A stretch of 64,000 bases of DNA from an uncultured delta proteobacterium (lineage in GTDB: Bacteria; Myxococcota_A; Polyangia; Polyangiales; Polyangiaceae). This document shows, one piece after another, positions 1 through 64,000 of this stretch. The stretch lies in contig CAVSWE010000003.1 of the NCBI GenBank assembly GCA_963731595.1, forward strand, positions 236,948-300,947, given 5' to 3'. The notes beneath the pieces are model-generated. The model ran no database searches. It had not been told where the DNA came from and worked only from the letters and a program-made list of their open reading frames with translations. Position 1 is the first letter of the stretch, and each line of letters begins with the position of its first letter. Position numbers and translations under genes: made by a program.

Positions 1-10800: not shown

Positions 10801-11163
10801 GTAACCGAGCCGGCTGGATGGCGCTGGGCGGCTGGCCAAATCTTTCGGCGCAGTGGAGATGGTCACGTGCGTCTCACAAATGTCACGCCGCGCATGGTAT
10901 TTGGAGCCCCAACGGAGCACAAGCCGCTAGCGCCGACACGCAAAGTTCAGATTCATCATTGATCGCGTCGTCGCCGCCGGGTCGGTGTTCATGATCCCTG
11001 GCACGCCATGCCCATTGGGAGGGTTGTCGAAATCTTTCCGAGTGCGGCATTGGCCGATGGTCCGGTATCCGAGGAGCAGGCGGCCTTGGTCAAAGCGCGG
11101 TAACATAGAGTACGCCGCCTACCGACAGGCGTAGGGGTGGACCACTTCGCATGGTCGCGCAAG

Positions 11164-11802
11164 ATGAAAATCCTCGGTGTGGGCCTCAGCAAAACGGGAA
11201 CTATGTCGCTGACTGTGGCGCTACGTCGCGTCGGCTTCAAGACGATGCACTACGACCGAGTCCGGCTAAATGACGTCCTCGACGGGAGCAATCCGAGCCC
11301 GGATTTTCGCCGCTACGACGATATCGACGCGGTTACCGACATCCCTAGCGCGTATTTCTACCGGGAGTTGCTTGAGGCGTACCCGGAGGCCAAGGCGATC
11401 CTGACCATTCGCGACGTCGAGAGCTGGTGGAGGAGCGTTTCGCACCACGTCAACGTGCAATTCCCGCTGCCCCAGCATCTGGGCTGTGCCCCTTGGACGC
11501 AACCGTTGGGGTCCGCGCCGTGCACCGACTCAGACGCGCACGCCCGTTTCATGCTGCTTCTGCACAACTACGTCTATGGCTCCCCCACTGCGCTCGAATT
11601 CTTATGGAAGAAGAAATATCTCGACCATAACGAATGTGTGGTGCAGCAAGTGCCGTCGGAACGTTTGCTGGTCATGAACATCACCGCTGGCGACGGATGG
11701 GAAAAGCTGTGCGGCTTTCTAGGCGTGCCGGTACCCGATGCGCCCTTCCCACACCTGCACCGGAGGGTCCCTCAACCCGCTTATCCAACGGCGGCATTTT
11801 GA
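11164..11802 (+). CDS. Sulfotransferase-family protein (PAPS-dependent, P-loop-like 5'-PSB motif)
   Basis: MKILGVGLSKTGTMSLTVAL.. and C-terminal ..GWEKLCGFLGVPVPDAPFPHLH are typical of small bacterial sulfotransferases. Confidence 0.55.
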   Translation: MKILGVGLSKTGTMSLTVALRRVGFKTMHYDRVRLNDVLDGSNPSPDFRRYDDIDAVTDIPSAYFYRELLEAYPEAKAILTIRDVESWWRSVSHHVNVQFPLPQHLGCAPWTQPLGSAPCTDSDAHARFMLLLHNYVYGSPTALEFLWKKKYLDHNECVVQQVPSERLLVMNITAGDGWEKLCGFLGVPVPDAPFPHLHRRVPQPAYPTAAF

Positions 11803-11918
11803 GTAGCGCGACGGTCCAGTGTAAGTCGGACTGGGACCGTCAACAATCAGACCGAGCCTCGCCACGAGCCCATATTGTCACGAACGCGCAGTTGGCCCAA
11901 CCACGCCACTCGCCGTGC

Positions 11919-12395
11919 TCATACCTCATCTACCCAGTAGTCCAGGCCGCGGTCTGCGCGCGTCATATGGCGCAGGCCGCCGCCGAAAGCGCCGATCTTC
12001 TTCGAATCGGGGTATTCGCAGACTTCTGCCGGCAACATGGTGCTGACGGATAGATAGGCGAGTTCGGCATCCGAGTCGTTGACGATCTGGTGCGCCGTTT
12101 CCGGGCCGCCGGTCGGGCAACAGATCACGTCGCCCGCGCGGATCTCCCTTGTCTCGTCGCCGTAGCGCAGCGTACCTTTGCCCTTAACGATAAAGAACAT
12201 TTCCTCTTCCCCGCGATGACTGTGGAAGGGGCACGAGCGCTTTCCAGGCGGGACGACGTCGTAGGAATAACCGAGGTCCTTCGCTCCGAGCAGCGGCCCG
12301 ATGCGCACGGCGTCGCACTCGAACTTATCGCCCTTGGCGAAGTGCTCAAGCTTCAATTCATCGATGTTGACAACTCTCGAATCGATTACGCTCAT
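11919..12395 (-). CDS. Cupin-domain protein
   Basis: ..FHSHRGEEEMFFIVKGKGTLRYGDETREIRAGDVICCPTGGPETAHQIVN is a cupin core. Confidence 0.6.
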   Translation of the reverse strand: MSVIDSRVVNIDELKLEHFAKGDKFECDAVRIGPLLGAKDLGYSYDVVPPGKRSCPFHSHRGEEEMFFIVKGKGTLRYGDETREIRAGDVICCPTGGPETAHQIVNDSDAELAYLSVSTMLPAEVCEYPDSKKIGAFGGGLRHMTRADRGLDYWVDEV

Positions 12396-12785
12396 CGGTC
12401 CATTTCTCCGCACCGATGGAAGATAAGGATTTCAACGCACCAAGCGCCGGCCGATCACTTTATCACGGGCTAACGCGACCGGCTGGCTGGGGGGTGCTCT
12501 CAGCCGGTCACCACTGTCGCAGTGCGGCCAACTCCGGAATTTCGAGACGACGTCGAAGTTTGCGAAGAGCGGACGACCGGAGTCTTGCTCGCGGGGCTGC
12601 CACCGGTTTTCCGGTGGCTAGCTCGACGCCGAGCTTCGGTCGCGTCAGTTGCCGGCACGCGACCTCCTACTGGCACTTAGAGTGGAACGACCGGAATACA
12701 GATATCGCATTCGAGCACACCGGTCTCTGGGTCAAACGTCGAACCTGTCCGGTAGTACTCGAAGCATGGACGGGCATCGAGTTGT

Positions 12786-13136
12786 GTGTGCAATTTCAAG
12801 CGGCTTTCCGAGCGGCGTATCGAATTTACGCTCGACGTCGCGCAGGACGCGGCGGCGGCGCAGCTTGCGCTCATCCCCGCGATAATCCGCGAAGCCATTG
12901 AGGCACAGCCCAAGACACGTTTCGACCGCGCCCACTTTAAGAAGTATGGCGAATCTGCTCTGATCTTCGAGTCGGCGTTCTACTTCTCCGATCCCGATTA
13001 CAACCGGTACATGGACGCCCAGCAGCCCATCAATCTCGCCATCTACCAGGGTCTGCAGCGGGAGGGCATAACGCTCGCTTGCCCGCCTCCGGTGGTCGTC
13101 AATGTAAGTGCGCGGGAGCGTGACGGGCCCGCTTGA
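12786..13136 (+). pseudogene. C-terminal domain only of an MscS-family mechanosensitive channel
   Basis: RIEFTLDVAQDAAAAQLALIPAIIREAIEAQPKTRFDRAHFKKYGESALIFESAFYFSDPDYNRYMDAQQPINLAIYQGLQREGITLA; an upstream stop and no TM or beta-domain sequence in any frame. Confidence 0.6.
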
Positions 13137-13449
13137 TCGTAGACGTCGAGGCTCGTCCGCCCTCGTCAAGCGCAATCCGCCACTGCTCGTACTCGGCGAG
13201 CTTCACCCCCTCGCGCTGGAGGTAGGCAGTCAGCGCCTCGCCATCAAGATCGGAGGCATCGGCGAGGACACGAGCCTTCTGCTCGACCGTCCACTCGCGC
13301 GCAGCCGGTTTCGGTTTATCGGCCATGATCGGCAGGCTACGCGCCTCCTGCAGCCAGCGCGACAGGTTCTGCTGTCGGACCCCTGTCTCCCGAGCCAACT
13401 GCAATGCACTGACTGCGTTGTTGCCGGTGAGCCGATGGACCATCTGCAC
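13099..13449 (-). mobile_element. Orphan IS3-family transposase OrfA (HTH plus leucine-zipper-like region); no OrfB
   Basis: ..LTGNNAVSALQLARETGVRQQNLSRWLQEA..EWTVEQKARVLADASDLDGEALTAYLQREGVKLAEYEQWRIAL. Confidence 0.55.
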
Positions 13450-13681
13450 CTACGAGCAAATGCTCGTTGATACCGAGGCAACCGTGCGCCAGGCCCTAGC
13501 GTTCCTGGGATTTCGCAACATCGGCGCGATCGACCCGGGGCTTCTGCAGCGCAGGTACGCTACATTCCGCGACGGCCGGATCGGCCAAGGAGCCAGCACG
13601 CTGAGCGCCAAACGGCGGCGACGGATCCGCGAGCGGTTTGCCCACTTCCCGGGCGTTGACTTTCGCCGCTACGGTCTCTGA
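13440..13681 (+). pseudogene. C-terminal remnant of a second sulfotransferase
   Basis: TYEQMLVDTEATVRQALAFLGFRNIGAIDPGLLQRR.. has the typical sulfotransferase C-terminal layout and begins exactly where the IS3 OrfA remnant ends. Confidence 0.45.
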
Positions 13682-13927
13682 TCGGACCCGCGTGTAACGA
13701 AGCGACATGAAACTTTAGGTTGCTTGCTCGCTCTGTCTGCAAACGCACAGAGGCGCGCGCTTCGGCCGGCGCACGCCTGTCGCCCACACTCGGCGAGGGA
13801 TTCTCGAGCGTCAGAATGTAGCGCGGATGCATCCAGTTCAAGCAAAGGCCCGCGAGGCGCGATCGCCGTGCCGCTAAACGCGGAGGCGCTGCGGCGTGTC
13901 AGCAAGAGCTATCTTGCAAGCCGACAC

Positions 13928-14302
13928 TTATTCAAGCCCATGCAGCCACTTTATCGCCTCAGGCTGGGAAGTATAAATGTCTGCTGTCAAGCCAAATTCC
14001 GCAGCGACCTTTACACCAAACTTCTCGGGGTGAATGTATTCGGCGCGGACGACCAGCACCACGACAACCATGCCTTTCGCTTTCTGTGCCCACTCTTCAA
14101 CCATCAAAAAGCGGTCAACTAGCGACGGGATCGGGACCCCCTCCACACCCGTGGCATCGATGAGCAGCTTATCTGCCCTCTGATGCCGGCAATATGCGAT
14201 TACCCTCGAAATGTGGTCAACCGCTTCAACGAGAGAGCATTCACCGGAGAGACGAATCCGGCGGATGCCTTCTATGACTTCCACATGCTCTTGTAGCGAC
14301 AT
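13928..14302 (-). CDS. Hypothetical protein with a STAS/SpoIIAA-like (anti-sigma-factor-antagonist-like) pattern
   Basis: VEVIEGIRRIRLSGECSL..KLLIDATGVEG..VVVVLVVRAEYIHPEKFGVKVAAEFGLTADIYTSQPEAIKWL. Confidence 0.35.
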   Translation of the reverse strand: MSLQEHVEVIEGIRRIRLSGECSLVEAVDHISRVIAYCRHQRADKLLIDATGVEGVPIPSLVDRFLMVEEWAQKAKGMVVVVLVVRAEYIHPEKFGVKVAAEFGLTADIYTSQPEAIKWLHGLE

Positions 14303-14762
14303 TACTCGTATCGGTGACGCTGCCTAACGGCGCGAACCGTTGCGGAGTGGATGGCGCATCATCGGCTCGACCGCAGCATGGGGCGATAATAGCGCGAGTT
14401 GGCGCTGGAAGTAATGGGCCTCTCCCGATCGCCGAGCTGGAGTTCTGGGCTGCCGACTTGCCCTACTCACACCTGCCATCGAGCCTGTGTCGCCTCAAGA
14501 TTGTAGCTAGGTACGGATCGGAAAACGACGAACGTACAGAAGAGGAGACCTTATGAGGCGAAAATCCCTGGACGTCGACCTTCTCGCGGTATCCGGTCGA
14601 GCTTAACGATACCCTATAGACCCTCTTCCGATCGGCGGAGTAATTGCTACCGCGGTCTACAGTGCGTGAAGGCGTGCATGGACAAAACGCACCCACTCAT
14701 TTGAACGTGCGCGTGCGCCCCCTCCTTGGCGGCGCGCGGTAGTTCGTCTCGCTGTTCTTGCG

Positions 14763-15518
14763 TCAGGCGTGCTTTTTTTTGAAGGCGAACAGGAACAACG
14801 GTCGCTTCGCGGACCGATTACCCGCATGTATTCGCTGCAATCCATGCCGGCTTGCCCCTTCTTCCCATTCCTCAAGTGAGAAACGGTTGTTCGACAAGCC
14901 GAGGTAGGTCAAGTAACGCTGGACGCGGGGGATGGTGCATACCGCGCGCCGAACCCACGGGCTCCGCGTCATTCGCTTGGCCCAATCTTCACGTTTGCGC
15001 CGGCCATTTATGGGATTTGGGACATTGAAGATCAACACACCTCCGCCTCGCAGAACCCGCGCCAGTTCGCTAAAAACGAGCTCCAGATCCCCGACATATT
15101 CCATGACACTGGACGCGACCGCCGCGTCGAATGAGCAATCCCCAAATGGCAGTTGTCGCCAGTTGGCGGGAAGTGTCCTCCACTTAATGTCGGTATCGCC
15201 GAAGGCCTGGCGCCCTTTCATAATCATCTGGTCGGCCACATCGCAGGCCGTTAGCACATAGTGGTGCTCCCCGAGATGCTTGGCCAGATGGCCCGTACCA
15301 CAACCGAAGTCCAACACTTCAGCCGGCGGCGTCGCGAACCCGCCCAGCACAGAGCAAAACTGGTGCAGGCGCCATGTCAGCTTCCCATCCGGCCTGTAGT
15401 TCCTGCCCCAAACTTCTGCGCGATCGTTGAACAGGTCGCGCACCTGCTCAGATAAATCGCGAGGCCTATAGCTTGGTCGAATGGTCAGCTCGGGCGCTAG
15501 ACACGAGGATGGTTGCAA
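14763..15518 (-). CDS. Class I SAM-dependent methyltransferase (Methyltransf_11/23-like)
   Basis: Motif I EVLDFGCGTGHLAKHL; post-I acidic ACDVADQM; motif II/III region GGVLIFNVPN. Confidence 0.7.
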   Translation of the reverse strand: MQPSSCLAPELTIRPSYRPRDLSEQVRDLFNDRAEVWGRNYRPDGKLTWRLHQFCSVLGGFATPPAEVLDFGCGTGHLAKHLGEHHYVLTACDVADQMIMKGRQAFGDTDIKWRTLPANWRQLPFGDCSFDAAVASSVMEYVGDLELVFSELARVLRGGGVLIFNVPNPINGRRKREDWAKRMTRSPWVRRAVCTIPRVQRYLTYLGLSNNRFSLEEWEEGASRHGLQRIHAGNRSAKRPLFLFAFKKKHA

Positions 15519-16028
15519 GATGATCGGCCCTCTAATGGCTAAAGGCTACAAAATGAAGAAGAGAAGGCCAATAACGGCTAGTCCAAGCAGCGCGGTACGC
15601 GCTTCAGGACCTGGATTTCTCGATACGCTTCATAGCCGTTCGACGCCGTCACATAGCCTAAGCAAAAGATCCACTTATCTAGTTTTGGCCACCGGCTGAC
15701 CATCGTCTGTGTGTTACCGCACACATAGGGCATTGCATTTCTGCGCACCCGCCCGGATTCAAAACCCGGGACTCATGCCGACCGCGCGTGCTTCACGAGT
15801 ACGGAGTTACCCGGCGCGTCCGCTCGATTGGAGCACTGCGAACGACCGGTGTGGAGAAAGAAATTGGAGGGCCACGTTTGGCCGAGAGGCGACGGACGCG
15901 CTTGATCCTGATTCAACAAGCCTCATCAAGTGTTACGCATACGCGGCAACGCATTGTCCGCTGCTTCAGACAAGCATGGGCAGCGCGATTCAACGCAATA
16001 AGCCGCCCCGGTTCCGGGTCGAGAAAGG

Positions 16029-16295
16029 CTAGGACGCGTCTCTTTTCCCGGCGCCCGCACTGCTCTTCTTCGCGTCTTGCCTGCCAAGCTCCTCAGAGGT
16101 CAGCTTGACCCTTTTCACTTTTTCCGTCTTGATCTTTTCTTTCTTCACTTTTTCCTTCTTCACCTTTTCCTTCTTCACGACCGGACCCGCCAATGCCAGC
16201 TTCGCCAGCCGTTTGGCCTGCTTCGCTGCGACCTCGAGAAGTTTCCTGGTTTTTTGGTGCTGCCGTCTGGCTTTGAGCATTGACGAGTGACTCAT
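16029..16295 (-). CDS. Small lysine-rich basic protein with a tandem KKEKV repeat (histone H1/AlgP-like low complexity)
   Basis: ..GPVVKKEKVKKEKVKKEKIKTEKVKRVKLTSEE.. Confidence 0.5.
   Translation of the reverse strand: MSHSSMLKARRQHQKTRKLLEVAAKQAKRLAKLALAGPVVKKEKVKKEKVKKEKIKTEKVKRVKLTSEELGRQDAKKSSAGAGKRDAS
16111..16180. repeat. Tandem 15-nt repeat (ttcac[t/c]ttttccttc, about 3 units) encoding the KKEKV repeats
   Basis: Direct reading of 16111-16180. Confidence 0.7.
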
Positions 16296-17007
16296 TTTGA
16301 CCTCCGATGGGTGAAAGATTGAATTCGACTTTACGCCACGGCGGCGAGCGGCGCAATCTACGAAGTGAACGGCGACTCACGGCGCGTTGGCTCCGACAAA
16401 GATCGCGTCCGCAATCTTATTTTTGCCATACGCGAGGGATGGGCGGCACTCGACCGGCGCGGTGTCGCGGCCGCGCCAATAGGGCTTCGCGCAATATTTC
16501 AATGGGTCCCGCTCCCTTTTGCCGTGATGTACTGGCGGCATCTGCTAGGCTCGCCTCTTGGTGAATACTATTTCGCACGTCACGCCCGACATGCTGCTAG
16601 GGAAATGGGTGCGCTTGTGGCCGATGTGTGCGTCCTACTGCCGAACGACGGTATGCCGCACCTGCGACAGCTGTACGTAGCCGTCGAGCGCGCTGCTGAA
16701 TCATCGCCATGACCGGCCATCTACGGGGACACCTGAAAGTGCCCGACCTCTGCCGGAGCACCACTCTCATCGACTTTCGTCTTCGCCCTGTTGGCCGATC
16801 TCGGCGGGCCAAGCGAAAGTACGGTACCGCGCTCTGAATGGGCTCTAGGTTAATGAGAGAATTGAACTCTCTCGAGCGGCCGATGGGTTAGCACATTGGT
16901 TCGACCGCAAGTTCCGGGGAGCGCCGGAGATTCGTTACATGCTGCGCCGACCGCTTGCGCCTGAGCTGCCCTTCGCGCTAGACAGGCTCGGGCGTTCTAC
17001 GACCGCG

Positions 17008-18738
17008 CTAACCGGTCCGGCTCAGTGAGTTTTCGACGACAGAGTTCAATGCGCTACGCAGATGCGCGAAATCCGCCATCAACGCGAAATAGCGGTATTC
17101 GTCGCCGCCCTTCGCGCGGATCAGCGCGACCAGGCGGCGCTTGTCCGGTGCGGGCCATGCGCGAAGGTCTTTGATCTGAGCAAGGACCGGCGCAATGGCG
17201 CGCAATGCCCTGCGCTCGTCGTCGTTCCAGGCACCGGCATCCGCCAACCCCAGCGCCGCAGCCACGCGAGACAGCGCTGCCGCTTCCGCGCGATCGCGCC
17301 GACCACGGAACCGTGACGCTATCCACGTCGTCACTGCTTGACTCAGCGCCGCCGGATCGCACGCAGCGCGTGCGCCACAGACCACGGGCCGCTCGAGATC
17401 GGAGCGGGCGAAGCGCCGCAGGACGGACAACGGCGTGCGGTGCCCCGGGTTTCGCCTGATTTGTTCGAATTCCTCCAGCGCGACCGCGCGCAGCGCGGGC
17501 TTGACGGGTCGGAAGCCCAAGCGGAAATAGAACCAGAATGCGCCTGATTCGAGACCCTCACGGTTGCCGGCGCCGAATTGATAGGGTTCCACGACAAACC
17601 GCTCCACGGCGAACAGTTGGGCATACACCCGCAGGACGGAGGCCATCAGAAACGCGGACTCGCCGTTTCGAAACGGCGCAAAGATGTTGATGCCGATCTT
17701 GCAGGTGCCGAGGAACGGCCAACCGCCGCCATAGCCGATCGGGACGCCGTTCTTGTACAACACGTAGCCGATATGCGAATCGAGTGCGCCGCGTTGCGCA
17801 GGTATAGCCGAATACAGCGCAATATCGACACCGCGCCCAAGGCGGTAGTGGCGCGTCCGCGCAACGTCAGCGTGGGCGATCGGATCGGTCTCGCGACCGA
17901 GCATCGCCAGGGCGGCACGTCCGGCATCGACGAGATGCTGGCAGGCGTCACGCCCCAGGCGGCGTGCCCGCGGCAAGGCGGCCGCGATGAGCCGATCGGC
18001 ATCGACGCTGCGCAAGAGCGGACCGCGATGATGGAACGCTCGGGCAGGCAATCCGCGCGCGAATGTGCGGGAGATCGGCGCGTCGCGCGGGTTCAGCGAG
18101 ACGAACAGCTCAAGGCTGTCGTAGAGCGACTCGCGCAGCGCGGCATCACACGGCAGGCGCTCGAATTGCGCAACCAGCCATGCAAGGCGACTGGCGGGCC
18201 ATCCTGTCGTGCCGGCGTCGAGCAACGCCTCCGGTGAATCCTCGCCGGACGCCAGGAGCTCGAATTCGGCCGGAGGCAATCCATGGCGCAGCCATTGCGC
18301 GAGGAGCGCGCCGCGCTCACCGAACGAATCGATATCGACACATCTCGGAAATCGGGACACGAGCCAGCGGACGATTGGATAGCCGTATGCAATGGTGATT
18401 GCAGACCACGCGATACCGCTCCCACGGAGCGAGGCGCGTGCGCGCGCGGGTCCGTGCGCGTCGATGTCTCGCGCCACTGCAGCGACCCGCGTCAGTTCGC
18501 GTGCAGCGAGCGAACGCATTGCCTCCGTTGCCGGATACGCGAGAATGAATAGCAGCACATCGTGATAGGCGAGCAGTACCTCCGTATCGCCAAGAGCTCC
18601 ATCGGCCGCCGCGCGAAGTAGCGAGAGGCTGCGCGCACCGTCCGCGCCGCCGAAGCGGTTCGCCACCGTACGGAGCGCGATGACGGTCGCCGCCTCGAGT
18701 TGTCGGGGCGGCAAGTTCGCCATGTCGCTGCGCCCCAT
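17008..18738 (-). CDS. Hypothetical 576-aa protein, function unknown
   Basis: Long uninterrupted ORF with coding-like composition; conserved-looking core YKNGVPIGYGGGWPFLGTCKIGINIFAPFRNGESAFLMASVLRVYAQLFAVERFVVEPYQFGAGNREGLESGAFWFYFRLGFRP; no family assignable by eye. Confidence 0.5.
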   Translation of the reverse strand: MGRSDMANLPPRQLEAATVIALRTVANRFGGADGARSLSLLRAAADGALGDTEVLLAYHDVLLFILAYPATEAMRSLAARELTRVAAVARDIDAHGPARARASLRGSGIAWSAITIAYGYPIVRWLVSRFPRCVDIDSFGERGALLAQWLRHGLPPAEFELLASGEDSPEALLDAGTTGWPASRLAWLVAQFERLPCDAALRESLYDSLELFVSLNPRDAPISRTFARGLPARAFHHRGPLLRSVDADRLIAAALPRARRLGRDACQHLVDAGRAALAMLGRETDPIAHADVARTRHYRLGRGVDIALYSAIPAQRGALDSHIGYVLYKNGVPIGYGGGWPFLGTCKIGINIFAPFRNGESAFLMASVLRVYAQLFAVERFVVEPYQFGAGNREGLESGAFWFYFRLGFRPVKPALRAVALEEFEQIRRNPGHRTPLSVLRRFARSDLERPVVCGARAACDPAALSQAVTTWIASRFRGRRDRAEAAALSRVAAALGLADAGAWNDDERRALRAIAPVLAQIKDLRAWPAPDKRRLVALIRAKGGDEYRYFALMADFAHLRSALNSVVENSLSRTG

Positions 18739-19082
18739 GCCGTCAGTACCCGGAATCGAGCCGAATGATAATCATGTAGCCGGCCTCCTCGCCGCGGCTA
18801 AGCGGCAGGGTTAACGTCAATTTGCGAGATGGACTTTGACCCGAAGGAAACCGACGTGAAATATTGCGGCATAGACCTGCATTCGAATAATAGTGTGGTG
18901 ATCGTCAGCGAAGAGAAGGATTGGATCGTGCGAGTTTCTCCGTTCCACGGCGGACAGTTCACGTCAGTGCCGACCGGGAACTTCGGCTATCCCCGTCCTC
19001 TTGCGCACTCTCCATCGAGCTTCCGCGAATAGTAGCCAATGTACCTATTCTTACGCGTTCAATTTCTAACGACCATGCGGCG

Positions 19083-20272
19083 CTAACCAGGTTTACCGTC
19101 AAGCCGACCCCTAGACAATACCGGCCAATACCGTACGGCATATATCCCAAACGCCGCGGACCAACATAAACCGGATACGACCACCGTCGCCAGATAAGCA
19201 CCTGGAAGCAACATGCCGCCGAAGACGCGAATCATGGCAGCGAGTGCAACCAAAACAAAACAGGCAGTCTCGAAGCCGTCAGCGCTCAGCGGCCGCCCCG
19301 TATGGGCGCGTGCCGTTCGCGTCATCATGCCGATGGTCATGCCGCCTATCGCCCCCACCGTCAGCGCGTGAACAGCGAACAGTTGGCCCACCACTCCGAT
19401 CTCAGCCAGTCCACGCAATACAAGGTAGACAACAATCCAGCCGTAGGCGACGTGCAGCACCCACACCAGAGGCGCACTTCCAGTTCGCCATGGCTGCCAC
19501 AGGTAAAGTCGTACCGCGTGCGCGAGCGCAACCAGGAGTGCAAGCATTGCAACGACCAAGGTGGGAACCGGGAGAAGGTCGACGCCAAGCAATACGAGCA
19601 CACCGACTAGCGCGAATTTCTCGACCAACGGGTAACGCGTCGCTTGCGCACCTGGGATGCCGTTATTGGTGAACATGGGAATCACTCGCCCGCCGATGAC
19701 AGCCATGATAAACAGGATGACATCGAGCCCGGCCTGGAGGCTCGCCAGCTCTGTCCACGGAAGCAGGCCCAGATGTGAAAGGTGAAACGCAAGTACGGCG
19801 AAACCGAGCAATAGAAGCAACCCGAGGAAGAAATAGTTGCGCCGGTTCCGACTCTGTACCACAGCTTTTCCGATGCCAATGGCCAACGCCAAGGGAAACA
19901 CTACGTTGGCAATCGCGCCAGCGGTGGCATAAGGGGTCAGGACCAGCACACGGCCGGCCATCCAAAGCGCCGCCAGCGCGATCAGGGCAGGACCACTCGG
20001 AGTCGGCTTGCCGGTCCAGTTGGCGACAGCCGTCAGCAGGAATCCGGCCACGACCGCCATCGTGTAGCCGAACAGCATTTCATGGCCATGCCACGCGGGA
20101 CTTCGCAAGTATGTAGCGGGCAGCTGGCCGGCGTATTGACAGATCCAAAGCAGGATCGACGACGACGCGAAGATGCTGGCAAGTAGGTAGAACGGTCGAA
20201 AACCTAGATTCCAGAGTGCGAACCTTGTCGGGAACGATAGCCGCCTGAGGCCGCTGACCTTTGATTTTGATC
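19083..20272 (-). CDS. nnrS: NnrS-family heme-copper membrane protein (NO-stress associated), 2 frame interruptions at the N-terminus
   Basis: WHGHEMLFGYTMAVVAGFLLTAVANWTG ... GMTIGMMTRTARAHTGRPL; N-terminus LWNLGFRPFYLL recovered in a shifted frame. Confidence 0.75.
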
Positions 20273-20460
20273 ATCTGCAAGCTTGGTGGGGTACCGATGC
20301 TCCGTTCGCTGCCCGTTCGGAAACGAGCGCATTGCGCGCCTGAGGCAGAGCTATTGGTTCGGTGTGTTCACGCCTGTCTTTCGGCGAGATCCGGAGGTGG
20401 CCTGAAGAGGTTACCTGCGCGCTGCGCGTAAAATTATACGTCCGCCTGACGCGAGTTGGA

Positions 20461-21877
20461 CTACATCTCTCGTCGACCCTCAGGAATGCGAACGACGTGG
20501 ACGCTGCAGTGCGCGTTGGCCGTGACGCTCGAGGCAACCGAGCGCCACCAGGCAAGTGCGCGCTGCGATGCGCCCGGCGCGCCGAGCACGATCAAGTCGA
20601 CGTGATTCGCCGCCGCGAGCTCAAGCAGCGTGCTGGTGGCGTTGGCTCCCTCGACCACGTGCAAGGAGGTCCGCGCCGCGGAGATTCCCAACGGCTCCAT
20701 CCAATGCTTTAGGCGCGTTCTGTGCTCGAGGTGCCTTCCGGTCTCGGTATCGAGGTCGTTCGGGTCCTTCACCCACCGGCGCCGCCCTGACCACCGATAC
20801 GCACATGAGGCGCAATTCGGGATAGGGAGAGATGAGCTGCCGTGTCGCCATCTGCAGTGCCGGATTTCGCTCGTCGTCCGGATGCTCGGTGTCCACCGCC
20901 ACCATGATCACTGGGACGCGGTTGAGCGCAGATCGCCTCTGTCGGCGTGCGCTCTCGCGTCGCTGGGCGCGCCACCAGCGGCCGACTTGTGCGGCGATGC
21001 CGATGCCCTGGGTGCTCCCCGAACGGTCGCGGAGCGCGACCTGTTGCGGATGGCGAAAGTCGAAGGCGATGTGCGCGGCTGATTGGTAGCGCGCATCGGC
21101 ATCCGGTTCCAGGCAGCGCAGGATGATCTCCTGCAACCAGGGGGGCACCGCCGGGTTGACCGCCCGCGGGGGCGGCGGTACCCGCCACAGTCGGTCGCGC
21201 ATCCCGGTATAGGTCTGCGGGTCGCCGAACGGCTGCTCTCCGGTGGCCAGTTCGTAGAGCAGCACGCCGAGGGCGAAAAGATCGCTGCGCTCGTCGCTGC
21301 GGTTGCCTCGCAGTTGTTCCGGCGAGACATAGGCCGAGGAACCGGCCGCAAACTGCATCTCTTCGGCGAGCAGGTCAGGATAGCGCGCATGGCGTGCGAA
21401 GCCGAAGTCGAGCAGCACCGCGTCGCCGTGGGGCCGCAGCATGAAATTCTCCGGCTTAAGGTCGAAATGGATGACTTGCTGCAGATGCACGCTGTGCACG
21501 GCGTCGGCGAGCGCCGCGCTGATGCGCGCGACCTCTTCGGGTGCTAAGGGTGCCCTGGCCGCGTACTCCGCCACGCTCGTGCCCTCGATCCACTCCATCA
21601 CCACGTAGGGCATGGCCCGGATATCGCCGGCGGCGACGAAGCGCGGCACGTGCGGACCGGTGAGCCGGGCAAGCACGGTTTGCTCCATCTCCAGGCTGAT
21701 GATGCCGATCGCGGACTCTCCAGGCCCGAGATAAGGCACCTTGAACACCAGCGGAAAGCCAGGCTCCCCGTCCACTGGTCCCGTGGCGCGATAGATGGCC
21801 CCCGTTCCGCCCTGGTGGATGCATTCGCCCAGACGGTACCCGTCGATGACGCTGCCCGGATGCAAGGGTTCGCGCAT
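20461..21877 (-). CDS. Hanks-type Ser/Thr protein kinase fused to a C-terminal universal stress protein (UspA) domain; frame change inside the Usp domain
   Basis: Kinase: GTGAIYRA, VIHFDLKPENFML, LLDFGFA, SAYVSPEQ. Usp: VIMVAVDTEHPDDERNPALQMA..LRLMCVSVV, then in a shifted frame NHVDLIVLGAPGAS..AHCSVHVVR. Confidence 0.75.
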
Positions 21878-21911
21878 GGTTCGAGAGCGGCCGTCCGCAA
21901 GGCGTGCGAAC

Positions 21912-22679
21912 CTAGATGCCCAGCTCCACGCGATAGGCCAGCGACGCAGGCAGGCCACAGGCGCGAATCTTGGCCGCAGCGGCCGCCGCATCGTACGGGA
22001 CGCGGAAAAAGGTAACCTCCTGTCGGTCAAGATCAAACAACGTGTAGGCGGCGGCTGGATTGCGGTCGCGCGGCTGACCCACGGAGCCCACGATCCCCAC
22101 CCAGCGGCGATGACTGCGCGCCGGGATCGCGGTCCCGGGGAAGGGACGGAATTCGCTCATTCGGCCCTGCGCGCTCTCGAAATACAGGACCTGGTCATGG
22201 ACGTGACCGCAGAAGGTGTAGCAGGCGTCTGTCGCGTCGGCGCAGCGCTTGGCGGCCGCGGGACTGTCGATGTAGTCCCAGCGCTCCGGCGCCGCCGCCG
22301 AGGCGTGGACGTAGCACACCGTCCCCTCCCGCGCGAAGAGCGGCAGCGCGGCGAGGAAGCGCTTCTGCTCCTCGGTAAGCGTATCACGTGCCCACTGCAG
22401 CGACGCCTGGGAGGCGTCGTTGAAGTAGCCCGAGCTCCTGTCGATGGCTTGGTCGTGGTTGCCTTTGAGAACGACCGCCCCCTGCGCAGCGTAGCGGCAG
22501 ACCGTCTCGACGACAGCGCGCGCATCGGCGCCGTAGCCCACGAAATCGCCAAGAAAGGCGAATCGCTCCGCACCTCGACTCCGAGCGTGGTGTAAACACG
22601 CGTTGAGAGCCTCCAGGTTGCCGTGAATGTCGGATAACAATGCGGTTAGCAACGGACACGCCCTAGTGGGTGACACCAC
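21912..22679 (-). CDS. Metallophosphoesterase, PPP-family Ser/Thr phosphatase-like
   Basis: LLSDIHGNLEAL, FLGDFVGYGADA, LKGNHDQ. Confidence 0.7.
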   Translation of the reverse strand: MVSPTRACPLLTALLSDIHGNLEALNACLHHARSRGAERFAFLGDFVGYGADARAVVETVCRYAAQGAVVLKGNHDQAIDRSSGYFNDASQASLQWARDTLTEEQKRFLAALPLFAREGTVCYVHASAAAPERWDYIDSPAAAKRCADATDACYTFCGHVHDQVLYFESAQGRMSEFRPFPGTAIPARSHRRWVGIVGSVGQPRDRNPAAAYTLFDLDRQEVTFFRVPYDAAAAAAKIRACGLPASLAYRVELGI

Positions 22680-22981
22680 GCAGTTTCAATGTTAGCAGGG
22701 ATGGGCCGCGGTTCCGTACGACTGGGTTGTCACCGGCTGACAGGAAAAGGCCGCGCGATCGGAAGGCGCTTACTGCAATGCGAGTCTGCGGGCTGCGGCG
22801 CGCTGTGAACACCGGCAAATCCGTAACCTTGAGGTAGCTCTGCTAGCCGATGGAAATGGCCTCGCGAGGGTCAAATTCGGAAGCAGATCGTGTCTCAGAA
22901 AGCGGGCGTCGAGGCGAGGCCAACTGATTATAGGCCGATCCATGAGGGCTGGGCGCGTGCGGCGTCAAGAAAGCACAGAAC

Positions 22982-23430
22982 TCAAAAGGGAGGCGGCTTA
23001 GCGCTTCTTTTGAAGGATTTTCGTCGAAATTCTTCAGCGGTGAACTCCTCCATTTCCGGGTCCATTGCGCCACGGGACGAAACGATTCCTATTGGTTTGC
23101 CATGTTGAACGACGGGCAGATAACGAAGGCCTTTTTCGTACATTACCAATAGTGCGTAGCCAAATGGCTCATCCGGACCAACAGTGTACGGCGCGCACGT
23201 CATCACGTCGGCAACCCGTGTGGCCCGCGCGTCAAGCCCTTGTGCAACCACGCGAAAACCACGTCGCGTTCGGTAAAAATTCCGACAAGACTGATCGCCT
23301 TCAACTACCATGATTGCGCCTGCCTCTCTTGGCTGCCATTAACCTGGCGGCCTCACTGACGAGGGTCTCCGGCGTAGCCTTGAGCGCTTCGCGCGGCCGC
23401 ATGACGTTTCGGACCGGCTCATCGAACATG
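22982..23430 (-). CDS. CBS-pair domain protein, 1 frame change
   Basis: CBS1 MFDEPVRNVMRPREALKATPETLVSEAARLMAAKR.. (frame A) joins ..VVEGDQ..RVVAQGLDARATRVADVMTCAPYTVGPDEPFGYALLVMYEKGLRYLPVVQHGKPIGIVSSRGAM (frame B). Confidence 0.6.
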
Positions 23431-23698
23431 AAACTCCTTTGAAGGAGTCCGGAGCCATGGACGCAACCCGCAAGTGTAAACTCTTGACCCTCGGTCCTTC
23501 TTCAACGAAACTACTCCAACCGCTATTTCGGAAAGTTGATTTGGATCAATTCCGAGTGGCGATCCACGACAGGACTGCACTACTCGCCACCGAGATACCT
23601 CGCTCGTTCGCACGCATCGGACACATTGAGCTGCGTTGCCATGGACGCTGTCCAAAGCAAGGGAGGATCTTCTTGCCGCGTTGATCTAATCCTTCAAA

Positions 23699-24250
23699 AT
23701 GCAATCCCTCCGCATTATTCAAGATGAACATCGCTCGCTGGCGGCTGTCCTCCACGGCATGCTTTACCTCGTTCACGAGATCCGTGACAGGGGAGCCAAG
23801 CCGGACTTCGGCCTTCTGGGAGCGATGATCTATTACATTGACACGGTTCCCGAGCGATTCCATCACCCCAAGGAGGAGCAGTACCTGTTCTGGCCTATTG
23901 CGCGAACGTCACCCCAGTACTGCGCCGCTCCTTGATCGGCTCAAACTCGAACACCAGACCAGCGCAGAGAAGATCCGAACCCTCGAACAAGCGATGGTGC
24001 ATTATCAGCAAGGCGGTGCGCCGGAATTCCCGGCCTTCCTGACGGCAGTGGAGTCCTATGCGACGTTCCATTGGTCGCATATGAAGACCGAGGAAAATGA
24101 GGTCTTGCCGCTTGCAGAAAAGCATCTCACCGCGAGTGATTGGGATGCGATCGATGCGGCCTTTCTCGGTCACACCGATCCTCTGTTAGGCATCGACGCG
24201 GGTGCGAAATACGATGCGCTGTTCAGCTCGCATCGTCAATTTGGCACCGC
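23699..24250 (+). CDS. Hemerythrin-like (HHE cation-binding) domain protein, 1 frame change
   Basis: IQDEHRSLAAVLHGMLYLV..VPERFHHPKEEQYLF | ..ERHPSTAPLLDRLKLEH..FHWSHMKTEENEVLPLAEKHLTASDWDAIDAAFLGHTDPL. Confidence 0.6.
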
Positions 24251-24486
24251 CACCCATCGGTGTGGGACCCGTGTGCTAAGCAGAATGGCGCTTACAGCGC
24301 CTGCTCCGCAAAGCCCCCTTCGCTCCCCTTTTTTGCAACGTGCATTTTGAGGGATATTCGACCCGAGTCACGCGTGCCGGTCGTAGGCAAGCCGGCATGA
24401 GCAGGCCCTGCGACATTTTGCCGCACGTAACCCGCGCTCGCGCTGCGGGGATAGCCTGTTGTTGGGTATAAACTGGGTTGTAGCAA

Positions 24487-25272
24487 TTGACCATGGAGTC
24501 GTGCATGTCGATATCTGCCATACGCCAAACGGCGTCGGCTCCGTCATCATCCAATACCATTGCGTTTTGCGAGCTCAAGACGCATTGCGCCTGCTGTAGC
24601 CTGCGCAGGTTGTGTTTGCCGGTCGGCCTTGAGGCGGACGCTGTACGGCAGCTGGATCAGCTTGCCTTCAAGCGGAACCGGGTAAAAAAGGGCGAAAGCC
24701 TGTACCGGCATGGCGATCCATTCGCCGCGCTGTATGCGATTCGACTAGGGACCTTCAAGACGATGGTGCTCACGGAGGATGGTCGCGAACAAATTACGGG
24801 TTACCATATGGCGGGCGAAATCGTGGGGCTCGATGGTATTAGCAATGACAGATATGCATGTCAGACAACCGCGCTCGAGGACGGTGAAGTGTGCGTTCTT
24901 CCCTTCGATCAGCTCGACGAACTGGCCAACAACCTAACTGCTTTACGACGCAATCTGTACCGCATCATCGCACACGATCTCTGCAGTGGCCAAGATATGA
25001 TGCTGTTGTTGGGCAGCATGCGAGCCGAAGAGCGGCTGGCGGTCTTCTTGCTCAACCTCGCCAAGCGTTATGAGGTGCTCGGCTACTCATCCTGCGAATT
25101 CGTACTGCGTATGACGCGTGAAGAGACTGCCAGTTATCTCGGGCTGAAACTGGAGACCGTCAGCCGCCTGTTCTCGCGCCTACAGCAAGAAGGATTGATC
25201 CAAGTGCAGGGCCGCGCGGTCAAGCTGATTGACTTGCCGGCGCTAAAGCGGTTGGTCGGTCACCACGGCTGA
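24487..25272 (+). CDS. fnr: FNR-type (Crp/Fnr family) O2-sensing transcription regulator with an N-terminal Cys cluster
   Basis: CELKTHCACCSLRRLC plus the internal Cys in EDGEVCVLPF align to E. coli FNR C20/C23/C29/C122; the cNMP-like fold and C-terminal HTH ETASYLGLKLETVSRLFSRL align along the full length to E. coli FNR. Confidence 0.8.
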   Translation: MTMESCMSISAIRQTASAPSSSNTIAFCELKTHCACCSLRRLCLPVGLEADAVRQLDQLAFKRNRVKKGESLYRHGDPFAALYAIRLGTFKTMVLTEDGREQITGYHMAGEIVGLDGISNDRYACQTTALEDGEVCVLPFDQLDELANNLTALRRNLYRIIAHDLCSGQDMMLLLGSMRAEERLAVFLLNLAKRYEVLGYSSCEFVLRMTREETASYLGLKLETVSRLFSRLQQEGLIQVQGRAVKLIDLPALKRLVGHHG

Positions 25273-25559
25273 CCTAGCGCGGCCACAACACTGGATAATC
25301 AGGATGGTTGCCTCTGGCGTTGATCGTTCAGTCGCGCAGAGGCCGTCGGGCGAGTTGGCTTCACGCCGCAAACTGGACCGCGGATAATGGCAGCGGCGAC
25401 TCGCCGACGGCCACCCGCGATGGCTTAAGCGGACCTGTTTGACCTGCGCAAATGGCTCGCTCAGCGCGCTGTCTCATGTTGGCGCGCCGGAAACGAGTGC
25501 CTTTCAGGTCAGCGTAGTATGCGGTTTACACTGCGGATGTTGCGCCGAAAGGGGGAACA

Positions 25560-26135
25560 GTGGCACAGGAACGCGGTAGACCCAGCCTATGGCGACGGCT
25601 TTCCACACCGAGCGCAAGATGGTCCGTCTTAGCGCTAGTGGTCGTAGGTTTGTTAATTGGTGCGGGCGCTGTGATCGGAACGCAGGTCATGGTAGCCGCA
25701 ACTGGCACCAACGAGTTTTGCGGCGGAGCCTGTCATTCGATGCAATGGGTCGCCCAGGAGTACAAGCAAAGTGTGCATTACGCCAACCGCACCGGCGTCC
25801 GGGCTGGCTGCCACGACTGCCACATCCCAGACCATTATCCCGACCTCCTTTGGTACAAGACCAAAGCCGGCGTGCACGACGCCATCGAAGAAATGCGCGG
25901 CGTTATTTCAAGCGAGGAAAAGTTCAAGAAAGAGCGTTTGCGCCTGGCCCAGGTGGTATGGGCGGAATTCAAAGATAACAATTCAGAGAATTGTCAGCAT
26001 TGCCACAAGTTTAGCCCGGAGGTCGTGGCCAAGCAGAAGGACTTCGTGCAACCGATGCATCAACAATTCCTGGCGAAGGCAGCGACCTGCATCGATTGCC
26101 ATAAGGGCGTTGCCCATACGGCACCCGACGAATGA
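25560..26135 (+). CDS. NapC/NirT/CymA-family membrane-anchored tetraheme quinol dehydrogenase
   Basis: N-terminal TM segment, then CGGACH, CHDCH, CQHCH, CIDCH. Confidence 0.8.
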   Translation: MAQERGRPSLWRRLSTPSARWSVLALVVVGLLIGAGAVIGTQVMVAATGTNEFCGGACHSMQWVAQEYKQSVHYANRTGVRAGCHDCHIPDHYPDLLWYKTKAGVHDAIEEMRGVISSEEKFKKERLRLAQVVWAEFKDNNSENCQHCHKFSPEVVAKQKDFVQPMHQQFLAKAATCIDCHKGVAHTAPDE

Positions 26136-26142
26136 GAAGGGT

Positions 26143-26703
26143 TCAGCCCTTGACCGGACGCTTGGCCAGCTTGCGCTGAAGCGTACGGCGATGCATCGAC
26201 AGCGCTCGCGCGGCCTGTGAAATGTTGCCCTTTTGCTCACGCAGCACGCGCCAGATGTGCTCCCACTCCAGGCGCCTGATCGACATCGGTTTCTCTTTCG
26301 GCGTCACCTCGACGTTGCCGACATCGTGGTAAAACGCCGCAATGATATCGTCTGCGTCCACCGGCTTGCAGAGGTAGTACGTTGCGCCTAGCTTGATTGC
26401 CTCTATCGCCGTCGCAATGTTCCCATAGCCGGTGAGGACCACAATCCGCGTATGGGGGTCGAGGCCGATCAAGGTTGATACCAGCTTAAGTCCGGGTTTA
26501 TCCGGAAGCCTCAAATCGACGACGGCGTACTCGGGTGGGTTCTCGGTCGCCAGCTTGGTTGCTGCAGCCGCTGTAACGGCGGTCGCGACCTCGAATCCGC
26601 GCTTCGCAATGGCTCGTCCCAGTGTTTCGCAAAGCGTCGCATCGTCGTCCACTAATAGGAGGCTGGGTTTGTCGTCGCCGTCGTAGGTGCTGCGGGCCGT
26701 CAT
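26143..26703 (-). CDS. regA: RegA/PrrA/ActR-type redox response regulator (receiver plus Fis-type HTH)
   Basis: LLLVDDD..AVVDLRLPDKPGL..VVLTGYGNIATAIEAIKLGATYYLCKP..ISQAARALSMHRRTLQRKL. Confidence 0.75.
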   Translation of the reverse strand: MTARSTYDGDDKPSLLLVDDDATLCETLGRAIAKRGFEVATAVTAAAATKLATENPPEYAVVDLRLPDKPGLKLVSTLIGLDPHTRIVVLTGYGNIATAIEAIKLGATYYLCKPVDADDIIAAFYHDVGNVEVTPKEKPMSIRRLEWEHIWRVLREQKGNISQAARALSMHRRTLQRKLAKRPVKG

Positions 26704-28163
26704 CGATGTCCCTCGAGGCTTAGCGAAGCCAATGGCAGCATGATTTTGACTTGCGTCCCGCCCGCGGGCCGGTTCTCCCAGCTCAGCGTTCCGCCGAGCC
26801 GTTCGATGGCACGCGAGGCGAGAACAACGCCAAGTCCCGTACCCGTGCCCGGTGGCTTGGTGGTAAAGAACGCCCGCCCTAGTTTGGGCTGATCAACGGC
26901 AGGCAGGCCACTGCCGCGGTCAGCAATGGAAAGTCGCAATGAATTCGCCTCCAGGCAAGCGGTGAATTGGACCTCTCGCGGCGAAGCGTCGGTAGCATTG
27001 TTTAGTAATGCCAACAACGCCTGCATCAGCGCCTGATCCGCAAAAACCTCCGTAGCTGGCAGTACGCCGTCCCAATCACAAACGATGTTCGCCTCTGGGT
27101 GCATTGTCCGGCATCGGACGGCGATTGACTCGAGAAATTGGTCCAGGCGCTCACGTCCGCCGCCTATCGCACGCGTATGACCGGCAGCCGCCATCAGATC
27201 CGTAATCGTTTCGCGGCAGATCTGGATCTGTGAAGTCAGTATGCCGGCGTCGCGCTGTAAAGACGGCGAGTCCGCGTTGCGCACGATCTCCCCGGCGACA
27301 ACCGCCATGGTAGTGAGCGGCGTTGCAAGCTCGTGCGCGGCACCGGCCGCAAGTGCGCCGACCCGAAGCACCGCTTCGTCGCGTAGCGCTCTCTGCGCCG
27401 CTTCGCTCAGCAGCCGATCATGACTGCGAAGTGTCGCGACAATGCGCACGACGAACCATGCGATGACAGCAGCGGTCAACGTGAAACTTAGCCACCACCC
27501 GAAAGTGAGGAGATACGCCGGAACGGCTTCGCCTGACCGCATCTCGAGCGGGACGCGGATGCGAGTGAGCGCCACATAGCACCCGACGACGAGCACGGTC
27601 CCGGTCGCCGCAGCCAGGGGCGGAAGAAGCAGGGACATCAGCACAACATGCAGAACGAACAGAAGGCTAAACGGGTTGGTTGCACCGCCCGAAAGGAACA
27701 GCAACAAAGTGAGCGCCGCAAGATCGAATCCTAGATAGGCCGCAATTTCGGCGTGGCTTGCTTCACGTGGCCTACGCAGACGCATCCAAGTCCAGACGTT
27801 TAGGACGATCAGAGCGCCGACGACAAGACCCATCACTGCCACAGGCAACGATACGCCCAGATACCAGGCGGTGGTGATCGCCGCCGCCTGCCCACCAAGG
27901 GCTATCGTACGCAGAATCATTAGCTGTCGTACGTTGGCCCGGAGCGGCGGCGGTGCTACCGCGATAGACAGGTTGGGGGGCCTCTCGGGTTGGGCTGGGC
28001 GAGCGTGGACGACTGAAGGCGCACCATTGATCGATATCGGACTGGCTGGCTCCGGTTCTTGTACGTTTACGGTGAGGTGAGCATTCATGAGATTTTGAAC
28101 ACCGGATCGTGGTCCGCCCGTGAAGGTCGAAGCGACGAGCAATCCGGTTTGCGCCCGCGACAA
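26700..28163 (-). CDS. regB: RegB/PrrB/ActS-type membrane sensor histidine kinase
   Basis: Multiple TM helices with the conserved GGATNPF heptapeptide; H-box AAGAAHELATPL; ATPase G-boxes; overlaps regA by 4 nt. Confidence 0.75.
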   Translation of the reverse strand: MSRAQTGLLVASTFTGGPRSGVQNLMNAHLTVNVQEPEPASPISINGAPSVVHARPAQPERPPNLSIAVAPPPLRANVRQLMILRTIALGGQAAAITTAWYLGVSLPVAVMGLVVGALIVLNVWTWMRLRRPREASHAEIAAYLGFDLAALTLLLFLSGGATNPFSLLFVLHVVLMSLLLPPLAAATGTVLVVGCYVALTRIRVPLEMRSGEAVPAYLLTFGWWLSFTLTAAVIAWFVVRIVATLRSHDRLLSEAAQRALRDEAVLRVGALAAGAAHELATPLTTMAVVAGEIVRNADSPSLQRDAGILTSQIQICRETITDLMAAAGHTRAIGGGRERLDQFLESIAVRCRTMHPEANIVCDWDGVLPATEVFADQALMQALLALLNNATDASPREVQFTACLEANSLRLSIADRGSGLPAVDQPKLGRAFFTTKPPGTGTGLGVVLASRAIERLGGTLSWENRPAGGTQVKIMLPLASLSLEGHR

Positions 28164-28479
28164 AATGTCGCAGTTAGAAACGGCGCACAGGGGATTTGCA
28201 GCGCGTGATATTAATCTTAATCAACCTCGAGCTATAAGACCTACTATACGCTAGACCTTGTGCAGGCCGTCCAGACGCCATCGAGGACCTGTTAAAGGAA
28301 TGCCGCCGCAACGGCAGGCGGCTGTTCATAGGTGAAGAGTTCGATGAGCCCCGCCAGGATAATCCGATCGGCGACTTGAGAGCCGCGGACGTACTGCTAC
28401 GACAAGATTGTTGCCTCGATTGGCAGGGAGAGGCGGGCTTGCACCGGCCTCTCCCCACACAAAGTGGCAACCCGATGCT

Positions 28480-28764
28480 TTATTGCGACAGCACCCACTT
28501 AACCAGGGTTTTCACATCATCGGGTGTGGCTTTGACTTGGGGATGTCCCTTGCCGCCGCTGATCTCGGCCACCAGCTTCGCCTCGGCATCGGCCTTGCCC
28601 TTGTACTTGGCGGCGACGTCCTTGAATGCCGGGCCGATTTTCTTGCTGTCTATCGCGTGGCAATTCAGACAGCCGCTGCTCTTGGCGAGTTCTTCCTGCG
28701 CGCTCGCCGCGCCTGCCGCGCCCAGCGCGATCGATACTACTACTGCGATCCCAATCAGTTTCAT
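28480..28764 (-). CDS. Monoheme class-I cytochrome c (c551/c552-like) with signal peptide
   Basis: MKLIGIAVVVSIALGAAGAASA | ..CLNCHAIDSKKIGPAFKDVAAKY.. Confidence 0.75.
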   Translation of the reverse strand: MKLIGIAVVVSIALGAAGAASAQEELAKSSGCLNCHAIDSKKIGPAFKDVAAKYKGKADAEAKLVAEISGGKGHPQVKATPDDVKTLVKWVLSQ

Positions 28765-28879
28765 ATAACCTCCTTCACCTCGACGGGAATTGGATGATAA
28801 CGTGTACTGCTGGCTCCTGCCGCAAGTTTCCGGCGGCAGGGGTTTATCCTAGCGGACGCATGACCCTGGGAAAATCATC

Positions 28880-29365
28880 ATGACCGATCAAGCCTTAGTA
28901 GAAGCTCTGCACGAGTCGTGTCTTGGCGCTGCGCTCTCAGCCGAACAGGCGCGCACGCTCGCGGACAGCCTCGCATTTCGCGATCTCCGGCCTGGCGAGA
29001 TCCTCGTCAGAGAAGGGACTTCCGACGACCATCTTTACGTCATCGTTAAAGGCGGCCTCGGCGTGATTAAGAATGCCGGAACTCCCGAGGCGCTTACGTT
29101 GTTTGCCCTGAGCGCCGGCGACCTCGTCGGGGAGCTGGGGTTCATCGACCAGACTTCCCATTATGCATCCCTCGCCGCGATCGGTCCGACGCTCGTGTTC
29201 GGACTCGAACGCGAGAAGCTCGAAGCGCTACTACCGCATCACCCCGAAATTGTCTATCGCGTCATGTGCGCGATCATTCGCGCCGTACATCATATTCAGC
29301 GCCGGTTGTCGATGCAATCGGTCGAGCTTACCAACTATATCTACAAGCAGCACGGAAAATACTAG
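28880..29365 (+). CDS. Stand-alone cyclic-nucleotide-binding (Crp-like effector) domain protein
   Basis: ..FRDLRPGEILVREGTSDDHLYVIVKGGLGVI..GDLVGELGFI.. Confidence 0.6.
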   Translation: MTDQALVEALHESCLGAALSAEQARTLADSLAFRDLRPGEILVREGTSDDHLYVIVKGGLGVIKNAGTPEALTLFALSAGDLVGELGFIDQTSHYASLAAIGPTLVFGLEREKLEALLPHHPEIVYRVMCAIIRAVHHIQRRLSMQSVELTNYIYKQHGKY

Positions 29366-29495
29366 CCGCTTCCGGACCTTGTTCTTACCAGCCCATCGCG
29401 CTTGGCGCGGGCCGCTTTACTTAGGCTGTGAGAAATCCACCTGATCTGCCACCGCATGCACTGAAGCCTTGTCGATGATTCGCCCACCAACCGGG

Positions 29496-31848
29496 CTAGA
29501 AATGGAATCTCACTCCGACCATGATCGTTCCGACATTGTAGTTTGGCGAGGCGTATCCGGGTGTCAGGATCGAGACGGCCTTGGTGCCGGCACCCTGGAT
29601 CGACGACGCGCGGTCGTAGAAGCTGTTGTCGCTGTAATAGCTCCAGGTGGCCTCGACCAGCAATTCCGTTTGCGGCATCAGCTTGTAGACTCCGGTCAGC
29701 CTGAGGCATGTCCATCGCGAATCGATGTCGGGATAGTTGCTCACGTTCTGATAGGACGCCGTCGGAACAGGTCACAAAGACGCCGTTGTACTGGCTGAAC
29801 AACACCGAACCGTAGGCGAAGGTGTATTCGCCGCGAGCATCAGCGTGTCGTTGACCTTCCAGTCGCCGCTCAATCCGATGGTATTGACGTCGCTGGTGTA
29901 CTCGTTCTGGAAGAACCCGGCGCTTCCCGTGCAGGCCGGCGGTAGCGGCCTGGGCGGCGGTCGAGCAGGCGCCGTTGCCGATATTGTTGAAGTAGATGCG
30001 CTCGAAGGTATAGAAGGAGTGGAGGCGCACATCGTCGCGCGGCCGGTAGTCGACACTCGGCGTGACAGTGATGTTGTAATCCTCTTGATGCCTCCGCCGA
30101 CGCCCGTAAGGGGGGGAACGTTGGTGCCGATGGTGGCCGCCGCGGGATAGGTGTAGTGTCGTCTTTCTACTGAAGGTACAGGCTGGCGACACGTTTTGCG
30201 TCGGCGAGTAGTCAGCCAAGAGCTTGATCGCGTTCGAAGTCATGGGAGCCTGGTAGTAGGCGCCGGAGTAGGTCAGGTCCGTAGCATTGGGGGTCCCCGC
30301 CAGATTCGCCCAGGGGGTCAGGTAGTTGAGCAGCCGCTGCGGTCGGAGTACTCGTAGGAGAGCCTGCCATAGACCGGCCCCGACCTGAGACATCAGCCTG
30401 ACCGCTACGGTGTTGGTGTTGCTGCTCCGACCTGGGCGTTGCTGCGACTGATGTGGTCGTACCGGTAGCCGACCGTCAGCTTGGTGTCGGTCTCGGGGTC
30501 GATTCTGTAGCCCACGTCGCCGCCCGCATTCTGCTTCGTCCAGCCTTGCGGCACGACGAAGTAGAAGGCGTTGAAGTTGGCGTCGCTTTCACCGCCGGTG
30601 CTGCCGGTGATAGACCTTGTACTGGTTGAGGCTGACGCGGCGGTCGGTCATAGCCGTAGTAGGCGTTGGCTCCCAATTGGGGACCGGATGCGAATACACG
30701 CTCGACTTTGAGCTGGATAGACCTTGGCTCGGGCGTCCGGGGAATTGGCGCTCGTTCCCTGCAGGGCGGGGTTGAGATTGCCAATCCAGGGGTGCCCGTG
30801 CGGATTGGGATCGGCGGTGTCCGGCGGGAACGGTGTCGTCCTGAAATTCCAGGCCGAGGCGCAGATTCAGATTGATGCGCGTGTTCGGCACATGGCGTTG
30901 GTCGCCGCCATGCAACGTCAGGTAATGGGCGGTGTTGCTGGGCGGCGTCGAATAAGCCGCCGACAGCTGATACGGAACCGCCGTATTCGAGAACGGGTAG
31001 GGAAGGTTGACGAAGCTGTTGCCGTCATGGAAATGCGAAAACGTGTACTGCAGCGACAGCCTGGTTCACGCGCGTGGCGTAGGCGAGCGATCAGCGTCGT
31101 AGCGGTCGGTAGTGTAGTCGATCGGCAGGGCAAACGCCGTCCCGCCCCAAGGCCCGATGAACGACTCCTCCAGCGAGCCTTCCTTGTACTCGTGGCGGAA
31201 GGCGCCGTTGAAGGTCCAGTCGCCGTAGAAGTACTTGAAAGTGCCGCCGAGGATGTCGCGACGGGTGCCCGTCTGCACGGGCTGCATGGCGCCGGTCGCA
31301 CTGAGCACCGGGATGGTCAAGAAGGCTTTGGTGAGCTGCCCGGCGCGCTGGCGGTCGCGCCGCCCCACGGCGTGAGGCCGCTATTTAGCGTCGCCTGCCC
31401 GCCGTTGACGTTATAGATCGAGTCGATAACGTTGCCGGTGTAGGTAATGGCGTCGTAGGCGAGCCCTGCCTCCCACGTAGCCCTGCCGGCCGAAGTTGAC
31501 GTCCACCGAGCCGTTGTTGACCAGATCGTTGGACGAGTTGGCCGGGTTGACTCAAAGTTGGCCAGGCCATGGCCGGTCTGGAAGACCAGATTGTCGCCGC
31601 CGGCGTTGAAGTACGCGCGTCGGCGGACTCCCAGAGGCGGTCTTGTAACAGGCAAATTGGCCGACGACGTCGACGCCGGTCGTATTGAGGCCGTCGTAGC
31701 GGCCGGCCAGGTTCGCGTTGGTACCGAAGACCCCCATCAGACCCGATCCGACCTCGGCCGCTGATCGGCGCGTCGCCGGCGAATGCGTCGAGCGACGCCA
31801 GGCAGGCAGTAGCCATTAGGGCGGCCTTGAGCTATTTCGATAGATCAT
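29496..31848 (-). CDS. MtrB/PioB/MtoB-family outer-membrane beta-barrel (decaheme-associated porin), many frame interruptions
   Basis: Signal-peptide-like start (MIYRNSSRP/ALMATACLASLDAFA); barrel-type segments GVFGTNANLAGRYDGLNTTGVDVVGQFA, GGTFKYFYGDWTFNGAFRHEYKEGSLEESFIGPWGGTAFALPIDYTTDRYD, YNITVTPSVDYRPRDDVRLHSFYTFERIYFNN; C-terminus ..YNVGTIMVGVRFHF ends in Phe; about 780 aa immediately downstream of the decaheme gene. Confidence 0.7.
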
Positions 31849-31878
31849 CTCAACCCCCATCTGCTTGTATCGTTCGCA

Positions 31879-32906
31879 TCAGCGGAAGAAGTAGGCTCCG
31901 CTCGGGCTGTTCGACCCGTGGACCTGCGAGTGGCAATTCAGGCATGTTCTCTGGTTCGCCAGCGCTGAGTTGAAGGAGGCTGCTCCCCGTCTGCGAGTGG
32001 AACGGAATCGAGCGCGTTCCCGCCGAAAGCTCCGCCGCTGTTGTTGGCCTGCGCGCTGTGGCAGGAAGAGCAGAGGAAGTTCTCCGGCTCAAGCAACAGG
32101 CGCGCCTGGTTCGACCCGTGCGGCGTGTGGCAGTTGGTGCAGTTCTCGCGCACCGGCTGATGTTCCCACAGCATCGGCCCACGCTTGTCGGCGTGGCAGT
32201 TGTAACAGGTCTCGTTGACGGTGAATTCCTTCAGCTGATTGGGCCCCGGCGAGCCGTGCGGGTTGTGGCAGTCGGAGCACACGACCTGCCCTTCGCGTAT
32301 CGGGTGGTGCGAGTACTCGAGCGACTCGGCCTGTTGCTGGGCGTGGCAGGTGAAGCACACTTTCGAACTGCGTCGCCTTCACCAGCACCGGATCCTTGGT
32401 CGCGTGCGCGGTATGGCAGTTGGTGCAGGCGATGTCGTTGCTCTGGTGCGGGCTGCCCTTCCAGTTCATGCGCAGGCCGGACTCGTGGCAGTCCAGGCAC
32501 ACCGCATTGCGCTCCTCGACCGGCGAGATGTCCGCCCAAGGCACATGCGGTTTGCTGAACAGAATCGGAGGCAGGATCAGGTTGCCGTCCGGTCCCGTTT
32601 TGCCGTTGGCGTGGTCCCCGGCCGGGCCGTGGCAGGATTCGCAACCGTGCTGGGCGAAGGGCGAGCGCGGATCGCCCTTGGCCGCCATCGGCGTCTGCAG
32701 GATGTAATCGACCGGGTGCGAGTTATGGCATCCGAGGCAGGTTTTCTCCCCCTCGGCGGAATACGGCTGATTCATACGCGCGCTTGACTCGCGCCGGCGT
32801 TGGCTTGATCGCCGCTGGGCTGGGCGTTGGCCGCAATCCCGGCCAGCATGCCACCCATCAGCAGAACCGCGCCGAAGGCAAACTTTAGGATTGCGCCCTG
32901 AGCCAT
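31879..32906 (-). CDS. Periplasmic decaheme c-type cytochrome, MtrA/DmsE/MtoA/PioA family (10 CxxCH), 3 frame interruptions
   Basis: Signal peptide MAQGAILKFAFGAVLLMGGMLAGIAANA; hemes CLGCH, CESCH, CLDCH, CTNCH (frame 0), CFTCH, CSDCH, CYNCH, CTNCH, CSSCH (frame 2), CLNCH then SQVHGSNSPSGAYFFR-stop (frame 1). Confidence 0.8.
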
Positions 32907-34113
32907 GATTCTCCCTCGCTTTTCCTGCGTCGCACCGGAAACTGCCGATGCAACCCGCGTCTTCCAACACCTTCCCAGCCGTGCAGAACGCTTTACCGTA
33001 TCTTATGCGGACGTCCCGCGATCGAGCTGCGACAGTTAGTCGCAGGCGCGGCGGCACTAGGGAAGGCTCGGTGACCGAGCGGTTTTCTTTGCCCGTATTG
33101 TGGCAGGGTGGCTGACATTCAGCCCCGAAGTACAGCACAAGCGGCTGCGTGCGATCGAACACCCGCTGGGCAAAAAACGCCTGGGTTCGGAGAAACTCCG
33201 GGCCAAACTGCGCCGCTTGCAACACCCTGCCTCCCTGCCGTGTTGCGACTGATGCTCGAGCCACATAATGCGCTGCGCTCGCGCGGCGCAATGGCCGAAT
33301 TGTTCGCCTTACTTTCTTACAGCTCGACGCCGGGAATACTGATCCAAGTCAAGGATCTTGCAGACGGCGGAAGCGTCTGTTGTAGAAATGACACAGTCCT
33401 TGGCGAGCGGAAGTGGGCCCAACCGCCAGGGCGATGGTCGGCGCGCGCGCCTTGGCGGCACGGACCCGAACCCTGCGTAGAGGGGGCGCAGGTCAGCCGC
33501 GACTCCGATGTAGTCGCAACCGCCGGCGTCTCCCTTGCTGTGCGACGGACCCTGCAGGGGCGGCCCTTCCGGCCTGCACGCAGGGTTAAGGAAGCGCCGC
33601 ACCTGCCCTCGCCTTGATGCTGAACGGCCGATCGCCCGATTTGTCTCGGCACGACGACCGCCCCGGGTGATCAGGTGGGCCGCTCAGACCTGCTGCCGCC
33701 ACTTCGATGACCGGCGGATAGAGGCCCGCGTTCCTACGGGGATTATTTTCCGATGCCCAGCGCGGGCAACTATAAGATCAGTGTTCGCATATCTCGGCCC
33801 GGGACTGCAAAGCCCATCGAGGCGCAGTTTCTGTACGCGCGCCCGTGACGATGCATTGCCCGCACGACGCGCCGTGGCACCCTTCGCCGGCTCACGACCG
33901 ACTTCCGGACAGCTGGGCGGAATGGAACCGCGGCGCGATCGGTCTTCAGAGGATTGCCGCAAGCCCATACGCGAATGCAACCCGAGGCTGGCCGGCGAGT
34001 GCGAGCGGGTTGAGCGCCCGCGGCCTGAGTTAGATCAAGTCGACCACGGGACTGGCAGCACTTGCAGCTCCGCGCGGAGCGCCAGCATCCCACCCGTGGC
34101 GCCTGAGGCGTGT

Positions 34114-34700
34114 TCAAACAGGGGCACGCAGCACCACCGTCAGGGTGCGGATTCCCTGGGCACCGTGGATTAATACGCCCTCGATATCCGCGGTCGCCGA
34201 CGGCCCGGTCATGAATACACCGTAGCGGGCATCGAACTGCGCGCGTTCGCGATAGGCATGGTGAAGGTTGCCCACGATGCGGCCGGGGTCAAGCAGGACG
34301 ACCAGGTGCTGCGCAAGAAAGCCGAGGCTATTTACCCTGAACTCCTTTTCGGTCAGCCACACCGAACCGGTCTCGGCGATCCCGTACACTGCGCGCACGA
34401 CCCCCACGTCGACCGCGTTCAGCTCCCCTGGGCTTTTTACGCGGTCGAGGGGCAGGTTGCCCCGGACCTCCGGCGTCGCCGAGCACACGATCAGGGCATC
34501 CGGAAAGAGCTGCCGGATGAGTGCATCGAGATCGCCGTCACTGGGTGCTGTGGCGAGCTTGCCGCCCATCCGGACGAGCGCGGCCTTGAACCCCTCGAGC
34601 GCCGAGCCCGTTGGAGCGCCGAAGGCCGGTACCGGGGGCAGTGGCTGGGGGGGTGGCTGGTTTTTCCGGATTCGTCCCAGAATATCGTCGCGGCTGCTCA
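34114..34700 (-). CDS. lutC: Lactate utilisation protein C (LUD domain)
   Basis: SSRDDILGRIRKNQ..; last gene of the lutABC unit, LUD-domain protein. Confidence 0.65.
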
Positions 34701-36074
34701 CTGCTTGCTCCGATTCTTCAGGTACCACTGGCGAAAAGTGAGCTGGGGTGCCGCGGGGACTTCGCGCTGGCGGCCCCAAGCATTTAGCCGGTTGTACATC
34801 ATGAACCGCGGCAGATGTTCGATTCCGGCGCCGGCGGTTTCAACCGCGGCGCGATAGACCTTTGGGTTTGCAAGGACCTTGCCAGCAACCTGCATCGCCT
34901 CCTGCTTTACGAACGGCAGTTGGCCACGCTCGGCGATTACCTGCCGCCACTTGTAGATCTGCTCGTGGATGTTGATCTTGACCGGGCAGACACTGGTACA
35001 ACTGCCGTTGAGTGTCGAGGCGAACGGCAGCGAACTGTATTTGCGCAGATTGAAAGTGGGATCGATGATTACGCCGATCGGCCCGGAATAGGTTGCGCCG
35101 TAGGAGAGGCCGCCGCTGCGCCGGTAGACCGGACAAGTGTTCATGCAGGCGCCGCAGCGGATGCACTTGAGCGAATACCAGAAATCCGGCATGCCTAGCC
35201 GCTCCGAGCGCCCGTTGTCGACCAAGACGATGTGCATTTCAGTGCCGTCGCGCGGCGCGCGGAAATGCGATGTGAGTTGCGTGATCGGTGAGCCGAGGGC
35301 GCTCCGCGACAGCATCCGCACGAATACGCCAAGATGCTCGATTTTGGGAATGATCTTCTCGACACCGATTGAAGCGATATAGAGCGGCGGCAGGTTCACG
35401 CTCAGGTCGGCGTTGCCCTCGTTGGTGCAGACGACTACTGTGCCGGTTTCGGCGACGGCGAAATTGGCGCCGGTCATGCCAGCGTCGGCCTTGAGGAAGT
35501 ACGGCCGCGTGTGCTGGCGCTGGCTTTCCGCGAGGTAGTGCACGTCGCTGTTCTTGGGGTCGGTGCCGATCGTCTCCGCAAAAACTCGGGCCACATCGGT
35601 TCTGAGCTTGTGCACGGCCGGGACAACGATGTGGCTGGGGGGTTCGTTGTCGAGCTGCTGGATGCGCTCGCCGAGGTCGGTTTCCATGACCTCGATGCCC
35701 CGATTTTCGAGAAAGGGCCGCATCTCGCATTCGTCGGTAAGCATCGACTTGGCTTTGACCAAGGTTTTCGCGCCATGTGCGCTCATGATGTCAAAGACGA
35801 TCTGGTTGTGCTCGGCAGCGTCCTTGGCCCAATGGACGCGGGCGCCGTTTGCAATCGCCTTGCGCTCGAACTCCTCCAGGTAGTCTGCGAGATGCGTCAG
35901 CGTATGCTCCTTGATCGCAGATGCGAGCGCGCGCAGCTCCTCCCACTCGGGGAGAAGCTCGCTCTCCCGGTCGCGCTTCTGTCGCAGGTCCCAGAGCCTC
36001 TGGTCGTGAAAGTCGAGATGGTCCTTCGCCCTGATGAACTTCGACGAGGCTTCTGCGTGGTCGATACGTTTCAT
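34698..36074 (-). CDS. lutB: Lactate utilisation protein B (4Fe-4S plus LUD domain)
   Basis: MKRIDHAEASSKFIRAKDH..; CIRCGACMNTCPVY, CTSVCPVKINI; LUD/DUF162. Confidence 0.8.
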   Translation of the reverse strand: MKRIDHAEASSKFIRAKDHLDFHDQRLWDLRQKRDRESELLPEWEELRALASAIKEHTLTHLADYLEEFERKAIANGARVHWAKDAAEHNQIVFDIMSAHGAKTLVKAKSMLTDECEMRPFLENRGIEVMETDLGERIQQLDNEPPSHIVVPAVHKLRTDVARVFAETIGTDPKNSDVHYLAESQRQHTRPYFLKADAGMTGANFAVAETGTVVVCTNEGNADLSVNLPPLYIASIGVEKIIPKIEHLGVFVRMLSRSALGSPITQLTSHFRAPRDGTEMHIVLVDNGRSERLGMPDFWYSLKCIRCGACMNTCPVYRRSGGLSYGATYSGPIGVIIDPTFNLRKYSSLPFASTLNGSCTSVCPVKINIHEQIYKWRQVIAERGQLPFVKQEAMQVAGKVLANPKVYRAAVETAGAGIEHLPRFMMYNRLNAWGRQREVPAAPQLTFRQWYLKNRSKQ

Positions 36075-36814
36075 GCCCGTGCCCCGTTCAGGATTTGTGC
36101 AATGTGAATGAACTTGATCGGTAGCCCCATCCGCTCCGCGCACCCGCGCTGATGCATGAGGCACGACATGTCGGCGGAGACGATGTACTCCGCGCCGGCC
36201 TTCTGATGAGCGATCACTTTGTCGTAACCCATCTTCGCCGAGACTGGTTCCTCGAACACCGAGAATGTTCCGCCGAAGCCACAGCACTCGTCAGGGCGCT
36301 GCGGTGTAACGAACCGGATGCCCTTCACCTTGGATAGCAGGTCGAGCGGCTTGGAGAAGAACGGCTCGTTGATCTCGGACATCTTGGCCGTATGCAATGC
36401 CCGAAGCGATGCGCAACCGTTGTGGAGGCCGACTGCGTGCGGAAATTCCGCCCACGGGAATTCCCGTACCTTCAATACATCATGTACGAACTCCACCAGC
36501 TCGTACGTCGCCTTGCGGACCTTGATGGTGTCCCTGGTTTGGCGGACTGCAGTCAAGTTTTCACGTACGTGGTGGGTGCAGCTGCCGGAAGGCGTGACGA
36601 TATACTCAAAGCCGGCAAAATTTTTCACGAATAGGGCTTCGGTGGCAGCTGCTTCTTTCTCGCAGCCGCTGTTGCCCATCGGTTGTCCACAACACGTTTG
36701 TTCCAGAGGATAGGCAACTTCGACGCCCAAGCGCTCGAGCAGCTCAAGGGTTGCGATGCCGACCTCCGGGAAGAACGCATCGACATAACAGGGAACGAAA
36801 AGCGCTACTTTCAT
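36071..36814 (-). CDS. lutA: Lactate utilisation protein A (CCG-domain Fe-S oxidoreductase)
   Basis: MKVALFVPCYVD..CCGQPMGNSGC..ECCGFGGTF.. Confidence 0.8.
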   Translation of the reverse strand: MKVALFVPCYVDAFFPEVGIATLELLERLGVEVAYPLEQTCCGQPMGNSGCEKEAAATEALFVKNFAGFEYIVTPSGSCTHHVRENLTAVRQTRDTIKVRKATYELVEFVHDVLKVREFPWAEFPHAVGLHNGCASLRALHTAKMSEINEPFFSKPLDLLSKVKGIRFVTPQRPDECCGFGGTFSVFEEPVSAKMGYDKVIAHQKAGAEYIVSADMSCLMHQRGCAERMGLPIKFIHIAQILNGARA

Positions 36815-36993
36815 CACTGCAATTCTCACTGTCACGTTGATTGGTGCCTCCATGAACTACGCCCCGGCGAGCGCCTGTCAAACCCGCGCGCGGTTCGATG
36901 ATCGAGAAGGCTGGGAAAGGTCGCTCGTTCAATGGCCCTCTCGCACCGGGTGGAACCCGCGGGTCAAGCCGGCCGCAGAGGCCGCGAATTGCG

Positions 36994-38671
36994 CTAGGGG
37001 ATCATGCCAGTCAGGAAATACGCCTGCACGTAGGTTACAACGCAGATGATGAGCAGGAAGAGCAAGCTCCACTTTACCGTAAAGCGCAGCAGCTCCGATT
37101 CGCGGCCGACCAGGCCGACGGCAGCACACGCAACGGCAATCGATTGGGGCGAAATCATCTTGCCGGTAACCCCGCCAGTGCTGTTCGCCGCCACCATGAG
37201 GACATCGCTGACACCGATCTGGTGGGCCGTGATGCTTTGCAGACTGGCGAACAGCGCGTTGCTTGACGTATCGGAGCCGGTCAGGAATACGCCGAGCCAG
37301 CCAAGCACCGGCGCGAAGAACGGGAACAGCTGCCCGGTTGAGGCCAACGCCAGCGCCAGGGTCGATGAAATTCCCGAGTAGTTGGCAATGAAGGCGAAGC
37401 CTAGGACACACGCGATCGTGAATATCGGCTTGACCAGATCGATCAGCGTGTCCTTGAACACGGCCAACCCGTCGCGAATCGACATGCCCAGGACAAAGAT
37501 CGACAGGACCGCGGACAACAATATCCCGGTACCGGTGGCCGAGATCAAGATCCAGGTTGTAGATCGCCGCGTAGGGCGTGTCCTTGGCCACGACCGGCGT
37601 CGTCCTTATCACAAGCTCATGCAGGCCTGAGACCTTGTAGCTGAGCACGGTGCTGCTGAGCGTGCCGCCGGGAGCAAACATCGCCTTGAACGCCGGCAGG
37701 CTCCAGATCACCACGATTACAGTCAGGATAATAAATGGCGACCACGCCTTGATAATATGCGCCGTCGTATACCTCGAGTGGCCCGCCCCTTGCACCGGAA
37801 TAGGCACGTGTCTCGGCGCGCCTCCGCCGGTAACGGCACTAAACACAAATGCCTCACGTGGTTGCCAGAACTTGAGGAAGGCGGTGGTTGCCACCAGGCA
37901 GAGCAGCGCGGACGTGATGTCCGGCAGTTCCGGCCCGATGAAGTTGGAGGTGAAAAATTGCGTTACCGCAAACGTCCCGCCCGCCACGAGCACGGCCGGC
38001 CATGTCTCGCGCACTCCCTTTAGGCCATCCATCAGCCAGACGAGAAAGATGGGCACGAACACCGACAACAGCGGCAACTGCCGGCCGGCCATCTTGCCGA
38101 CCAGCATCGGATCAATCCCGGCCGTCTTGCCGGCGACGAGTATGGGGATGCCGAGGGCGCCAAAGGCTACCGGCGCCGTGTTGGCGATCAGGCACAGGCC
38201 GGCCGCGTAGAGTGGATTTAGTCCCAGTGCGGCAAGAATCGCAGCCGTAATCGCGACCGGCGCGCCAAAACCCGCCGAGCCTTCCAAGAAGGCGCCGAAG
38301 GCAAAACCGATGAGAATGACTTGCAGCCGTTGGTCCTTGGTAATCGACACAACCGAGGAGCGGATGATCTCGAACTGCCCGGACTTGACGGACAGCTTGT
38401 ACAAGAACACCGCATTGAGGATGATCCAGGAGATCGGCCACAGGCCGAAAGCCATGCCGTTGGCGGTGGCTCGCAGGGCGAGCCCCGCCGGCATTCCGTA
38501 GACGGTGAGCGCTATGATGACCGTCACCACGATAGTCCCCAAGCCCGCGAGATAGCCCTCCCACCGCAGGACGGCAAGCGTGACAAAGAAGAACACAATC
38601 GGCAACGCCGCGACGAGCGCGGACAACCACAGGTTGCCGAGCGGGTTATAGACCTGCGTCCAGACTTCCAT
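36994..38671 (-). CDS. lctP: L-lactate permease (LctP family), 1 frame change near 37550
   Basis: About 400 aa in one frame ([28 protein letters not shown]..) and the final ~180 aa in another (..[26 protein letters not shown]). Confidence 0.8.
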
Positions 38672-38680
38672 GTCGTCTCC

Positions 38681-41589
38681 TCAACGCGTCAATTTGGATA
38701 CCTGCGATGCCGGCAGCGGCTGCGCCCGCGCGCAGGCGTCAACCAGGGTGATGATCGAGCGATACGGAAAGCCTGCTTGCTCGGACAGGCCGATCTCGCA
38801 GGTGCGGCTCGACGAATAGCCGACCTTGCACCCCGCCGGTAGCGCCGCGTGCAGGTGCCGGAGCGCGAATTCGTTTAGCTCCGGACGGTCGAAGCCCTTT
38901 TCGCCGGCAAAGCCGCAGCAGAGCACCTCTTCCACCACCACGACCTTGCTGCTGCAGCGCGAGGCGATAGCGGCGAGCTTGTCGACTGTGCCCATCTTGC
39001 GCACGCTGCACACCGGGTGGATCGCAACCGGGGTATCGATGGGCTCGATGGCGACACGGGGCAGCACCGAATCGTGAAGGAACTCGATGCCGTCCTGCAC
39101 GGCGAGGCGTCCCGCGAGATAGCGCTGCATGCGATAGGAACAGGGGCTGGTGTCGAAGACGATTGGCCACCGCCCGTTGTCGTTGGCTTCGCGCAAGGCA
39201 AGCTCCAACTGCGCGGCCTTGCGGTCGGCCACTGCCGCCAGGCCCTTGCTTTCGAACGGCTGGCCACAGCAGAGCTCGGTAAGCCGCTGCGGATACGACA
39301 CCTCGAATCCTGCTTTGCGGAACAGGCGCTCGGCGGTTGCGGGCACGGCCTCGGTATCGTCGCCGCGTTGACCACCCATGTTCCGGCTGGCGCAGCTCGG
39401 AAAGTAGACGACGCGGTCGACGTTCGGAGACGGCGTGTGGGGGACGGACGAAAATTGATCGGCCGTGGCAGCGCCGGCGACCATTTGGGCAACGCGCCGC
39501 CCGAGAGGATGCGCAAACCTCCAAGCGAGGCCTGCATCGCCTTCGTGCCAACGAGCCCGTGCAGCATGTCGGCGGCGGCGAGGCCTGCGCGCACGCCACC
39601 GGTAGCCGCACCGTAGTGGTCGGCGACAAGTTCGGCAATGCGCTGGGTTAGCGGGCCTGCCCGTCGTCCCCGCAATGCCTTGATCAGAATCCCGGTTTCG
39701 ATACCCACCGGACACGCCGTCGCGCACAGCCCGCACGCGGCGCAGGTGTCGATGCCATGATAGTCGTACAGCGCGCGCAAACTGGAGACTTCGCTGTCGA
39801 CCCCGGCACTGCGCTTCGAGCCGCGCGATTTCGCGCCAGCCGACGATGCGCTGCCGCGGCGACAGCGTAAGCCCGTGCGAAGGGCACTTGGGCTCGCAGA
39901 AACCCACACTCGATGCAACGGTCGACGATCACATCGCAGACGGGCAGCGGTTTGAGGTTCTTTAGGTGCGCTTCGCGGTCGGCGTTGAGAATGACGCCGG
40001 GGTTGAGCAAGCCTTCCGGGTCGAACAGGCGCTTGATCTGCCACATCAGGGCATACGCTTCGGCGCCCCATTCCAATTCGACGAAGGGCGCGATATTGCG
40101 TCCCGTGCCATGCTCGGCCTTGAGCGAACCGTCATACTTCTCGACAACCAGCGGGCACAGTGCGTCCATGAAACCCCGATAGCGCTCGATCTCGGCGGCA
40201 ACGTTGAAGTCCTGCGTAAACACGAAGTGCAGGTTGCCTTCGAGCGCGTGCCCGAAAATGATGGCGTCGGGATAACCATGCGCCGCGAGCAGCCGCTGCA
40301 GATCGAGGGTTGCTTCGGCCAGGCGCTCGACGGGAAAGGCGACGTCTTCGATGATCACGGTGGTGCCCGCCTTGCGCATCGCCCCCACCGAGGGAAACAT
40401 GCCTTTGCGCACGTTCCACAAGCGTGCGCATTCTTGCGCGTCGGTGGAGAAGCGGATCGGCTCGGCGGTGTGAATCCCCGCCAGGGCGGCGTGGATTGCG
40501 CGCACCTGAGCGGCGAGCACGGTGCCGTCCGCAGCGCGGGTTTCCACCAGCAGCGCGGCCCCGCCGGGGCCCAGCTATGCGGATGCCCTGCGGCAAGCCC
40601 GGCTCTGCTTCGACCGAACGCAAGGCGGCGCGATCGGCGAGCTCGACCGCCGCAACCGGCGCGCTCTTGAGCGCAGTGACTGCCCGGCACGCGGTCTCCA
40701 GGTCGCCAAAGAGGATGAGCGCACTGGCCTTGTCGGCATATTCCGGGACCGTGCGGTAGGTGATTTCGCTGATGAACCCCAGGGTGCCCTCGGAGCCGAT
40801 CATCAGGTGCGGGAGGATATCGAGCGGATCCTCGAAGTCCACCAGCGCATTGAGGCTGTAGCCGGTGGTGTTCTTCAGGCGGAACTTGTGCCGGATGCGT
40901 GCGGCTAGGCTTTCGTTGGCGCGGACAGCCTGAGCCAGCGCGTCGAGCTCTCGCACAAGCTGCTGCTTTCGTTCCAGGAATGCCGCTCGGCTCCCCGCCT
41001 CGCGCGTATCGAGCACCGTGCCGTCGGCAAGCACCACACGCATCCCAGCGAGCGTGCGATAGCTGTTTTGTGCCGTCCCGCAGCACATCCCGCTGGCATT
41101 GTTGGCGACGATGCCGCCGATCTTTGCCGTGTCGATCGACGCAGGGTCTGGCCCGATCTTGCGGCCGAAGCTCGAAAGTCGACGGTTTGCCGCCGCACCA
41201 ATCACTCCGGGTTGCAGGGTGACTGTCCCGCCATCTTCGCCAATCTCGCAGCGCCGCCAATTGTCGCCGAGCAGCACGAGCACCGAGTCGGTGATCGCCT
41301 GCCCCGAAAGGCTGGTTCCGGCGGCTCGGAACGTTACCGGCGCGCCCAATCGTGCGCAGGCCGCCAGCAGGCGTATCACTTCTTCTTCGCTTTCGACCAC
41401 AGCCGCGATCGCGGGGACCAGACGATAGAAGCTCGCATCCGTCCCCCAGGTCAGCAAGCGCAAGGGATCGGTGATCAGGCGCTCCGCCGGGATAAACGCT
41501 GCCGCCTCGCGGTAAAGCTCAGCGTATGGCCGACGAAGCGCCGGCCCAGCAGGGATGCGACGAGCGGCGTGCACTTGGGTCCCGGGCAA
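38681..41589 (-). CDS. Large FAD-binding, 4Fe-4S and tandem-CCG-domain D-lactate (D-2-hydroxyacid) dehydrogenase, Dld-II/YdiJ-like (~960 aa); at least 2 frame changes
   Basis: FAD_binding_4 (..FRAAGTSLSGQAI..), FAD-oxidase C-terminal domain (..EHGTGRNIAPF..), CIECGFCEPKCPS, CAACGLCATACPVG, CCGQPFESKG, CCGFAGEKGF; read across three frames. Confidence 0.75.
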
Positions 41590-42550
41590 TAGAGACGATC
41601 AATGCCCAACGCGGGGTGTGAATGGCGGGAAGCGAACCTGCACGGTTCCCCGCCGTTCCGTCGGCGCCGCCCGTACCCGGGGGCGAGCCCGTTTGAGAGC
41701 GCCGGCGGGGGTACGCGACATCGGTGGCAGCACGGGCGCCCTGCGAACGGCAGGCGCGAGGTGGTCAATCATGATCGCGGACCTTGCAAAGCTGCATTGC
41801 GCTGGTGCCCGCGGGTCGGTCGCGGAGTTCCAAAGCAGGAGTACCCCAGTAGCCCGCTCATTCCTGTTGCTCCAGTTAGCCTGCGCACTCCGCGGATCGC
41901 ATGCCGCCCTCGGCGGTCTTCGCCGCCTTACGCGGCTCCAAGGCGCGGTCCTTGCGGTATAACGAAACGCGGCCCCTCCCGTGCGCGGCCCATCGAGACA
42001 CGGTACGGAAGGTTGCCGTAACTTACTCTGCGCTCGGCGGACGGGGTTTGATCTAAGTCATTGCCAGCGTACTAAGGGGTGCGAGGCCGAATCGCCTTTG
42101 CACTGATGGTCAGTGGCTCCGACAAGGGCAGGAGACCTGGTGCCGGTTCGACTGGCGGTTTTCCTCCCTCTGGTTGGGCGGCTTGGACACCGACGGTCCG
42201 GACATTCACACCCGGCTCGGCGGAGGCTCCAGACTCGCAGGGCGCCTCCTGGTCCCGGTGCCACAAGCAACGATCGACAGCGCCGTTCACGACCGTTGAT
42301 CCAAGTCAAACGGGCGCCGACATGGCGCGTTTACTGTATGCCAACCGTCGAAGGGCAAGTCTGACGTAACGCCCCTGCCGGTGCAAATGAGGCGTTGCCC
42401 AGCGTGCCCACGGATTTCCCGAGGCCATGAAACGAATCGATCCGCCACGGAAGCAAAGCCGGGAGGAGCGAAGCAGCGCTTGTCCCGCACGGTTGGCGTC
42501 GATCTGGCAAGCAACTGGGCCGATTGCAGCAGCGTCGCGCTTTGGTGGGC

Positions 42551-42917
42551 AGTGAATCCGTACGTCGCATTCCTGCTCTACCTGCTGGCCATCCTCGGGT
42601 TCGTATTCGTCACGCTAGTGATGAACCGTTACCTCGGACCCAAGCCAGCCGCGTCGATGCTTAAACAGGAGCCCTTCGAGTGCGGTGCCACGCCCGTCGA
42701 CACGCGGAACACCCGGGCGGTCCCGATCAAGTATTACGGCGTCGCCATCGCCTTCATGCTCTTCGATCTGGAGACGGTTTTTCTTTTCATCTGGGCGCTT
42801 GGGGCGCAGCCGCTCACCGGGTTTATGCTCTTCACCTTCTTCTTGTTCGCCTTCCTGCTGCTCCTGATCCTGCTGTACGTGTATCGGTCCCGGCTTCTGG
42901 ATGCGGTGACGGAGTGA
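42551..42917 (+). CDS. nuoA: NADH-quinone oxidoreductase subunit A
   Basis: ..YLGPKP..KQEPFECG..KYYGVAIAFMLFDLETVFLFIWA..; GTG start. Confidence 0.85.
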
Positions 42918-42919
42918 CC

Positions 42920-43435
42920 ATGCCCCGCGCCACGATTCCGATCCAGCCGGCACACGCGCGGTCCGCCGCATTCGACTATTTCTCGACCAAGAAGGACGAG
43001 TTTGTCGGCTGGGCGCGCAAGTTCTCGCTGTTTCCGTATCCCTTTGTAACCGCCTGCTGCGCGATGGAATTCATGGCCGTGAGCTCGACGCCTTATGACA
43101 CCGACCGCTTCGGCGCCGCCCTGCCGCGCTTTTCGCCGCGTCAGTCCGACCTGCTCATGGTGGTGGGGACGGTTACGCACAAGCAAGCCCCGATCCTGCT
43201 CAAAGTCTACGCGCAAATGTGCGAACCCAAATGGGTGATGGCTTTCGGCGCGTGCGCGACAAGCGGCGGGTTCTATCAGAACTACGCTGCGGTGGCCGGA
43301 ATCGACAAGATCATACCGGTGGATGTCTACGTCCCAGGCTGTCCGCCGCGACCGGAAACGGTCATCGATGCGATCATGCAGCTGCAGGACAGGATCGCAT
43401 CCTCGCAGCATCGGATCATCACCGCGAGCTTCTGA
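42920..43435 (+). CDS. nuoB: NADH-quinone oxidoreductase subunit B
   Basis: ..CCAMEFMAVSSTPYDTDRFG..GACATSGGFY..VPGCPPRPE.. Confidence 0.9.
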   Translation: MPRATIPIQPAHARSAAFDYFSTKKDEFVGWARKFSLFPYPFVTACCAMEFMAVSSTPYDTDRFGAALPRFSPRQSDLLMVVGTVTHKQAPILLKVYAQMCEPKWVMAFGACATSGGFYQNYAAVAGIDKIIPVDVYVPGCPPRPETVIDAIMQLQDRIASSQHRIITASF

Positions 43436-43437
43436 CA

Positions 43438-43911
43438 ATGCCTCCGGCGATCCTCGATCTGATGCGCCGCGAGCTCGTTTCCCCGACAGGCGAGGCGAGC
43501 ATGTCGCACGGCATGTTGGTGCTGACGGCCCCCCCCGCCGCTATCCTCGGAAGCGCGCGCCGCCTCGCCTCGGAGTTTGGCTTCGATCTTTTTCTCGACG
43601 TGACTGCAGTCGATTGGCCGCAGCGCGCGCCGCGGTTTGACGTCGTGTATCACTTCTACTCCACCGCCCACCGGATCCGGGTCCGGCTGAAGACCCGCGT
43701 CCCCGAGGCAGAGCCCGTCGTCGATTCGCTCGTATCCCTCTACGGCTCGGCGCACTTCATGGAACGCGAGTGCCATGACATGTACGGCATCGTTTTTCGC
43801 GGCAACCCGGACCTGCGGCCCATCCTGCTCTACGAGGGCTTCCAGGGTCACCCGCTGCGCAAGGACTACCGCAAGGACCAGGAGCAGCCCCTGGTCGCCT
43901 ACCGGACATGA
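43438..43911 (+). CDS. nuoC: NADH-quinone oxidoreductase subunit C (not fused to D)
   Basis: ..FDLFLDVTAVDW..FDVVYHFYS..ERECHDMYGIVF.. Confidence 0.85.
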   Translation: MPPAILDLMRRELVSPTGEASMSHGMLVLTAPPAAILGSARRLASEFGFDLFLDVTAVDWPQRAPRFDVVYHFYSTAHRIRVRLKTRVPEAEPVVDSLVSLYGSAHFMERECHDMYGIVFRGNPDLRPILLYEGFQGHPLRKDYRKDQEQPLVAYRT

Positions 43912-45152
43912 TGAGGCCGACCTTGGATAGCCGATTGGATACCCCGCTTGCCAATCCCATCCGCCCGGCCTTCGAGCGCGGTGAAGACGACGATACGGTC
44001 GTCGTCAGCATCGGTCCGTCGCATCCCGCCACGCACGGTACCCTCCAGGTCATCGCCGCGCTGGACGGCGAGAAAGTGCAGCGCGTGGACGTGCACTGCG
44101 GTTATCTCCACCGTGGCTTCGAAAAGGAGTGCGAAGACCATACTTGGCACAACCTGATGCCCTACGTCGACCGGCTCAATTACTGTTCCGGCTTGATCAA
44201 CGACTTCGCGTACTGTGAGGCCGTCGAGACGCTGCTCGGCGTCGAGATCACGCCGCGCTGCCGCTATCTGCGCACCCTGCTCTCGGAGTACTCGCGCGTC
44301 GCCGATCACCTGACCTGCGTGGCGGCGTCGCTGATGGAACTCGGGGCGATGACGGCATTCCTCTATCTGGTGATGGTCCGCGATTACGTCTACGAGCACC
44401 TTGCGGACCTCACCGGCGCGCGCGTGACTTACACCTATGGCCGCATCGGAGGGCTCGCCCGCGATCTACCCGTCGGCTGGCTTAAACGCCTGGGCGACAT
44501 TCTGGATCAGTACGAGCTATTCATTGCCCGCATTCACGGGCTCATGGACCGCAATCGCATCTTCATCGACCGCACCCGCGACGTGGGCGTGATCTCGACC
44601 GCCGACGCGATCAACTGGGGCTTCACCGGGCCGATACTGCGTTCGACCGGCGCTCCCCGCGACCTGCGCAAGGATACTCCCTACCTCGCATATGCCGAGC
44701 TGGATTTCGACATTCCGGTCGGCATCAAGGGCGACAACTACGATCGCTACTACGTTCGCATGCGGGAGATGGACGAATCGGTGTACATGATCCGGCAGCT
44801 GATGGATCTGCTTCCGGAAGGGCCGCTCAACGTCGACGACCGCCGCTGCTCCCTGCCGGAGAAGCGCCTCGTGTACACGGAGATCGAGTCGCTGATAAAC
44901 CACTTCAAGCTGATCATGGACGGGCCGGACGTTCCTCCCGGCGAGGTCTACACGGCGCACGAGGCGGCCAACGGCGAGCTTGGGTTCTACCTGGTGAGCA
45001 CCGGCGGCGGAATGCCCTACAAGTTTCACGTCCGCTCGCCCAGTTTCGTCCATATGGGCGGGCTGCAGCGCCTGCTCGAAGGATACCAGCTTGCCGACAT
45101 CATTCCGACCTTCGGGTCGGTGAACATGATCGGTGGGGAATGCGACCGATAA
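43908..45152 (+). CDS. nuoD: NADH-quinone oxidoreductase subunit D (intact, 414 aa)
   Basis: ..IGPSHPATHGTL..; full-length uninterrupted ORF. Confidence 0.9.
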   Translation: MMRPTLDSRLDTPLANPIRPAFERGEDDDTVVVSIGPSHPATHGTLQVIAALDGEKVQRVDVHCGYLHRGFEKECEDHTWHNLMPYVDRLNYCSGLINDFAYCEAVETLLGVEITPRCRYLRTLLSEYSRVADHLTCVAASLMELGAMTAFLYLVMVRDYVYEHLADLTGARVTYTYGRIGGLARDLPVGWLKRLGDILDQYELFIARIHGLMDRNRIFIDRTRDVGVISTADAINWGFTGPILRSTGAPRDLRKDTPYLAYAELDFDIPVGIKGDNYDRYYVRMREMDESVYMIRQLMDLLPEGPLNVDDRRCSLPEKRLVYTEIESLINHFKLIMDGPDVPPGEVYTAHEAANGELGFYLVSTGGGMPYKFHVRSPSFVHMGGLQRLLEGYQLADIIPTFGSVNMIGGECDR

Positions 45153-45169
45153 AGCACCGTGAGCGACCG

Positions 45170-45635
45170 ATGCAACACCTGATTCCGGAATTCGAAAACC
45201 TGCGCGCCCGATATCCGGCCGGTTTCGCGTCTTCGCTCGTGCTGCCATGCCTGCGCCGCATCCAGGAAGACCGCGGCTACGTGGCCGACGCGGACATCGA
45301 CGGCCTCGTCGCTTATCTCGGCGTGCCGCGCATCCAGATCGAGGAAGTGCTGAGCTTCTACGGGCAGTTGCGCGCGCAAGCCCATCGGCCGCTGCCACAT
45401 CCAGGCCTGCCGCAACCTGTCGTGCTCGTTGCTGGGTGCGGAGCGGATCCTCGAGCATCTGAGCCGAAAGCTCGGCATCGCGCCGGGCGAGACCACTGCC
45501 GACGGCCGCTTCACGCTGTCGACGGTCGAGTGCCTGGCCGCCTGCGGCACCGCGCCGGTGGTAATGGTCGACGACACCTACCACGAGAGCATGACGCCGG
45601 AGAAGGTCGACGCCCTGCTCGGGGCGCTGCGCTGA
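45170..45635 (+). CDS. nuoE: NADH-quinone oxidoreductase subunit E, 1 frame change (~45390)
   Basis: MQHLIPEFENLRARYP.. | ..CRNLSCSLLGAERILEHL..VECLAACGTAPVVMVDD. Confidence 0.85.
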
Positions 45636-45636
45636 C

Positions 45637-46938
45637 ATGCCGAACACCAAGCTCCTGATGACGTTTCCGGTAACGGCGAGCTCGCACACGCTCGCCGAAT
45701 ATCGCGCGCGCGGCGGCTACGGCGGCACTGGAGAAGGCGCTGCGGCAGATGACGCCGCAGCAGGTCGCCGCGGAGGTCAATGCTTCGGGCATTCAGGGGC
45801 GCGGCGGCGCGGCCTTTCCCATGGGTCGCAAATGGGCGGTCGTGAACCCGAACGACGGCCAGCCGCACTACCTCTGCGCCAACGCGGACGAGGGCGAGCC
45901 AGGGACTTTCAAGGATCGCTGGATCCTCGAATACGCGCCGCACCTGCTGCTCGAATCGATGCTCATCGCCGCGTACGCGCTGCAGGTGCGCCACGCGTTC
46001 GTCTACATTCGCGGCGAGTTCGACCGGCCGTATCGCCGTCTCGCCGCCGCGGTGGAAGAAGCCTACACAGCCGGCTATTTCGGTCAAGGCATACTCGGCA
46101 GCGACTTCGCGTGCGACCTCGTGATCTATCGCGGCGCGGGCTCCTACGTATGCGGCGAAGCCTCGGCGCTGATCACCTCGATCGAGGGCAAGCGGGGATA
46201 CCCGCGCAATCGGCCGCCGCGCCTAACGGTGCGCGGCCTGTATCAGAAGCCCACCGTCATCAACAACGTCGAGACACTGTCCAACATCGCCTGGATCATC
46301 ACTCACGGCGGCGCAGCGTTCAGCAAGGTGGGGACGACGAAGGAGCCCGGCACACGACTGATCTCGATCTCCGGCCATATCGCCCGTCCAGGCGTCTACG
46401 AGATCGAGATCGGCTACCCTTTCGCCAAGTTCATCTACGAGGATTGCGGCGGCGTGCTCGGCGGGCGGGCGCTCAAGGGGGTCATTCCGGGCGGTATCTC
46501 GACCAAGGTGCTGACCGGCAGCGAAATCGAGCCGCTCACCCTCGACAACCAGGTCCCTCCAGAGCCGCCGGCTCCTCGATGGGTTCGGGCGGCATGATCG
46601 TCATCGCCGAGGGCACGTGCATGGTGCGCCTGCTGCAGGTGCTGCTGCGCTTCTACCACCACGAGTCGTGCGGCCAATGCACGCCCTGCCGCGAGGGCAT
46701 GGGCTGGCTGCATCGCATCATCGACCGCATCGTCGCCGGCGACGGGGCGTCCCGAGGACATCGAGCGCCTGTACCAGATCTCCGCCTGGAACGACGGCAC
46801 GACGATCTGCGGCATGGGCGACGCCGCCGGCTACGCGACCAGCGGAATCCTGAACAAGTTTCGCGACGAGTTCGAGTACTACATCGAGCACAAGCGGTCG
46901 CGCTGCAACGGAACGCTGGAATGCCCGAGATCTTCATA
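45637..46938 (+). CDS. nuoF: NADH-quinone oxidoreductase subunit F, at least 3 frame changes
   Basis: ..GIQGRGGAAFPMGRKW..YLCANADEGEPGTFKDR..ESCGQCTPCREG..TTICGMGDAAG.. Confidence 0.85.
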
Positions 46939-48373
46939 AACGGGCAATCGGTCCAGGCCGAGCGCGATCAGAGCATTCTGCAGGCGGCTCTGGCAAACGG
47001 CTTCTACATCCCGAATTTCTGCTGGCATCCGGAGCTGTCGGTCGCCGGGCAACTGCCGCATCTGCGCGGTCCAGGTCGAGGGCCGCAGCTGGGCGGAAAT
47101 CGCCTGCAACATGCCGGTTGTCGAGGGCTTGCGCGTGCTCACCGACTCCGACGTGGTGAAGGCGTACCGCAAGTCGATCATGCAACTCATGACGCTCAAT
47201 CATCCGGTCGACTGTGGCATCTGCGACAAGGCCGGCGAGTGCAAGCTGCAGGACTATCACTACAAGTTCAACGGCTCGCCCTCCATATCACGCGACGCCA
47301 AGGTGCGCTCGACCAAGTTCCATCCGCTCTCCGAGCGCATCATGATCGACAACGAGCGCTGCATCCTCTGCTCGCGTTGCGTGCGCTTCACGCGAGAAAT
47401 ATCGAAGTCGAATGCACTGGGGATCGTGCAGCGTGGCGACACCTCGCTGGTACGCGCCGCCGAGGACCACCCGCTCGACGCCGACCCCTATTCCGACAAC
47501 ATCATCGACCTCTGTCCGGTCGGTGCCCTGCTATCGCGTGCCATTCCTGTACCGGGCGCGGGTGTGGTATCTCAAGCCCACGCCATCGGTCTGTCCCGGG
47601 TGCGCACGCGGCTGCACCGTGCAGATCTGGCACCGCAAGCCCGAGTGGAAGCTCAACGCGCTTGACCCACGGCGCAACTTCGCTATCGAGCGCGTGACGC
47701 CGCTCGAGAACCGCCAGGTCAACGGCCTCTGGATCTGCAACAAGGGACGCGACCTAGCGCAGATCTTCGAGCGCCCGCGCGCGGAACAGGCGATGCAGAA
47801 AGGCGTTGCCGTCGACTTGGCAGCGGCGCTTGATGCGCGCGCGGCGGCTGCTCGACGGCGCCAGGCGCCCGGTCGCGCTGGTGTCGAGCTGGGGCTCGAA
47901 CGAAGAGCTCGAAGCGTTCAAGCACGGCGCTCGGCGCGCGCTTCGCCGCCTTGGTCAAGCAGGACTGGGCGCCGCAGCCCGGCGAACGGCTCGACGACGG
48001 CCTGCTCATCCGCGCGGACAAGAATCCCAACACGCGCCGCGGCCTGCGCGTTGTTCCCGCACTGCAGGACGACGGCACGCGCGCCTTGGCCGAGGATACC
48101 GACCTGGTGCTGATCTGGGGCGAGGGCTTCGACTTCGCGCGCGTGCCTGCCGGCGGCACGGACCATCTTCCTCAACTCCTATCTGCAGCCGGAAAACGGC
48201 CACGCCGACGTATTCATTCCGATCAGCATCCAGACCGAGCGACGCGGGCACTACACCAATTTCGCCGGCATCGTGAGCGCCTTCGAGACGTGCTTCCCGA
48301 AGAAGGCGTCGGTCGCCGACGCCGAGACGCTGTTCGCCGCGATCGCCGCGCCCGAAGAGATCGCCGGCATGAT
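46921..48373 (+). CDS. nuoG: NADH-quinone oxidoreductase subunit G, compact form (~480 aa), several frame changes
   Basis: MPEIFINGQSVQAE..IPNFCWHPELS..; HPVDCGICDKAGECKLQD; CILCSRCVRF; CPVGAL; N7-like CPGCARGC..ICNKGR; C-terminal ..IPISIQTERRGHYTNFAGIVSAFE..; bounded by the nuoF stop (46938) and the nuoH start (48370). Confidence 0.75.
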
Positions 48374-49518
48374 CCAGGATCTGGTCGTCTATCTGGTCTT
48401 CATCGCCTACGCGGTGGCGGTGTTGCTCGTGTTCGGGACCGTGCTCACCTGGGTCGAGCGCAAGCAGGCGCGCCATCATGGCCGACCGAATCGGCGCCAA
48501 TCGCGCCTACGTCCGCATCCCATTCACGCAGATCAAGCTCGTGTGGTGGGGGCTGTTCCACGGCCTCGCCGACGGGCTCAAGATGATGCTGAAGGAGGAC
48601 TTCAGGCCCAACGCCTACGACCGATTCGCCTACGCGCTCGCGCCCTGGGCCGTATTCACCCCGGTGCTGCTCGTCTTCGCGGTGATCCCCTTCGGCGGCG
48701 TGCTCGTGCCGGCCAAGCTGCTGCACGCTGCACCGGCGCTCTCCGCCTGGTTCGGCGACCGGGCCTACCCGATGCAGATCGCCCGCGTCGATGCCGGGCT
48801 GCTCGTGGTGTTCGCTTTCGGCGGCTTGACGATCATCGGCACCATGCTTGCGGGCTGGTCGTCGTCAAACAAGTTCTCGCTGCTGGGTGCGCTGCGCGCC
48901 GGCTCGCAGATGATCTCCTACGAGCTGATCATGGGGCTCACCGTTCTCGGGCTCATCCTCATCTATGGCACGGTCGACCTCAACGCCATCGTGCAGCAGC
49001 AGTCGGGTGTGCTGCTGGGATTCCTCCCCGCGTGGGGCATCTTTCTCCAGCCCTTCGCGGCCATTCTTTTCCTGACCGCCGCGATCGCCGAGAACAAACG
49101 CATACCCTTCGATCTGCCGGAGGCGGAGTCGGAGCTAATCGCCGGCTACTTCACCGAGTACAGCGCGATGAAGATGGGGCTGTTCATGTTCGCCGAGTTT
49201 ATCGAGATCGCGATCATCGGCGCGCTGTTCACGACGCTCTTCCTGGGCGGCTACAACTTGCCATTCATGACCGACGATGGATTTGTCTTGCCGGGGAATC
49301 ATGCCCTGTCGCTCGGCCACGGCGTGATCGTCGTGATCCAGCTCTTCGTGTTCCTGGTCAAGGTGCTGCTCATGTCGAGCTTCCAGATCCTGGTGCGCTG
49401 GACCCTGCCGCGCTTTCGCTGGGACCAGCTGCTGCGCTTCGCCTGGAAGTTCATGTTTCCGCTGGCGCTGGCCAACCTGACGGTAACCGCCGTCGTCGTC
49501 TGGGCGCTGCGTCCCTAG
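48370..49518 (+). CDS. nuoH: NADH-quinone oxidoreductase subunit H, 1 frame change near 48470
   Basis: MIQDLVVYLVFIAYAVAVLLVFGTVLTWVERKQ | ..GANR..GLADGLKMMLKED.. Confidence 0.85.
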
Positions 49519-49539
49519 CCTGCCCGCGCCGCAACCCCC

Positions 49540-50118
49540 ATGAAGCCCTACGCGCGCAAGCAGTATTGGAATCGTCCCACCATGTCGTGGTGGGAGCGTG
49601 CGTACTTGCCAGAGATCTTGCGCGGCCTCGGCATCACCGGCGGGGTATTCCTCAGGAACATGGGGCGCTGGATCACCCTGCGCAAGGGTGCGCTCACGAC
49701 CTACTATCCCGAAGAAACCCGACCCGACTACGCCGCAGGCAACCGCGGCAAGCATGTGCTGACCCAGCGACCCGACGGCCGGCCGCAGTGCATCGCCTGC
49801 AACCTGTGCGCGACGGTATGCCCGGCGAAGGTCATCGAGATCGAGGCCGGCGTTCGATCCGGACGACCCGGCCCATCCAAAATATCCCGCCCGCTTCGAG
49901 ATCGACTATTCGCGCTGCATTTTCTGCGGGCTGTGCGTCGAGGCCTGCCCGGAAGACGCGATCCGCATGGTCAAGGAAGTGCCTAATCTGCCGACGCGCC
50001 GACCGGCCGGCAGCTGTGGCTGTCGCTCGACGAACTGCTCACCTGGAATCCGCAGCGCGACGTCGCCAAACCCTATCCACCGAAAGGCGGCTGCCGCGAG
50101 GCGAAGGGGCCCTCATGA
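49540..50118 (+). CDS. nuoI: NADH-quinone oxidoreductase subunit I (2x[4Fe-4S]), 2 frame changes
   Basis: ..[13 protein letters not shown].. | ..[16 protein letters not shown].. Confidence 0.85.
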
Positions 50119-50629
50119 TCGAGACCTGGCTCCTCTGGCTGTTCGCCGGCACGTCGCTCGCCGCCGCCACCTCGATGCTGGTGCTGCGGCACCCGATGCG
50201 TGTCGCGCTGGCACTGATCGCCACCATGCTTTCGCTCGCCGGCGTCTACGCCCTGCTCGGCGTGCACGTCATCGCGGTGTTCCAGGTGCTCATCTACGTC
50301 GGCGCGGTGATGGTGTTCATCGTTTACGCGATCATGCTTCTGGACGTTCGCGATCGCTCCTTCACGCGTCGCTTCTCGCGGCTGCTGCTGCCCGGCGTCG
50401 CCGGCGGCGCTGCTGCTCCTCACGATCCTCGCTGCACGCCTTATGGCGCGCCGCTGCCCGCGACGAACGGCGCGGTCGGGCAAGCGGCACGCTGTTTCGC
50501 CTGAAGCACTTCTCGGCCGAGTTTCTGGGCGCGTACTGGCTGCAATTCGAACTCGTCTCCGTGCTGCTGGTCGCCGCCGTCGTGGCGGCGCTGGCCGTGA
50601 CTCGAAGTGGGACGCGGCACCGTGGATAA
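50115..50629 (+). CDS. nuoJ: NADH-quinone oxidoreductase subunit J, frame changes
   Basis: [27 protein letters not shown]..; C-terminus ..[35 protein letters not shown]. Confidence 0.8.
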
Positions 50630-50924
50630 CGTACAGCTGCTCATCGCGACGTCGCGCGGCGCTGTTCGCGCTGGGACTGCTTGGCGTCATCGTGCGGCGT
50701 AACGTACTGGTCATGCTGATGTGCATGGAGCTCATGCTCAACGGCGTCAACCTGGCCCTGGTGACGTTCGCGCAGCAGACCGCTACTGCAGCTGGGGCGG
50801 TGCTCGTCTTCCTGGTCTTCGTGTCGCCACCGCCGAAATCGCCATCGCCATTCCCATCGTGCTGCTGCTCGTGCGGCGCAAGGACGAGCTCGACTTGGAC
50901 GCGTACGCGGACCTGAAGGGATAG
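50622..50924 (+). CDS. nuoK: NADH-quinone oxidoreductase subunit K, frame changes
   Basis: ..[51 protein letters not shown]. Confidence 0.8.
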
Positions 50925-50927
50925 CCG

Positions 50928-52815
50928 GTGAGCCACCTGCTCAGCCTGATCGTCGCGCTGCCGCTCGCTGGATTCCTCGTCAACGGCCCTGGCGGGCAAC
51001 CGGCTCGGCAAACCATTCGTCTCGGCCGTCGGCTGCGGCCTGCCGATCCTGGCCTTCTTCGCAACCGTCCAGTGCTTGCTCGACCTGCAGGCCGGCGGCC
51101 GGGTCGCCACGGCTCGAGATCGCCTACACCTGGGCGATCATCGGCGACAGCCGCTTCGAGGTCGCGTTCTATTTCGATCGCCTGAGCGCGGTGATGGCGC
51201 TTATCGTCACCGGCGTGGGATCGCTCATTCACCTCTACTCGATCGGCTACATGAAGGACGACGCGAGCTACGCCCGCTACTTCTCGTACCTCAACCTGTT
51301 CCTGTTCTTCATGCTGCTGCTCGTGCTGGGCCGGTCGCTGCTGGTGGTGTTCATCGGCTGGGAAGGCGTCGGTCTTGCGTCGTATCTGTTGATCGGCTTC
51401 TGGTTCGAGGACCTCGACAAGGCCCGCGCCGGCAAGAAGGCGTTCATCACCAACCGCATCGGCGACGTCGGCTTTCTGCTCGGCATGTTCTTGCTCTTCG
51501 CGCCGCTCGGAACGCTGGACATGGACCGCATCGACGCGGCATTCGGCGGTGCACACGCTGCCCGCGGTGTCGGCGAGCCTGGTGGGCATCCTGCTGTTCA
51601 TCGGCGCAACGGGCAAGTCGGCGCAGATTCCGCTTTACGTCTGGCTGCCGGACGCCATGGCCGGCCCGACGCCCGTCTCGGCGCTCATCCATGCCGCGAC
51701 CATGGTGACCGCCGGCGTCTACCTGGTGGCGCGCATGTCCGGCATCTACATGCAGGCGCCCGAGGCCAGCGCGGTCATCGCCGCGATCGGCGCGCTCACC
51801 GCCTTCTTTGCGGCGACGATCGCTTTCGCCCAGACCGACATCAAGAAGGTGCTCGCCTACTCGACGATCTCGCAGCTCGGCTTCATGTTCGTGGCACTCG
51901 GGGTCGGCGCCTACAGCGTGGCGATCTTCCACCTCTACACCCACGCCTTCTTCAAGGCCTGCCTGTTCCTCGGCGCGGGCAGCGTGATCCACGCCCTCGG
52001 CGGCGAGCAGGATCTGCGCAAGATGGGCGGTCTCGCACGCCGGATTCCCGTGACCTTCGTGACCTTCGCCGTGGCCACCGCCGCCATCGCCGGCATCCCG
52101 CCGCTGGCCGGGTTCTTCTCCAAGGACGAGATCCTCTGGTACGCCTTCGCCAGCAGCCGCGGCGGCTCGCCGCTGCTCTTCGGCGTGGCCGCGACGACCG
52201 CGCTGCTGACCGCGTTCTACATGTTCCGGCTGCTGTGGCTCACTTTTTTCGGTCGCTCGCGGATGAGTCCGGAAACCGAGCGCCACGTGCACGAATCGCC
52301 GCCATCGATGACCGGGGTGCTGATCGTGCTGGCCGTGCTTTCGGCGATCGGAGGCTTCCTGGCGCTGCCGCAGTTTCTCGCGCCGCTGCTGCCGCTGCCC
52401 GAGATGGTGCCCGCGCTCGAGCCCTTCGAGACGCCGCTTGGTCGTCGCTATCGATCGCCCTCGCTCTGGCCGGACTCGCTGCGGCCGCGATCGTGTACGG
52501 AGGCGACGGTGCGCGCGGCCGAGGGCCTGCGCCGCCGTTTCCCGGGGCTGCACCGCGTCCTTTCCGGCAAGTACTTTGTCGACGAGGCCTACGACCGGTT
52601 GCTGGCACGGCCGCTGTACTGGATCTCCGATCGCGTGTTTTTCCGGCTCGGCGACCAAAAAATCCTCGACGGCTCGCTGCACGGCCTCGCTGCGCTCGGG
52701 CGGCGCACTGCCGGCCGGCCTGAGCCGCGTGCAGAACGGCAACCTGCACCGGTACGCGCTACTGGTACTCCTCGGGATCATCGCCGCGATCGCCTGGAGC
52801 GGGTACCATGGCTGA
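50928..52815 (+). CDS. nuoL: NADH-quinone oxidoreductase subunit L, several frame changes
   Basis: [20 protein letters not shown]..; [11 protein letters not shown]; [28 protein letters not shown]; [17 protein letters not shown]. Confidence 0.85.
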
Positions 52816-54426
52816 CGCCGGGCTGCTCAACGTTGTCCTGTACCTGCCGCTTGCCGGCATCGCGGCGATCATCGCGCTGCCGCCGAGGCAGGACGACCGC
52901 GTGCGTTGGACTGTCGCTCGCCGTGATGCTGCTGCAATTTGTCCTCGCCGCCTGGCTTTACACGCGCTTCGACGCCGCCACGGAAGGCCTGCAGTTCGAG
53001 ACGCGGCTGCCCTGGATCGCCGCCTGGGGCGTGTACTACCAGATCGGTCTCGACGGCTACAACGTGCTGCTGGTGCTGCTGACCGCATTCCTCGGGCCCG
53101 CTGGTCGTTGCCGGCGCATTCAGCGCCATCCAGAAGGACGTGAAGCTTTTCTACGCGATGGTCTTCGCTCTGCAGTTCGCGATGCTGGGCACGTTCCTCG
53201 CCCAGGACCTGTTCCTGTTCTACCTGTTCTGGGAGACGATGCTCATCCCGCTGTTTTTCATCATCGGCATCTGGGGCGGGGAGCGTCGCATCTACGCGAC
53301 GCTCAAGTTCGTGCTCTACACCGCCTTCGGCAGCATCCTGATGCTCGCCGCGGTGATCTATCTCGTCTATTCGCTCAATGCGACGACCGGCGTGACGTCC
53401 TTCGCCTTTGCCGATCTCTATCGATCCGAGCTTCCCCTGTCTGTCCAGACGTTGCTGCTCACCGCGTTCGCGCTGTCGTTCGCGATCAAGGTGCCCATCG
53501 TGCCGCTGCATACATGGCTGCCAGACGCGCACGTCGAGGCGCCGACCGCGGGCTCGGTGATCCTGGCCGGCGTTCTGCTGAAGATGGGGACCTACGGCTT
53601 CATGAAGCTTGCCTTTCCCCTGTTCCCCGACGCCACACGCCTGCTTGCGCCGGTATTCCAGACCCTCGCGGTCATCAGCATCCTCTACGGCGCCTGTCTC
53701 GCGCTGGTGCAGACCGACATCAAGAAGATCATCGCCTACTCGTCGATCAGTCATCTGGGCTACGTCATGCTGGGCCTCGTCAGCCTTGATCTGCTTGGCA
53801 TCCAAGGTGCGGTGGTACAGATGGTGAGCCACGGGCTGATCGCCGGCGGGCTCTTCCTCATGGTCGGCATGATCTACGAGCGCTGCCACACGCGTGAACT
53901 CGCCGCGTACGGTGGGCTGGCGAAGCTCCTGCCCCTGTACTCGGTTTTCTTCGCCCTGCTGACGCTCTCGGCGATCGGTCTGCCGACAACTTGCGGATTC
54001 ACCGGCGAGTTCCTGGTGCTCCTTGGCGCGTTCCGGGCGGCGTGGCCGCAGTACGTGCAGGGCGCGGGCTACCCGCTGCTGCTGAGCGCGAGCGCCGTCG
54101 CCGGCGTCGCACTCGGCGCGCTCTACATGCTGGGGTTTGCCCAGCGTTTCCTGTTCGGGGGCGCGAAGGCGCCGCATCAGCCGCTCCACGACCTCAACCT
54201 GCGGGAATACGCGATCCTCGGGGCAATTGTCGTGGCGGTCTTCGCACTGGGCCTTTTTCCGGACGAGCCGATGCGCAAGACCGAGCTCGCCGCAAGGCAG
54301 TACCAGCAGCTCGTCGCGGGGAGTCGAAGCGGCACCCGGATGGCGGCCCGCCTGGCGGCACACCCTGTCCCGCGTGACACGCGGCCACCCTCGCTCACCT
54401 CGGGCAACACCGGCAACGGACGATGA
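52808..54426 (+). CDS. nuoM: NADH-quinone oxidoreductase subunit M, 1-2 frame changes at the N-terminus
   Basis: [17 protein letters not shown]..; [21 protein letters not shown]; [30 protein letters not shown]. Confidence 0.85.
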
Positions 54427-55809
54427 ACTGGCAAGACGCACTCATGGCGATGCTCCCCGAGCACTTGTTGCTCGCCGGGATCGTGCTCCTGCTCGCGTTC
54501 GATAGCGCGGCGCGCCCGTCGCGGGACAGGCTTGCTGTGGCGTTGTGCGCCGTCGGCGGCGCGAGCGTCGCAGCGCTTCTGCAGGGCTTCACCGGCTTTG
54601 CCGCCGCGCCGTTTCCGGGGCAATACTCTGTGGGAGCGATCCCGTTGCTGGGGAAGGCCATCGTGCTGGTGCTCGCCGTTCCCGTGTTGCTGATCGCGCG
54701 CGACGAGTCTGGCGAGCGCGCATTTCCCGTGCTGTTCCTATCCTCCCTCTATGGCGCCTGCCTGCTGCTCTCGGCGGACAGTTTCCTTACCCTCTTGCTC
54801 GGGCTCGAGCTGCTGTCGCTGCCGGTGTATGCGCTGGTGCTGCTCGCCTTCCGGCGCCCGGAGAGCGCCGAGGGGGCCCTAAAGTACCTGGTGCTCGGCG
54901 GCACCGCGACGGCGACCTTGTTGATGGGCGTCGCCATGCTCTATGGCGGTAGCGGTTCGCTGGCGCTCTCCACGTTCACTCGGGCGCTGGACTCACACGA
55001 CACCATGGCCAATGTCGCGGTGGTGCTGGTCCTGGTGGCCTTCTTCCTCAAGGCAGCCATCGTCCCGTTCCACGCCTGGGCCCCGGACGCCTACGAAGGT
55101 GCCACGGTGCCGGTAACCGCGTACATGGCCACGATCGTCAAGGCTGCTGTGCTCCTCGCTGTCGTGCGCCTGTTTGGGACTGCCCCGGTGATCGCGGCCG
55201 CTGGCCGACCTGCTCGCGGTCCTGCCTCTGCTCTCGATTGTCTGGGGCAATCTGACAGCCATGCGACAGCAAAGCTTCCGCCGCATGATGGCCTACTCTT
55301 CCATTGCTCACGCCGGCTATCTCTTCTACGCGCTCTTGGGCGAGGGACCGGGCCGATTCCAGGCGGTCAGCTTCTACGTGCTCGCCTATGGGCTGATGAA
55401 CGTACTTGCCTTCGCCGCGCTGCCGCCCGACGCAAACGATGTGACGCGCGACCGCCTGGACAACCTTAGGGGCCTGTTCCAGCGCCAGCCTTTCGCCGCG
55501 CTGATGATCGCTATCGCCATGCTCTCGCTGGCCGGTATCCCGCCCTTCCCCGGATTCATCGCCAAGTTCCTCATCTTCAAGAACGTGATGGCGGCTGGGT
55601 ACACGCTGTATGCGGTCCTGGGCTTGATCGGCAGCTACCTCGGGATCTACTTCTATCTGCGCGTCATCCAATACCTGTTCATGAGCGCGGAGGCACCCGC
55701 GCCAGCGCGCCGCGCGCTTGGACGACTGGAAGTCGGTGCGAGCTTCATCTGCTTGCTGGCTGCGCTGCTGCTATCGGTGTTTCCGGGTTGGGTAATCGAT
55801 CAGTTGTAA
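54423..55809 (+). CDS. nuoN: NADH-quinone oxidoreductase subunit N, 1 frame change near 55200
   Basis: [23 protein letters not shown]..; PFHAWAPDAYEGA | ..MMAYSSIAHAGYLF..FPGWVIDQL. Confidence 0.85.
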
Positions 55810-57777
55810 GCGCGTCGGCAACGAGCTCGGCAATGTCGCGGGTGGCGATATCCGCTTCCCGGCCGAGCGCCTTCGCGCCGTCGAGCATCATGGTCGCGCA
55901 ATAAGGACAGGCCGTCGCGATCACGCTCGGCCGCTGCGGTAGCGCCTGCTCGACGCGGACGACGTTGATGCGACGGCCAATTCTCTCATCCATCCACATG
56001 CGCGCGCCGCCAGCGCCGCAGCACATCGACTTTTCTCGCCGCAGATCGAACTCAAGCGGCGCATCGCGCGTCAGCCGCGCGAGGATGGCGCGCGGCGCCT
56101 CGTACTCGCCGTTGTGCCGTGCGAGGTAACATGGCTCGTGGTAGATCACGCGCTCAAAGGCTGGGGCGACGCGGATGCGGCCGGCCGCCATCAGCCGTGC
56201 GATGAGCTGCGTGTGGTGCACCACTTCGTAGTCCCCGCCGAATTCAGGGTATTCATTCTTGAGTGTATTGAAGGCGTGCGGATCGCAGGTCACGATGCGC
56301 GTAACCCCCAATCCGTTCAAGGTCTCGACCAGGGCGCGGGCGAGCTGCTGGAAGAGCATCTCGTTACCCGCGCGGCGCACGCATTCCCCGGTCGAGGTCT
56401 CGCGCTGGCCGAGGATGCCGAAGCGGACCCCGGCATGGTCGAGAATTTTTGCGAACGCGATGGCGATGCGCTGCGCCCGCGGATCGAACGATTCGGCCGA
56501 GCCGACATAGAATAGATAGTCGAGGGCCTGCACATCCTCGGCCGTCTGCACGACGGGGATCCCGAGCCCGTTGGCCCAGTCGCCGCGCGTATCGGCTGGC
56601 AGTCCCCAGGGATTGCTCTGCACTTCGTAGGCGTCGAATACCGCCTTGAGCTCGTGCGGGAACGCGCCTTCCATCAGGACCTGGTGCTGGCGCATGCGAT
56701 AGAAGCGCGGCAGATGCTCTAGTTCAATCGGGCAGGCGGCCTCGCAGTAGCCGCAGGTCGTGCACGCCCAAAGCGTCTCCGGCGCGATCACTTCGCCCAC
56801 CAGAGCCGGCAGCGCCGTATCGTCACCGACGACAATTGCCTTGCGCTGCGCAAGCAGGTGACCCTTGAGGTTGTCGTAGACCCACTTCAGGGCGAGCGGC
56901 TTGCCGGTCAGGAAGGTCGGGCACGCGTCCTTGCAGCGCCCGCATTCGGTGCAGGTAAACGCATCGAGCCCGTCTTTCCAGCTCAGATCCCCCGCGGTGC
57001 GCACGCCGATCTTCATGTTGCTGGCGTCGTCTGCGCCCATGATCGCATCCAAGTCGAGCGTCGGCACGCGGTTGGCCGGCCCGCCGCGCCGGAAGAACAG
57101 TGCGGGCAGTGCGGTGACGATGTGGAAATGCTCGCCGACGGGCAGGATCACCAGGAAGGCGAGCACCGTCCCCATTTGCAGCCAATACAACCCCTCGTAT
57201 CCGGCGACGAGCCGGCCTGTGGTGCAGGCCCGATAGCATCCGAGCGACCGCGTCACCCGCGAAGGCAAACGCCCGCTCGTGCGCAATGTGCGCATCCGTC
57301 GATGCCAGCAGCGCAAAGCGGAAGCCATCGAACAGGAAATCGGTGACCATGATCGCCGCAATCAGCGACAGGATCAGCAATGCCTCGCGATTGCGCTCAA
57401 GCCGAGCGGGTTTCTGTACCAAGCGGCGCCAGAACGCATAACCGACCGCAGCGAGCACGGCGAGCTCGATCGCGTCTTTGAAGGTAGCAAACAGGCCTCC
57501 AGCGAGCCCCGGATAGACGAATGTCTCGTCGTAGCCGATCACGAGCAGCTGCACTTTGCGCACCAGCAGCGTCGTGAAACCGATGAAAATGACCGCGTGC
57601 ATCAGGCCCGGCTTCCATTCCCGCCTGACCATGCGCGACTGCAGGAAGCCGTTGACCGAGAACAGCCTGCAAGCGCGCCAGCGGCCGGTCCCAGCGCACT
57701 TCCGGCGCGAGCTTCACGACGATGGCGAGTTTGCGCCAGGCGAGCGCACAGAACCCCGCCAGCGCGACAGCGAGCAA
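55745..57777 (-). CDS. Membrane-anchored Fe-S oxidoreductase of the HdrD/GlpC/EtfD type (N-terminal TM domain, 2x[4Fe-4S], two CCG domains), frame changes
   Basis: TM-rich N-terminus (..HAVIFIGFTTLLV.., ..ILSLIAAIMVTDF..); CTECGRCKDACPT; CTTCGYCEAACPIE; CCGAGGARMW; ACPYCATMM; 3' end overlaps nuoN convergently, so the true stop is uncertain. Confidence 0.6.
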
Positions 57778-57934
57778 CAGCGTGATTGCGAAGCGGGTTC
57801 ACACCAGCGGTTGGCGCGATGGCAAGACCGTCAGCGGCGGGAAACGTGCGGCGGCCCAGCTGCACCGCTTCAGACAATGGGTGCCACGCTGCCTGACTGG
57901 GTGCCTAAGCCTGTCGTTTCGACTTGGGCGTGGG

Positions 57935-58411
57935 TCACGCCCCTGCCCGTGCCGCAATTGGCGAATACGCATCCATGAGTTGCAGGCGCGTCGCCTGCAG
58001 CCGCTCGGCCACGACGCCCAGCAGCCGTTGCATCAAGGTAAAGCCGAACAGCGTATCCTCCCGGCAGGCCGCCAGGAGCTCCGAGCCTTCGAACGCCAGC
58101 GCATCCACGCGCTCCAGCGTTCGTGCCTGCAAGTGCTTGCCACGGCCCAGCAACAACGCAGACCAGCCAAGTTCGTCGCCCGCGAACAACGTCTGCACGC
58201 GAAACGTGTGCCCCGGCGCGGCGATTTCGAGCGCTACCAGCCCGGTAATGATGAGGTAGAACTCCGAGCACTCGTCGCCCACATGGAACAGAATCTGATC
58301 CCGTTCGAAGCGTATCTCCTTGGCCAGCGTCGCGAGCTTTTCGACCTGCCAGGGCTCGAATTCCGCCACGAACGGATGGTGGCGGAGCATTGCCAGAATC
58401 GTCTCCCTCAT
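57935..58411 (-). CDS. Stand-alone cyclic-nucleotide-binding domain protein (second copy in the window)
   Basis: ..FERDQILFHVGDECSEFYLIITGLVALEI..GDELGWSALL.. Confidence 0.6.
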   Translation of the reverse strand: MRETILAMLRHHPFVAEFEPWQVEKLATLAKEIRFERDQILFHVGDECSEFYLIITGLVALEIAAPGHTFRVQTLFAGDELGWSALLLGRGKHLQARTLERVDALAFEGSELLAACREDTLFGFTLMQRLLGVVAERLQATRLQLMDAYSPIAARAGA

Positions 58412-58471
58412 CGTGTCTCACCTTGCGTGCACATTTTCCGGTCCGGGTTGCGCGGCCATTGGTGCCGGCTT

Positions 58472-60144
<1,673 letters not shown>

Positions 60145-60210
60145 GGCTCGTTCCTCCGGATCTCGCTCGCTTTGCCGGCCGTTGGCGTTGCCTGGGGAGC
60201 ATGCCGGTTG

Positions 60211-61840
60211 TCAATTGGTCTCGGGAACCATTTTGATCGCGCCACATGGACATTCGGAGACACATATCCCGCAGCCCTTGCAATAGTCGAAATTGAACTC
60301 GAATCGCTTGCCTGGTCCGAGTTTGATTACCGCGTTGTCCGGGACAGACCCCGTAACAGTTGTCGCACTCAAAACAATTGCCACAGGAGAGGCAGCGGCG
60401 CGCTTCAAATAACGCATTGTCTTCGTTGAGACCGCCCACGACCTCCTCAAAAGTGGAGGTGCGGCGGGCGAGCTCGAGCAATGGACGCATGGTCTTGGGC
60501 GCATCGCTGTAATACCAGGGGTTCAGCTTGTCGAAAGTAGCCAGCTCATGCTTGGCGGCCGGTTCGTAACTGCGACTGGAGAGCCAGGCGTTGATATGGC
60601 GTGCCGCCTTCTTGCCGTGACCGACCCCGACGGTGACCGTGCGTTCCGACGGGACCATGTCGCCACCGGCGAAAATTCCCGCGTAGCCGGTCATCATGTT
60701 GCGTCCGACTTGAACGGTGCCGTCTTTGATGGCGAGCCCTGGGACGCCATCGAGCAGCGAGAGATCCACGTCCTGCCCCAGCGCCAGCACCAGCGAGTCG
60801 GCCTCAAGGGTCTCGAATTCTCCGGTCGGCTGGGGGAAGCCGGTAGCGTCGAGCGCCATCTTTTCGACCGTCAACGTGCCCTCATCGGCCATGTTCTTGA
60901 TGGTCGACAGCCACTTGATCAACACGCCTTCCTGCAGCGCCTCTTCGATTTCAAAGTCGTGCGCGGGCATCTTCTCGCGGGTGCGCCGGTAGACGATGAT
61001 CGCTTCGGTCGCACCCAGCCGCTTGGCCGTACGCGCAACGTCGAGCGCGGTGTTGCCGCCGCCATACACCACGACGCGCCGGCCCAGCATTGGCTTTTCC
61101 TCACCCTCCATGCTGCGCAGCACCGATACGGCATCGAGCATGTGCGCGGCTTCGCCTGCCGGAATGTAGGCGCGCTTGGCGATATGCGCGCCCACGGCGA
61201 GGAACGCCGCGTCGAAGTGGCCGGCGTTCATCGTGTCGACGATGTTCGTGACCTTCGAGTTCAGTTGCAATTCGACACCCATGTCGAGGATGCGCTGCAC
61301 CTCGCCATCGAGCACGTCGCGCGGCAATCGGTACTTGGGAATCCCGAAGCGCATCATCCCGCCGGCAAGCGGGCCCGCCTCGACGATCTTGACGCCGTGA
61401 CCGAAGCGCCGCAGGTGATAGGCCGCGGACAATCCTGATGGTCCGGCGCCGACAATTAGCACGCGCTTGCCGCTCTCGGCTTTGGGCGGAGCGAACTTCC
61501 AGCCGCGCTTGAGGGCTTCGTCCCCGAGAAAGCGCTCGACCGAGTTGATGCCGACCGGCTCATCGAGCTGGCCGCGGTTGCACGAGCTCTCGCACGGGTG
61601 GTAGCAGACGCGACCCATGATTGCCGGTACCGGATTGTCCTCCGTCAGTACTCGCCACGCCGCTTCGTAGTCGCCGGACTCGGCGCGATAGAGCCAGCCC
61701 TGAATGTTTTCGCCGGCCGGGCACGCGTGGTTGCACGGGGGCAAGCGATCGACATACAGGGGCCGGTTGGTGCGCCACGCGCCCGTCTTGTTGGCAAGGC
61801 TCGAGCCTACATCGAGGGTGATTGCGTATGGCTTATCCAT
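60211..61840 (-). CDS. korC: KorC-like NAD(P)H-binding subunit (glutamate-synthase-small-subunit/GltD-like flavoprotein with N- and C-terminal Fe-S/ferredoxin modules) of a 2-oxoacid:acceptor oxidoreductase; 1 frame change near 60340
   Basis: [14 protein letters not shown]; [18 protein letters not shown]; [15 protein letters not shown]; [18 protein letters not shown], then in a shifted frame [21 protein letters not shown]. Confidence 0.7.
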
Positions 61841-61849
61841 GGACGATCC

Positions 61850-62881
61850 CTATGGCAGCAAGCCGAACTCGGCGATATTCCGATCGGCCATCTTCTGGAT
61901 CCGCGCGATGCGCTCGAGGTCAGGTTCCTTGCCGAACAGATGCGCGTAGCGTTTCTGCAGCTTGAGGTATTCGGTCACCGGAACCTTGTGCCGAATCGGG
62001 GTACTGGCCGTGACTGCGCCGTCCTGCGCCTCGAACAGCGGAAACAGGCCGGTCTCGACTGCCAGGCGCGCTAACTTGATCGTGTCCTCCGGCGCCGAGC
62101 CCCAACCGAGGGGACATGGCACGAAAATGTGAATGTAGCGTGCGCCGTGCATTCCCATCGCGTAACGCACCTTGCGCTCGAGGTCGCGCAGATTGGAAAC
62201 ACTCGCAGTCGCAACATAGGGAATGCCGTGCGCCATCGCGATGCGCGGCACGTTCTTGCCAGTGCCGAAGACGTTGCCAGGAGCGCGTCCCATCGCCGGG
62301 GTCGTGGCCGTACGCGCCGCCGGGGGCGTCGCGCTCGAGCGCTGCACGCCCGTGTTCATGTACGCCTCGTTGTCATAACAGATATAGAGCACGTCGTCGT
62401 TGCGTTCGAACATACCGGATAGACAGCCGAAACCAATGTCCGTCGTGCCGCCGTCGCCCCCCTGCGCGATCACGCGCACGTCGGTGCGGCCCAGCGCCCG
62501 CTGCGCCGCCGCGACGCCCGACGCAACCGCGGCCGCATTGCCGAACAACGAGTGGATCCAGGGAATCTGCCACGAAGTCTCGGGATACGGCGTGGAAAAT
62601 ACTTCCAGGCATCCCGTTGCGTTGACCGCGATCAGCTGCTTGCCCGTCGCCTCCATCGCTGCATCAATGGCATACCGCGCGCCCAGCGCTTCACCGCAGC
62701 CCTGGCAGGCGCGATGCCCCGAATTCAGGGAGTTCGTCCGATGCATGTCGGCCTGCACCGAGCGCGTGTCGTCCGCAAGAAGACGATTGCCGACGGTAAA
62801 GGTCCCGGTCTGATAGAACTTGATCTGCTGCTCTTGCTTTTGCACGACACTTCTCCTCGGTTCAGCCGATGCGCGACGCAA
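61850..62881 (-). CDS. korB: 2-oxoacid:ferredoxin/acceptor oxidoreductase beta subunit (TPP-binding, PorB/KorB type)
   Basis: ..NSLNSGHRACQGCGE..VIAQGGDGGTTDIGF..ICYDNEAYMNTG.. Confidence 0.8.
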   Translation of the reverse strand: MRRASAEPRRSVVQKQEQQIKFYQTGTFTVGNRLLADDTRSVQADMHRTNSLNSGHRACQGCGEALGARYAIDAAMEATGKQLIAVNATGCLEVFSTPYPETSWQIPWIHSLFGNAAAVASGVAAAQRALGRTDVRVIAQGGDGGTTDIGFGCLSGMFERNDDVLYICYDNEAYMNTGVQRSSATPPAARTATTPAMGRAPGNVFGTGKNVPRIAMAHGIPYVATASVSNLRDLERKVRYAMGMHGARYIHIFVPCPLGWGSAPEDTIKLARLAVETGLFPLFEAQDGAVTASTPIRHKVPVTEYLKLQKRYAHLFGKEPDLERIARIQKMADRNIAEFGLLP

Positions 62882-64000
62882 CCGTGCCGATCCGGCGCAG
62901 GATCGCTTCGGCAGTGGGCCCGGAGCGGCGAGCCATGCTTTCGCGTTCCAGTTCGTGGCTCACCACGTCCGCGTTCAGGTCCAGAAAGGTAACCTGCTCC
63001 AGTTCGTCACGCTCGGCATCTTCGAATAATCGCCTCAGTGACGCCCGCGTGATCGCGCGCCCGCCAAGGCCGGCGATGACCGTGTAGCCGTTGAGTGCGA
63101 TGCCGGACAAGGACTTGCGCACCCCGTCGGAAACAATGCCGCCCAGGCCCACGGCCAGACATTTTTCCAGCACCACCACGCGCTTTGCATGCTGTAGCGC
63201 GTCGCGCAGAACGCCGAGCGGAAATGGACGGAAGGAACAAATGGAAACCGAACCGATCCGTGAACCGTCGGCACGCATTGCATCGACGACTTCCTGCACC
63301 GTGCCGTTGAGCGAACCGAGCGCGACCACGATCGTCTCGGCGTCTTCGGTGCGGTAGGGGCGGATAAGCCCGCCGGAGTCGCGGCCGAATTGTTTCTGGA
63401 ATGCAGTGGCCAGCTCCGGAATCAATCCCAGCGCGCGCAGCTGCTTGTGATGCGACAGGTAGCGCACTTCGGTGAATGCTTCTGGCCCGACCATCGCGCC
63501 GATGCTCACCGGATCGGCCGGGTCAAGCATTTGCCGCGGCTCGTAGCGCGGCAGGAACGCGTCGACCTCCTGCTGCGTCGGCACGTCGACGCGGTCGTAG
63601 GCATGGGTGAGGATGAAGCCGTCCATGCACACCATCACCGGGCAGGACAGCACTTCGGCGAGGCGGAAGGCCTGAATGTGCAGATCGAGCGCTTCCTGGT
63701 TGGTTTCCGCGTAGAGCTGGATCCAGCCGGCGTCGCGCATCGACATGCTATCGGAGTGATCATTCCAGATATTGATCGGTGCCCCGATCGCCCGGTTGCC
63801 GATGGTCATGACGATCGGCAGCCCGAGCCCGGCGGCGTTGTACACGGCCTCGGCCATGAACAGCAAGCCTTGGCTGCTGGTTGCCGTATAGGTGCGCACG
63901 CCCGCCGCCGAAGCGCCGATGGCTACCGACAGCGCGGCGAATTCCGATTCGACGTTGATAAACTCACAGCCGGCGAGCTCTTCGGTCTTGACCATCTCGC
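62862..64000 (-). CDS. korA: 2-oxoacid:ferredoxin/acceptor oxidoreductase alpha subunit (PorA/KorA), 5' part outside the window
   Basis: ..GASAAGVRTYTATSSQGLLFMAEAVYNAAGLGLPIVMTIGNRAIGAPINIWNDHSD..; ORF runs off the window end. Confidence 0.8.
   Translation of the reverse strand, partial: EMVKTEELAGCEFINVESEFAALSVAIGASAAGVRTYTATSSQGLLFMAEAVYNAAGLGLPIVMTIGNRAIGAPINIWNDHSDSMSMRDAGWIQLYAETNQEALDLHIQAFRLAEVLSCPVMVCMDGFILTHAYDRVDVPTQQEVDAFLPRYEPRQMLDPADPVSIGAMVGPEAFTEVRYLSHHKQLRALGLIPELATAFQKQFGRDSGGLIRPYRTEDAETIVVALGSLNGTVQEVVDAMRADGSRIGSVSICSFRPFPLGVLRDALQHAKRVVVLEKCLAVGLGGIVSDGVRKSLSGIALNGYTVIAGLGGRAITRASLRRLFEDAERDELEQVTFLDLNADVVSHELERESMARRSGPTAEAILRRIGTVASRIG

What the first reader, a model, noticed from the sequence alone, without database searches (positions are those of the whole stretch)
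19083..25272. NO/anoxia signalling neighbourhood: NnrS, kinase-Usp fusion plus PPP phosphatase, CBS-pair, hemerythrin-like protein, FNR
The genes are clustered and mostly co-oriented. NnrS is a heme-copper NO-stress protein usually in Dnr/NnrR regulons. A Hanks kinase is fused to a Usp domain; this fusion is common in plants and uncommon in proteobacteria. A PPP-family phosphatase ends 35 nt upstream of the kinase start. A CBS-pair protein and a hemerythrin HHE protein (O2/NO/iron sensing) follow, then an FNR with all four cluster cysteines. Together these suggest a phospho-signalling module wired to low-oxygen or nitrosative stress, adjacent to the electron-conduit region.
Basis: partly seen in the sequence, partly recalled or inferred. 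Interest (0 to 1): 0.55.

Follow-up and report, generated by a model that had tools for sequence, protein, structure and literature searches.

The report
Stress kinase pair beside oxygen regulator
The six genes are real, but the only conserved unit is an uncharacterised pair, a phosphoesterase plus a protein kinase fused to a stress-protein domain; in this bacterial lineage the pair usually sits among low-oxygen genes, and the nitric-oxide link and shared regulation are not established.

Summary
All six genes are present. Five are broken by single-base indels in this error-prone assembly; a 96%-identical contig carries the four it shares intact, and a 92%-identical contig carries intact nnrS.

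The conserved core is a two-gene cassette: a calcineurin-like metallophosphoesterase (MPE), not a true PPP enzyme, directly upstream of a soluble Hanks kinase with a C-terminal Usp domain. It occurs in 74 of 77 informative loci and in Alphaproteobacteria. RefSeq already names it; I found no experimental work.

- **Kinase:** all catalytic residues are present, in a non-RD catalytic loop.
- **Usp:** the ATP motif is degenerate, G-x2-G-x9-R-S.
- **Neighbours:** FNR, hemerythrin, HemN, fumarate reductase or CcoI lie within 8 kb in nearly all loci of the window's clade (≥64% identity) and in almost none of the distant clade.
- **NnrS and the CBS protein:** these are strain-level additions.
- **FNR box:** a perfect box (23536-23549) sits between the CBS and hemerythrin genes, with class II geometry towards CBS.
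- **Promoter:** the cassette has its own conserved −10 element and no box at it, so FNR control of the kinase is unproven.

Verdict: an ordinary but uncharacterised signalling cassette in a low-oxygen genomic setting. Interest is low to moderate.

The parts
19083..20274 (-). nnrS (NnrS family membrane protein). The true start is the ATG at 20274. One extra base near 20229 splits the ORF in this assembly.
   Evidence: Pfam NnrS 324.7 bits. Alignment to the intact 396-aa homologue P0124, which begins MIKIEVQRPQAAS..., and to L085 locates the indel. Intact P0124 scores 362.9 bits over the whole profile.
20461..21877 (-). Soluble Hanks-type Ser/Thr kinase (about residues 10-280), a basic linker, and a C-terminal Usp domain (about residues 322-465). 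One extra base at 20762 splits the Usp domain in this assembly.
   Evidence: Pfam. 99% identical to the intact 471-aa P0001. Indel mapped and the corrected ORF shown. Invariant catalytic residues. The AlphaFold model gives a kinase fold plus a five-strand, four-helix Usp fold.
21912..22679 (-). Calcineurin-like metallophosphoesterase of the 3RQZ / Metallophos_2 type. The likely real start is the TTG at 22652 (246 aa). The ORF is intact.
   Evidence: Pfam PF12850 44.6 bits and PF00149 42.6 bits. PDB 3RQZ E 2.6e-32 over the full length. Directly upstream of the kinase in 74 of 77 loci, median gap 14 nt.
22689..22697 (-). Extended −10-like element TGcTAACAT, about 40 nt upstream of the phosphoesterase TTG start. 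It is the probable own promoter of the phosphoesterase-kinase operon.
   Evidence: A −10-like hexamer lies at −65..−25 in 50 of 76 orthologous loci, against 1-6 of 76 in control windows. The motif CCTGCTAnnAT is shared by relatives at 73-96% identity.
22982..23429 (-). Stand-alone CBS-pair protein (148 aa). Three single-base indels in this assembly, at 23255, 23292 and 23326.
   Evidence: Pfam CBS, two repeats, 79.4 bits on the intact L001 copy. Indels and corrected ORF. PDB relatives 4FRY and Rv2626c/Hrp1.
23536..23549 (.). Perfect FNR/Anr-type palindrome TTGATTTGGATCAA in the divergent CBS/hemerythrin intergenic region.
   Evidence: it is the window's only perfect match; counting sites with up to one mismatch there are 4, against 0.96 expected. 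Conserved in L001, L085 and L003.
23508..23513 (-). −10-like hexamer TAGTTT, 22 nt downstream of the FNR box on the CBS strand. This puts the box at about −41.5, the class II geometry.
   Evidence: Read. No transcription start data are available.
23699..24279 (+). Hemerythrin-like HHE four-helix-bundle protein (192 aa). Two extra bases in this assembly, at 23892 and 24227.
   Evidence: Pfam 53.4 bits on the intact copy. Indels and corrected ORF. AlphaFold pLDDT 87, four long helices. Nearest folds are the HHE proteins 3CAX and 2P0N. An FNR box lies upstream in 10 of 14 orthologues.
24505..25272 (+). fnr: an oxygen-sensing Crp/Fnr regulator (255 aa) with cysteines C28, C31, C37 and C130 and the LETVSR recognition helix. 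The ORF is intact.
   Evidence: NCBIfam Fnr 244.9 bits against cutoff 228. Pfam. Sequence.

Best explanation
The region combines one conserved signalling cassette with lineage-variable low-oxygen genes.

**The cassette.** It is a two-gene operon. The first gene encodes a calcineurin-like metallophosphoesterase (MPE). The second encodes a soluble, non-RD Hanks-type Ser/Thr kinase whose C-terminal Usp domain is the likely regulatory or dimerising, nucleotide-binding module. The operon is transcribed from its own extended −10 promoter.
- Inferred: the kinase phosphorylates unknown cytoplasmic targets.
- Inferred: the co-expressed MPE reverses this, as the cognate phosphatase.

**The setting.** In the window's clade of Casimicrobiaceae-like Burkholderiales, the cassette has settled among genes of the FNR low-oxygen regulon. 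FNR carries an oxygen-labile [4Fe-4S] cluster. It most likely activates the divergent promoter pair at 23430-23698, driving the hemerythrin-like gene one way and the CBS-pair gene the other way.
- Inferred: read-through from the CBS promoter may raise cassette expression under anoxia.

**The rest.** nnrS downstream is a strain-level addition and not part of the module.
For: **The pair as a unit.**
- The MPE lies directly upstream on the same strand in 74 of 77 loci, with a median gap of 14 nt. MPE and kinase identities co-vary (Spearman 0.92).
- The same pair is found in Pseudoroseomonas and Rhodobacter replicons, with gaps of 1-4 nt.

**Kinase competence.** These residues are invariant in 20 homologues: the glycine loop GGTG, K46, E63/E65, H137-x-D139-x-K141-x-x-N144, D157-F-G and S185-P-E. 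The position before D139 is never Arg.

**Usp domain.** Pfam 46 bits, and a canonical fold in the model.

**MPE.** The metal ligands DxH, GD, GNHD, H and GHxH are present.

**Own promoter.**

**Low-oxygen neighbourhood.**, with the families identified.

**FNR box and regulator.**
- The box is perfect and conserved, and a TAGTTT hexamer lies 22 nt downstream towards CBS.
- 10 of 14 hemerythrin orthologues carry a box.
- FNR is itself a bona fide Fnr subfamily member.
- No convincing terminator lies between CBS and the MPE.
Against: - No biochemical or expression data exist for any member. Four literature searches aimed at the fusion found only a 2005 in-silico mention.
- The cassette's own promoter has no FNR box at −41.5. 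Boxes upstream of the MPE in relatives sit 15-40 nt from the conserved −10, which is not canonical geometry.
- In L003 the CBS gene is deleted and the CBS-side −10 has decayed (TGGTGT), so the shared box may serve only the hemerythrin gene there.
- The distant clade has no low-oxygen neighbours at all.
- The MPE's nearest characterised relative, SapH, is as I recall a nucleotide / Ap4A hydrolase, not a protein phosphatase.
- The Usp nucleotide motif has Arg in place of the last Gly.
Confidence: 0.55

Rival explanations
1. **Nucleotide-gated kinase.** The metallophosphoesterase is not a protein phosphatase. It hydrolyses a nucleotide or dinucleoside polyphosphate (Ap4A-, ATP- or cyclic-nucleotide-like) that is the ligand of the Usp domain. 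The pair would then form a small-molecule-gated kinase switch, with the MPE resetting the signal.
For: - The best solved relatives of the MPE are uncharacterised MPEs plus SapH and YfcE. PP1 matches only the N-terminal motifs, at E 0.1-0.3.
- The best NCBIfam match is ApaH, although it falls far below the cutoff.
- The PPP-defining GDxVDRG arginine is absent (GDFVGYG).
- Usp domains are known nucleotide binders: ATP for MJ0577, cAMP for Rv1636 and c-di-AMP for KdpD (papers listed).
- The family-invariant WWRS in the phosphate-binding loop suggests an altered ligand.
Against: - No ligand or substrate has been tested.
- Hanks kinases usually travel with a cognate protein phosphatase, and some ApaH-like PPP enzymes do both jobs (my recollection of the PP1-cyano enzymes).
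- The tight 1-40 nt coupling fits either model.
Confidence: 0.25
2. **Coincidental neighbourhood.** The cassette is a general-purpose signalling pair with its own constitutive promoter, and its proximity to FNR-regulon genes in one clade is inherited synteny without a functional link.
For: - The cassette has its own conserved −10 element and no FNR box at canonical distance from it.
- The distant clade and the alphaproteobacterial copies have unrelated neighbours.
- The loci of the close clade are phylogenetically non-independent.
- nnrS and CBS come and go between near-identical strains.
Against: - Within the close clade the low-oxygen genes vary in identity, order and orientation (FNR at −4.7 to +6.3 kb, HemN convergent downstream, Frd or CcoI upstream), yet some such gene is almost always present. 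This looks like maintained association rather than frozen synteny.
- FNR boxes with at most one mismatch are 4.5-fold enriched upstream of the MPE: 8 observed against 1.76 expected, Poisson P about 5e-4.
Confidence: 0.3
3. **Decaying pseudogene cluster.** The frameshifts are real mutations, so the module is non-functional in this organism.
For: - Five of six ORFs are frameshifted in the window.
- The database protein P0121, a near-identical (one substitution) 331-aa product on a 1.35-Mb public contig, shows the same truncated nnrS call, so at least that frameshift is present in a public assembly.
Against: - All the lesions are ±1-nt indels and none is a nonsense mutation.
- They occur in coding and non-coding DNA alike, 10 in 5 kb compared with L001.
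- The corrected kinase is 99% identical to an intact homologue.
- The nearest relatives come from long-read, Flye-style metagenome assemblies that show the same kind of fragmented genes elsewhere, for example narG in L001.
Confidence: 0.05
4. **Anti-phage kinase.** The kinase is a defence kinase of the PD-T4-6 type.
For: The kinase domain matches PADLOC PD-T4-6 models, with E down to 1e-55.
Against: - Those models are generic Hanks-kinase profiles and cover only residues 10-280.
- The MPE, CBS and hemerythrin proteins have no PADLOC match.
- The family is unusually conserved, 64-99% identity across many species.
- It sits among respiration genes, not in defence islands.
Confidence: 0.03

Closest known systems
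RefSeq/PGAP family 'bifunctional serine/threonine-protein kinase/universal stress protein' with its adjacent 'metallophosphoesterase family protein' (for example Rhodobacter sp. CZR27 WP_096787577.1 / WP_096787578.1 and Pseudoroseomonas cervicalis WP_271138123.1 / WP_271138124.1)
   Same: Same architecture (N-terminal kinase, C-terminal Usp, about 470 aa). The same upstream MPE partner with a 1-4 nt gap. 41-44% identity over 97-99% of the length.
   Different: The alphaproteobacterial copies lie among unrelated genes (sulfate transport, acs, nos). The window's clade lies among FNR-regulon genes. No member has been characterised experimentally, as far as my searches reach.
PknB/StkP-type Hanks kinases with a cognate PP2C phosphatase (Mycobacterium PknB-PstP, Streptococcus StkP-PhpP)
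   Same: The kinase domain is homologous (StkP E 1.9e-33, PknB E about 2e-29). Kinase and antagonist are encoded side by side.
   Different: - No transmembrane segment and no PASTA sensor.
- The catalytic loop is non-RD (H-F/L-D).
- The regulatory domain is a cytoplasmic Usp.
- The partner is a calcineurin-like MPE, not a PP2C enzyme.
Plant Usp-kinase proteins (Arabidopsis; Kerk et al. 2003, as cited in PMC1262709)
   Same: A Usp domain fused to a Ser/Thr kinase domain.
   Different: The domain order is reversed: Usp is N-terminal in plants, often with a U-box. This points to an independent fusion event.
Bacterial STKs with a USPA domain noted in silico by Krupa & Srinivasan 2005 (Mesorhizobium loti, Bradyrhizobium japonicum, Nitrosomonas europaea; PMC1262709)
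   Same: The same kind of fusion, in Proteobacteria. The authors proposed stress induction.
   Different: That paper gave no genomic context, partner phosphatase or regulation. I did not test whether those proteins are orthologous to this family.
Hypoxia regulons rich in Usp, CBS and hemerythrin proteins: M. tuberculosis DosR (Rv2623 and other Usps, CBS-pair Hrp1/Rv2626c), P. aeruginosa Anr-dependent Usps, the B. cenocepacia lxa locus (PMC3721108) and the M. xanthus NmpR oxygen regulon (PMC11841059)
   Same: The same set of small nucleotide-binding and di-iron domains is gathered next to an oxygen-responsive regulator. The lxa motif TGA-N6-TCA is FNR/Anr-like. The CBS protein here matches Rv2626c at E 1.9e-8.
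   Different: Those regulons carry stand-alone Usp proteins. Here the Usp domain is fused to a Hanks kinase and paired with an MPE, and the cassette appears to have its own promoter.
PDB 3RQZ metallophosphoesterase, with SapH (3QFM) and YfcE (1SU1)
   Same: Full-length homology to 3RQZ (E 2.6e-32), and all the metal-binding motifs are shared.
   Different: 3RQZ carries only the molecule name 'Metallophosphoesterase' and I know of no assigned function. SapH and YfcE act on nucleotides or phosphodiesters (my recollection), so protein phosphatase activity cannot be assumed.

Membership tests
Hanks-type (eukaryotic-like) Ser/Thr protein kinase | Pkinase domain above the Pfam gathering score | tested here: met
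   112.1-112.8 bits against a cutoff of 31.7. StkP and PknB are the top solved structures.
Hanks-type (eukaryotic-like) Ser/Thr protein kinase | Catalytic residues: glycine loop, β3 Lys, αC Glu, HxDxKxxN catalytic loop, DFG, (A/S)PE | tested here: met
   GGTG, K46, E63/E65, H137/D139/K141/N144, D157-F-G and S185-P-E are invariant in 20 homologues and present in the corrected window ORF. The catalytic loop is non-RD (HFD / HLD).
Hanks-type (eukaryotic-like) Ser/Thr protein kinase | Autophosphorylation or substrate phosphorylation | not testable with these tools
   Needs an in vitro kinase assay.
Universal stress protein, ATP-binding (MJ0577-type) class | Usp domain (PF00582) with an α/β fold | tested here: met
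   46.1 bits against a cutoff of 24, covering profile positions 5-141. The AlphaFold model shows five strands and four helices at residues 323-464, with pLDDT about 55-76.
Universal stress protein, ATP-binding (MJ0577-type) class | G-2x-G-9x-G(S/T) nucleotide-binding motif | tested here: not met
   The motif reads G-A-P-G-x9-R-S. The Arg is invariant across the family. Alignment to ATP-binding TeaD puts the Arg opposite the last Gly. Nucleotide binding is therefore uncertain.
RefSeq 'bifunctional serine/threonine-protein kinase/universal stress protein' | Kinase-then-Usp architecture of about 470 aa, with homology to annotated members | tested here: met
   tblastn hits to four annotated replicons, 41-44% identity over 94-99% of the length. 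NCBI gives the same name to Casimicrobiaceae homologues at 72-76% identity.
PPP-family Ser/Thr phosphatase | Signature motifs GDxHG / GDxVDRG / GNH[ED] | tested here: not met
   The sequence reads SDIHG / GDFVGYG / GNHD. The phosphate-binding D-R of motif 2 is absent, and a GHVH motif typical of non-PPP MPEs is present.
PPP-family Ser/Thr phosphatase | Significant similarity to PPP or ApaH profiles or structures | tested here: not met
   PP1 chains score E 0.1-0.3 over residues 6-81 only. ApaH NCBIfam scores 28.2 bits against a cutoff of 176.
Calcineurin-like metallophosphoesterase superfamily (Metallophos_2 / 3RQZ-like) | Pfam domain above cutoff and full-length homology to a solved member | tested here: met
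   PF12850 44.6 bits against 27, and PF00149 42.6 bits against 21.5. 3RQZ E 2.6e-32 over residues 4-246.
FNR (oxygen-sensing [4Fe-4S] Crp/Fnr regulator) | Fnr subfamily model above cutoff, four cluster cysteines, E--SR DNA-recognition motif | tested here: met
   244.9 bits against a cutoff of 228. C28, C31, C37 and C130 align to E. coli C20, C23, C29 and C122. LETVSR is present.
Class II FNR-dependent promoter | TTGAT-N4-ATCAA palindrome centred near −41.5 of a transcription start | tested here: inconclusive
   A perfect palindrome lies at 23536-23549 and is conserved in three relatives. A TAGTTT hexamer 22 nt downstream on the CBS strand fits −41.5. No transcription start data exist. No such box sits at the cassette's own −10 element.
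NnrS | PF05940 domain over the full length | tested here: met
   324.7 bits on the truncated window ORF. The intact 93%-identical homologue P0124 covers profile positions 1-371. Haem and copper binding are not testable here.
Hemerythrin-like HHE domain protein | PF01814 domain, four-helix bundle, conserved His/Glu ligands | tested here: met
   53.4 bits against a cutoff of 25.3. The model has pLDDT 87 and four long helices. H11, H55, H56, E59, H85, H127 and E131 are invariant in 22 homologues. The nearest folds are the HHE proteins 3CAX and 2P0N, a weak match at E 0.02-0.15.
CBS-pair (Bateman) protein | Two tandem CBS repeats | tested here: met
   Two stretches, 79.4 bits, on the intact L001 copy. 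In the window the first repeat is disrupted by indels.

The most novel reading that the evidence does not exclude
The metallophosphoesterase / kinase-Usp cassette is a dedicated energy- or oxygen-limitation switch of Burkholderiales. In it a non-RD Hanks kinase is gated by a nucleotide bound to its atypical Usp domain (GAPG-x9-RS), and the partner MPE destroys that nucleotide rather than dephosphorylating protein. This would be a small-molecule-reset Ser/Thr kinase circuit recruited into the FNR regulon, a wiring not described for bacterial Hanks kinases.
Probability: 0.12. Interest if true: 0.6.

Novelty: new member of a known kind. Interest (0 to 1): 0.3.

Why it matters
Bacterial Hanks kinases are mostly understood from membrane-bound PknB-like sensors paired with PP2C phosphatases. 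This is a compact, soluble alternative: a kinase fused to a Usp domain and paired with a calcineurin-like phosphoesterase. It is highly conserved in soil and wastewater Burkholderiales and present in Alphaproteobacteria, and I found no experimental study of it.

Its repeated placement among FNR-regulon genes in one clade gives a concrete and cheap hypothesis to test: a role in adaptation to oxygen limitation. It also offers a handle on what Usp domains actually do.

In practice, the analysis also shows that the window's many broken ORFs are assembly errors. It further shows that the apparent NO link (nnrS) is a strain-level accident of gene order.

Tried and rejected
1. **FNR box at 20261-20274 as the nnrS promoter.** Rejected. 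The intact homologue shows that this sequence is the nnrS start codon plus codons 2-5 (ATGATCAAAATCAA = MIKI.).
2. **NnrS as part of the module.** Rejected. It occurs next to the kinase only in the window and in L085/L086, and L001 has nar genes there instead.
3. **PPP phosphatase.** Rejected on motifs and on profile and structure scores.
4. **FNR directly activating the cassette promoter.** Not supported. Boxes in relatives lie 15-40 nt from the conserved −10 element rather than at a fixed −41.5.
5. **RNA element or repeat in the 300-nt CBS-MPE spacer.**
   - No Rfam hit in 16000-29000.
   - No repeat in the window or the loci.
   - Folding energy is no better than that of shuffled sequences, z = +1.56.
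6. **Terminator scan.** It found nothing above the shuffled expectation.
7. **Defence system.** Only generic kinase-profile hits.
8. **Literature.** Four searches aimed at the fusion found no experimental study of a bacterial kinase-Usp fusion; one query was malformed and one returned nothing.
9. **Source contig.** An exact-match look-up of the window's truncated NnrS product failed.
10. **Neighbour clustering.** Single-linkage clustering of neighbour ORFs merged the kinase, the MPE and shadow ORFs into one large cluster. Counts for those two genes therefore rest on tblastn instead.
11. **The 576-aa ORF at 17008-18738.** It has no match in Pfam, NCBIfam, PADLOC or PDB sequences.

Full report
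**1. What is in the sequence**

- NnrS, 19083-20108, minus strand.
- A protein kinase domain followed by Usp.
- A calcineurin-like metallophosphoesterase, 21912-22679, minus strand.
- A CBS protein.
- A hemerythrin HHE protein.
- A Crp/Fnr regulator, 24487-25272, plus strand.

Five of the six genes are split between reading frames. Window positions 20452-31878 align at 96% identity to a 75-kb metagenome contig, L001, in which the kinase-Usp, CBS and hemerythrin genes are intact. The differences inside the finding are ten single-base indels.

Removing or adding one base at 20762, at 23255/23292/23326 and at 23892/24227 restores a 471-aa kinase-Usp, a 148-aa CBS pair and a 192-aa hemerythrin-like protein. 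The same is true for nnrS at about 20229, judged against the short-read contig L085. The intact homologue P0124 shows that nnrS starts at the ATG at 20274.

A database protein that matches the window's truncated NnrS product except for one substitution lies on a 1.35-Mb public contig. At least that frameshift is therefore present in a public assembly. The nearest relatives are long-read metagenome bins labelled 'uncultured beta proteobacterium' or Casimicrobiaceae. I read the frameshifts as assembly errors, not pseudogenes.

**2. The individual proteins**

*Kinase.* The corrected kinase is 99% identical to the intact protein P0001. Across 20 homologues at 63-92% identity to P0001, the glycine loop, β3 Lys46, the αC Glu, H137-x-D139-x-K141-x-x-N144, D157-F-G and S185-P-E are all invariant. 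Catalysis should therefore be intact. The residue before the catalytic Asp is Phe, Leu or His and never Arg, which makes this a non-RD kinase. There is no membrane segment or extracellular sensor. The best solved relatives are the StkP and PknB kinase domains.

*Usp domain.* It matches the whole Pfam Usp profile (46 bits). In the AlphaFold model it folds as five strands and four helices, although confidence is moderate (mean pLDDT 68; the linker at 286-321 is disordered). Its nucleotide-binding signature reads G-A-P-G-x9-R-S instead of G-x2-G-x9-G-S/T. The Arg is invariant in the family and aligns to the last Gly of ATP-binding TeaD. ATP binding is therefore neither excluded nor assured.

*Phosphatase.* It has all the metal ligands of the calcineurin-like superfamily but not the PPP-defining GDxVDRG motif. 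Its closest solved relative is the uncharacterised metallophosphoesterase 3RQZ (E 2.6e-32), followed by 1NNW, 2GJU, SapH and YfcE. PP1 and ApaH appear only at E 0.1-0.3 or far below the curated cutoffs. It should be called a metallophosphoesterase (MPE) of unknown substrate.

*FNR.* It passes the curated Fnr model. It carries the four cluster cysteines (C28, C31, C37, C130) and the E--SR recognition helix.

*Hemerythrin-like protein.* It models confidently as a four-helix bundle (pLDDT 87) with invariant His/Glu ligands. Its nearest folds are two HHE proteins of unknown function, and the match is weak. It has no close solved homologue by sequence.

*CBS pair.* It resembles 4FRY and the mycobacterial hypoxic response protein Rv2626c.

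**3. What is conserved**

A scan of one genome per species returned 118 relatives of the kinase-Usp. I examined 80 loci.
- The MPE lies directly upstream on the same strand in 74 of the 77 loci that have enough upstream sequence. The median gap is 14 nt.
- The identities of the two proteins co-vary (Spearman 0.92).
- The same pair, 1-4 nt apart, is annotated in Pseudoroseomonas and Rhodobacter replicons as 'metallophosphoesterase family protein' plus 'bifunctional serine/threonine-protein kinase/universal stress protein'.

This two-gene cassette is the real unit.

Nothing else is conserved across the family. tblastn finds FNR near the kinase in about 16 loci and the hemerythrin in about 13. 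It finds only partial NnrS matches in two loci, and the CBS protein in one locus plus a weak hit.

An unbiased clustering of neighbouring ORFs, annotated with Pfam, gave these recurrent neighbours:
- FNR in 15 loci.
- The hemerythrin in 12.
- The oxygen-independent coproporphyrinogen oxidase HemN in 12-16.
- Fumarate reductase in about 10.
- A CcoI/FixI-type ATPase in 8.
- Two-component systems.

These neighbours are sharply partitioned. In the window's own clade (kinase at least 64% identical) nearly every locus has at least one low-oxygen gene within 8 kb. In the distant clade (53-62% identity) almost none does; many of those loci instead have an 886-aa histidine kinase and an OmpR-type regulator upstream.

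Within the close clade the identity, order and orientation of the low-oxygen genes differ from locus to locus. This argues for maintained association rather than simple inherited synteny, although the loci are not phylogenetically independent.

**4. The NnrS and CBS genes**

Synteny between the window and L001 ends exactly at the kinase stop codon. L001 continues with narXL, narK and narGH where the window has nnrS. The order hemerythrin | CBS, MPE, kinase-Usp, nnrS | fnr-like does recur in two short-read metagenome contigs, L085 and L086, which are about 91% identical in DNA. The adjacency is therefore real and not a mis-assembly, but it is confined to this narrow group.

The CBS gene is absent from the 92%-identical relative L003. 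There the hemerythrin-side intergenic region runs straight into the MPE leader.

**5. Regulation**

The window has four near-consensus FNR boxes with at most one mismatch, against 0.96 expected.
- The only perfect one, TTGATTTGGATCAA at 23536-23549, lies between the divergent CBS and hemerythrin genes. It is conserved in L001, L085 and L003. On the CBS strand it is followed after 22 nt by TAGTTT, the spacing of a class II FNR promoter.
- Ten of 14 hemerythrin orthologues have a box within 220 nt upstream. The hemerythrin is a good candidate FNR target.
- The box at 20261-20274 is the nnrS start codon and its first codons, not a promoter element.

For the cassette itself the picture is weaker. 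Boxes with at most one mismatch are enriched upstream of the MPE across loci (8 observed against 1.76 expected, P about 5e-4). However, the cassette has its own conserved −10-like element. It is present at −65..−25 in 50 of 76 loci, against 1-6 of 76 in control windows. In the window it is TGcTAACAT at 22697-22689. The FNR boxes in relatives lie at variable, non-canonical distances from it. The window has no box there at all.

No convincing terminator separates CBS from the MPE, so anoxic read-through is possible. It is an inference only. In L003 the CBS-side −10 has decayed.

**6. Most likely mechanism, and rivals**

*Shown.* There is a conserved MPE-kinase/Usp operon with intact catalytic motifs. 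A bona fide fnr gene and a perfect FNR site lie next to it. There is a clade-specific association with low-oxygen genes.

*Inferred.* The kinase phosphorylates cytoplasmic targets. The Usp domain regulates or dimerises it, perhaps through a nucleotide. The MPE antagonises it. In this lineage FNR raises the CBS and hemerythrin genes, and possibly the cassette, when oxygen falls.

*Rivals.*
- The main mechanistic rival is that the MPE hydrolyses a nucleotide ligand of the Usp domain rather than phosphoprotein. Its closest characterised relatives favour this.
- The main biological rival is that the neighbourhood has no regulatory meaning for the kinase.
- Pseudogenisation and an anti-phage role are unlikely.

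**7. Comparison with what is known, and novelty**

Kinase-Usp fusions in Proteobacteria were noted in silico in 2005 (PMC1262709), and RefSeq names the family. I found no experimental study.

Plant Usp-kinases have the opposite domain order. Hypoxia regulons that collect Usp, CBS and hemerythrin proteins are well known: the B. cenocepacia lxa locus (PMC3721108), the M. xanthus NmpR regulon (PMC11841059), and, from my own knowledge, M. tuberculosis DosR and P. aeruginosa Anr.

The window therefore holds a new member of a known but uncharacterised family, in a setting that suggests a testable role in low-oxygen adaptation. A representative search with the Usp C-terminal half found only 56 clusters at E ≤ 1e-10, about ten of them full-length. 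The family is small and compact.

Interest is low to moderate.

Noticed in passing
window 20452-31878 (and probably the whole window): The assembly carries many ±1-nt indels relative to a 96%-identical contig: 66 gap openings in 11.4 kb, ten of them inside the finding. Overlapping same-strand ORF fragments elsewhere (for example 38681-41589) suggest the same problem throughout the window.
   Followed up: partly
window 20452 (synteny breakpoint): Immediately after the kinase-Usp stop codon, near-identical strains carry different cargo: nnrS in the window and L085, but narXL-narK-narGH in L001. L085 also has about 600 nt more between the kinase and nnrS. No tRNA gene was found in 12000-30000, and I did not look for flanking repeats.
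   Followed up: partly
window 22747-22982: A spacer of about 240 nt between the CBS and phosphoesterase genes is present only in the window and L001 and is absent from L085. It is not repeated, has no Rfam match and shows no unusual folding energy.
   Followed up: yes
window 17008-18738 (minus strand): An intact 576-aa ORF next to nnrS has no match in Pfam, NCBIfam, PADLOC or PDB sequences. It is absent from all 80 related loci.
   Followed up: partly
window 16029-16295 (minus strand): An 88-aa lysine-rich ORF with KKEKV-type repeats, resembling a histone H1-like or nucleoid protein. It has no Pfam match.
   Followed up: no
window 42296-42309 and 28211-28224: Two further FNR-like boxes, each with one mismatch. 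One lies in the divergent region upstream of nuoA (NADH dehydrogenase I operon). The other lies between a small c-type cytochrome gene and the regB-like histidine kinase gene.
   Followed up: partly
L029-L082 (distant clade of the cassette): In relatives at 53-62% identity the cassette is preceded, in about 17 loci, by an 886-aa histidine kinase plus an OmpR-type response regulator, instead of low-oxygen genes. The N-terminal 680 residues of that kinase have no Pfam match.
   Followed up: partly
L002/L003 11950-15917: In the 92%-identical relative, the kinase-Usp is followed by a ribosome hibernation factor (S30AE), an APH/AAA_33 kinase-like protein, a BON-domain fragment, a GNAT acetyltransferase and a PHB depolymerase-like hydrolase. 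This is a dormancy-flavoured set.
   Followed up: no
It holds a NapC/NirT-type tetrahaem cytochrome, RegB/RegA-like two-component genes, a cNMP-binding protein without an HTH domain (28880-29365), a multihaem cytochrome (32089-33291) and, in L001, an MtrB/PioB porin.
   Followed up: partly
window 34698-41589: Lactate utilisation genes (LutB-like protein, lactate permease, CCG-domain and FAD-linked oxidase subunits) lie between the cytochrome region and the nuo operon. Several of them appear frameshifted.
   Followed up: no

What the first reader, a model, noticed from the sequence alone, without database searches (positions are those of the whole stretch)
25560..32906. Porin-decaheme cytochrome conduit (MtrAB/MtoAB/PioAB type) with CymA-like and monoheme cytochrome partners next to FNR and RegBA
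Two consecutive minus-strand genes give a periplasmic decaheme cytochrome (all ten CxxCH recovered across three frames, C-terminal ..CLNCHSQVHGSNSPSGAYFFR) and, 30 nt downstream, a ~780-aa beta-barrel ending ..VGVRFHF. This is the architecture of outer-membrane electron conduits used for Fe(II) oxidation or extracellular electron transfer (Shewanella MtrAB, Sideroxydans MtoAB, Rhodopseudomonas PioAB). Within 4 kb lie a monoheme cytochrome c (possible MtoD/periplasmic shuttle analogue), a NapC/NirT/CymA-type tetraheme quinol dehydrogenase, the quinone-sensing RegB/RegA system and an FNR with a full Cys cluster. In a genome that otherwise looks like a lactate- and 2-oxoglutarate-using heterotroph (Kor/Lut/Dld), an anoxia-regulated conduit of this kind would be a notable, possibly undescribed trait. 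Two points stand out: the conduit genes are separated from cymA and the monoheme cytochrome by regBA and a cNMP-binding gene, and 1.1 kb of apparently non-coding DNA lies upstream.
Basis: partly seen in the sequence, partly recalled or inferred. Interest (0 to 1): 0.8.

Follow-up and report, generated by a model that had tools for sequence, protein, structure and literature searches.

The report
Broken copy of a known electron conduit
The window holds a recognisable two-gene outer-membrane electron conduit of the well-known MtoAB/PioAB type, but this copy is shredded by about 30 one-base insertions and deletions that most likely come from a faulty metagenome consensus, because sister contigs of the same species carry both genes intact.

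Summary
On the minus strand, 31879-32906 encodes a decahaem MtrA/MtoA-type cytochrome. It has ten CxxCH motifs and scores 290 bits on TIGR03508 (cutoff 192). Thirty nt downstream, 29496-31848 encodes an MtrB/PioB-type barrel (Pfam PF11854, 220 bits). An MtoD-like monohaem cytochrome, a NapC/NirT tetrahaem protein, RegBA-like genes and an FNR lie within 7 kb.

Neither conduit gene is an open reading frame here. mtrA has 4 frame changes and mtrB has 18-31. Read from their start codons they stop after 44 and 10 codons.

A conspecific contig (L079) is about 99% identical in the flanks and carries both genes intact (339 and 783 aa). The damage is confined to 29,500-32,930. There the window looks like a blend of two known alleles (L079 and L081). 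It has 29 private frameshifting indels but only 18 private substitutions, so I read it as a chimeric long-read consensus rather than real decay (about 0.7).

The intact orthologue models as an MtrB-like barrel (best PDB hit 6r2q_B). The family is already annotated in hundreds of soil, peat and lake MAGs, so this is a new member of a known kind. FNR or RegBA control is not shown. Interest is low.

The parts
31879..32906 (-). mtrA/mtoA-like periplasmic decahaem cytochrome c gene. It has a signal-peptide-like N-terminus and ten CxxCH motifs. It is broken into 5 frame segments (4 frame changes), and the ORF from the ATG stops after 44 codons.
   Evidence: The conspecific intact gene is L079 12999-14018 (339 aa, TIGR03508 278 bits).
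29496..31848 (-). mtrB/mtoB/pioB-like outer-membrane barrel gene, 30 nt downstream of mtrA. It has 18-31 frame changes and one in-frame stop after frame correction. The ORF from the ATG stops after 10 codons.
   Evidence: The conspecific intact gene is L079 10617-12968 (783 aa). The model of P0001 (99.7% identical to it) is a large barrel whose best PDB hit is 6r2q_B.
29500..32930 (.). Tract in which the window departs from its otherwise ~99% identical conspecific contig L079. It shows 5-20% substitutions and about 40 small indels, with sharp edges. The tract coincides with the extent of homology to mtrAB of non-syntenic genomes (L081: window 29489-32965).
28880..29365 (+). Stand-alone cNMP-binding-domain protein (161 aa, no DNA-binding domain), convergent with mtrB. 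It is conserved next to mtrAB in L046, L048 and L079.
28480..28764 (-). MtoD-like class-I monohaem cytochrome c (94 aa). It has a signal peptide and CLNCH motif. Its mature part has no Met, and the only other His (His74, nt 28543-28545) lies in the distal loop, so bis-His ligation is predicted.
   Evidence: It is conserved with mtrAB in L046 (76%) and L048 (95%).
26700..28163 (-). RegB/PrrB/ActS-like redox sensor kinase. It carries the GGATNPF quinone-site motif at nt 27669-27689. The probable true start is near 27920, as called in L079.
   Evidence: NF033792 scores 211 bits, below its cutoff of 350.
26143..26703 (-). RegA/PrrA/ActR-like response regulator.
   Evidence: NF033791 scores 198 bits, below its cutoff of 250.
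25560..26135 (+). Membrane-anchored NapC/NirT-family tetrahaem cytochrome, a candidate CymA-like quinol dehydrogenase. Its first haem site is CGGACH (CX3CH, nt 25719-25736).
24505..25272 (+). FNR with the C28-x2-C31-x5-C37 plus C119 cysteine pattern.
33135..33848 (+). Relic of a class-I multi-domain cytochrome c gene inside the 1.1-kb 'non-coding' region upstream of mtrA. The C-terminal 41 codons (33723-33845) are 68% identical to the L046 5652-6725(-) cytochrome. A degraded haem-site region lies at 33135-33302.
   Evidence: The region is also present in L079 (98.4% nt) and L048 (81%).
28211..28224 (+). FNR/CRP-type box TTAATCTTAATCAA (1 mismatch) upstream of regB.

Best explanation
What it is (shown): a two-component porin-cytochrome conduit of the MtrAB/MtoAB/PioAB family.
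- A Sec-exported decahaem cytochrome (MtrA/MtoA-like) would be threaded through a ~780-aa, roughly 26-strand MtrB-like barrel, forming a haem wire across the outer membrane.
- No MtrC-type surface cytochrome is encoded nearby, so the architecture is Mto/Pio-like, not Shewanella Mtr-like.
- Two genes travel with it as a small cassette in at least two genera: an MtoD-like, predicted bis-His, monohaem periplasmic cytochrome and a stand-alone cNMP-binding protein.

How it most likely works (inferred):
- Electrons pass between extracellular soluble or complexed Fe or humic substances and MtrA, then to the MtoD-like shuttle.
- From there they reach the inner membrane through a terminal oxidase, bc1, or the NapC/CymA-like quinol dehydrogenase 3.4 kb away.
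- By architecture I lean towards inward flow, that is oxidation of Fe(II) or reduced humics as in Sideroxydans Mto (about 55:35 over outward flow). Sequence alone cannot fix the direction.

Why it is broken here (inferred, about 0.7-0.75): the roughly 30 frame-shifting one-base indels, and the odd sequence of the tract 29,500-32,930, are a metagenome assembly or polishing artefact.
- The consensus in exactly the stretch that is homologous between different mtrAB-carrying populations was built from reads of several divergent alleles. These include one like the conspecific L079 allele and one like the L081 allele.
- The result is a centroid-like blend peppered with indels.
- The real organism most likely carries intact genes, as its conspecifics do.
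For: Identity of the module:
- Ten CxxCH motifs.
- TIGR03508 at 290 bits against a cutoff of 192.
- Match to solved MtrA, 6r2q_A, at E 3e-71.
- Pfam MtrB_PioB at 220 bits for the frame-corrected window protein and 248 bits for P0001.
- The AlphaFold model of P0001 (pLDDT 70, all-beta) has 6r2q_B (MtrB) as best PDB hit: E 4e-31, TM 0.66/0.79, far ahead of TonB-dependent receptors at about 1e-10.
- mtrA is followed by mtrB in 50 or more of 78 related loci.
- No other multihaem ORF occurs in the 64 kb.

MtoD-like partner:
- Match to 4xxl at E 6e-17, with no Met in the mature protein and a single distal His.
- MtoD is bis-His coordinated (PMC4412085).
- The gene is kept beside mtrAB in the non-syntenic locus L046.

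Artefact reading:
- L079 is ~99-100% identical to window 20452-39373 outside the tract and carries intact mtrA, mtrB and lctP.
- The L079 allele is seen again in a separately assembled contig of a public sequencing run (L080, 100% identical) and on a 1.35-Mb MAG contig (P0001, 99.7%).
- Within the tract, 86% of the sites where the window differs from L079 match L081, and 84% of the sites where it differs from L081 match L079.
- Outgroup-polarised private substitutions: in the 5' part, window 11 against L081 45; in the 3' part, window 7 against L079 63 (binomial p = 5e-6 and 2e-12).
- The window has 29 private frameshifting indels (18 insertions, 11 deletions, all 1-2 nt) against 18 private substitutions.
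- Only 5 of the 40 gaps between window and L079 in the tract lie in homopolymer runs of 3 or more.
- dN/dS of the window against intact alleles (0.25-0.48) is no higher than between intact alleles (0.16-0.43).
- Private mtrA substitutions are mostly third-position (23 of 33).
- All ten haem sites are intact.
- The tract limits equal the limits of homology to L081 and L046.
- The window also has scattered non-homopolymer frameshifts in flanking genes (CBS, hemerythrin, lctP) that are intact in L079, so its baseline indel error is not zero.
- The relatives L046 and L048 are MAGs labelled MFD. The Microflora Danica long-read study, from which I assume they come, built Nanopore-only Flye assemblies with one Medaka round from soils with high microdiversity (PMC12313526).
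Against: - No reads or coverage data are available, so the artefact is inferred, not shown.
- The window's own contig and sample were not identified, so I do not know that it is a long-read metagenome assembly.
- A simple two-haplotype mixture does not fit. In the 5' part the window carries the L079-derived state at about 10% of L079-derived sites, but the L081-derived state at only 45% of L081-derived sites. More than two alleles, or an ancestral-like one, must be invoked.
- Other tracts that diverge from L079 (regB ~6%, 34,500-34,750 ~10%) carry no indels.
- One nonsense substitution remains in mtrB after frame correction.
- The recombination-like limits of the tract would also be expected from real homologous replacement.
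- TIGR03509 stays below its curated cutoff (176-187 against 240).
- Direction of electron flow, partners and regulation are untested.
Confidence: 0.7

Rival explanations
1. Genuine strain-specific pseudogenes. The window's strain really carries a dead mtrAB pair, decaying after loss of function, while its conspecifics keep the conduit.
For: - The frame breaks are confined to the two genes while ten flanking genes are clean.
- One in-frame stop remains after frame correction.
- The lineage has already lost a neighbouring cytochrome gene, whose relic lies at 33135-33848 and is shared with L079 and L048. Erosion of this cluster therefore has precedent.
- Related loci also show breaks in mtrB: 12 private indels in L048 and one frameshift in L081.
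Against: - The mutation spectrum is wrong for natural decay. There are more private indels (29) than private substitutions (18). Insertions outnumber deletions, all are 1-2 nt, and most lie outside homopolymers.
- The window's private branch is 4-9 times shorter than its sister's, where a neutrally evolving gene should have a longer one.
- dN/dS and codon-position patterns look like those of a selected gene.
- All ten haem motifs are kept.
- A 12% divergence from a strain whose flanks differ by under 1% cannot arise from relaxed selection alone.
Confidence: 0.13
2. A real recombinant allele, with technical frame breaks. The strain truly carries a mosaic mtrAB acquired by homologous recombination, L081-like in mtrA and the 5' part of mtrB and L079-like in the 3' part of mtrB. 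Only the indels are sequencing errors, for example from a local coverage drop.
For: - The tract has two large-scale domains. It is L081-like (0.92-0.98 identity) down to about 31,000 and L079-like (0.86-0.97) from about 30,800 onwards.
- Other indel-free divergent tracts in regB and lutC/lutB show that this population recombines with diverged relatives.
- The tract edges fall where homology to foreign mtrAB ends, as expected for homologous replacement.
Against: - A real donor lineage should have accumulated as many private changes as its sister. It shows 11 against 45 and 7 against 63.
- There is an excess of conflicting shared-derived sites: window+L079 14 against L079+L081 1 in the 5' part.
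- This reading gives no independent reason for an 18-fold local rise in indel errors.
Confidence: 0.14
3. Outward rather than inward function. The conduit exports respiratory electrons from lactate oxidation, through the NapC/CymA-like quinol dehydrogenase and the monohaem shuttle, to soluble Fe(III) or humic acceptors under oxygen limitation. This would resemble Shewanella Mtr without MtrC. This rival concerns direction only and is independent of the artefact question.
For: - Lactate-utilisation genes (lutABC, lctP, a D-lactate dehydrogenase-like gene), FNR and RegBA sit around the locus.
- The nearest relatives come from peat, bog and humic-lake heterotrophs.
- Such homologues have been proposed to serve humic or Fe redox cycling in heterotrophs (PMC6344600).
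Against: - All characterised MtrC-less systems (MtoAB, PioAB) work in Fe(II) oxidation (PMC5566968, PMC3274759, PMC12016527).
- The shuttle is MtoD-like.
- No FNR box lies upstream of mtrA.
Confidence: 0.35

Closest known systems
MtoAB-MtoD-CymA(ES-1) of Sideroxydans lithotrophicus ES-1 and mtoABCD of Gallionella ES-2 / Dechloromonas RCB
   Same: - A decahaem periplasmic cytochrome gene is followed directly by an MtrB/PioB-family barrel gene, with no extracellular MtrC.
- A small class-I monohaem cytochrome with predicted bis-His ligation lies beside them, matching solved MtoD (4xxl) at E 6e-17.
- A NapC/NirT-family membrane cytochrome is in the neighbourhood (PMC5566968, PMC4412085).
   Different: - MtrA is only 45-51% identical to the Gallionellaceae proteins.
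- The shuttle gene is separated from mtrB by a convergent cNMP-binding gene.
- The NapC-like gene lies 3.4 kb away beyond regBA and is about 37% identical to the Gallionella cluster genes.
- The host looks like a lactate-using heterotroph, not a lithoautotroph.
- No function has been tested.
PioAB(C) of Rhodopseudomonas palustris TIE-1
   Same: It is a two-component decahaem plus barrel conduit without a surface cytochrome, and the barrel belongs to the same Pfam family, PF11854.
   Different: - The cytochrome is 339 aa and lacks the long N-terminal extension of PioA (from my own knowledge of PioA, not tested here).
- The partner is a class-I cytochrome c, not a HiPIP like PioC.
- No phototrophy genes were seen in the window.
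MtrCAB of Shewanella (solved complex 6R2Q)
   Same: MtrA aligns over 294 residues with all haem sites (E 3e-71). The modelled barrel superposes on MtrB (TM 0.66/0.79).
   Different: No MtrC/OmcA-type extracellular decahaem gene occurs anywhere in the 64 kb. The barrel is about 130 residues longer and 17% identical.
Unstudied MtrAB/MtoAB/PioAB homologues in MAGs of peat, soil and humic-lake Proteobacteria (Acetobacteraceae, Telmatospirillum, Roseiarcus, Rhizomicrobium, Polynucleobacter and others)
   Same: This is the same clade. MtrA is 57-76% identical and MtrB 40-60% identical to alphaproteobacterial peat and soil MAG proteins, and 84-91% identical to uncultured betaproteobacterial MAG contigs. 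Many are already labelled DmsE family or MtrB/PioB family (PMC6344600).
   Different: The cassette with the cNMP-binding gene and the MtoD-like gene was found only in the betaproteobacterial relatives L046, L048 and L079.

Membership tests
MtrA/MtoA/PioA/DmsE decahaem cytochromes (TIGR03508) | Ten CxxCH haem-binding motifs | tested here: met
   Ten motifs on the minus strand between 31944 and 32739, spread over the reading frames.
MtrA/MtoA/PioA/DmsE decahaem cytochromes (TIGR03508) | Full-length HMM score above the curated cutoff | tested here: met
   289.7 bits against 192.2 for the stitched window protein, and 278-285 bits for the intact L079 and L081 proteins.
MtrA/MtoA/PioA/DmsE decahaem cytochromes (TIGR03508) | Sec signal peptide (periplasmic location) | tested here: inconclusive
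   By inspection only. MAQGAILKFAFGAVLLMGGMLAGIAANA has a hydrophobic core and an A-x-A site. No signal-peptide predictor was available.
MtrA/MtoA/PioA/DmsE decahaem cytochromes (TIGR03508) | Uninterrupted coding sequence in this window | tested here: not met
   There are 4 frame changes, and the ORF from the ATG at 32906 ends after 44 codons. The gene is intact in conspecific L079.
MtrB/PioB outer-membrane barrels (PF11854 / TIGR03509) | Pfam MtrB_PioB match above the gathering score | tested here: met
   220 bits for the frame-corrected window protein and 248 bits for P0001, against a cutoff of 23.
MtrB/PioB outer-membrane barrels (PF11854 / TIGR03509) | NCBIfam TIGR03509 score above the curated cutoff (240) | tested here: not met
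   187 bits (window, corrected), 176 bits (P0001) and 168 bits (L046). The alignment is full-length with E about 1e-50, but below the cutoff.
MtrB/PioB outer-membrane barrels (PF11854 / TIGR03509) | Large beta-barrel fold resembling solved MtrB | tested here: met
   Tested on the conspecific orthologue P0001, not on the broken window copy. The model is all-beta, and its best PDB hit is 6r2q_B (E 4.3e-31, TM 0.66/0.79).
MtrB/PioB outer-membrane barrels (PF11854 / TIGR03509) | Gene immediately adjacent to a periplasmic decahaem gene | tested here: met
   A 30-nt gap separates it from mtrA. The same order holds in related loci.
MtrB/PioB outer-membrane barrels (PF11854 / TIGR03509) | Uninterrupted coding sequence in this window | tested here: not met
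   There are 18-31 frame changes and one in-frame stop.
Shewanella-type MtrCAB | MtrC/OmcA-type extracellular decahaem lipoprotein encoded with mtrAB | tested here: not met
   The only CxxCH-bearing ORFs in the 64 kb are mtrA, the NapC-like gene, the monohaem cytochrome and two single-motif ORFs.
Mto pathway (MtoAB + MtoD + CymA/MtoC) | MtoD-type class-I monohaem cytochrome with bis-His ligation next to mtoAB | tested here: met
   It matches 4xxl (MtoD) at E 5.6e-17. The mature protein has no Met, and His36 (in CLNCH) and His74 are its only His residues. It is syntenic with mtrAB in L046, L048 and L079. The ligation is predicted, not measured.
Mto pathway (MtoAB + MtoD + CymA/MtoC) | Inner-membrane NapC/NirT-type quinone-active cytochrome in the same cluster | tested here: inconclusive
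   A NapC/NirT tetrahaem gene (PF03264, 185 bits) lies 3.4 kb away, separated by regBA, the monohaem gene and the cNMP gene. NapC-type genes lie within 10 kb of mtrA in 25 of 78 related loci, but they are only 30-41% identical to this one.
Mto pathway (MtoAB + MtoD + CymA/MtoC) | Fe(II)- or mineral-oxidising activity | not testable with these tools
   This needs culture or heterologous expression.
PioABC | PioC-type HiPIP partner and an N-terminally extended PioA | tested here: not met
   The cytochrome is 339 aa with no extension. Family scans of the genes between 24.5 and 29.4 kb gave no HiPIP hit. The PioA and PioC features are from my own knowledge.
FNR | HMM above cutoff and the N-terminal Cys-x2-Cys-x5-Cys plus central Cys pattern | tested here: met
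   NF008365 scores 242.7 bits against 228. The cysteines are C28, C31, C37 and C119.
RegB/RegA (PrrBA/ActSR) | HMMs above the curated cutoffs; GGXXNPF quinone-site motif in the kinase | tested here: inconclusive
   These are the best family hits, but both fall below cutoff (211 against 350 and 198 against 250). The GGATNPF motif is present at residues 159-165.

The most novel reading that the evidence does not exclude
The tract is real. In that case mtrAB in this soil betaproteobacterial species is a recombination hotspot where alleles 12% or more apart are swapped between otherwise ~99% identical genomes. One strain would then carry a freshly assembled mosaic that has been inactivated by an unusual, indel-dominated mutational process. 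That would make an extracellular-electron-transfer conduit a rapidly exchanged and readily discarded accessory trait.

A milder, more likely novelty is the conserved cassette itself: mtrA, mtrB, a stand-alone cNMP-binding protein and an MtoD-like bis-His cytochrome. It may define a cyclic-nucleotide-linked Mto variant in heterotrophic soil Betaproteobacteria.
Probability: 0.13. Interest if true: 0.5.

Novelty: new member of a known kind. Interest (0 to 1): 0.25.

Why it matters
Biologically it adds little. It is one more uncultured soil betaproteobacterium carrying an MtoAB/PioAB-type conduit, which fits the view that such conduits are widespread in heterotrophs of humic, iron-rich soils and waters.

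Two details may interest specialists:
- The conduit travels with an MtoD-like, predicted bis-His shuttle and a stand-alone cNMP-binding protein in at least two genera.
- This lineage has lost a neighbouring multihaem class-I cytochrome gene that relatives keep.

The practical lesson is methodological. A horizontally shared, conserved module inside an otherwise clean metagenome contig can be turned into an apparent pseudogene by a mixed-allele consensus. Pseudogene calls and trait-loss inferences from such assemblies need read-level checks.

Tried and rejected
1. A codon-usage Viterbi model to map frameshifts across the whole window. It split known intact ORFs and merged the broken mtrB into one frame, so I discarded it.
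2. Identifying the window's own contig by exact-protein look-ups. The NapC-like protein, RegA, a 343-aa read-through ORF, FNR and P0001 were not on record. The source sample and sequencing platform therefore remain unknown.
3. Rfam and tRNA scans of the window found nothing, so the upstream 1.1 kb is not a known RNA.
4. Promoter and terminator scans of 28.3-34.2 kb were at chance level.
5. A search for an FNR box upstream of mtrA found none with up to 1 mismatch. I read only a 2-mismatch TTGAC-N4-ATCAG at about 33337-33350 by eye.
6. 'Window allele = L079 allele plus random mutations' is rejected. The window is closer to L048, L046 and L081 than L079 is.
7. 'A single database allele explains all differences from L079' is rejected at the protein level for MtrB. 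The best single protein matched 69 of 135 differing sites. L081 was then found through MtrA and explains 86% of the differing nucleotide sites.
8. A pure two-haplotype 50:50 mixture is rejected, because the window is biased towards ancestral states.
9. Fine-scale alternation between L079-like and L081-like sites (257 runs) is not diagnostic. Any three-taxon comparison produces it. I replaced it with the outgroup-polarised relative-rate test.
10. A DmsEFAB-type or nitrite-reductase-type reading of the decahaem gene is rejected. No reductase genes are adjacent, and the NrfB/NrfH models score far below their cutoffs.

Full report
**1. What is in the sequence**

Six-frame translation of the minus strand of 29.3-33.4 kb shows ten CxxCH motifs between 31944 and 32739. 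Four lie in one frame, five in a second, and the last back in the first.
- Stitched together, they give a protein ending in CLNCHSQVHGSNSPSGAYFFR. It scores 289.7 bits on NCBIfam TIGR03508, the DmsE-family decahaem model, against a cutoff of 192.2.
- It aligns over 294 residues with chain A (MtrA) of the solved Shewanella Mtr complex 6R2Q at E 3e-71.
- The ATG at 32906 opens MAQGAILKFAFGAVLLMGGMLAGIAANA, which reads as a Sec signal peptide.
- Thirty nucleotides after the stop, an ATG at 31848 opens the second gene. It ends in VGVRFHF with its stop at 29496-29498.
- Frame-corrected, this second protein scores 220 bits on Pfam PF11854 (MtrB_PioB). It scores 187 bits on TIGR03509, a full-length alignment at E 5e-55 but below the curated cutoff of 240.
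  - FNR (24505-25272) scores above its cutoff and has the C-x2-C-x5-C plus central Cys pattern.
  - A NapC/NirT tetrahaem protein sits at 25560-26135.
  - RegA- and RegB-like genes sit at 26143-28163. They are best hits but below cutoff, with a GGATNPF motif present.
  - A 94-aa monohaem cytochrome sits at 28480-28764.
  - A 161-aa cNMP-binding protein sits at 28880-29365.

**2. Neither conduit gene is an ORF here**

- Ungapped tblastn with an intact orthologue splits mtrA into 5 frame segments and mtrB into about 19.
- Nucleotide alignment to the conspecific gene gives 4 frame changes in mtrA and up to 31 in mtrB.
- Read from their start codons, the genes end after 44 and 10 codons.
- One in-frame stop remains in mtrB even after frame correction.

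**3. Relatives, and the key comparison**

A scan of species-representative genomes with the stitched MtrA returned 78 loci.
- The nearest were two uncultured betaproteobacterial MAGs labelled MFD: L046 (genes intact) and L048.
- L048 is syntenic with the window over about 20 kb at 87-93% identity.

An exact-protein look-up with the cNMP-binding protein then found L079, a 75-kb contig.
- It is about 99-100% identical to window 20452-39373 outside the conduit.
- There it has 0-5 mismatches per 250 nt, apart from two short divergent tracts.
- It carries an intact mtrA (339 aa), mtrB (783 aa) and lactate permease.
- Its allele recurs 100% identical on L080, a separately assembled contig of a public sequencing run.
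- It also recurs at 99.7% on a 1.35-Mb MAG contig (P0001).

Between 29,500 and 32,930, and only there, the window differs from L079 by 5-20% substitutions and about 40 small indels.
- The bins on either side of the tract have one mismatch each.
- Private frameshifting indels of the window number 31 in mtrAB, against 6 in about 12 kb of other genes.

**4. Is the damage biological?**

Several independent features say no.
- (a) Spectrum.
  - In a five-way alignment the window has 29 private frameshifting indels: 18 insertions and 11 deletions, all 1-2 nt.
  - Only 5 of the 40 gaps between window and L079 in the tract lie in homopolymer runs of 3 or more.
  - Real bacterial indels concentrate in runs and favour deletions; this is my background knowledge.
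- (b) Branch length.
  - A search with the corrected MtrA found P0122 (91% identical) on L081, a non-syntenic contig.
  - The window is L081-like (0.92-0.98 identity) from the mtrA start to about 31,000. It is L079-like (0.86-0.97) from about 30,800 to the mtrB stop.
  - 86% of the sites where it differs from L079 match L081, and 84% of the sites where it differs from L081 match L079.
  - I polarised substitutions with L046 and L048 as outgroups. In the 5' part the window has 11 private substitutions against 45 for L081. In the 3' part it has 7 against 63 for L079. The binomial p values are 5e-6 and 2e-12.
  - A decaying gene should have the longer branch, not one 4-9 times shorter.
  - There are more private indels (29) than private substitutions (18).
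- (c) Selection signature.
  - dN/dS of the window against intact alleles is 0.25-0.48. Between intact alleles it is 0.16-0.43.
  - 23 of 33 private mtrA substitutions are at third codon positions.
  - All ten haem sites survive.
- (d) Limits.
  - The tract coincides with the only stretch shared with non-syntenic mtrAB-carrying genomes. L081 matches window 29489-32965, and L046 matches 29497-32957.
- (e) Baseline errors.
  - The window has isolated non-homopolymer frameshifts in the CBS, hemerythrin and lctP genes, all intact in L079.
  - L048 has frameshift-type indels scattered through lutC, lutB and other genes.

The Microflora Danica long-read study, the presumed source of the MFD-labelled MAGs, used Nanopore-only Flye assemblies with one Medaka round. 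Its samples were soils with high microdiversity (PMC12313526).

The most economical reading is that reads from several mtrAB alleles were piled onto this contig during consensus or polishing. Reads from other taxa can align only over the shared module. The outcome is a centroid-like blend with many spurious indels.

Caveats:
- A simple two-allele mixture does not fit, because the window is biased towards ancestral states.
- Other divergent tracts carry no indels.
- I have neither the reads nor the identity of the window's source.
- I put the artefact at about 0.7-0.75, a real recombinant allele with technical indels at about 0.14, and genuine pseudogenes at about 0.13.

**5. What the module is and how it should work**

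- The AlphaFold model of P0001 has mean pLDDT 70 and is all-beta, with about 26 long strands and disordered loops. Its best PDB match is MtrB (6r2q_B, E 4e-31, TM 0.66/0.79). TonB-dependent receptors follow twenty orders of magnitude behind.
- No other multihaem ORF exists in the 64 kb. The system is therefore the MtrC-less Mto/Pio type.
- The monohaem cytochrome matches Pseudomonas c551 and solved MtoD (4xxl) about equally, at E about 1e-17.
  - Its mature part has no methionine.
  - Its only His besides the CLNCH histidine (His74) sits where c551 has the Met ligand. Bis-His ligation as in MtoD is therefore predicted (PMC4412085).
- This gene and the cNMP-binding gene accompany mtrAB in L046, whose surroundings are otherwise unrelated. 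That argues for a four-gene cassette.
- L046 additionally has a 495-aa NapC-like multihaem protein with 6 CxxCH and 1 CxxxCH motifs. It also has an 11-haem membrane-anchored cytochrome close by. This recalls mtoABCD (PMC5566968).
- NapC-type genes lie within 10 kb of mtrA in 25 of 78 loci. In Gallionella-type loci they sit directly after mtoB. They are only 30-41% identical to the window's NapC-like protein.
- The inferred path runs from an extracellular Fe or humic substrate to MtrA in the barrel, then to the MtoD-like shuttle. From there it reaches an oxidase, bc1 or the NapC-like quinol dehydrogenase.
- By architecture I lean towards inward flow (Mto-like). Direction cannot be read from sequence.

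**6. Regulation**

- FNR-type boxes with up to 1 mismatch occur four times in the window, against about 1 expected by chance.
- The two relevant ones lie at 23536, upstream of the hemerythrin gene, and at 28211, upstream of regB. None lies upstream of mtrA.

**7. The upstream 1.1 kb**

- No gene is called there in L079 either.
- It contains a relic on the plus strand. Positions 33723-33845 encode the last 41 residues, followed by a stop, of a class-I multi-domain cytochrome c. They are 68% identical to the L046 5652-6725(-) protein and 53% identical to its L081 homologue.
- A degraded haem-site stretch lies at 33135-33302.
- The relic is shared with L079 (98.4% nt) and L048 (81%). It is therefore a real, older gene loss in this lineage.

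**8. Comparison with what is known, and novelty**

- The family is well known (MtrAB, MtoAB, PioAB).
- Protein searches returned hundreds of full-length homologues from JGI, ENA, NCBI and other public run assemblies. Many are already annotated as 'MtrB/PioB family decaheme-associated outer membrane protein' or 'DmsE family decaheme c-type cytochrome'.
- Their nearest non-betaproteobacterial relatives are peat and soil Alphaproteobacteria such as Acetobacteraceae, Telmatospirillum, Roseiarcus and Rhizomicrobium.
- Homologues in heterotrophs of humic waters have been reported (PMC6344600).
- This is a new member of a known kind. The apparent pseudogenisation is most likely not a real feature.
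- Interest is 0.25.

Noticed in passing
window 25719-25736: The first haem-binding site of the NapC/NirT-like protein is CGGACH (CX3CH) rather than CxxCH. It is identical in L079 and L048. Two other related loci (L044, L015) also have CX3CH at this site, while most have CxxCH.
   Followed up: partly
window 33135-33848 (+): The 'non-coding' DNA upstream of mtrA holds a decayed relic of a class-I multi-domain cytochrome c gene. Relatives (L046, L081) keep this gene intact near mtrAB. The relic is shared with L079 and L048, so it is real.
   Followed up: yes
window 22782, 22883, 23254, 23892, 24227, 36824, 37546: Isolated single-base indels relative to the conspecific contig L079, mostly outside homopolymers. 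Those at 22782 and 22883 lie upstream of the CBS-domain ORF; 23254 is inside it. Those at 23892 and 24227 are in the hemerythrin gene, and 37546 is in the lactate permease gene. All three genes are intact in L079. The indel at 36824 sits near the lutA start.
   Followed up: partly
window 26750-28000 and 34500-34750: Two further tracts diverge from L079 (about 6% in regB, about 10% at the lutC/lutB junction) but contain no indels. They look like ordinary recombination imports.
   Followed up: no
window 23536-23549: A perfect FNR/CRP box, TTGATTTGGATCAA, lies about 150 nt upstream of the hemerythrin-domain gene, next to fnr.
   Followed up: no
window 12400-17000: A lower-GC stretch (0.57-0.59) with few long ORFs. 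It includes a helix-turn-helix fragment that reads like an IS3-family transposase OrfA (13099-13449) and a methyltransferase-like ORF (14763-15518). It may be an accessory island or another degraded region. These readings are by eye, with no family scan.
   Followed up: no
L046 14999-16486 (-) and 17428-18795 (-): In L046 the mtrAB cassette is followed by a 495-aa membrane-anchored NapC-like cytochrome with 6 CxxCH and 1 CxxxCH motifs. An 11-haem cytochrome with a C-terminal helix comes after it. This is a larger Mto-like cluster than in the window.
   Followed up: partly
L048 (whole locus) and L081 11023-13406: L048 has frameshift-type indels scattered through several genes (for example 5 in lutC). 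L081 has its mtrB split in two by one frameshift. Apparent breaks in these public long-read contigs are common and should not be read as gene loss without the reads.
   Followed up: partly
window 28880-29365 (+): A stand-alone cNMP-binding protein with no output domain is wedged between the MtoD-like gene and mtrB. It is conserved there in two genera (80% identical in L046). Its role is unknown.
   Followed up: partly

What the first reader, a model, noticed from the sequence alone, without database searches (positions are those of the whole stretch)
60211..64000. korC-korB-korA: KorABC-type 2-oxoglutarate oxidoreductase (as described for Azoarcus) with a GltD-like NAD(P)H subunit carrying ferredoxin modules at both ends
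The order alpha, beta, then a glutamate-synthase-small-subunit-like flavoprotein matches the three-subunit NADP+-dependent 2-oxoglutarate oxidoreductase described for Azoarcus evansii, where it regenerates reductant for anaerobic aromatic ring reduction. Here KorC additionally carries an N-terminal CxxCP motif and a C-terminal 2x[4Fe-4S] delta-subunit-like module ([18 protein letters not shown] ... [15 protein letters not shown]), so the usual separate PorD/KorD is fused in. A malic enzyme lies directly downstream. This is a useful taxonomic and metabolic hint (Rhodocyclales-like anaerobic metabolism).
Basis: partly seen in the sequence, partly recalled or inferred. Interest (0 to 1): 0.5.

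Follow-up and report, generated by a model that had tools for sequence, protein, structure and literature searches.

The report
NADP-linked pyruvate-type oxoacid oxidoreductase operon
The genes are real, but they look like a widespread, biochemically untested enzyme that probably oxidises pyruvate (not 2-oxoglutarate) and passes the electrons straight to NADP+ through a built-in flavoprotein, so it resembles the Azoarcus enzyme in how it works without being related to it.

Summary
On the minus strand lie an alpha gene (cut by the window end), a beta gene, a 542-aa GltD/NfnB-like flavoprotein gene broken by one extra base, and then a malic enzyme gene.

The KorABC / 2-oxoglutarate / Azoarcus label does not hold.
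- Alpha, beta and the delta part all score best against pyruvate-type (Por) models. Alpha is 48% and beta 53% identical to a solved four-subunit pyruvate:ferredoxin oxidoreductase (9bt4). They score about 5- to 9-fold lower against 2-oxoglutarate models.
- The Azoarcus-type cluster, seen in Aromatoleum EbN1 plasmid 2, has a 65-kDa flavoprotein, a 68-kDa fused KorA and a 37.5-kDa KorB. Its flavoprotein is only 30% identical to ours, and its KorB gives no BLASTP match to our beta.
- In all 66 of 80 related loci that hold enough upstream DNA, a separate gamma gene precedes alpha. The cassette is therefore gamma-alpha-beta-flavoprotein.

The "KorC" protein is a PorD delta subunit split by an inserted, circularly permuted NfnB-like FAD/NADPH module. 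Its cysteines fit four [4Fe-4S] clusters.

The cassette occurs in at least 593 species genomes. The closest relatives are Casimicrobiaceae, not Rhodocyclales.

Most likely function: pyruvate + CoA + NADP+ gives acetyl-CoA + CO2 + NADPH. This is an uncharacterised variant of a known kind.

The parts
62862..64000 (-). porA-like alpha subunit gene. It is partial: about 39 N-terminal codons, including the YPITP motif, lie beyond the window end. Stop codon TGA at 62864-62862.
   Evidence: Pfam POR_N 193 bits + PFOR_II 74 bits. NCBIfam PorA_Arch 392.7 bits against 2-oxoglutarate synthase alpha 73. PDB 9bt4_B E=9e-96. The full-length homologue in L001 is 48% identical to 9bt4_B, with the substrate loop NRAIGAPINIWNDH. 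The frame is open at the window edge. The window gene covers residues 40-416 of the L005 alpha.
61850..62845 (-). porB-like beta subunit gene, 331 aa from GTG 62845. It binds TPP and has the Cys set for one [4Fe-4S] cluster.
   Evidence: GAGGAG lies 7 nt before the GTG, and alpha stops 17 nt upstream. Pfam TPP_enzyme_C. NCBIfam PorB 353.7 bits against KorB-type 40. It is 53% identical to 9bt4_C, and the motifs GHRACQGCGE, NATGCLEV, GDGGTTDIG, DNEAYMNTGVQ and PCPLGW are kept.
60211..61840 (-). It encodes a PorD delta subunit interrupted by a circularly permuted NfnB/GltD-like FAD/NADPH module.
   Evidence: NCBIfam NF009410 (PRK12771) 769.8 bits, above its cut-off of 516, over the full length. 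Homologues are 542 aa and 87-94% identical.
61748..61828 (-). PorD N-terminal arm (residues 5-31, ...[19 protein letters not shown]...).
   Evidence: On its own it hits PorD_Arch profile positions 5-30/85, E=5e-5. It aligns to GSTLANKTGGWRNFRPVYI of the solved delta subunit 9bt4_G.
61502..61741 (-). GltD/NfnB-type Fe-S domain lacking its first segment (residues 34-113). Cys 36, 40, 79, 83 and 87.
   Evidence: Pfam Fer4_20 matches only profile positions 30-112/113. The five Cys are invariant in 18 homologues down to 36% identity.
60575..61465 (-). FAD and NAD(P)H domains (residues 126-422). They contain GAGPSG and GGGNTALD...IVYRRT.
   Evidence: Pfam Pyr_redox_2 104.5 bits. The region aligns with NfnB/NfnI-L including the GGGNTAMD...YRRT stretch.
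60383..60484 (-). Displaced first segment of the GltD Fe-S domain (residues 453-486, ...[23 protein letters not shown]).
   Evidence: It aligns to the N-termini of NfnB chains 4ylf_B and 5jca_L (weak on its own). Moving residues 440-486 in front of residue 32 raises Fer4_20 from 65.2 to 97.0 bits and profile coverage from 30-112 to 2-112. TIGR01316 rises from 253 to 278.5 bits.
60214..60382 (-). PorD ferredoxin core (residues 487-542), two CxxCxxCxxxCP motifs. It spans the frameshift.
   Evidence: TIGR02179 and PorD_Arch hits. It aligns to 9bt4_G through residue 83 of 85.
60339..60343 (-). Frameshift site: one extra base in the run CCCGG.
   Evidence: The sequence is. tblastn shows a switch from frame -1 to frame -2 at 60341/60351. 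All five homologues aligned read CPDNAV across the site.
58472..60144 (-). Malic enzyme gene (intact homologue 557 aa), 66 nt downstream on the same strand. It is broken by four frameshifts in the window.
   Evidence: Pfam malic + Malic_M. tblastn with the intact L005 protein shows the frame changes. No terminator-like or promoter-like site lies in the gap. The same neighbour is present in the Casimicrobiaceae-like loci L005, L006, L007, L010 and L066.

Best explanation
This is the 3' three-quarters of a four-gene cassette: porG-like gamma (just outside the window), porA-like alpha, porB-like beta, and a flavoprotein. It encodes a self-contained 2-oxoacid:NAD(P)+ oxidoreductase of the Por (pyruvate) clade.

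Proposed mechanism:
1. Alpha/beta bind TPP and decarboxylate the 2-oxoacid, most likely pyruvate, to acyl-CoA + CO2.
2. The two electrons leave one at a time through the beta [4Fe-4S] cluster.
3. They pass through the two clusters of the delta (PorD) ferredoxin core.
4. They pass through the two clusters of the NfnB/GltD-type Fe-S domain.
5. They reach FAD, which reduces NADP+ by hydride transfer.

Delta and the flavoprotein are one polypeptide. PorD's N-terminal arm and its ferredoxin core flank an inserted, circularly permuted NfnB-like module. The NADP+ reductase is therefore docked on the enzyme where delta normally sits, and no free ferredoxin is needed.

With the co-directional malic enzyme, the locus would convert malate to pyruvate and then to acetyl-CoA. 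It is probably used when oxygen is scarce.

Shown: gene content, domain architecture, family placement, conservation of the cassette.
Inferred: complex formation, the electron path, NADPH rather than NADH, pyruvate as substrate, low-oxygen regulation.

The single frameshift is most likely an assembly error.
For: Por-type placement:
- NCBIfam alpha: PorA_Arch 452 bits (full-length L001 homologue), above Vor 291, Pad 266, oxalate 249 and 2-oxoglutarate synthase alpha 93.
- Beta: PorB 354, above Vor 294, oxalate 242 and KorB-type 40.
- Gamma: Por gamma 201.
- Delta: PorD 85, above Vor 54 and OorD 23.
- PDB: 9bt4 alpha/beta/delta at E=8e-111, 2e-91 and 1e-21, against 56 bits for 2-oxoglutarate synthase 8ys5.
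- Pocket and loop residues match the solved pyruvate enzyme: YPITPQT, NRA(I/V)(G/S)APINIWNDH, TGCLEV, DNEAYMNTG(V/I)Q.

Flavoprotein architecture:
- Splicing residues 1-33 to 481-542 gives a full-length PorD (profile positions 6-85/85; aligned to 9bt4_G residues 4-83/85).
- The in-silico permutation restores a full Fer4_20 domain and the C-x2-C-x4-C-x3-CP spacing.
- The 16 Cys are 7 for the NfnB-type clusters, 8 for the delta clusters and 1 spare. The 15 used are invariant in 18 homologues.
- The GGGNTA...YRRT stretch is shared with NADPH-binding NfnB.

Conservation:
- At least 593 species genomes carry a relative.
- All 66 of the best 80 loci with enough upstream DNA show gamma-alpha-beta-flavoprotein, tightly packed, with no separate porD.

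Context:
- Malic enzyme lies downstream with no terminator-like site between.
- The closest annotated flavoprotein paralogues (57% identity) sit beside nifJ, a single-chain pyruvate:ferredoxin oxidoreductase.
- Noviherbaspirillum locus L050 carries a KorAB pair next to the cassette, so the two are not redundant.
- An FNR-type box lies within 300 nt upstream of gamma in 16 of 66 loci, including most of the Casimicrobiaceae-like ones. About 0.6 would be expected by chance.

Frameshift as error: there are six frameshifts in about 8 kb here, while the closest relative L005 has all these genes intact.
Against: - No biochemical data exist for any member of this cassette in the literature I could search.
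- All Por equivalog scores are below NCBI's curated cut-offs (PorA_Arch 452 < 550, PorB 354 < 405, Por gamma 201 < 225). The proteins are therefore a sister group of characterised Por enzymes, not proven members.
- Por, Vor, Pad and oxalate enzymes share this clade, so other small or branched 2-oxoacids are possible substrates.
- A succinate dehydrogenase / fumarate reductase operon lies upstream in close relatives. That would also suit a TCA-cycle (2-oxoglutarate) role.
- Gamma and the promoter are not in the window. Their presence here is inferred from relatives.
- NADPH preference rests on motif similarity only.
- If the frameshift is real, the delta core would be lost and the enzyme would be dead in this organism.
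Confidence: 0.6

Rival explanations
1. One reading: a KorABC-type 2-oxoglutarate:NADP+ oxidoreductase like that of Azoarcus evansii, supplying reductant for anaerobic aromatic ring reduction.
For: The overall logic is the same: an OFOR plus a GltD-like flavoprotein with Fe-S clusters. An sdh/frd operon lies upstream in relatives. Rhodocyclaceae also carry the cassette.
Against: - Alpha, beta, gamma and delta score about 4- to 9-fold higher on Por than on Kor/2-oxoglutarate models.
- The Aromatoleum EbN1 three-gene cluster matches the published 62/63/37 kDa subunits (calculated 65.0/67.8/37.5 kDa). It uses an OAFO-type fused KorA and a KorB. Those share only 33% identity over about 120-150 residues (alpha) and no BLASTP hit (beta) with the window proteins. 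The flavoproteins are 30% identical, and the gene order differs.
- The EbN1 flavoprotein shows no TGxWR arm motif in its N-terminal sequence and no PorD hit at E<=1e-10.
- No aromatic-degradation genes were found among the window ORFs scanned.
- The nearest genomes are Casimicrobiaceae.
Confidence: 0.12
2. An NAD(P)+-linked oxidoreductase for another 2-oxoacid of the Por/Vor/Pad clade, or one of broad specificity (2-oxoisovalerate, 2-oxobutyrate, an arylglyoxylate).
For: All Por equivalog scores are below their curated cut-offs, and the Vor, Pad and oxalate models also score well. The NAD+-dependent phenylglyoxylate enzyme of Azoarcus (Pad) is a Por-clade enzyme with an added flavoprotein. That last point is from my own knowledge and the NCBIfam model names.
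Against: Por ranks first for all four subunits. The pocket loops are identical to those of the solved pyruvate enzyme. The context points to pyruvate: malic enzyme here, and nifJ beside the closest paralogues.
Confidence: 0.17
3. The complex does more than a linear transfer. The NfnB-like FAD could bifurcate or confurcate electrons between NADP(H), the Fe-S chain and a second partner, or it could drive pyruvate synthesis from acetyl-CoA + CO2.
For: The inserted module is homologous to NfnB, whose FAD is the bifurcating flavin (the mechanism is from the literature, PMC9973337).
Against: The cassette holds no NfnA-like or other second-acceptor gene, and no neighbour is conserved across taxa. The thermodynamics favour simple pyruvate oxidation to NADP+. 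The related Azoarcus enzyme simply reduces NADP+ (from my own memory of the abstract).
Confidence: 0.06
4. The locus is a decaying pseudogene cluster: the frameshifts in the flavoprotein and malic enzyme genes are real.
For: There is one frameshift in the flavoprotein gene and four in the malic enzyme gene.
Against: Frameshifts are spread over unrelated genes across the window, including nuoN and the HdrD-like gene. Away from the indels, amino-acid identity to intact relatives stays at 90-94%, with no premature stops within frames. The related long contig L001 shows similar fragmentation of the malic enzyme and nuo genes. The korC indel sits in a short homopolymer run.
Confidence: 0.05

Closest known systems
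Three-subunit 2-oxoglutarate:NADP+ oxidoreductase of Azoarcus evansii (Ebenau-Jehle, Boll & Fuchs 2003). Its likely gene set is seen in Aromatoleum aromaticum EbN1 plasmid 2: flavoprotein-KorA-KorB.
   Same: Both are TPP/Fe-S 2-oxoacid oxidoreductases hard-wired to a GltD/NfnB-like FAD flavoprotein that reduces NADP+. Both flavoproteins have Fer4_20 + Pyr_redox_2 + a C-terminal dicluster, and both have the RCxxC segment displaced to the C-terminal side.
   Different: - The catalytic subunits belong to a different OFOR clade: OAFO-type KorA with gamma fused (622 aa) and KorB, against separate Por-type gamma, alpha and beta here.
- The flavoproteins are only 30% identical.
- The EbN1 protein is below the PRK12771 cut-off (389 < 516). 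It shows no TGxWR arm motif and no PorD hit at E<=1e-10.
- The gene order is flavoprotein-first there and last here.
- The substrate there is 2-oxoglutarate.
Four-subunit (PorABCD/PorABDG) pyruvate:ferredoxin oxidoreductase, solved as PDB 9bt4. From memory, this is the Methanosarcina acetivorans enzyme.
   Same: Alpha is 48% identical, beta 53%. The delta arm and core are alignable end to end. The TPP, cluster and substrate-loop motifs are the same, and gamma is a separate small subunit.
   Different: Here delta is not a free 85-aa protein. It carries a module of about 450 aa with FAD, NADPH and two [4Fe-4S] clusters inserted between its arm and its core. The predicted acceptor is therefore NADP+, not ferredoxin. 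The scores are below NCBI's Por equivalog cut-offs.
NfnB / GltD / dihydropyrimidine dehydrogenase N-terminal half, and the permuted NfnB-like modules of StnC-type proteins (PDB 8oh5, 9bov).
   Same: The FAD and NADPH domains, the two-cluster Fe-S domain and the GGGNTA...YRRT stretch are shared. The order of segments is the same as in 8oh5_C and 9bov_A, which align contiguously over residues 31-530.
   Different: Relative to canonical NfnB/GltD, the first 30-45 residues of the Fe-S domain are moved behind the flavin domains. There is no NfnA or GltB partner. Here the module is embedded in PorD.
Pyruvate:NADP+ oxidoreductase (PNO) of Euglena and Cryptosporidium.
   Same: The predicted overall reaction is the same: pyruvate + CoA + NADP+ gives acetyl-CoA + CO2 + NADPH, by fusing an NADP+ reductase to a pyruvate:ferredoxin oxidoreductase (from my own knowledge).
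   Different: PNO is a single-chain NifJ-type enzyme fused to a cytochrome-P450-reductase-like FMN/FAD domain. Here the enzyme is a four-subunit Por type with an NfnB-like FAD/Fe-S module. It is a convergent solution.
NAD+-dependent phenylglyoxylate oxidoreductase PadEFGHI of Azoarcus evansii.
   Same: It has Por-clade alpha, beta, gamma and delta plus an added flavoprotein that reduces a pyridine nucleotide. The window proteins hit the PadG, PadI, PadE and PadF models at 41-266 bits.
   Different: All Pad scores are far below their cut-offs (for example PadG 266 < 700). In Pad, delta (PadF) is a separate small subunit, and the substrate and nucleotide differ (this last point is from my own knowledge).

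Membership tests
Azoarcus-type three-subunit KGOR (KorA-KorB + flavoprotein) | Large subunit is an OAFO-type KorA with the gamma domain fused to alpha (about 620 aa; TIGR03710). | tested here: not met
   Window alpha scores 84 bits and the L001 alpha 111 bits on TIGR03710 (cut-off 482.75), against 576 for EbN1 KorA. Gamma is a separate gene in all 66 loci with enough upstream DNA.
Azoarcus-type three-subunit KGOR (KorA-KorB + flavoprotein) | Beta subunit is of the KorB / 2-oxoacid:ferredoxin type. | tested here: not met
   There is no BLASTP hit between EbN1 KorB and the window beta at E<1e-3. KorB-type models score 40-62 bits, against PorB 354.
Azoarcus-type three-subunit KGOR (KorA-KorB + flavoprotein) | GltD-like FAD/NADPH subunit with Fe-S clusters encoded in the same operon. 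| tested here: met
   The domain set is the same, but identity to the EbN1 protein is only 30%.
Azoarcus-type three-subunit KGOR (KorA-KorB + flavoprotein) | Specific for 2-oxoglutarate; reduces NADP+. | not testable with these tools
   Sequence evidence points to a Por-type pocket. An enzyme assay is needed.
Four-subunit Por-type pyruvate:ferredoxin oxidoreductase | Alpha with POR_N + PFOR_II, the YPITP motif and the substrate Arg loop. | tested here: met
   YPITP is seen in the L001 and L005 homologues only, because that part of the gene is off-window. PorA_Arch scores 452, below the equivalog cut-off of 550.
Four-subunit Por-type pyruvate:ferredoxin oxidoreductase | Beta with the TPP/Mg motif and four Cys for the proximal [4Fe-4S] cluster. 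| tested here: met
   It aligns to 9bt4_C at 53% identity with all motifs kept. PorB scores 354, below the cut-off of 405.
Four-subunit Por-type pyruvate:ferredoxin oxidoreductase | Separate gamma subunit (POR domain). | tested here: inconclusive
   It is not in the window. It is present directly upstream of alpha in L001, L005 and every other locus with enough upstream DNA. TIGR02175 scores 187.8, above its cut-off of 81.1.
Four-subunit Por-type pyruvate:ferredoxin oxidoreductase | Delta subunit: N-terminal arm plus a 2x[4Fe-4S] ferredoxin core, as a free small protein. | tested here: not met
   The arm and core are both present and alignable to 9bt4_G. However, they are separated by the inserted flavoprotein module of about 450 aa, and the cassette holds no free porD.
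Four-subunit Por-type pyruvate:ferredoxin oxidoreductase | Ferredoxin (or flavodoxin) as the physiological acceptor. | not testable with these tools
   The architecture predicts NADP+ as the acceptor instead. An assay is needed.
NCBIfam NF009410 / PRK12771 'NAD(P)-binding protein' | Full-length match above the curated cut-off. | tested here: met
   769.8 bits, above 516. Residues 10-540 match profile positions 24-565/566.
Canonical NfnB / GltD small-subunit family | N-terminal Fer4_20 domain with a contiguous C-x2-C-x4-C-x3-CP motif, followed by the FAD/NADPH domains. | tested here: not met
   Only Fer4_20 positions 30-112 match in the native order. The full domain (2-112; 97 against 65 bits) appears only after residues 440-486 are moved to the front.
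Euglena-type PNO | Single-chain NifJ-type enzyme fused to a CPR-like FMN/FAD reductase. | tested here: not met
   The enzyme here is multi-subunit Por-type, and no flavodoxin or FNR-type domains were found.

The most novel reading that the evidence does not exclude
The cassette encodes a so far uncharacterised bacterial pyruvate:NADP+ oxidoreductase. Its delta subunit has been split by insertion of a circularly permuted NfnB-like module, giving a five-cluster wire from TPP to FAD.

The cassette is spread by horizontal transfer through at least 593 species of mostly aerobic or facultative Proteobacteria and Actinobacteria, including Accumulibacter, Gallionella and Bradyrhizobium. In part of them it sits behind an FNR-type box.

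If so, genes routinely scored as 'PFOR, makes reduced ferredoxin' in metabolic reconstructions actually make NADPH directly. That would change redox budgets, for example in models of reducing power for polymer storage under anoxia. A bolder version is that the NfnB-derived flavin bifurcates electrons.
Probability: 0.5. Interest if true: 0.6.

Novelty: new variant of a known kind. Interest (0 to 1): 0.42.

Why it matters
Automatic annotation calls these four genes porG, porA, porB and either 'porD' or 'NAD(P)-binding protein'. Readers then count them as an ordinary ferredoxin-dependent pyruvate oxidoreductase. Alternatively, as here, they are taken for the Azoarcus 2-oxoglutarate enzyme.

If the flavoprotein is the built-in acceptor, pyruvate oxidation in these organisms yields NADPH and no low-potential ferredoxin. 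That matters for several things:
- redox balancing in wastewater polyphosphate accumulators, iron oxidisers and soil bacteria under low oxygen;
- lists of bacterial NADPH sources (a 2015 review of such systems that I searched, PMC4518329, returned no mention of a 2-oxoacid:NADP+ enzyme);
- enzyme engineers who want a ferredoxin-free link between 2-oxoacids and NADP(H).

The split-delta / permuted-NfnB design is also a clean example of how electron-transfer modules are recombined.

For this window specifically, the result is a corrected annotation and a corrected taxonomic hint: Casimicrobiaceae-like, not Rhodocyclales.

Tried and rejected
- **Primary papers not available.** The Azoarcus KGOR paper (PMC225024 / its DOI), the bzd-cluster paper (PMC516837) and the MMBR review (PMC2650882) are not held. 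The subunit sizes and cofactors of the A. evansii enzyme are therefore from my memory of the abstract.
- **Literature searches.** None found a description of this four-gene type. One paper names 'korAB and bzdV' as the Azoarcus-type ferredoxin-regenerating system (PMC5736913).
- **Cluster look-up of ten 50%-identity representatives** gave almost no organism names.
- **Genome scan.** It was repeated with a closer 7-sequence alignment.
- **Conserved neighbours.** A crude ORF clustering over the 80 loci found none beyond the four genes, apart from lineage-specific ones. Context therefore says little outside the Casimicrobiaceae group.
- **Promoter/terminator scan of 57800-64000** found nothing above the shuffled expectation.
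- **Structure prediction was not run.** Coordinates cannot be inspected here, so Cys-cluster geometry could not have been checked.
- **Idea rejected: gamma and alpha are one frameshifted gene.** In L001 and L005 they are separate ORFs with an 8-nt or 5-nt ATG/stop overlap, and the same is seen in Illumina-based assemblies.
- **Idea rejected: the TTG at 62881 is the beta start.** It overlaps alpha by 20 nt, whereas GTG 62845 has a ribosome-binding site.

Full report
**1. What is in the sequence**

On the minus strand of 60211-64000 there are three consecutive genes.

- *Alpha.* It runs from the window edge to a TGA at 62864-62862. The frame is still open at base 64000. Compared with the intact homologue of the closest genome, it lacks 39 N-terminal residues. 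It carries Pfam POR_N and PFOR_II.
- *Beta.* It most plausibly starts at GTG 62845, 7 nt after GAGGAG and 17 nt after the alpha stop. It ends at 61850, giving 331 aa. It carries the TPP-binding domain.
- *Flavoprotein.* It starts at ATG 61840, 9 nt after the beta stop, and is read in two frames. One extra base in the run CCCGG (60343-60339) separates ...CYGVCP from DNAVIKLG.... Removing it gives 542 aa. That is the length of nearly all of the best 120 database homologues (87-94% identical), and all five homologues aligned read CPDNAV across the junction.
- *Malic enzyme.* It follows 66 nt downstream on the same strand and is broken by four frameshifts.

The N-terminal motif is C-x3-C-P, not CxxCP. 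Alpha is truncated by the window. A fourth gene lies off-window (section 3).

**2. The frameshifts**

The region holds six frameshifts in about 8 kb: one in the flavoprotein gene, four in the malic enzyme gene and one in the HdrD-like gene. The nuo genes are also split. The closest genome, a Casimicrobiaceae MAG (L005, 84% nucleotide identity over 6 kb), has all these genes intact. A related long contig, L001, is fragmented in a similar way. Between the indels the proteins stay 90-94% identical to intact relatives. I read the frameshifts as assembly indels, not gene decay. This is an inference.

**3. The cassette has four genes and is very widespread**

The contig encoding a 91%-identical flavoprotein shows this order: a divergent sdhCAB-like operon, then gamma (POR domain, 179-192 aa), alpha (417 aa), beta (325 aa), the flavoprotein (542 aa) and malic enzyme.

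A scan of one genome per species found at least 593 species with a relative. The best 80 loci are 73-94% identical at the flavoprotein. They come from:
- Casimicrobiaceae, Gallionellaceae and Rhodocyclaceae (Accumulibacter phosphatis complete genome, Dechloromonas, Propionivibrio, Sulfurisoma);
- Rubrivivax, Rhodoferax and Aquabacterium;
- Bradyrhizobium, Rhodoblastus and Rhodomicrobium;
- Lysobacterales;
- Solirubrobacterales, Thermoleophilia and Frankiaceae.

A tblastn map shows gamma-alpha-beta-flavoprotein, tightly packed and with no separate porD, in every locus that holds enough upstream DNA. Beyond these four genes, no neighbour is conserved across taxa. The sdh/frd and malic enzyme neighbours are specific to the Casimicrobiaceae-like group. 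The window's nearest relatives are Casimicrobiaceae. NCBI files this family under Betaproteobacteria incertae sedis, not Rhodocyclales.

**4. Which oxidoreductase clade**

NCBIfam ranks Por first for all four parts.

| Subunit | Por model | Other models | 2-oxoglutarate / Kor-type model |
|---|---|---|---|
| Alpha (full-length L001 homologue) | PorA_Arch 452 | Vor 291, Pad 266, oxalate 249 | 93 (2-oxoglutarate synthase alpha) |
| Beta | PorB 354 | Vor 294, oxalate 242 | 40 (KorB-type) |
| Gamma | Por gamma 201 | | |
| Delta part | PorD 85 | Vor 54 | 23 (OorD) |

All Por scores are below the curated equivalog cut-offs. The proteins are therefore a sister group, not certified Por.

Against solved structures, the best matches by far are the subunits of the four-subunit pyruvate:ferredoxin oxidoreductase 9bt4. 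Alpha gives E=8e-111 at 48% identity, beta gives 2e-91 at 53%, and delta gives 1e-21. The 2-oxoglutarate enzymes 8ys5 and 6n2n score 32-58 bits.

The segments that line the substrate pocket in D. africanus PFOR are Thr31 in YPITP, Arg114, Leu121/Ile123, Ile843 and Asn996 (residue roles are from my own knowledge). These segments are YPITPQT, NRAIGAPINIWNDH, TGCLEV and DNEAYMNTGVQ here. They are identical or nearly so in 9bt4.

**5. What the Azoarcus-type enzyme looks like**

The primary paper is not in the held library. From memory of its abstract, the enzyme has subunits of 63, 62 and 37 kDa. The 62-kDa subunit carries FAD, Fe-S clusters and the NADPH site.

A tblastn of the flavoprotein against plasmids found a three-gene cluster in Aromatoleum aromaticum EbN1 plasmid 2:
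- a flavoprotein of 595 aa (65.0 kDa) with Fer4_20 + Pyr_redox_2 + a C-terminal dicluster;
- a KorA of 622 aa (67.8 kDa), of TIGR03710 / OAFO type with the gamma domain fused;
- a KorB of 351 aa (37.5 kDa).

These sizes fit the published subunits. The window cassette (59.0, 44.8, about 36 and 20.4 kDa) does not.

The EbN1 flavoprotein is 30% identical to ours. Its alpha matches ours only over about 120-150 residues at 33%, and the betas give no BLASTP hit. The EbN1 protein shows no TGxWR arm motif, gives no PorD hit at E<=1e-10 and falls below the PRK12771 cut-off. A paper in the library names 'korAB and bzdV' as the Azoarcus-type ferredoxin-regenerating system (PMC5736913).

The two systems therefore work alike but were assembled independently from different oxidoreductase clades. 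In a Noviherbaspirillum MAG both lie side by side (L050). This argues that they are not redundant.

**6. Anatomy of the flavoprotein**

- *Split delta.* Splicing residues 1-33 to 481-542 produces a sequence that matches PorD end to end. PorD_Arch covers profile positions 6-85/85 at 85.3 bits. TIGR02179 scores 78.4, above its cut-off of 60.05. The spliced sequence aligns to the solved delta subunit 9bt4_G over residues 4-83 of 85, including [19 protein letters not shown] against GSTLANKTGGWRNFRPVYI. The N-terminal 35 residues alone still hit PorD (E=5e-5).
- *Permuted module.* The roughly 450 residues in between are an NfnB/GltD-like module whose segments are in permuted order. In the native order, Pfam Fer4_20 matches only profile positions 30-112 (65 bits). 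Placing residues 440-486 in front of residue 32 gives positions 2-112 (97 bits). It also extends the match to the N-termini of the canonical gltA/gltD models (TIGR01316 rises from 253 to 278.5 bits; TIGR01318 from 198 to 230). It recreates the canonical C-x2-C-x4-C-x3-CP spacing. The same segment order is present in the solved StnC-type proteins, which align contiguously over residues 31-530.
- *Cysteine count.* The 16 cysteines divide as follows. Seven (36, 40, 79, 83, 87, 483, 486) serve the two NfnB-type clusters; from my own knowledge, one NfnB cluster has a non-Cys ligand. Eight (489, 492, 495, 499, 520, 523, 526, 530) serve the two delta clusters. Cys532 is spare. The 15 used are invariant in 18 homologues down to 36% identity.
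- *Nucleotide site.* The stretch [28 protein letters not shown] aligns with the same stretch of NADPH-binding NfnB. The NADPH preference is inferred from this.

**7. How it most likely works**

Alpha/beta with TPP decarboxylate pyruvate in the presence of CoA. Electrons move through the beta cluster, then the two delta clusters, then the two NfnB-type clusters, and reach FAD. FAD reduces NADP+.

Because the flavoprotein contains delta's docking arm and core, it should occupy delta's place in the complex. No free ferredoxin would be needed.

With malic enzyme apparently co-transcribed (no terminator-like site in the 66-nt gap), the locus would take malate to acetyl-CoA.

An FNR-type box (TTGAY-N4-RTCAA) lies within 300 nt upstream of gamma in 16 of 66 loci, including most of the Casimicrobiaceae-like ones. 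About 0.6 would be expected from its frequency in the same DNA. This suggests low-oxygen induction. The window's own promoter is off-window.

Further support for pyruvate comes from the closest annotated flavoprotein paralogues (57% identity). In Phenylobacterium and Methylovirgula plasmids they sit next to nifJ.

Against certainty:
- There is no biochemistry for any member.
- The Por scores are below their cut-offs.
- The clade also holds Vor, Pad and oxalate enzymes.
- The neighbouring sdh/frd operon would also suit a TCA-cycle role.

**8. Novelty and verdict**

NADP+-linked 2-oxoacid oxidoreductases are known: the Azoarcus KGOR and the eukaryotic PNO. The flavoprotein family has a curated NCBI model (PRK12771). 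This window therefore holds an ordinary member of a large annotated family.

I could not find any experimental or structural description of the Por-type four-gene version with a split delta and a permuted NfnB module (ten literature searches). A search of a review of bacterial NADPH sources returned no mention of such an enzyme.

I rate it a new variant of a known kind, of moderate interest.

Noticed in passing
window 54423-60144 and elsewhere: The window is rich in single-base indels. The malic enzyme gene has four frameshifts, the HdrD-like membrane Fe-S protein (57632-55748) has one, and nuoN is split (54423-55469 / 55261-55809). The intact versions exist in the Casimicrobiaceae MAG L005. 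This looks like an error-prone long-read assembly.
   Followed up: partly
window 23536-23549 and 42296-42309: There are two perfect FNR/Crp-type boxes (TTGAY-N4-RTCAA), where 0.15 would be expected by chance. One lies about 70 nt upstream of the first ORF of the nuo (complex I) region, and the other about 300 nt upstream of an unannotated ORF (23838-24350) that precedes the Crp/Fnr-family regulator gene at 24487-25272.
   Followed up: no
loci L005-L084, 300 nt upstream of the gamma gene: An FNR-type box is present in 16 of 66 loci, against about 0.6 expected. It sits at -60 to -170 in most of the Casimicrobiaceae-like loci. This points to low-oxygen control of the cassette in part of its carriers.
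   Followed up: partly
L050 (Noviherbaspirillum MAG) 2187-9617: An EbN1-type korA/korB pair (67% and 75% identical to the Aromatoleum proteins) lies directly upstream of the Por-type gamma-alpha-beta-flavoprotein cassette. Both kinds of 2-oxoacid oxidoreductase sit in one locus.
   Followed up: no
L002 (Phenylobacterium zucineum plasmid) 6887-15930; L003 (Methylovirgula plasmid) 7932-14258: A 57%-identical flavoprotein lies directly upstream of nifJ and a dihydroorotate-dehydrogenase-like gene. In Phenylobacterium an alcohol dehydrogenase gene precedes it and a type II GAPDH gene follows. It keeps the PorD arm, although NifJ has its own ferredoxin domain.
   Followed up: partly
L067, L070-L073, L075, L079-L084: The whole cassette is 73-77% identical (flavoprotein) in Solirubrobacterales, Thermoleophilia and Frankiaceae MAGs. 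That is as close as in many Proteobacteria and suggests transfer between phyla.
   Followed up: no
window 34698-41589 (minus strand): A lactate-utilisation cluster: a LUD/Fe-S protein, an L-lactate permease, a CCG-domain protein and an FAD_binding_4 dehydrogenase. It is another route to pyruvate, about 20 kb from the oxidoreductase.
   Followed up: no
window 1289-6198: A fragment of a non-ribosomal peptide synthetase (condensation + adenylation domains, 3190-1289) lies about 2 kb from an IS110-family transposase gene (5353-6198).
   Followed up: no
window 55745-58411 (minus strand): Downstream of the malic enzyme gene lie a 158-aa protein with a cyclic-nucleotide-binding domain only, then a membrane-anchored HdrD-like Fe-S/CCG protein (628 aa when intact). 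The nuo operon on the opposite strand ends next to it. The same order is seen in L001 and L005.
   Followed up: no
L004 (Aromatoleum aromaticum EbN1 plasmid 2) 105-9594: The Azoarcus-type flavoprotein-korA-korB cluster sits behind two acyl-CoA dehydrogenase genes, a CBS-domain gene and a ketosteroid-dehydrogenase-like flavoprotein gene, on a conjugative plasmid.
   Followed up: no
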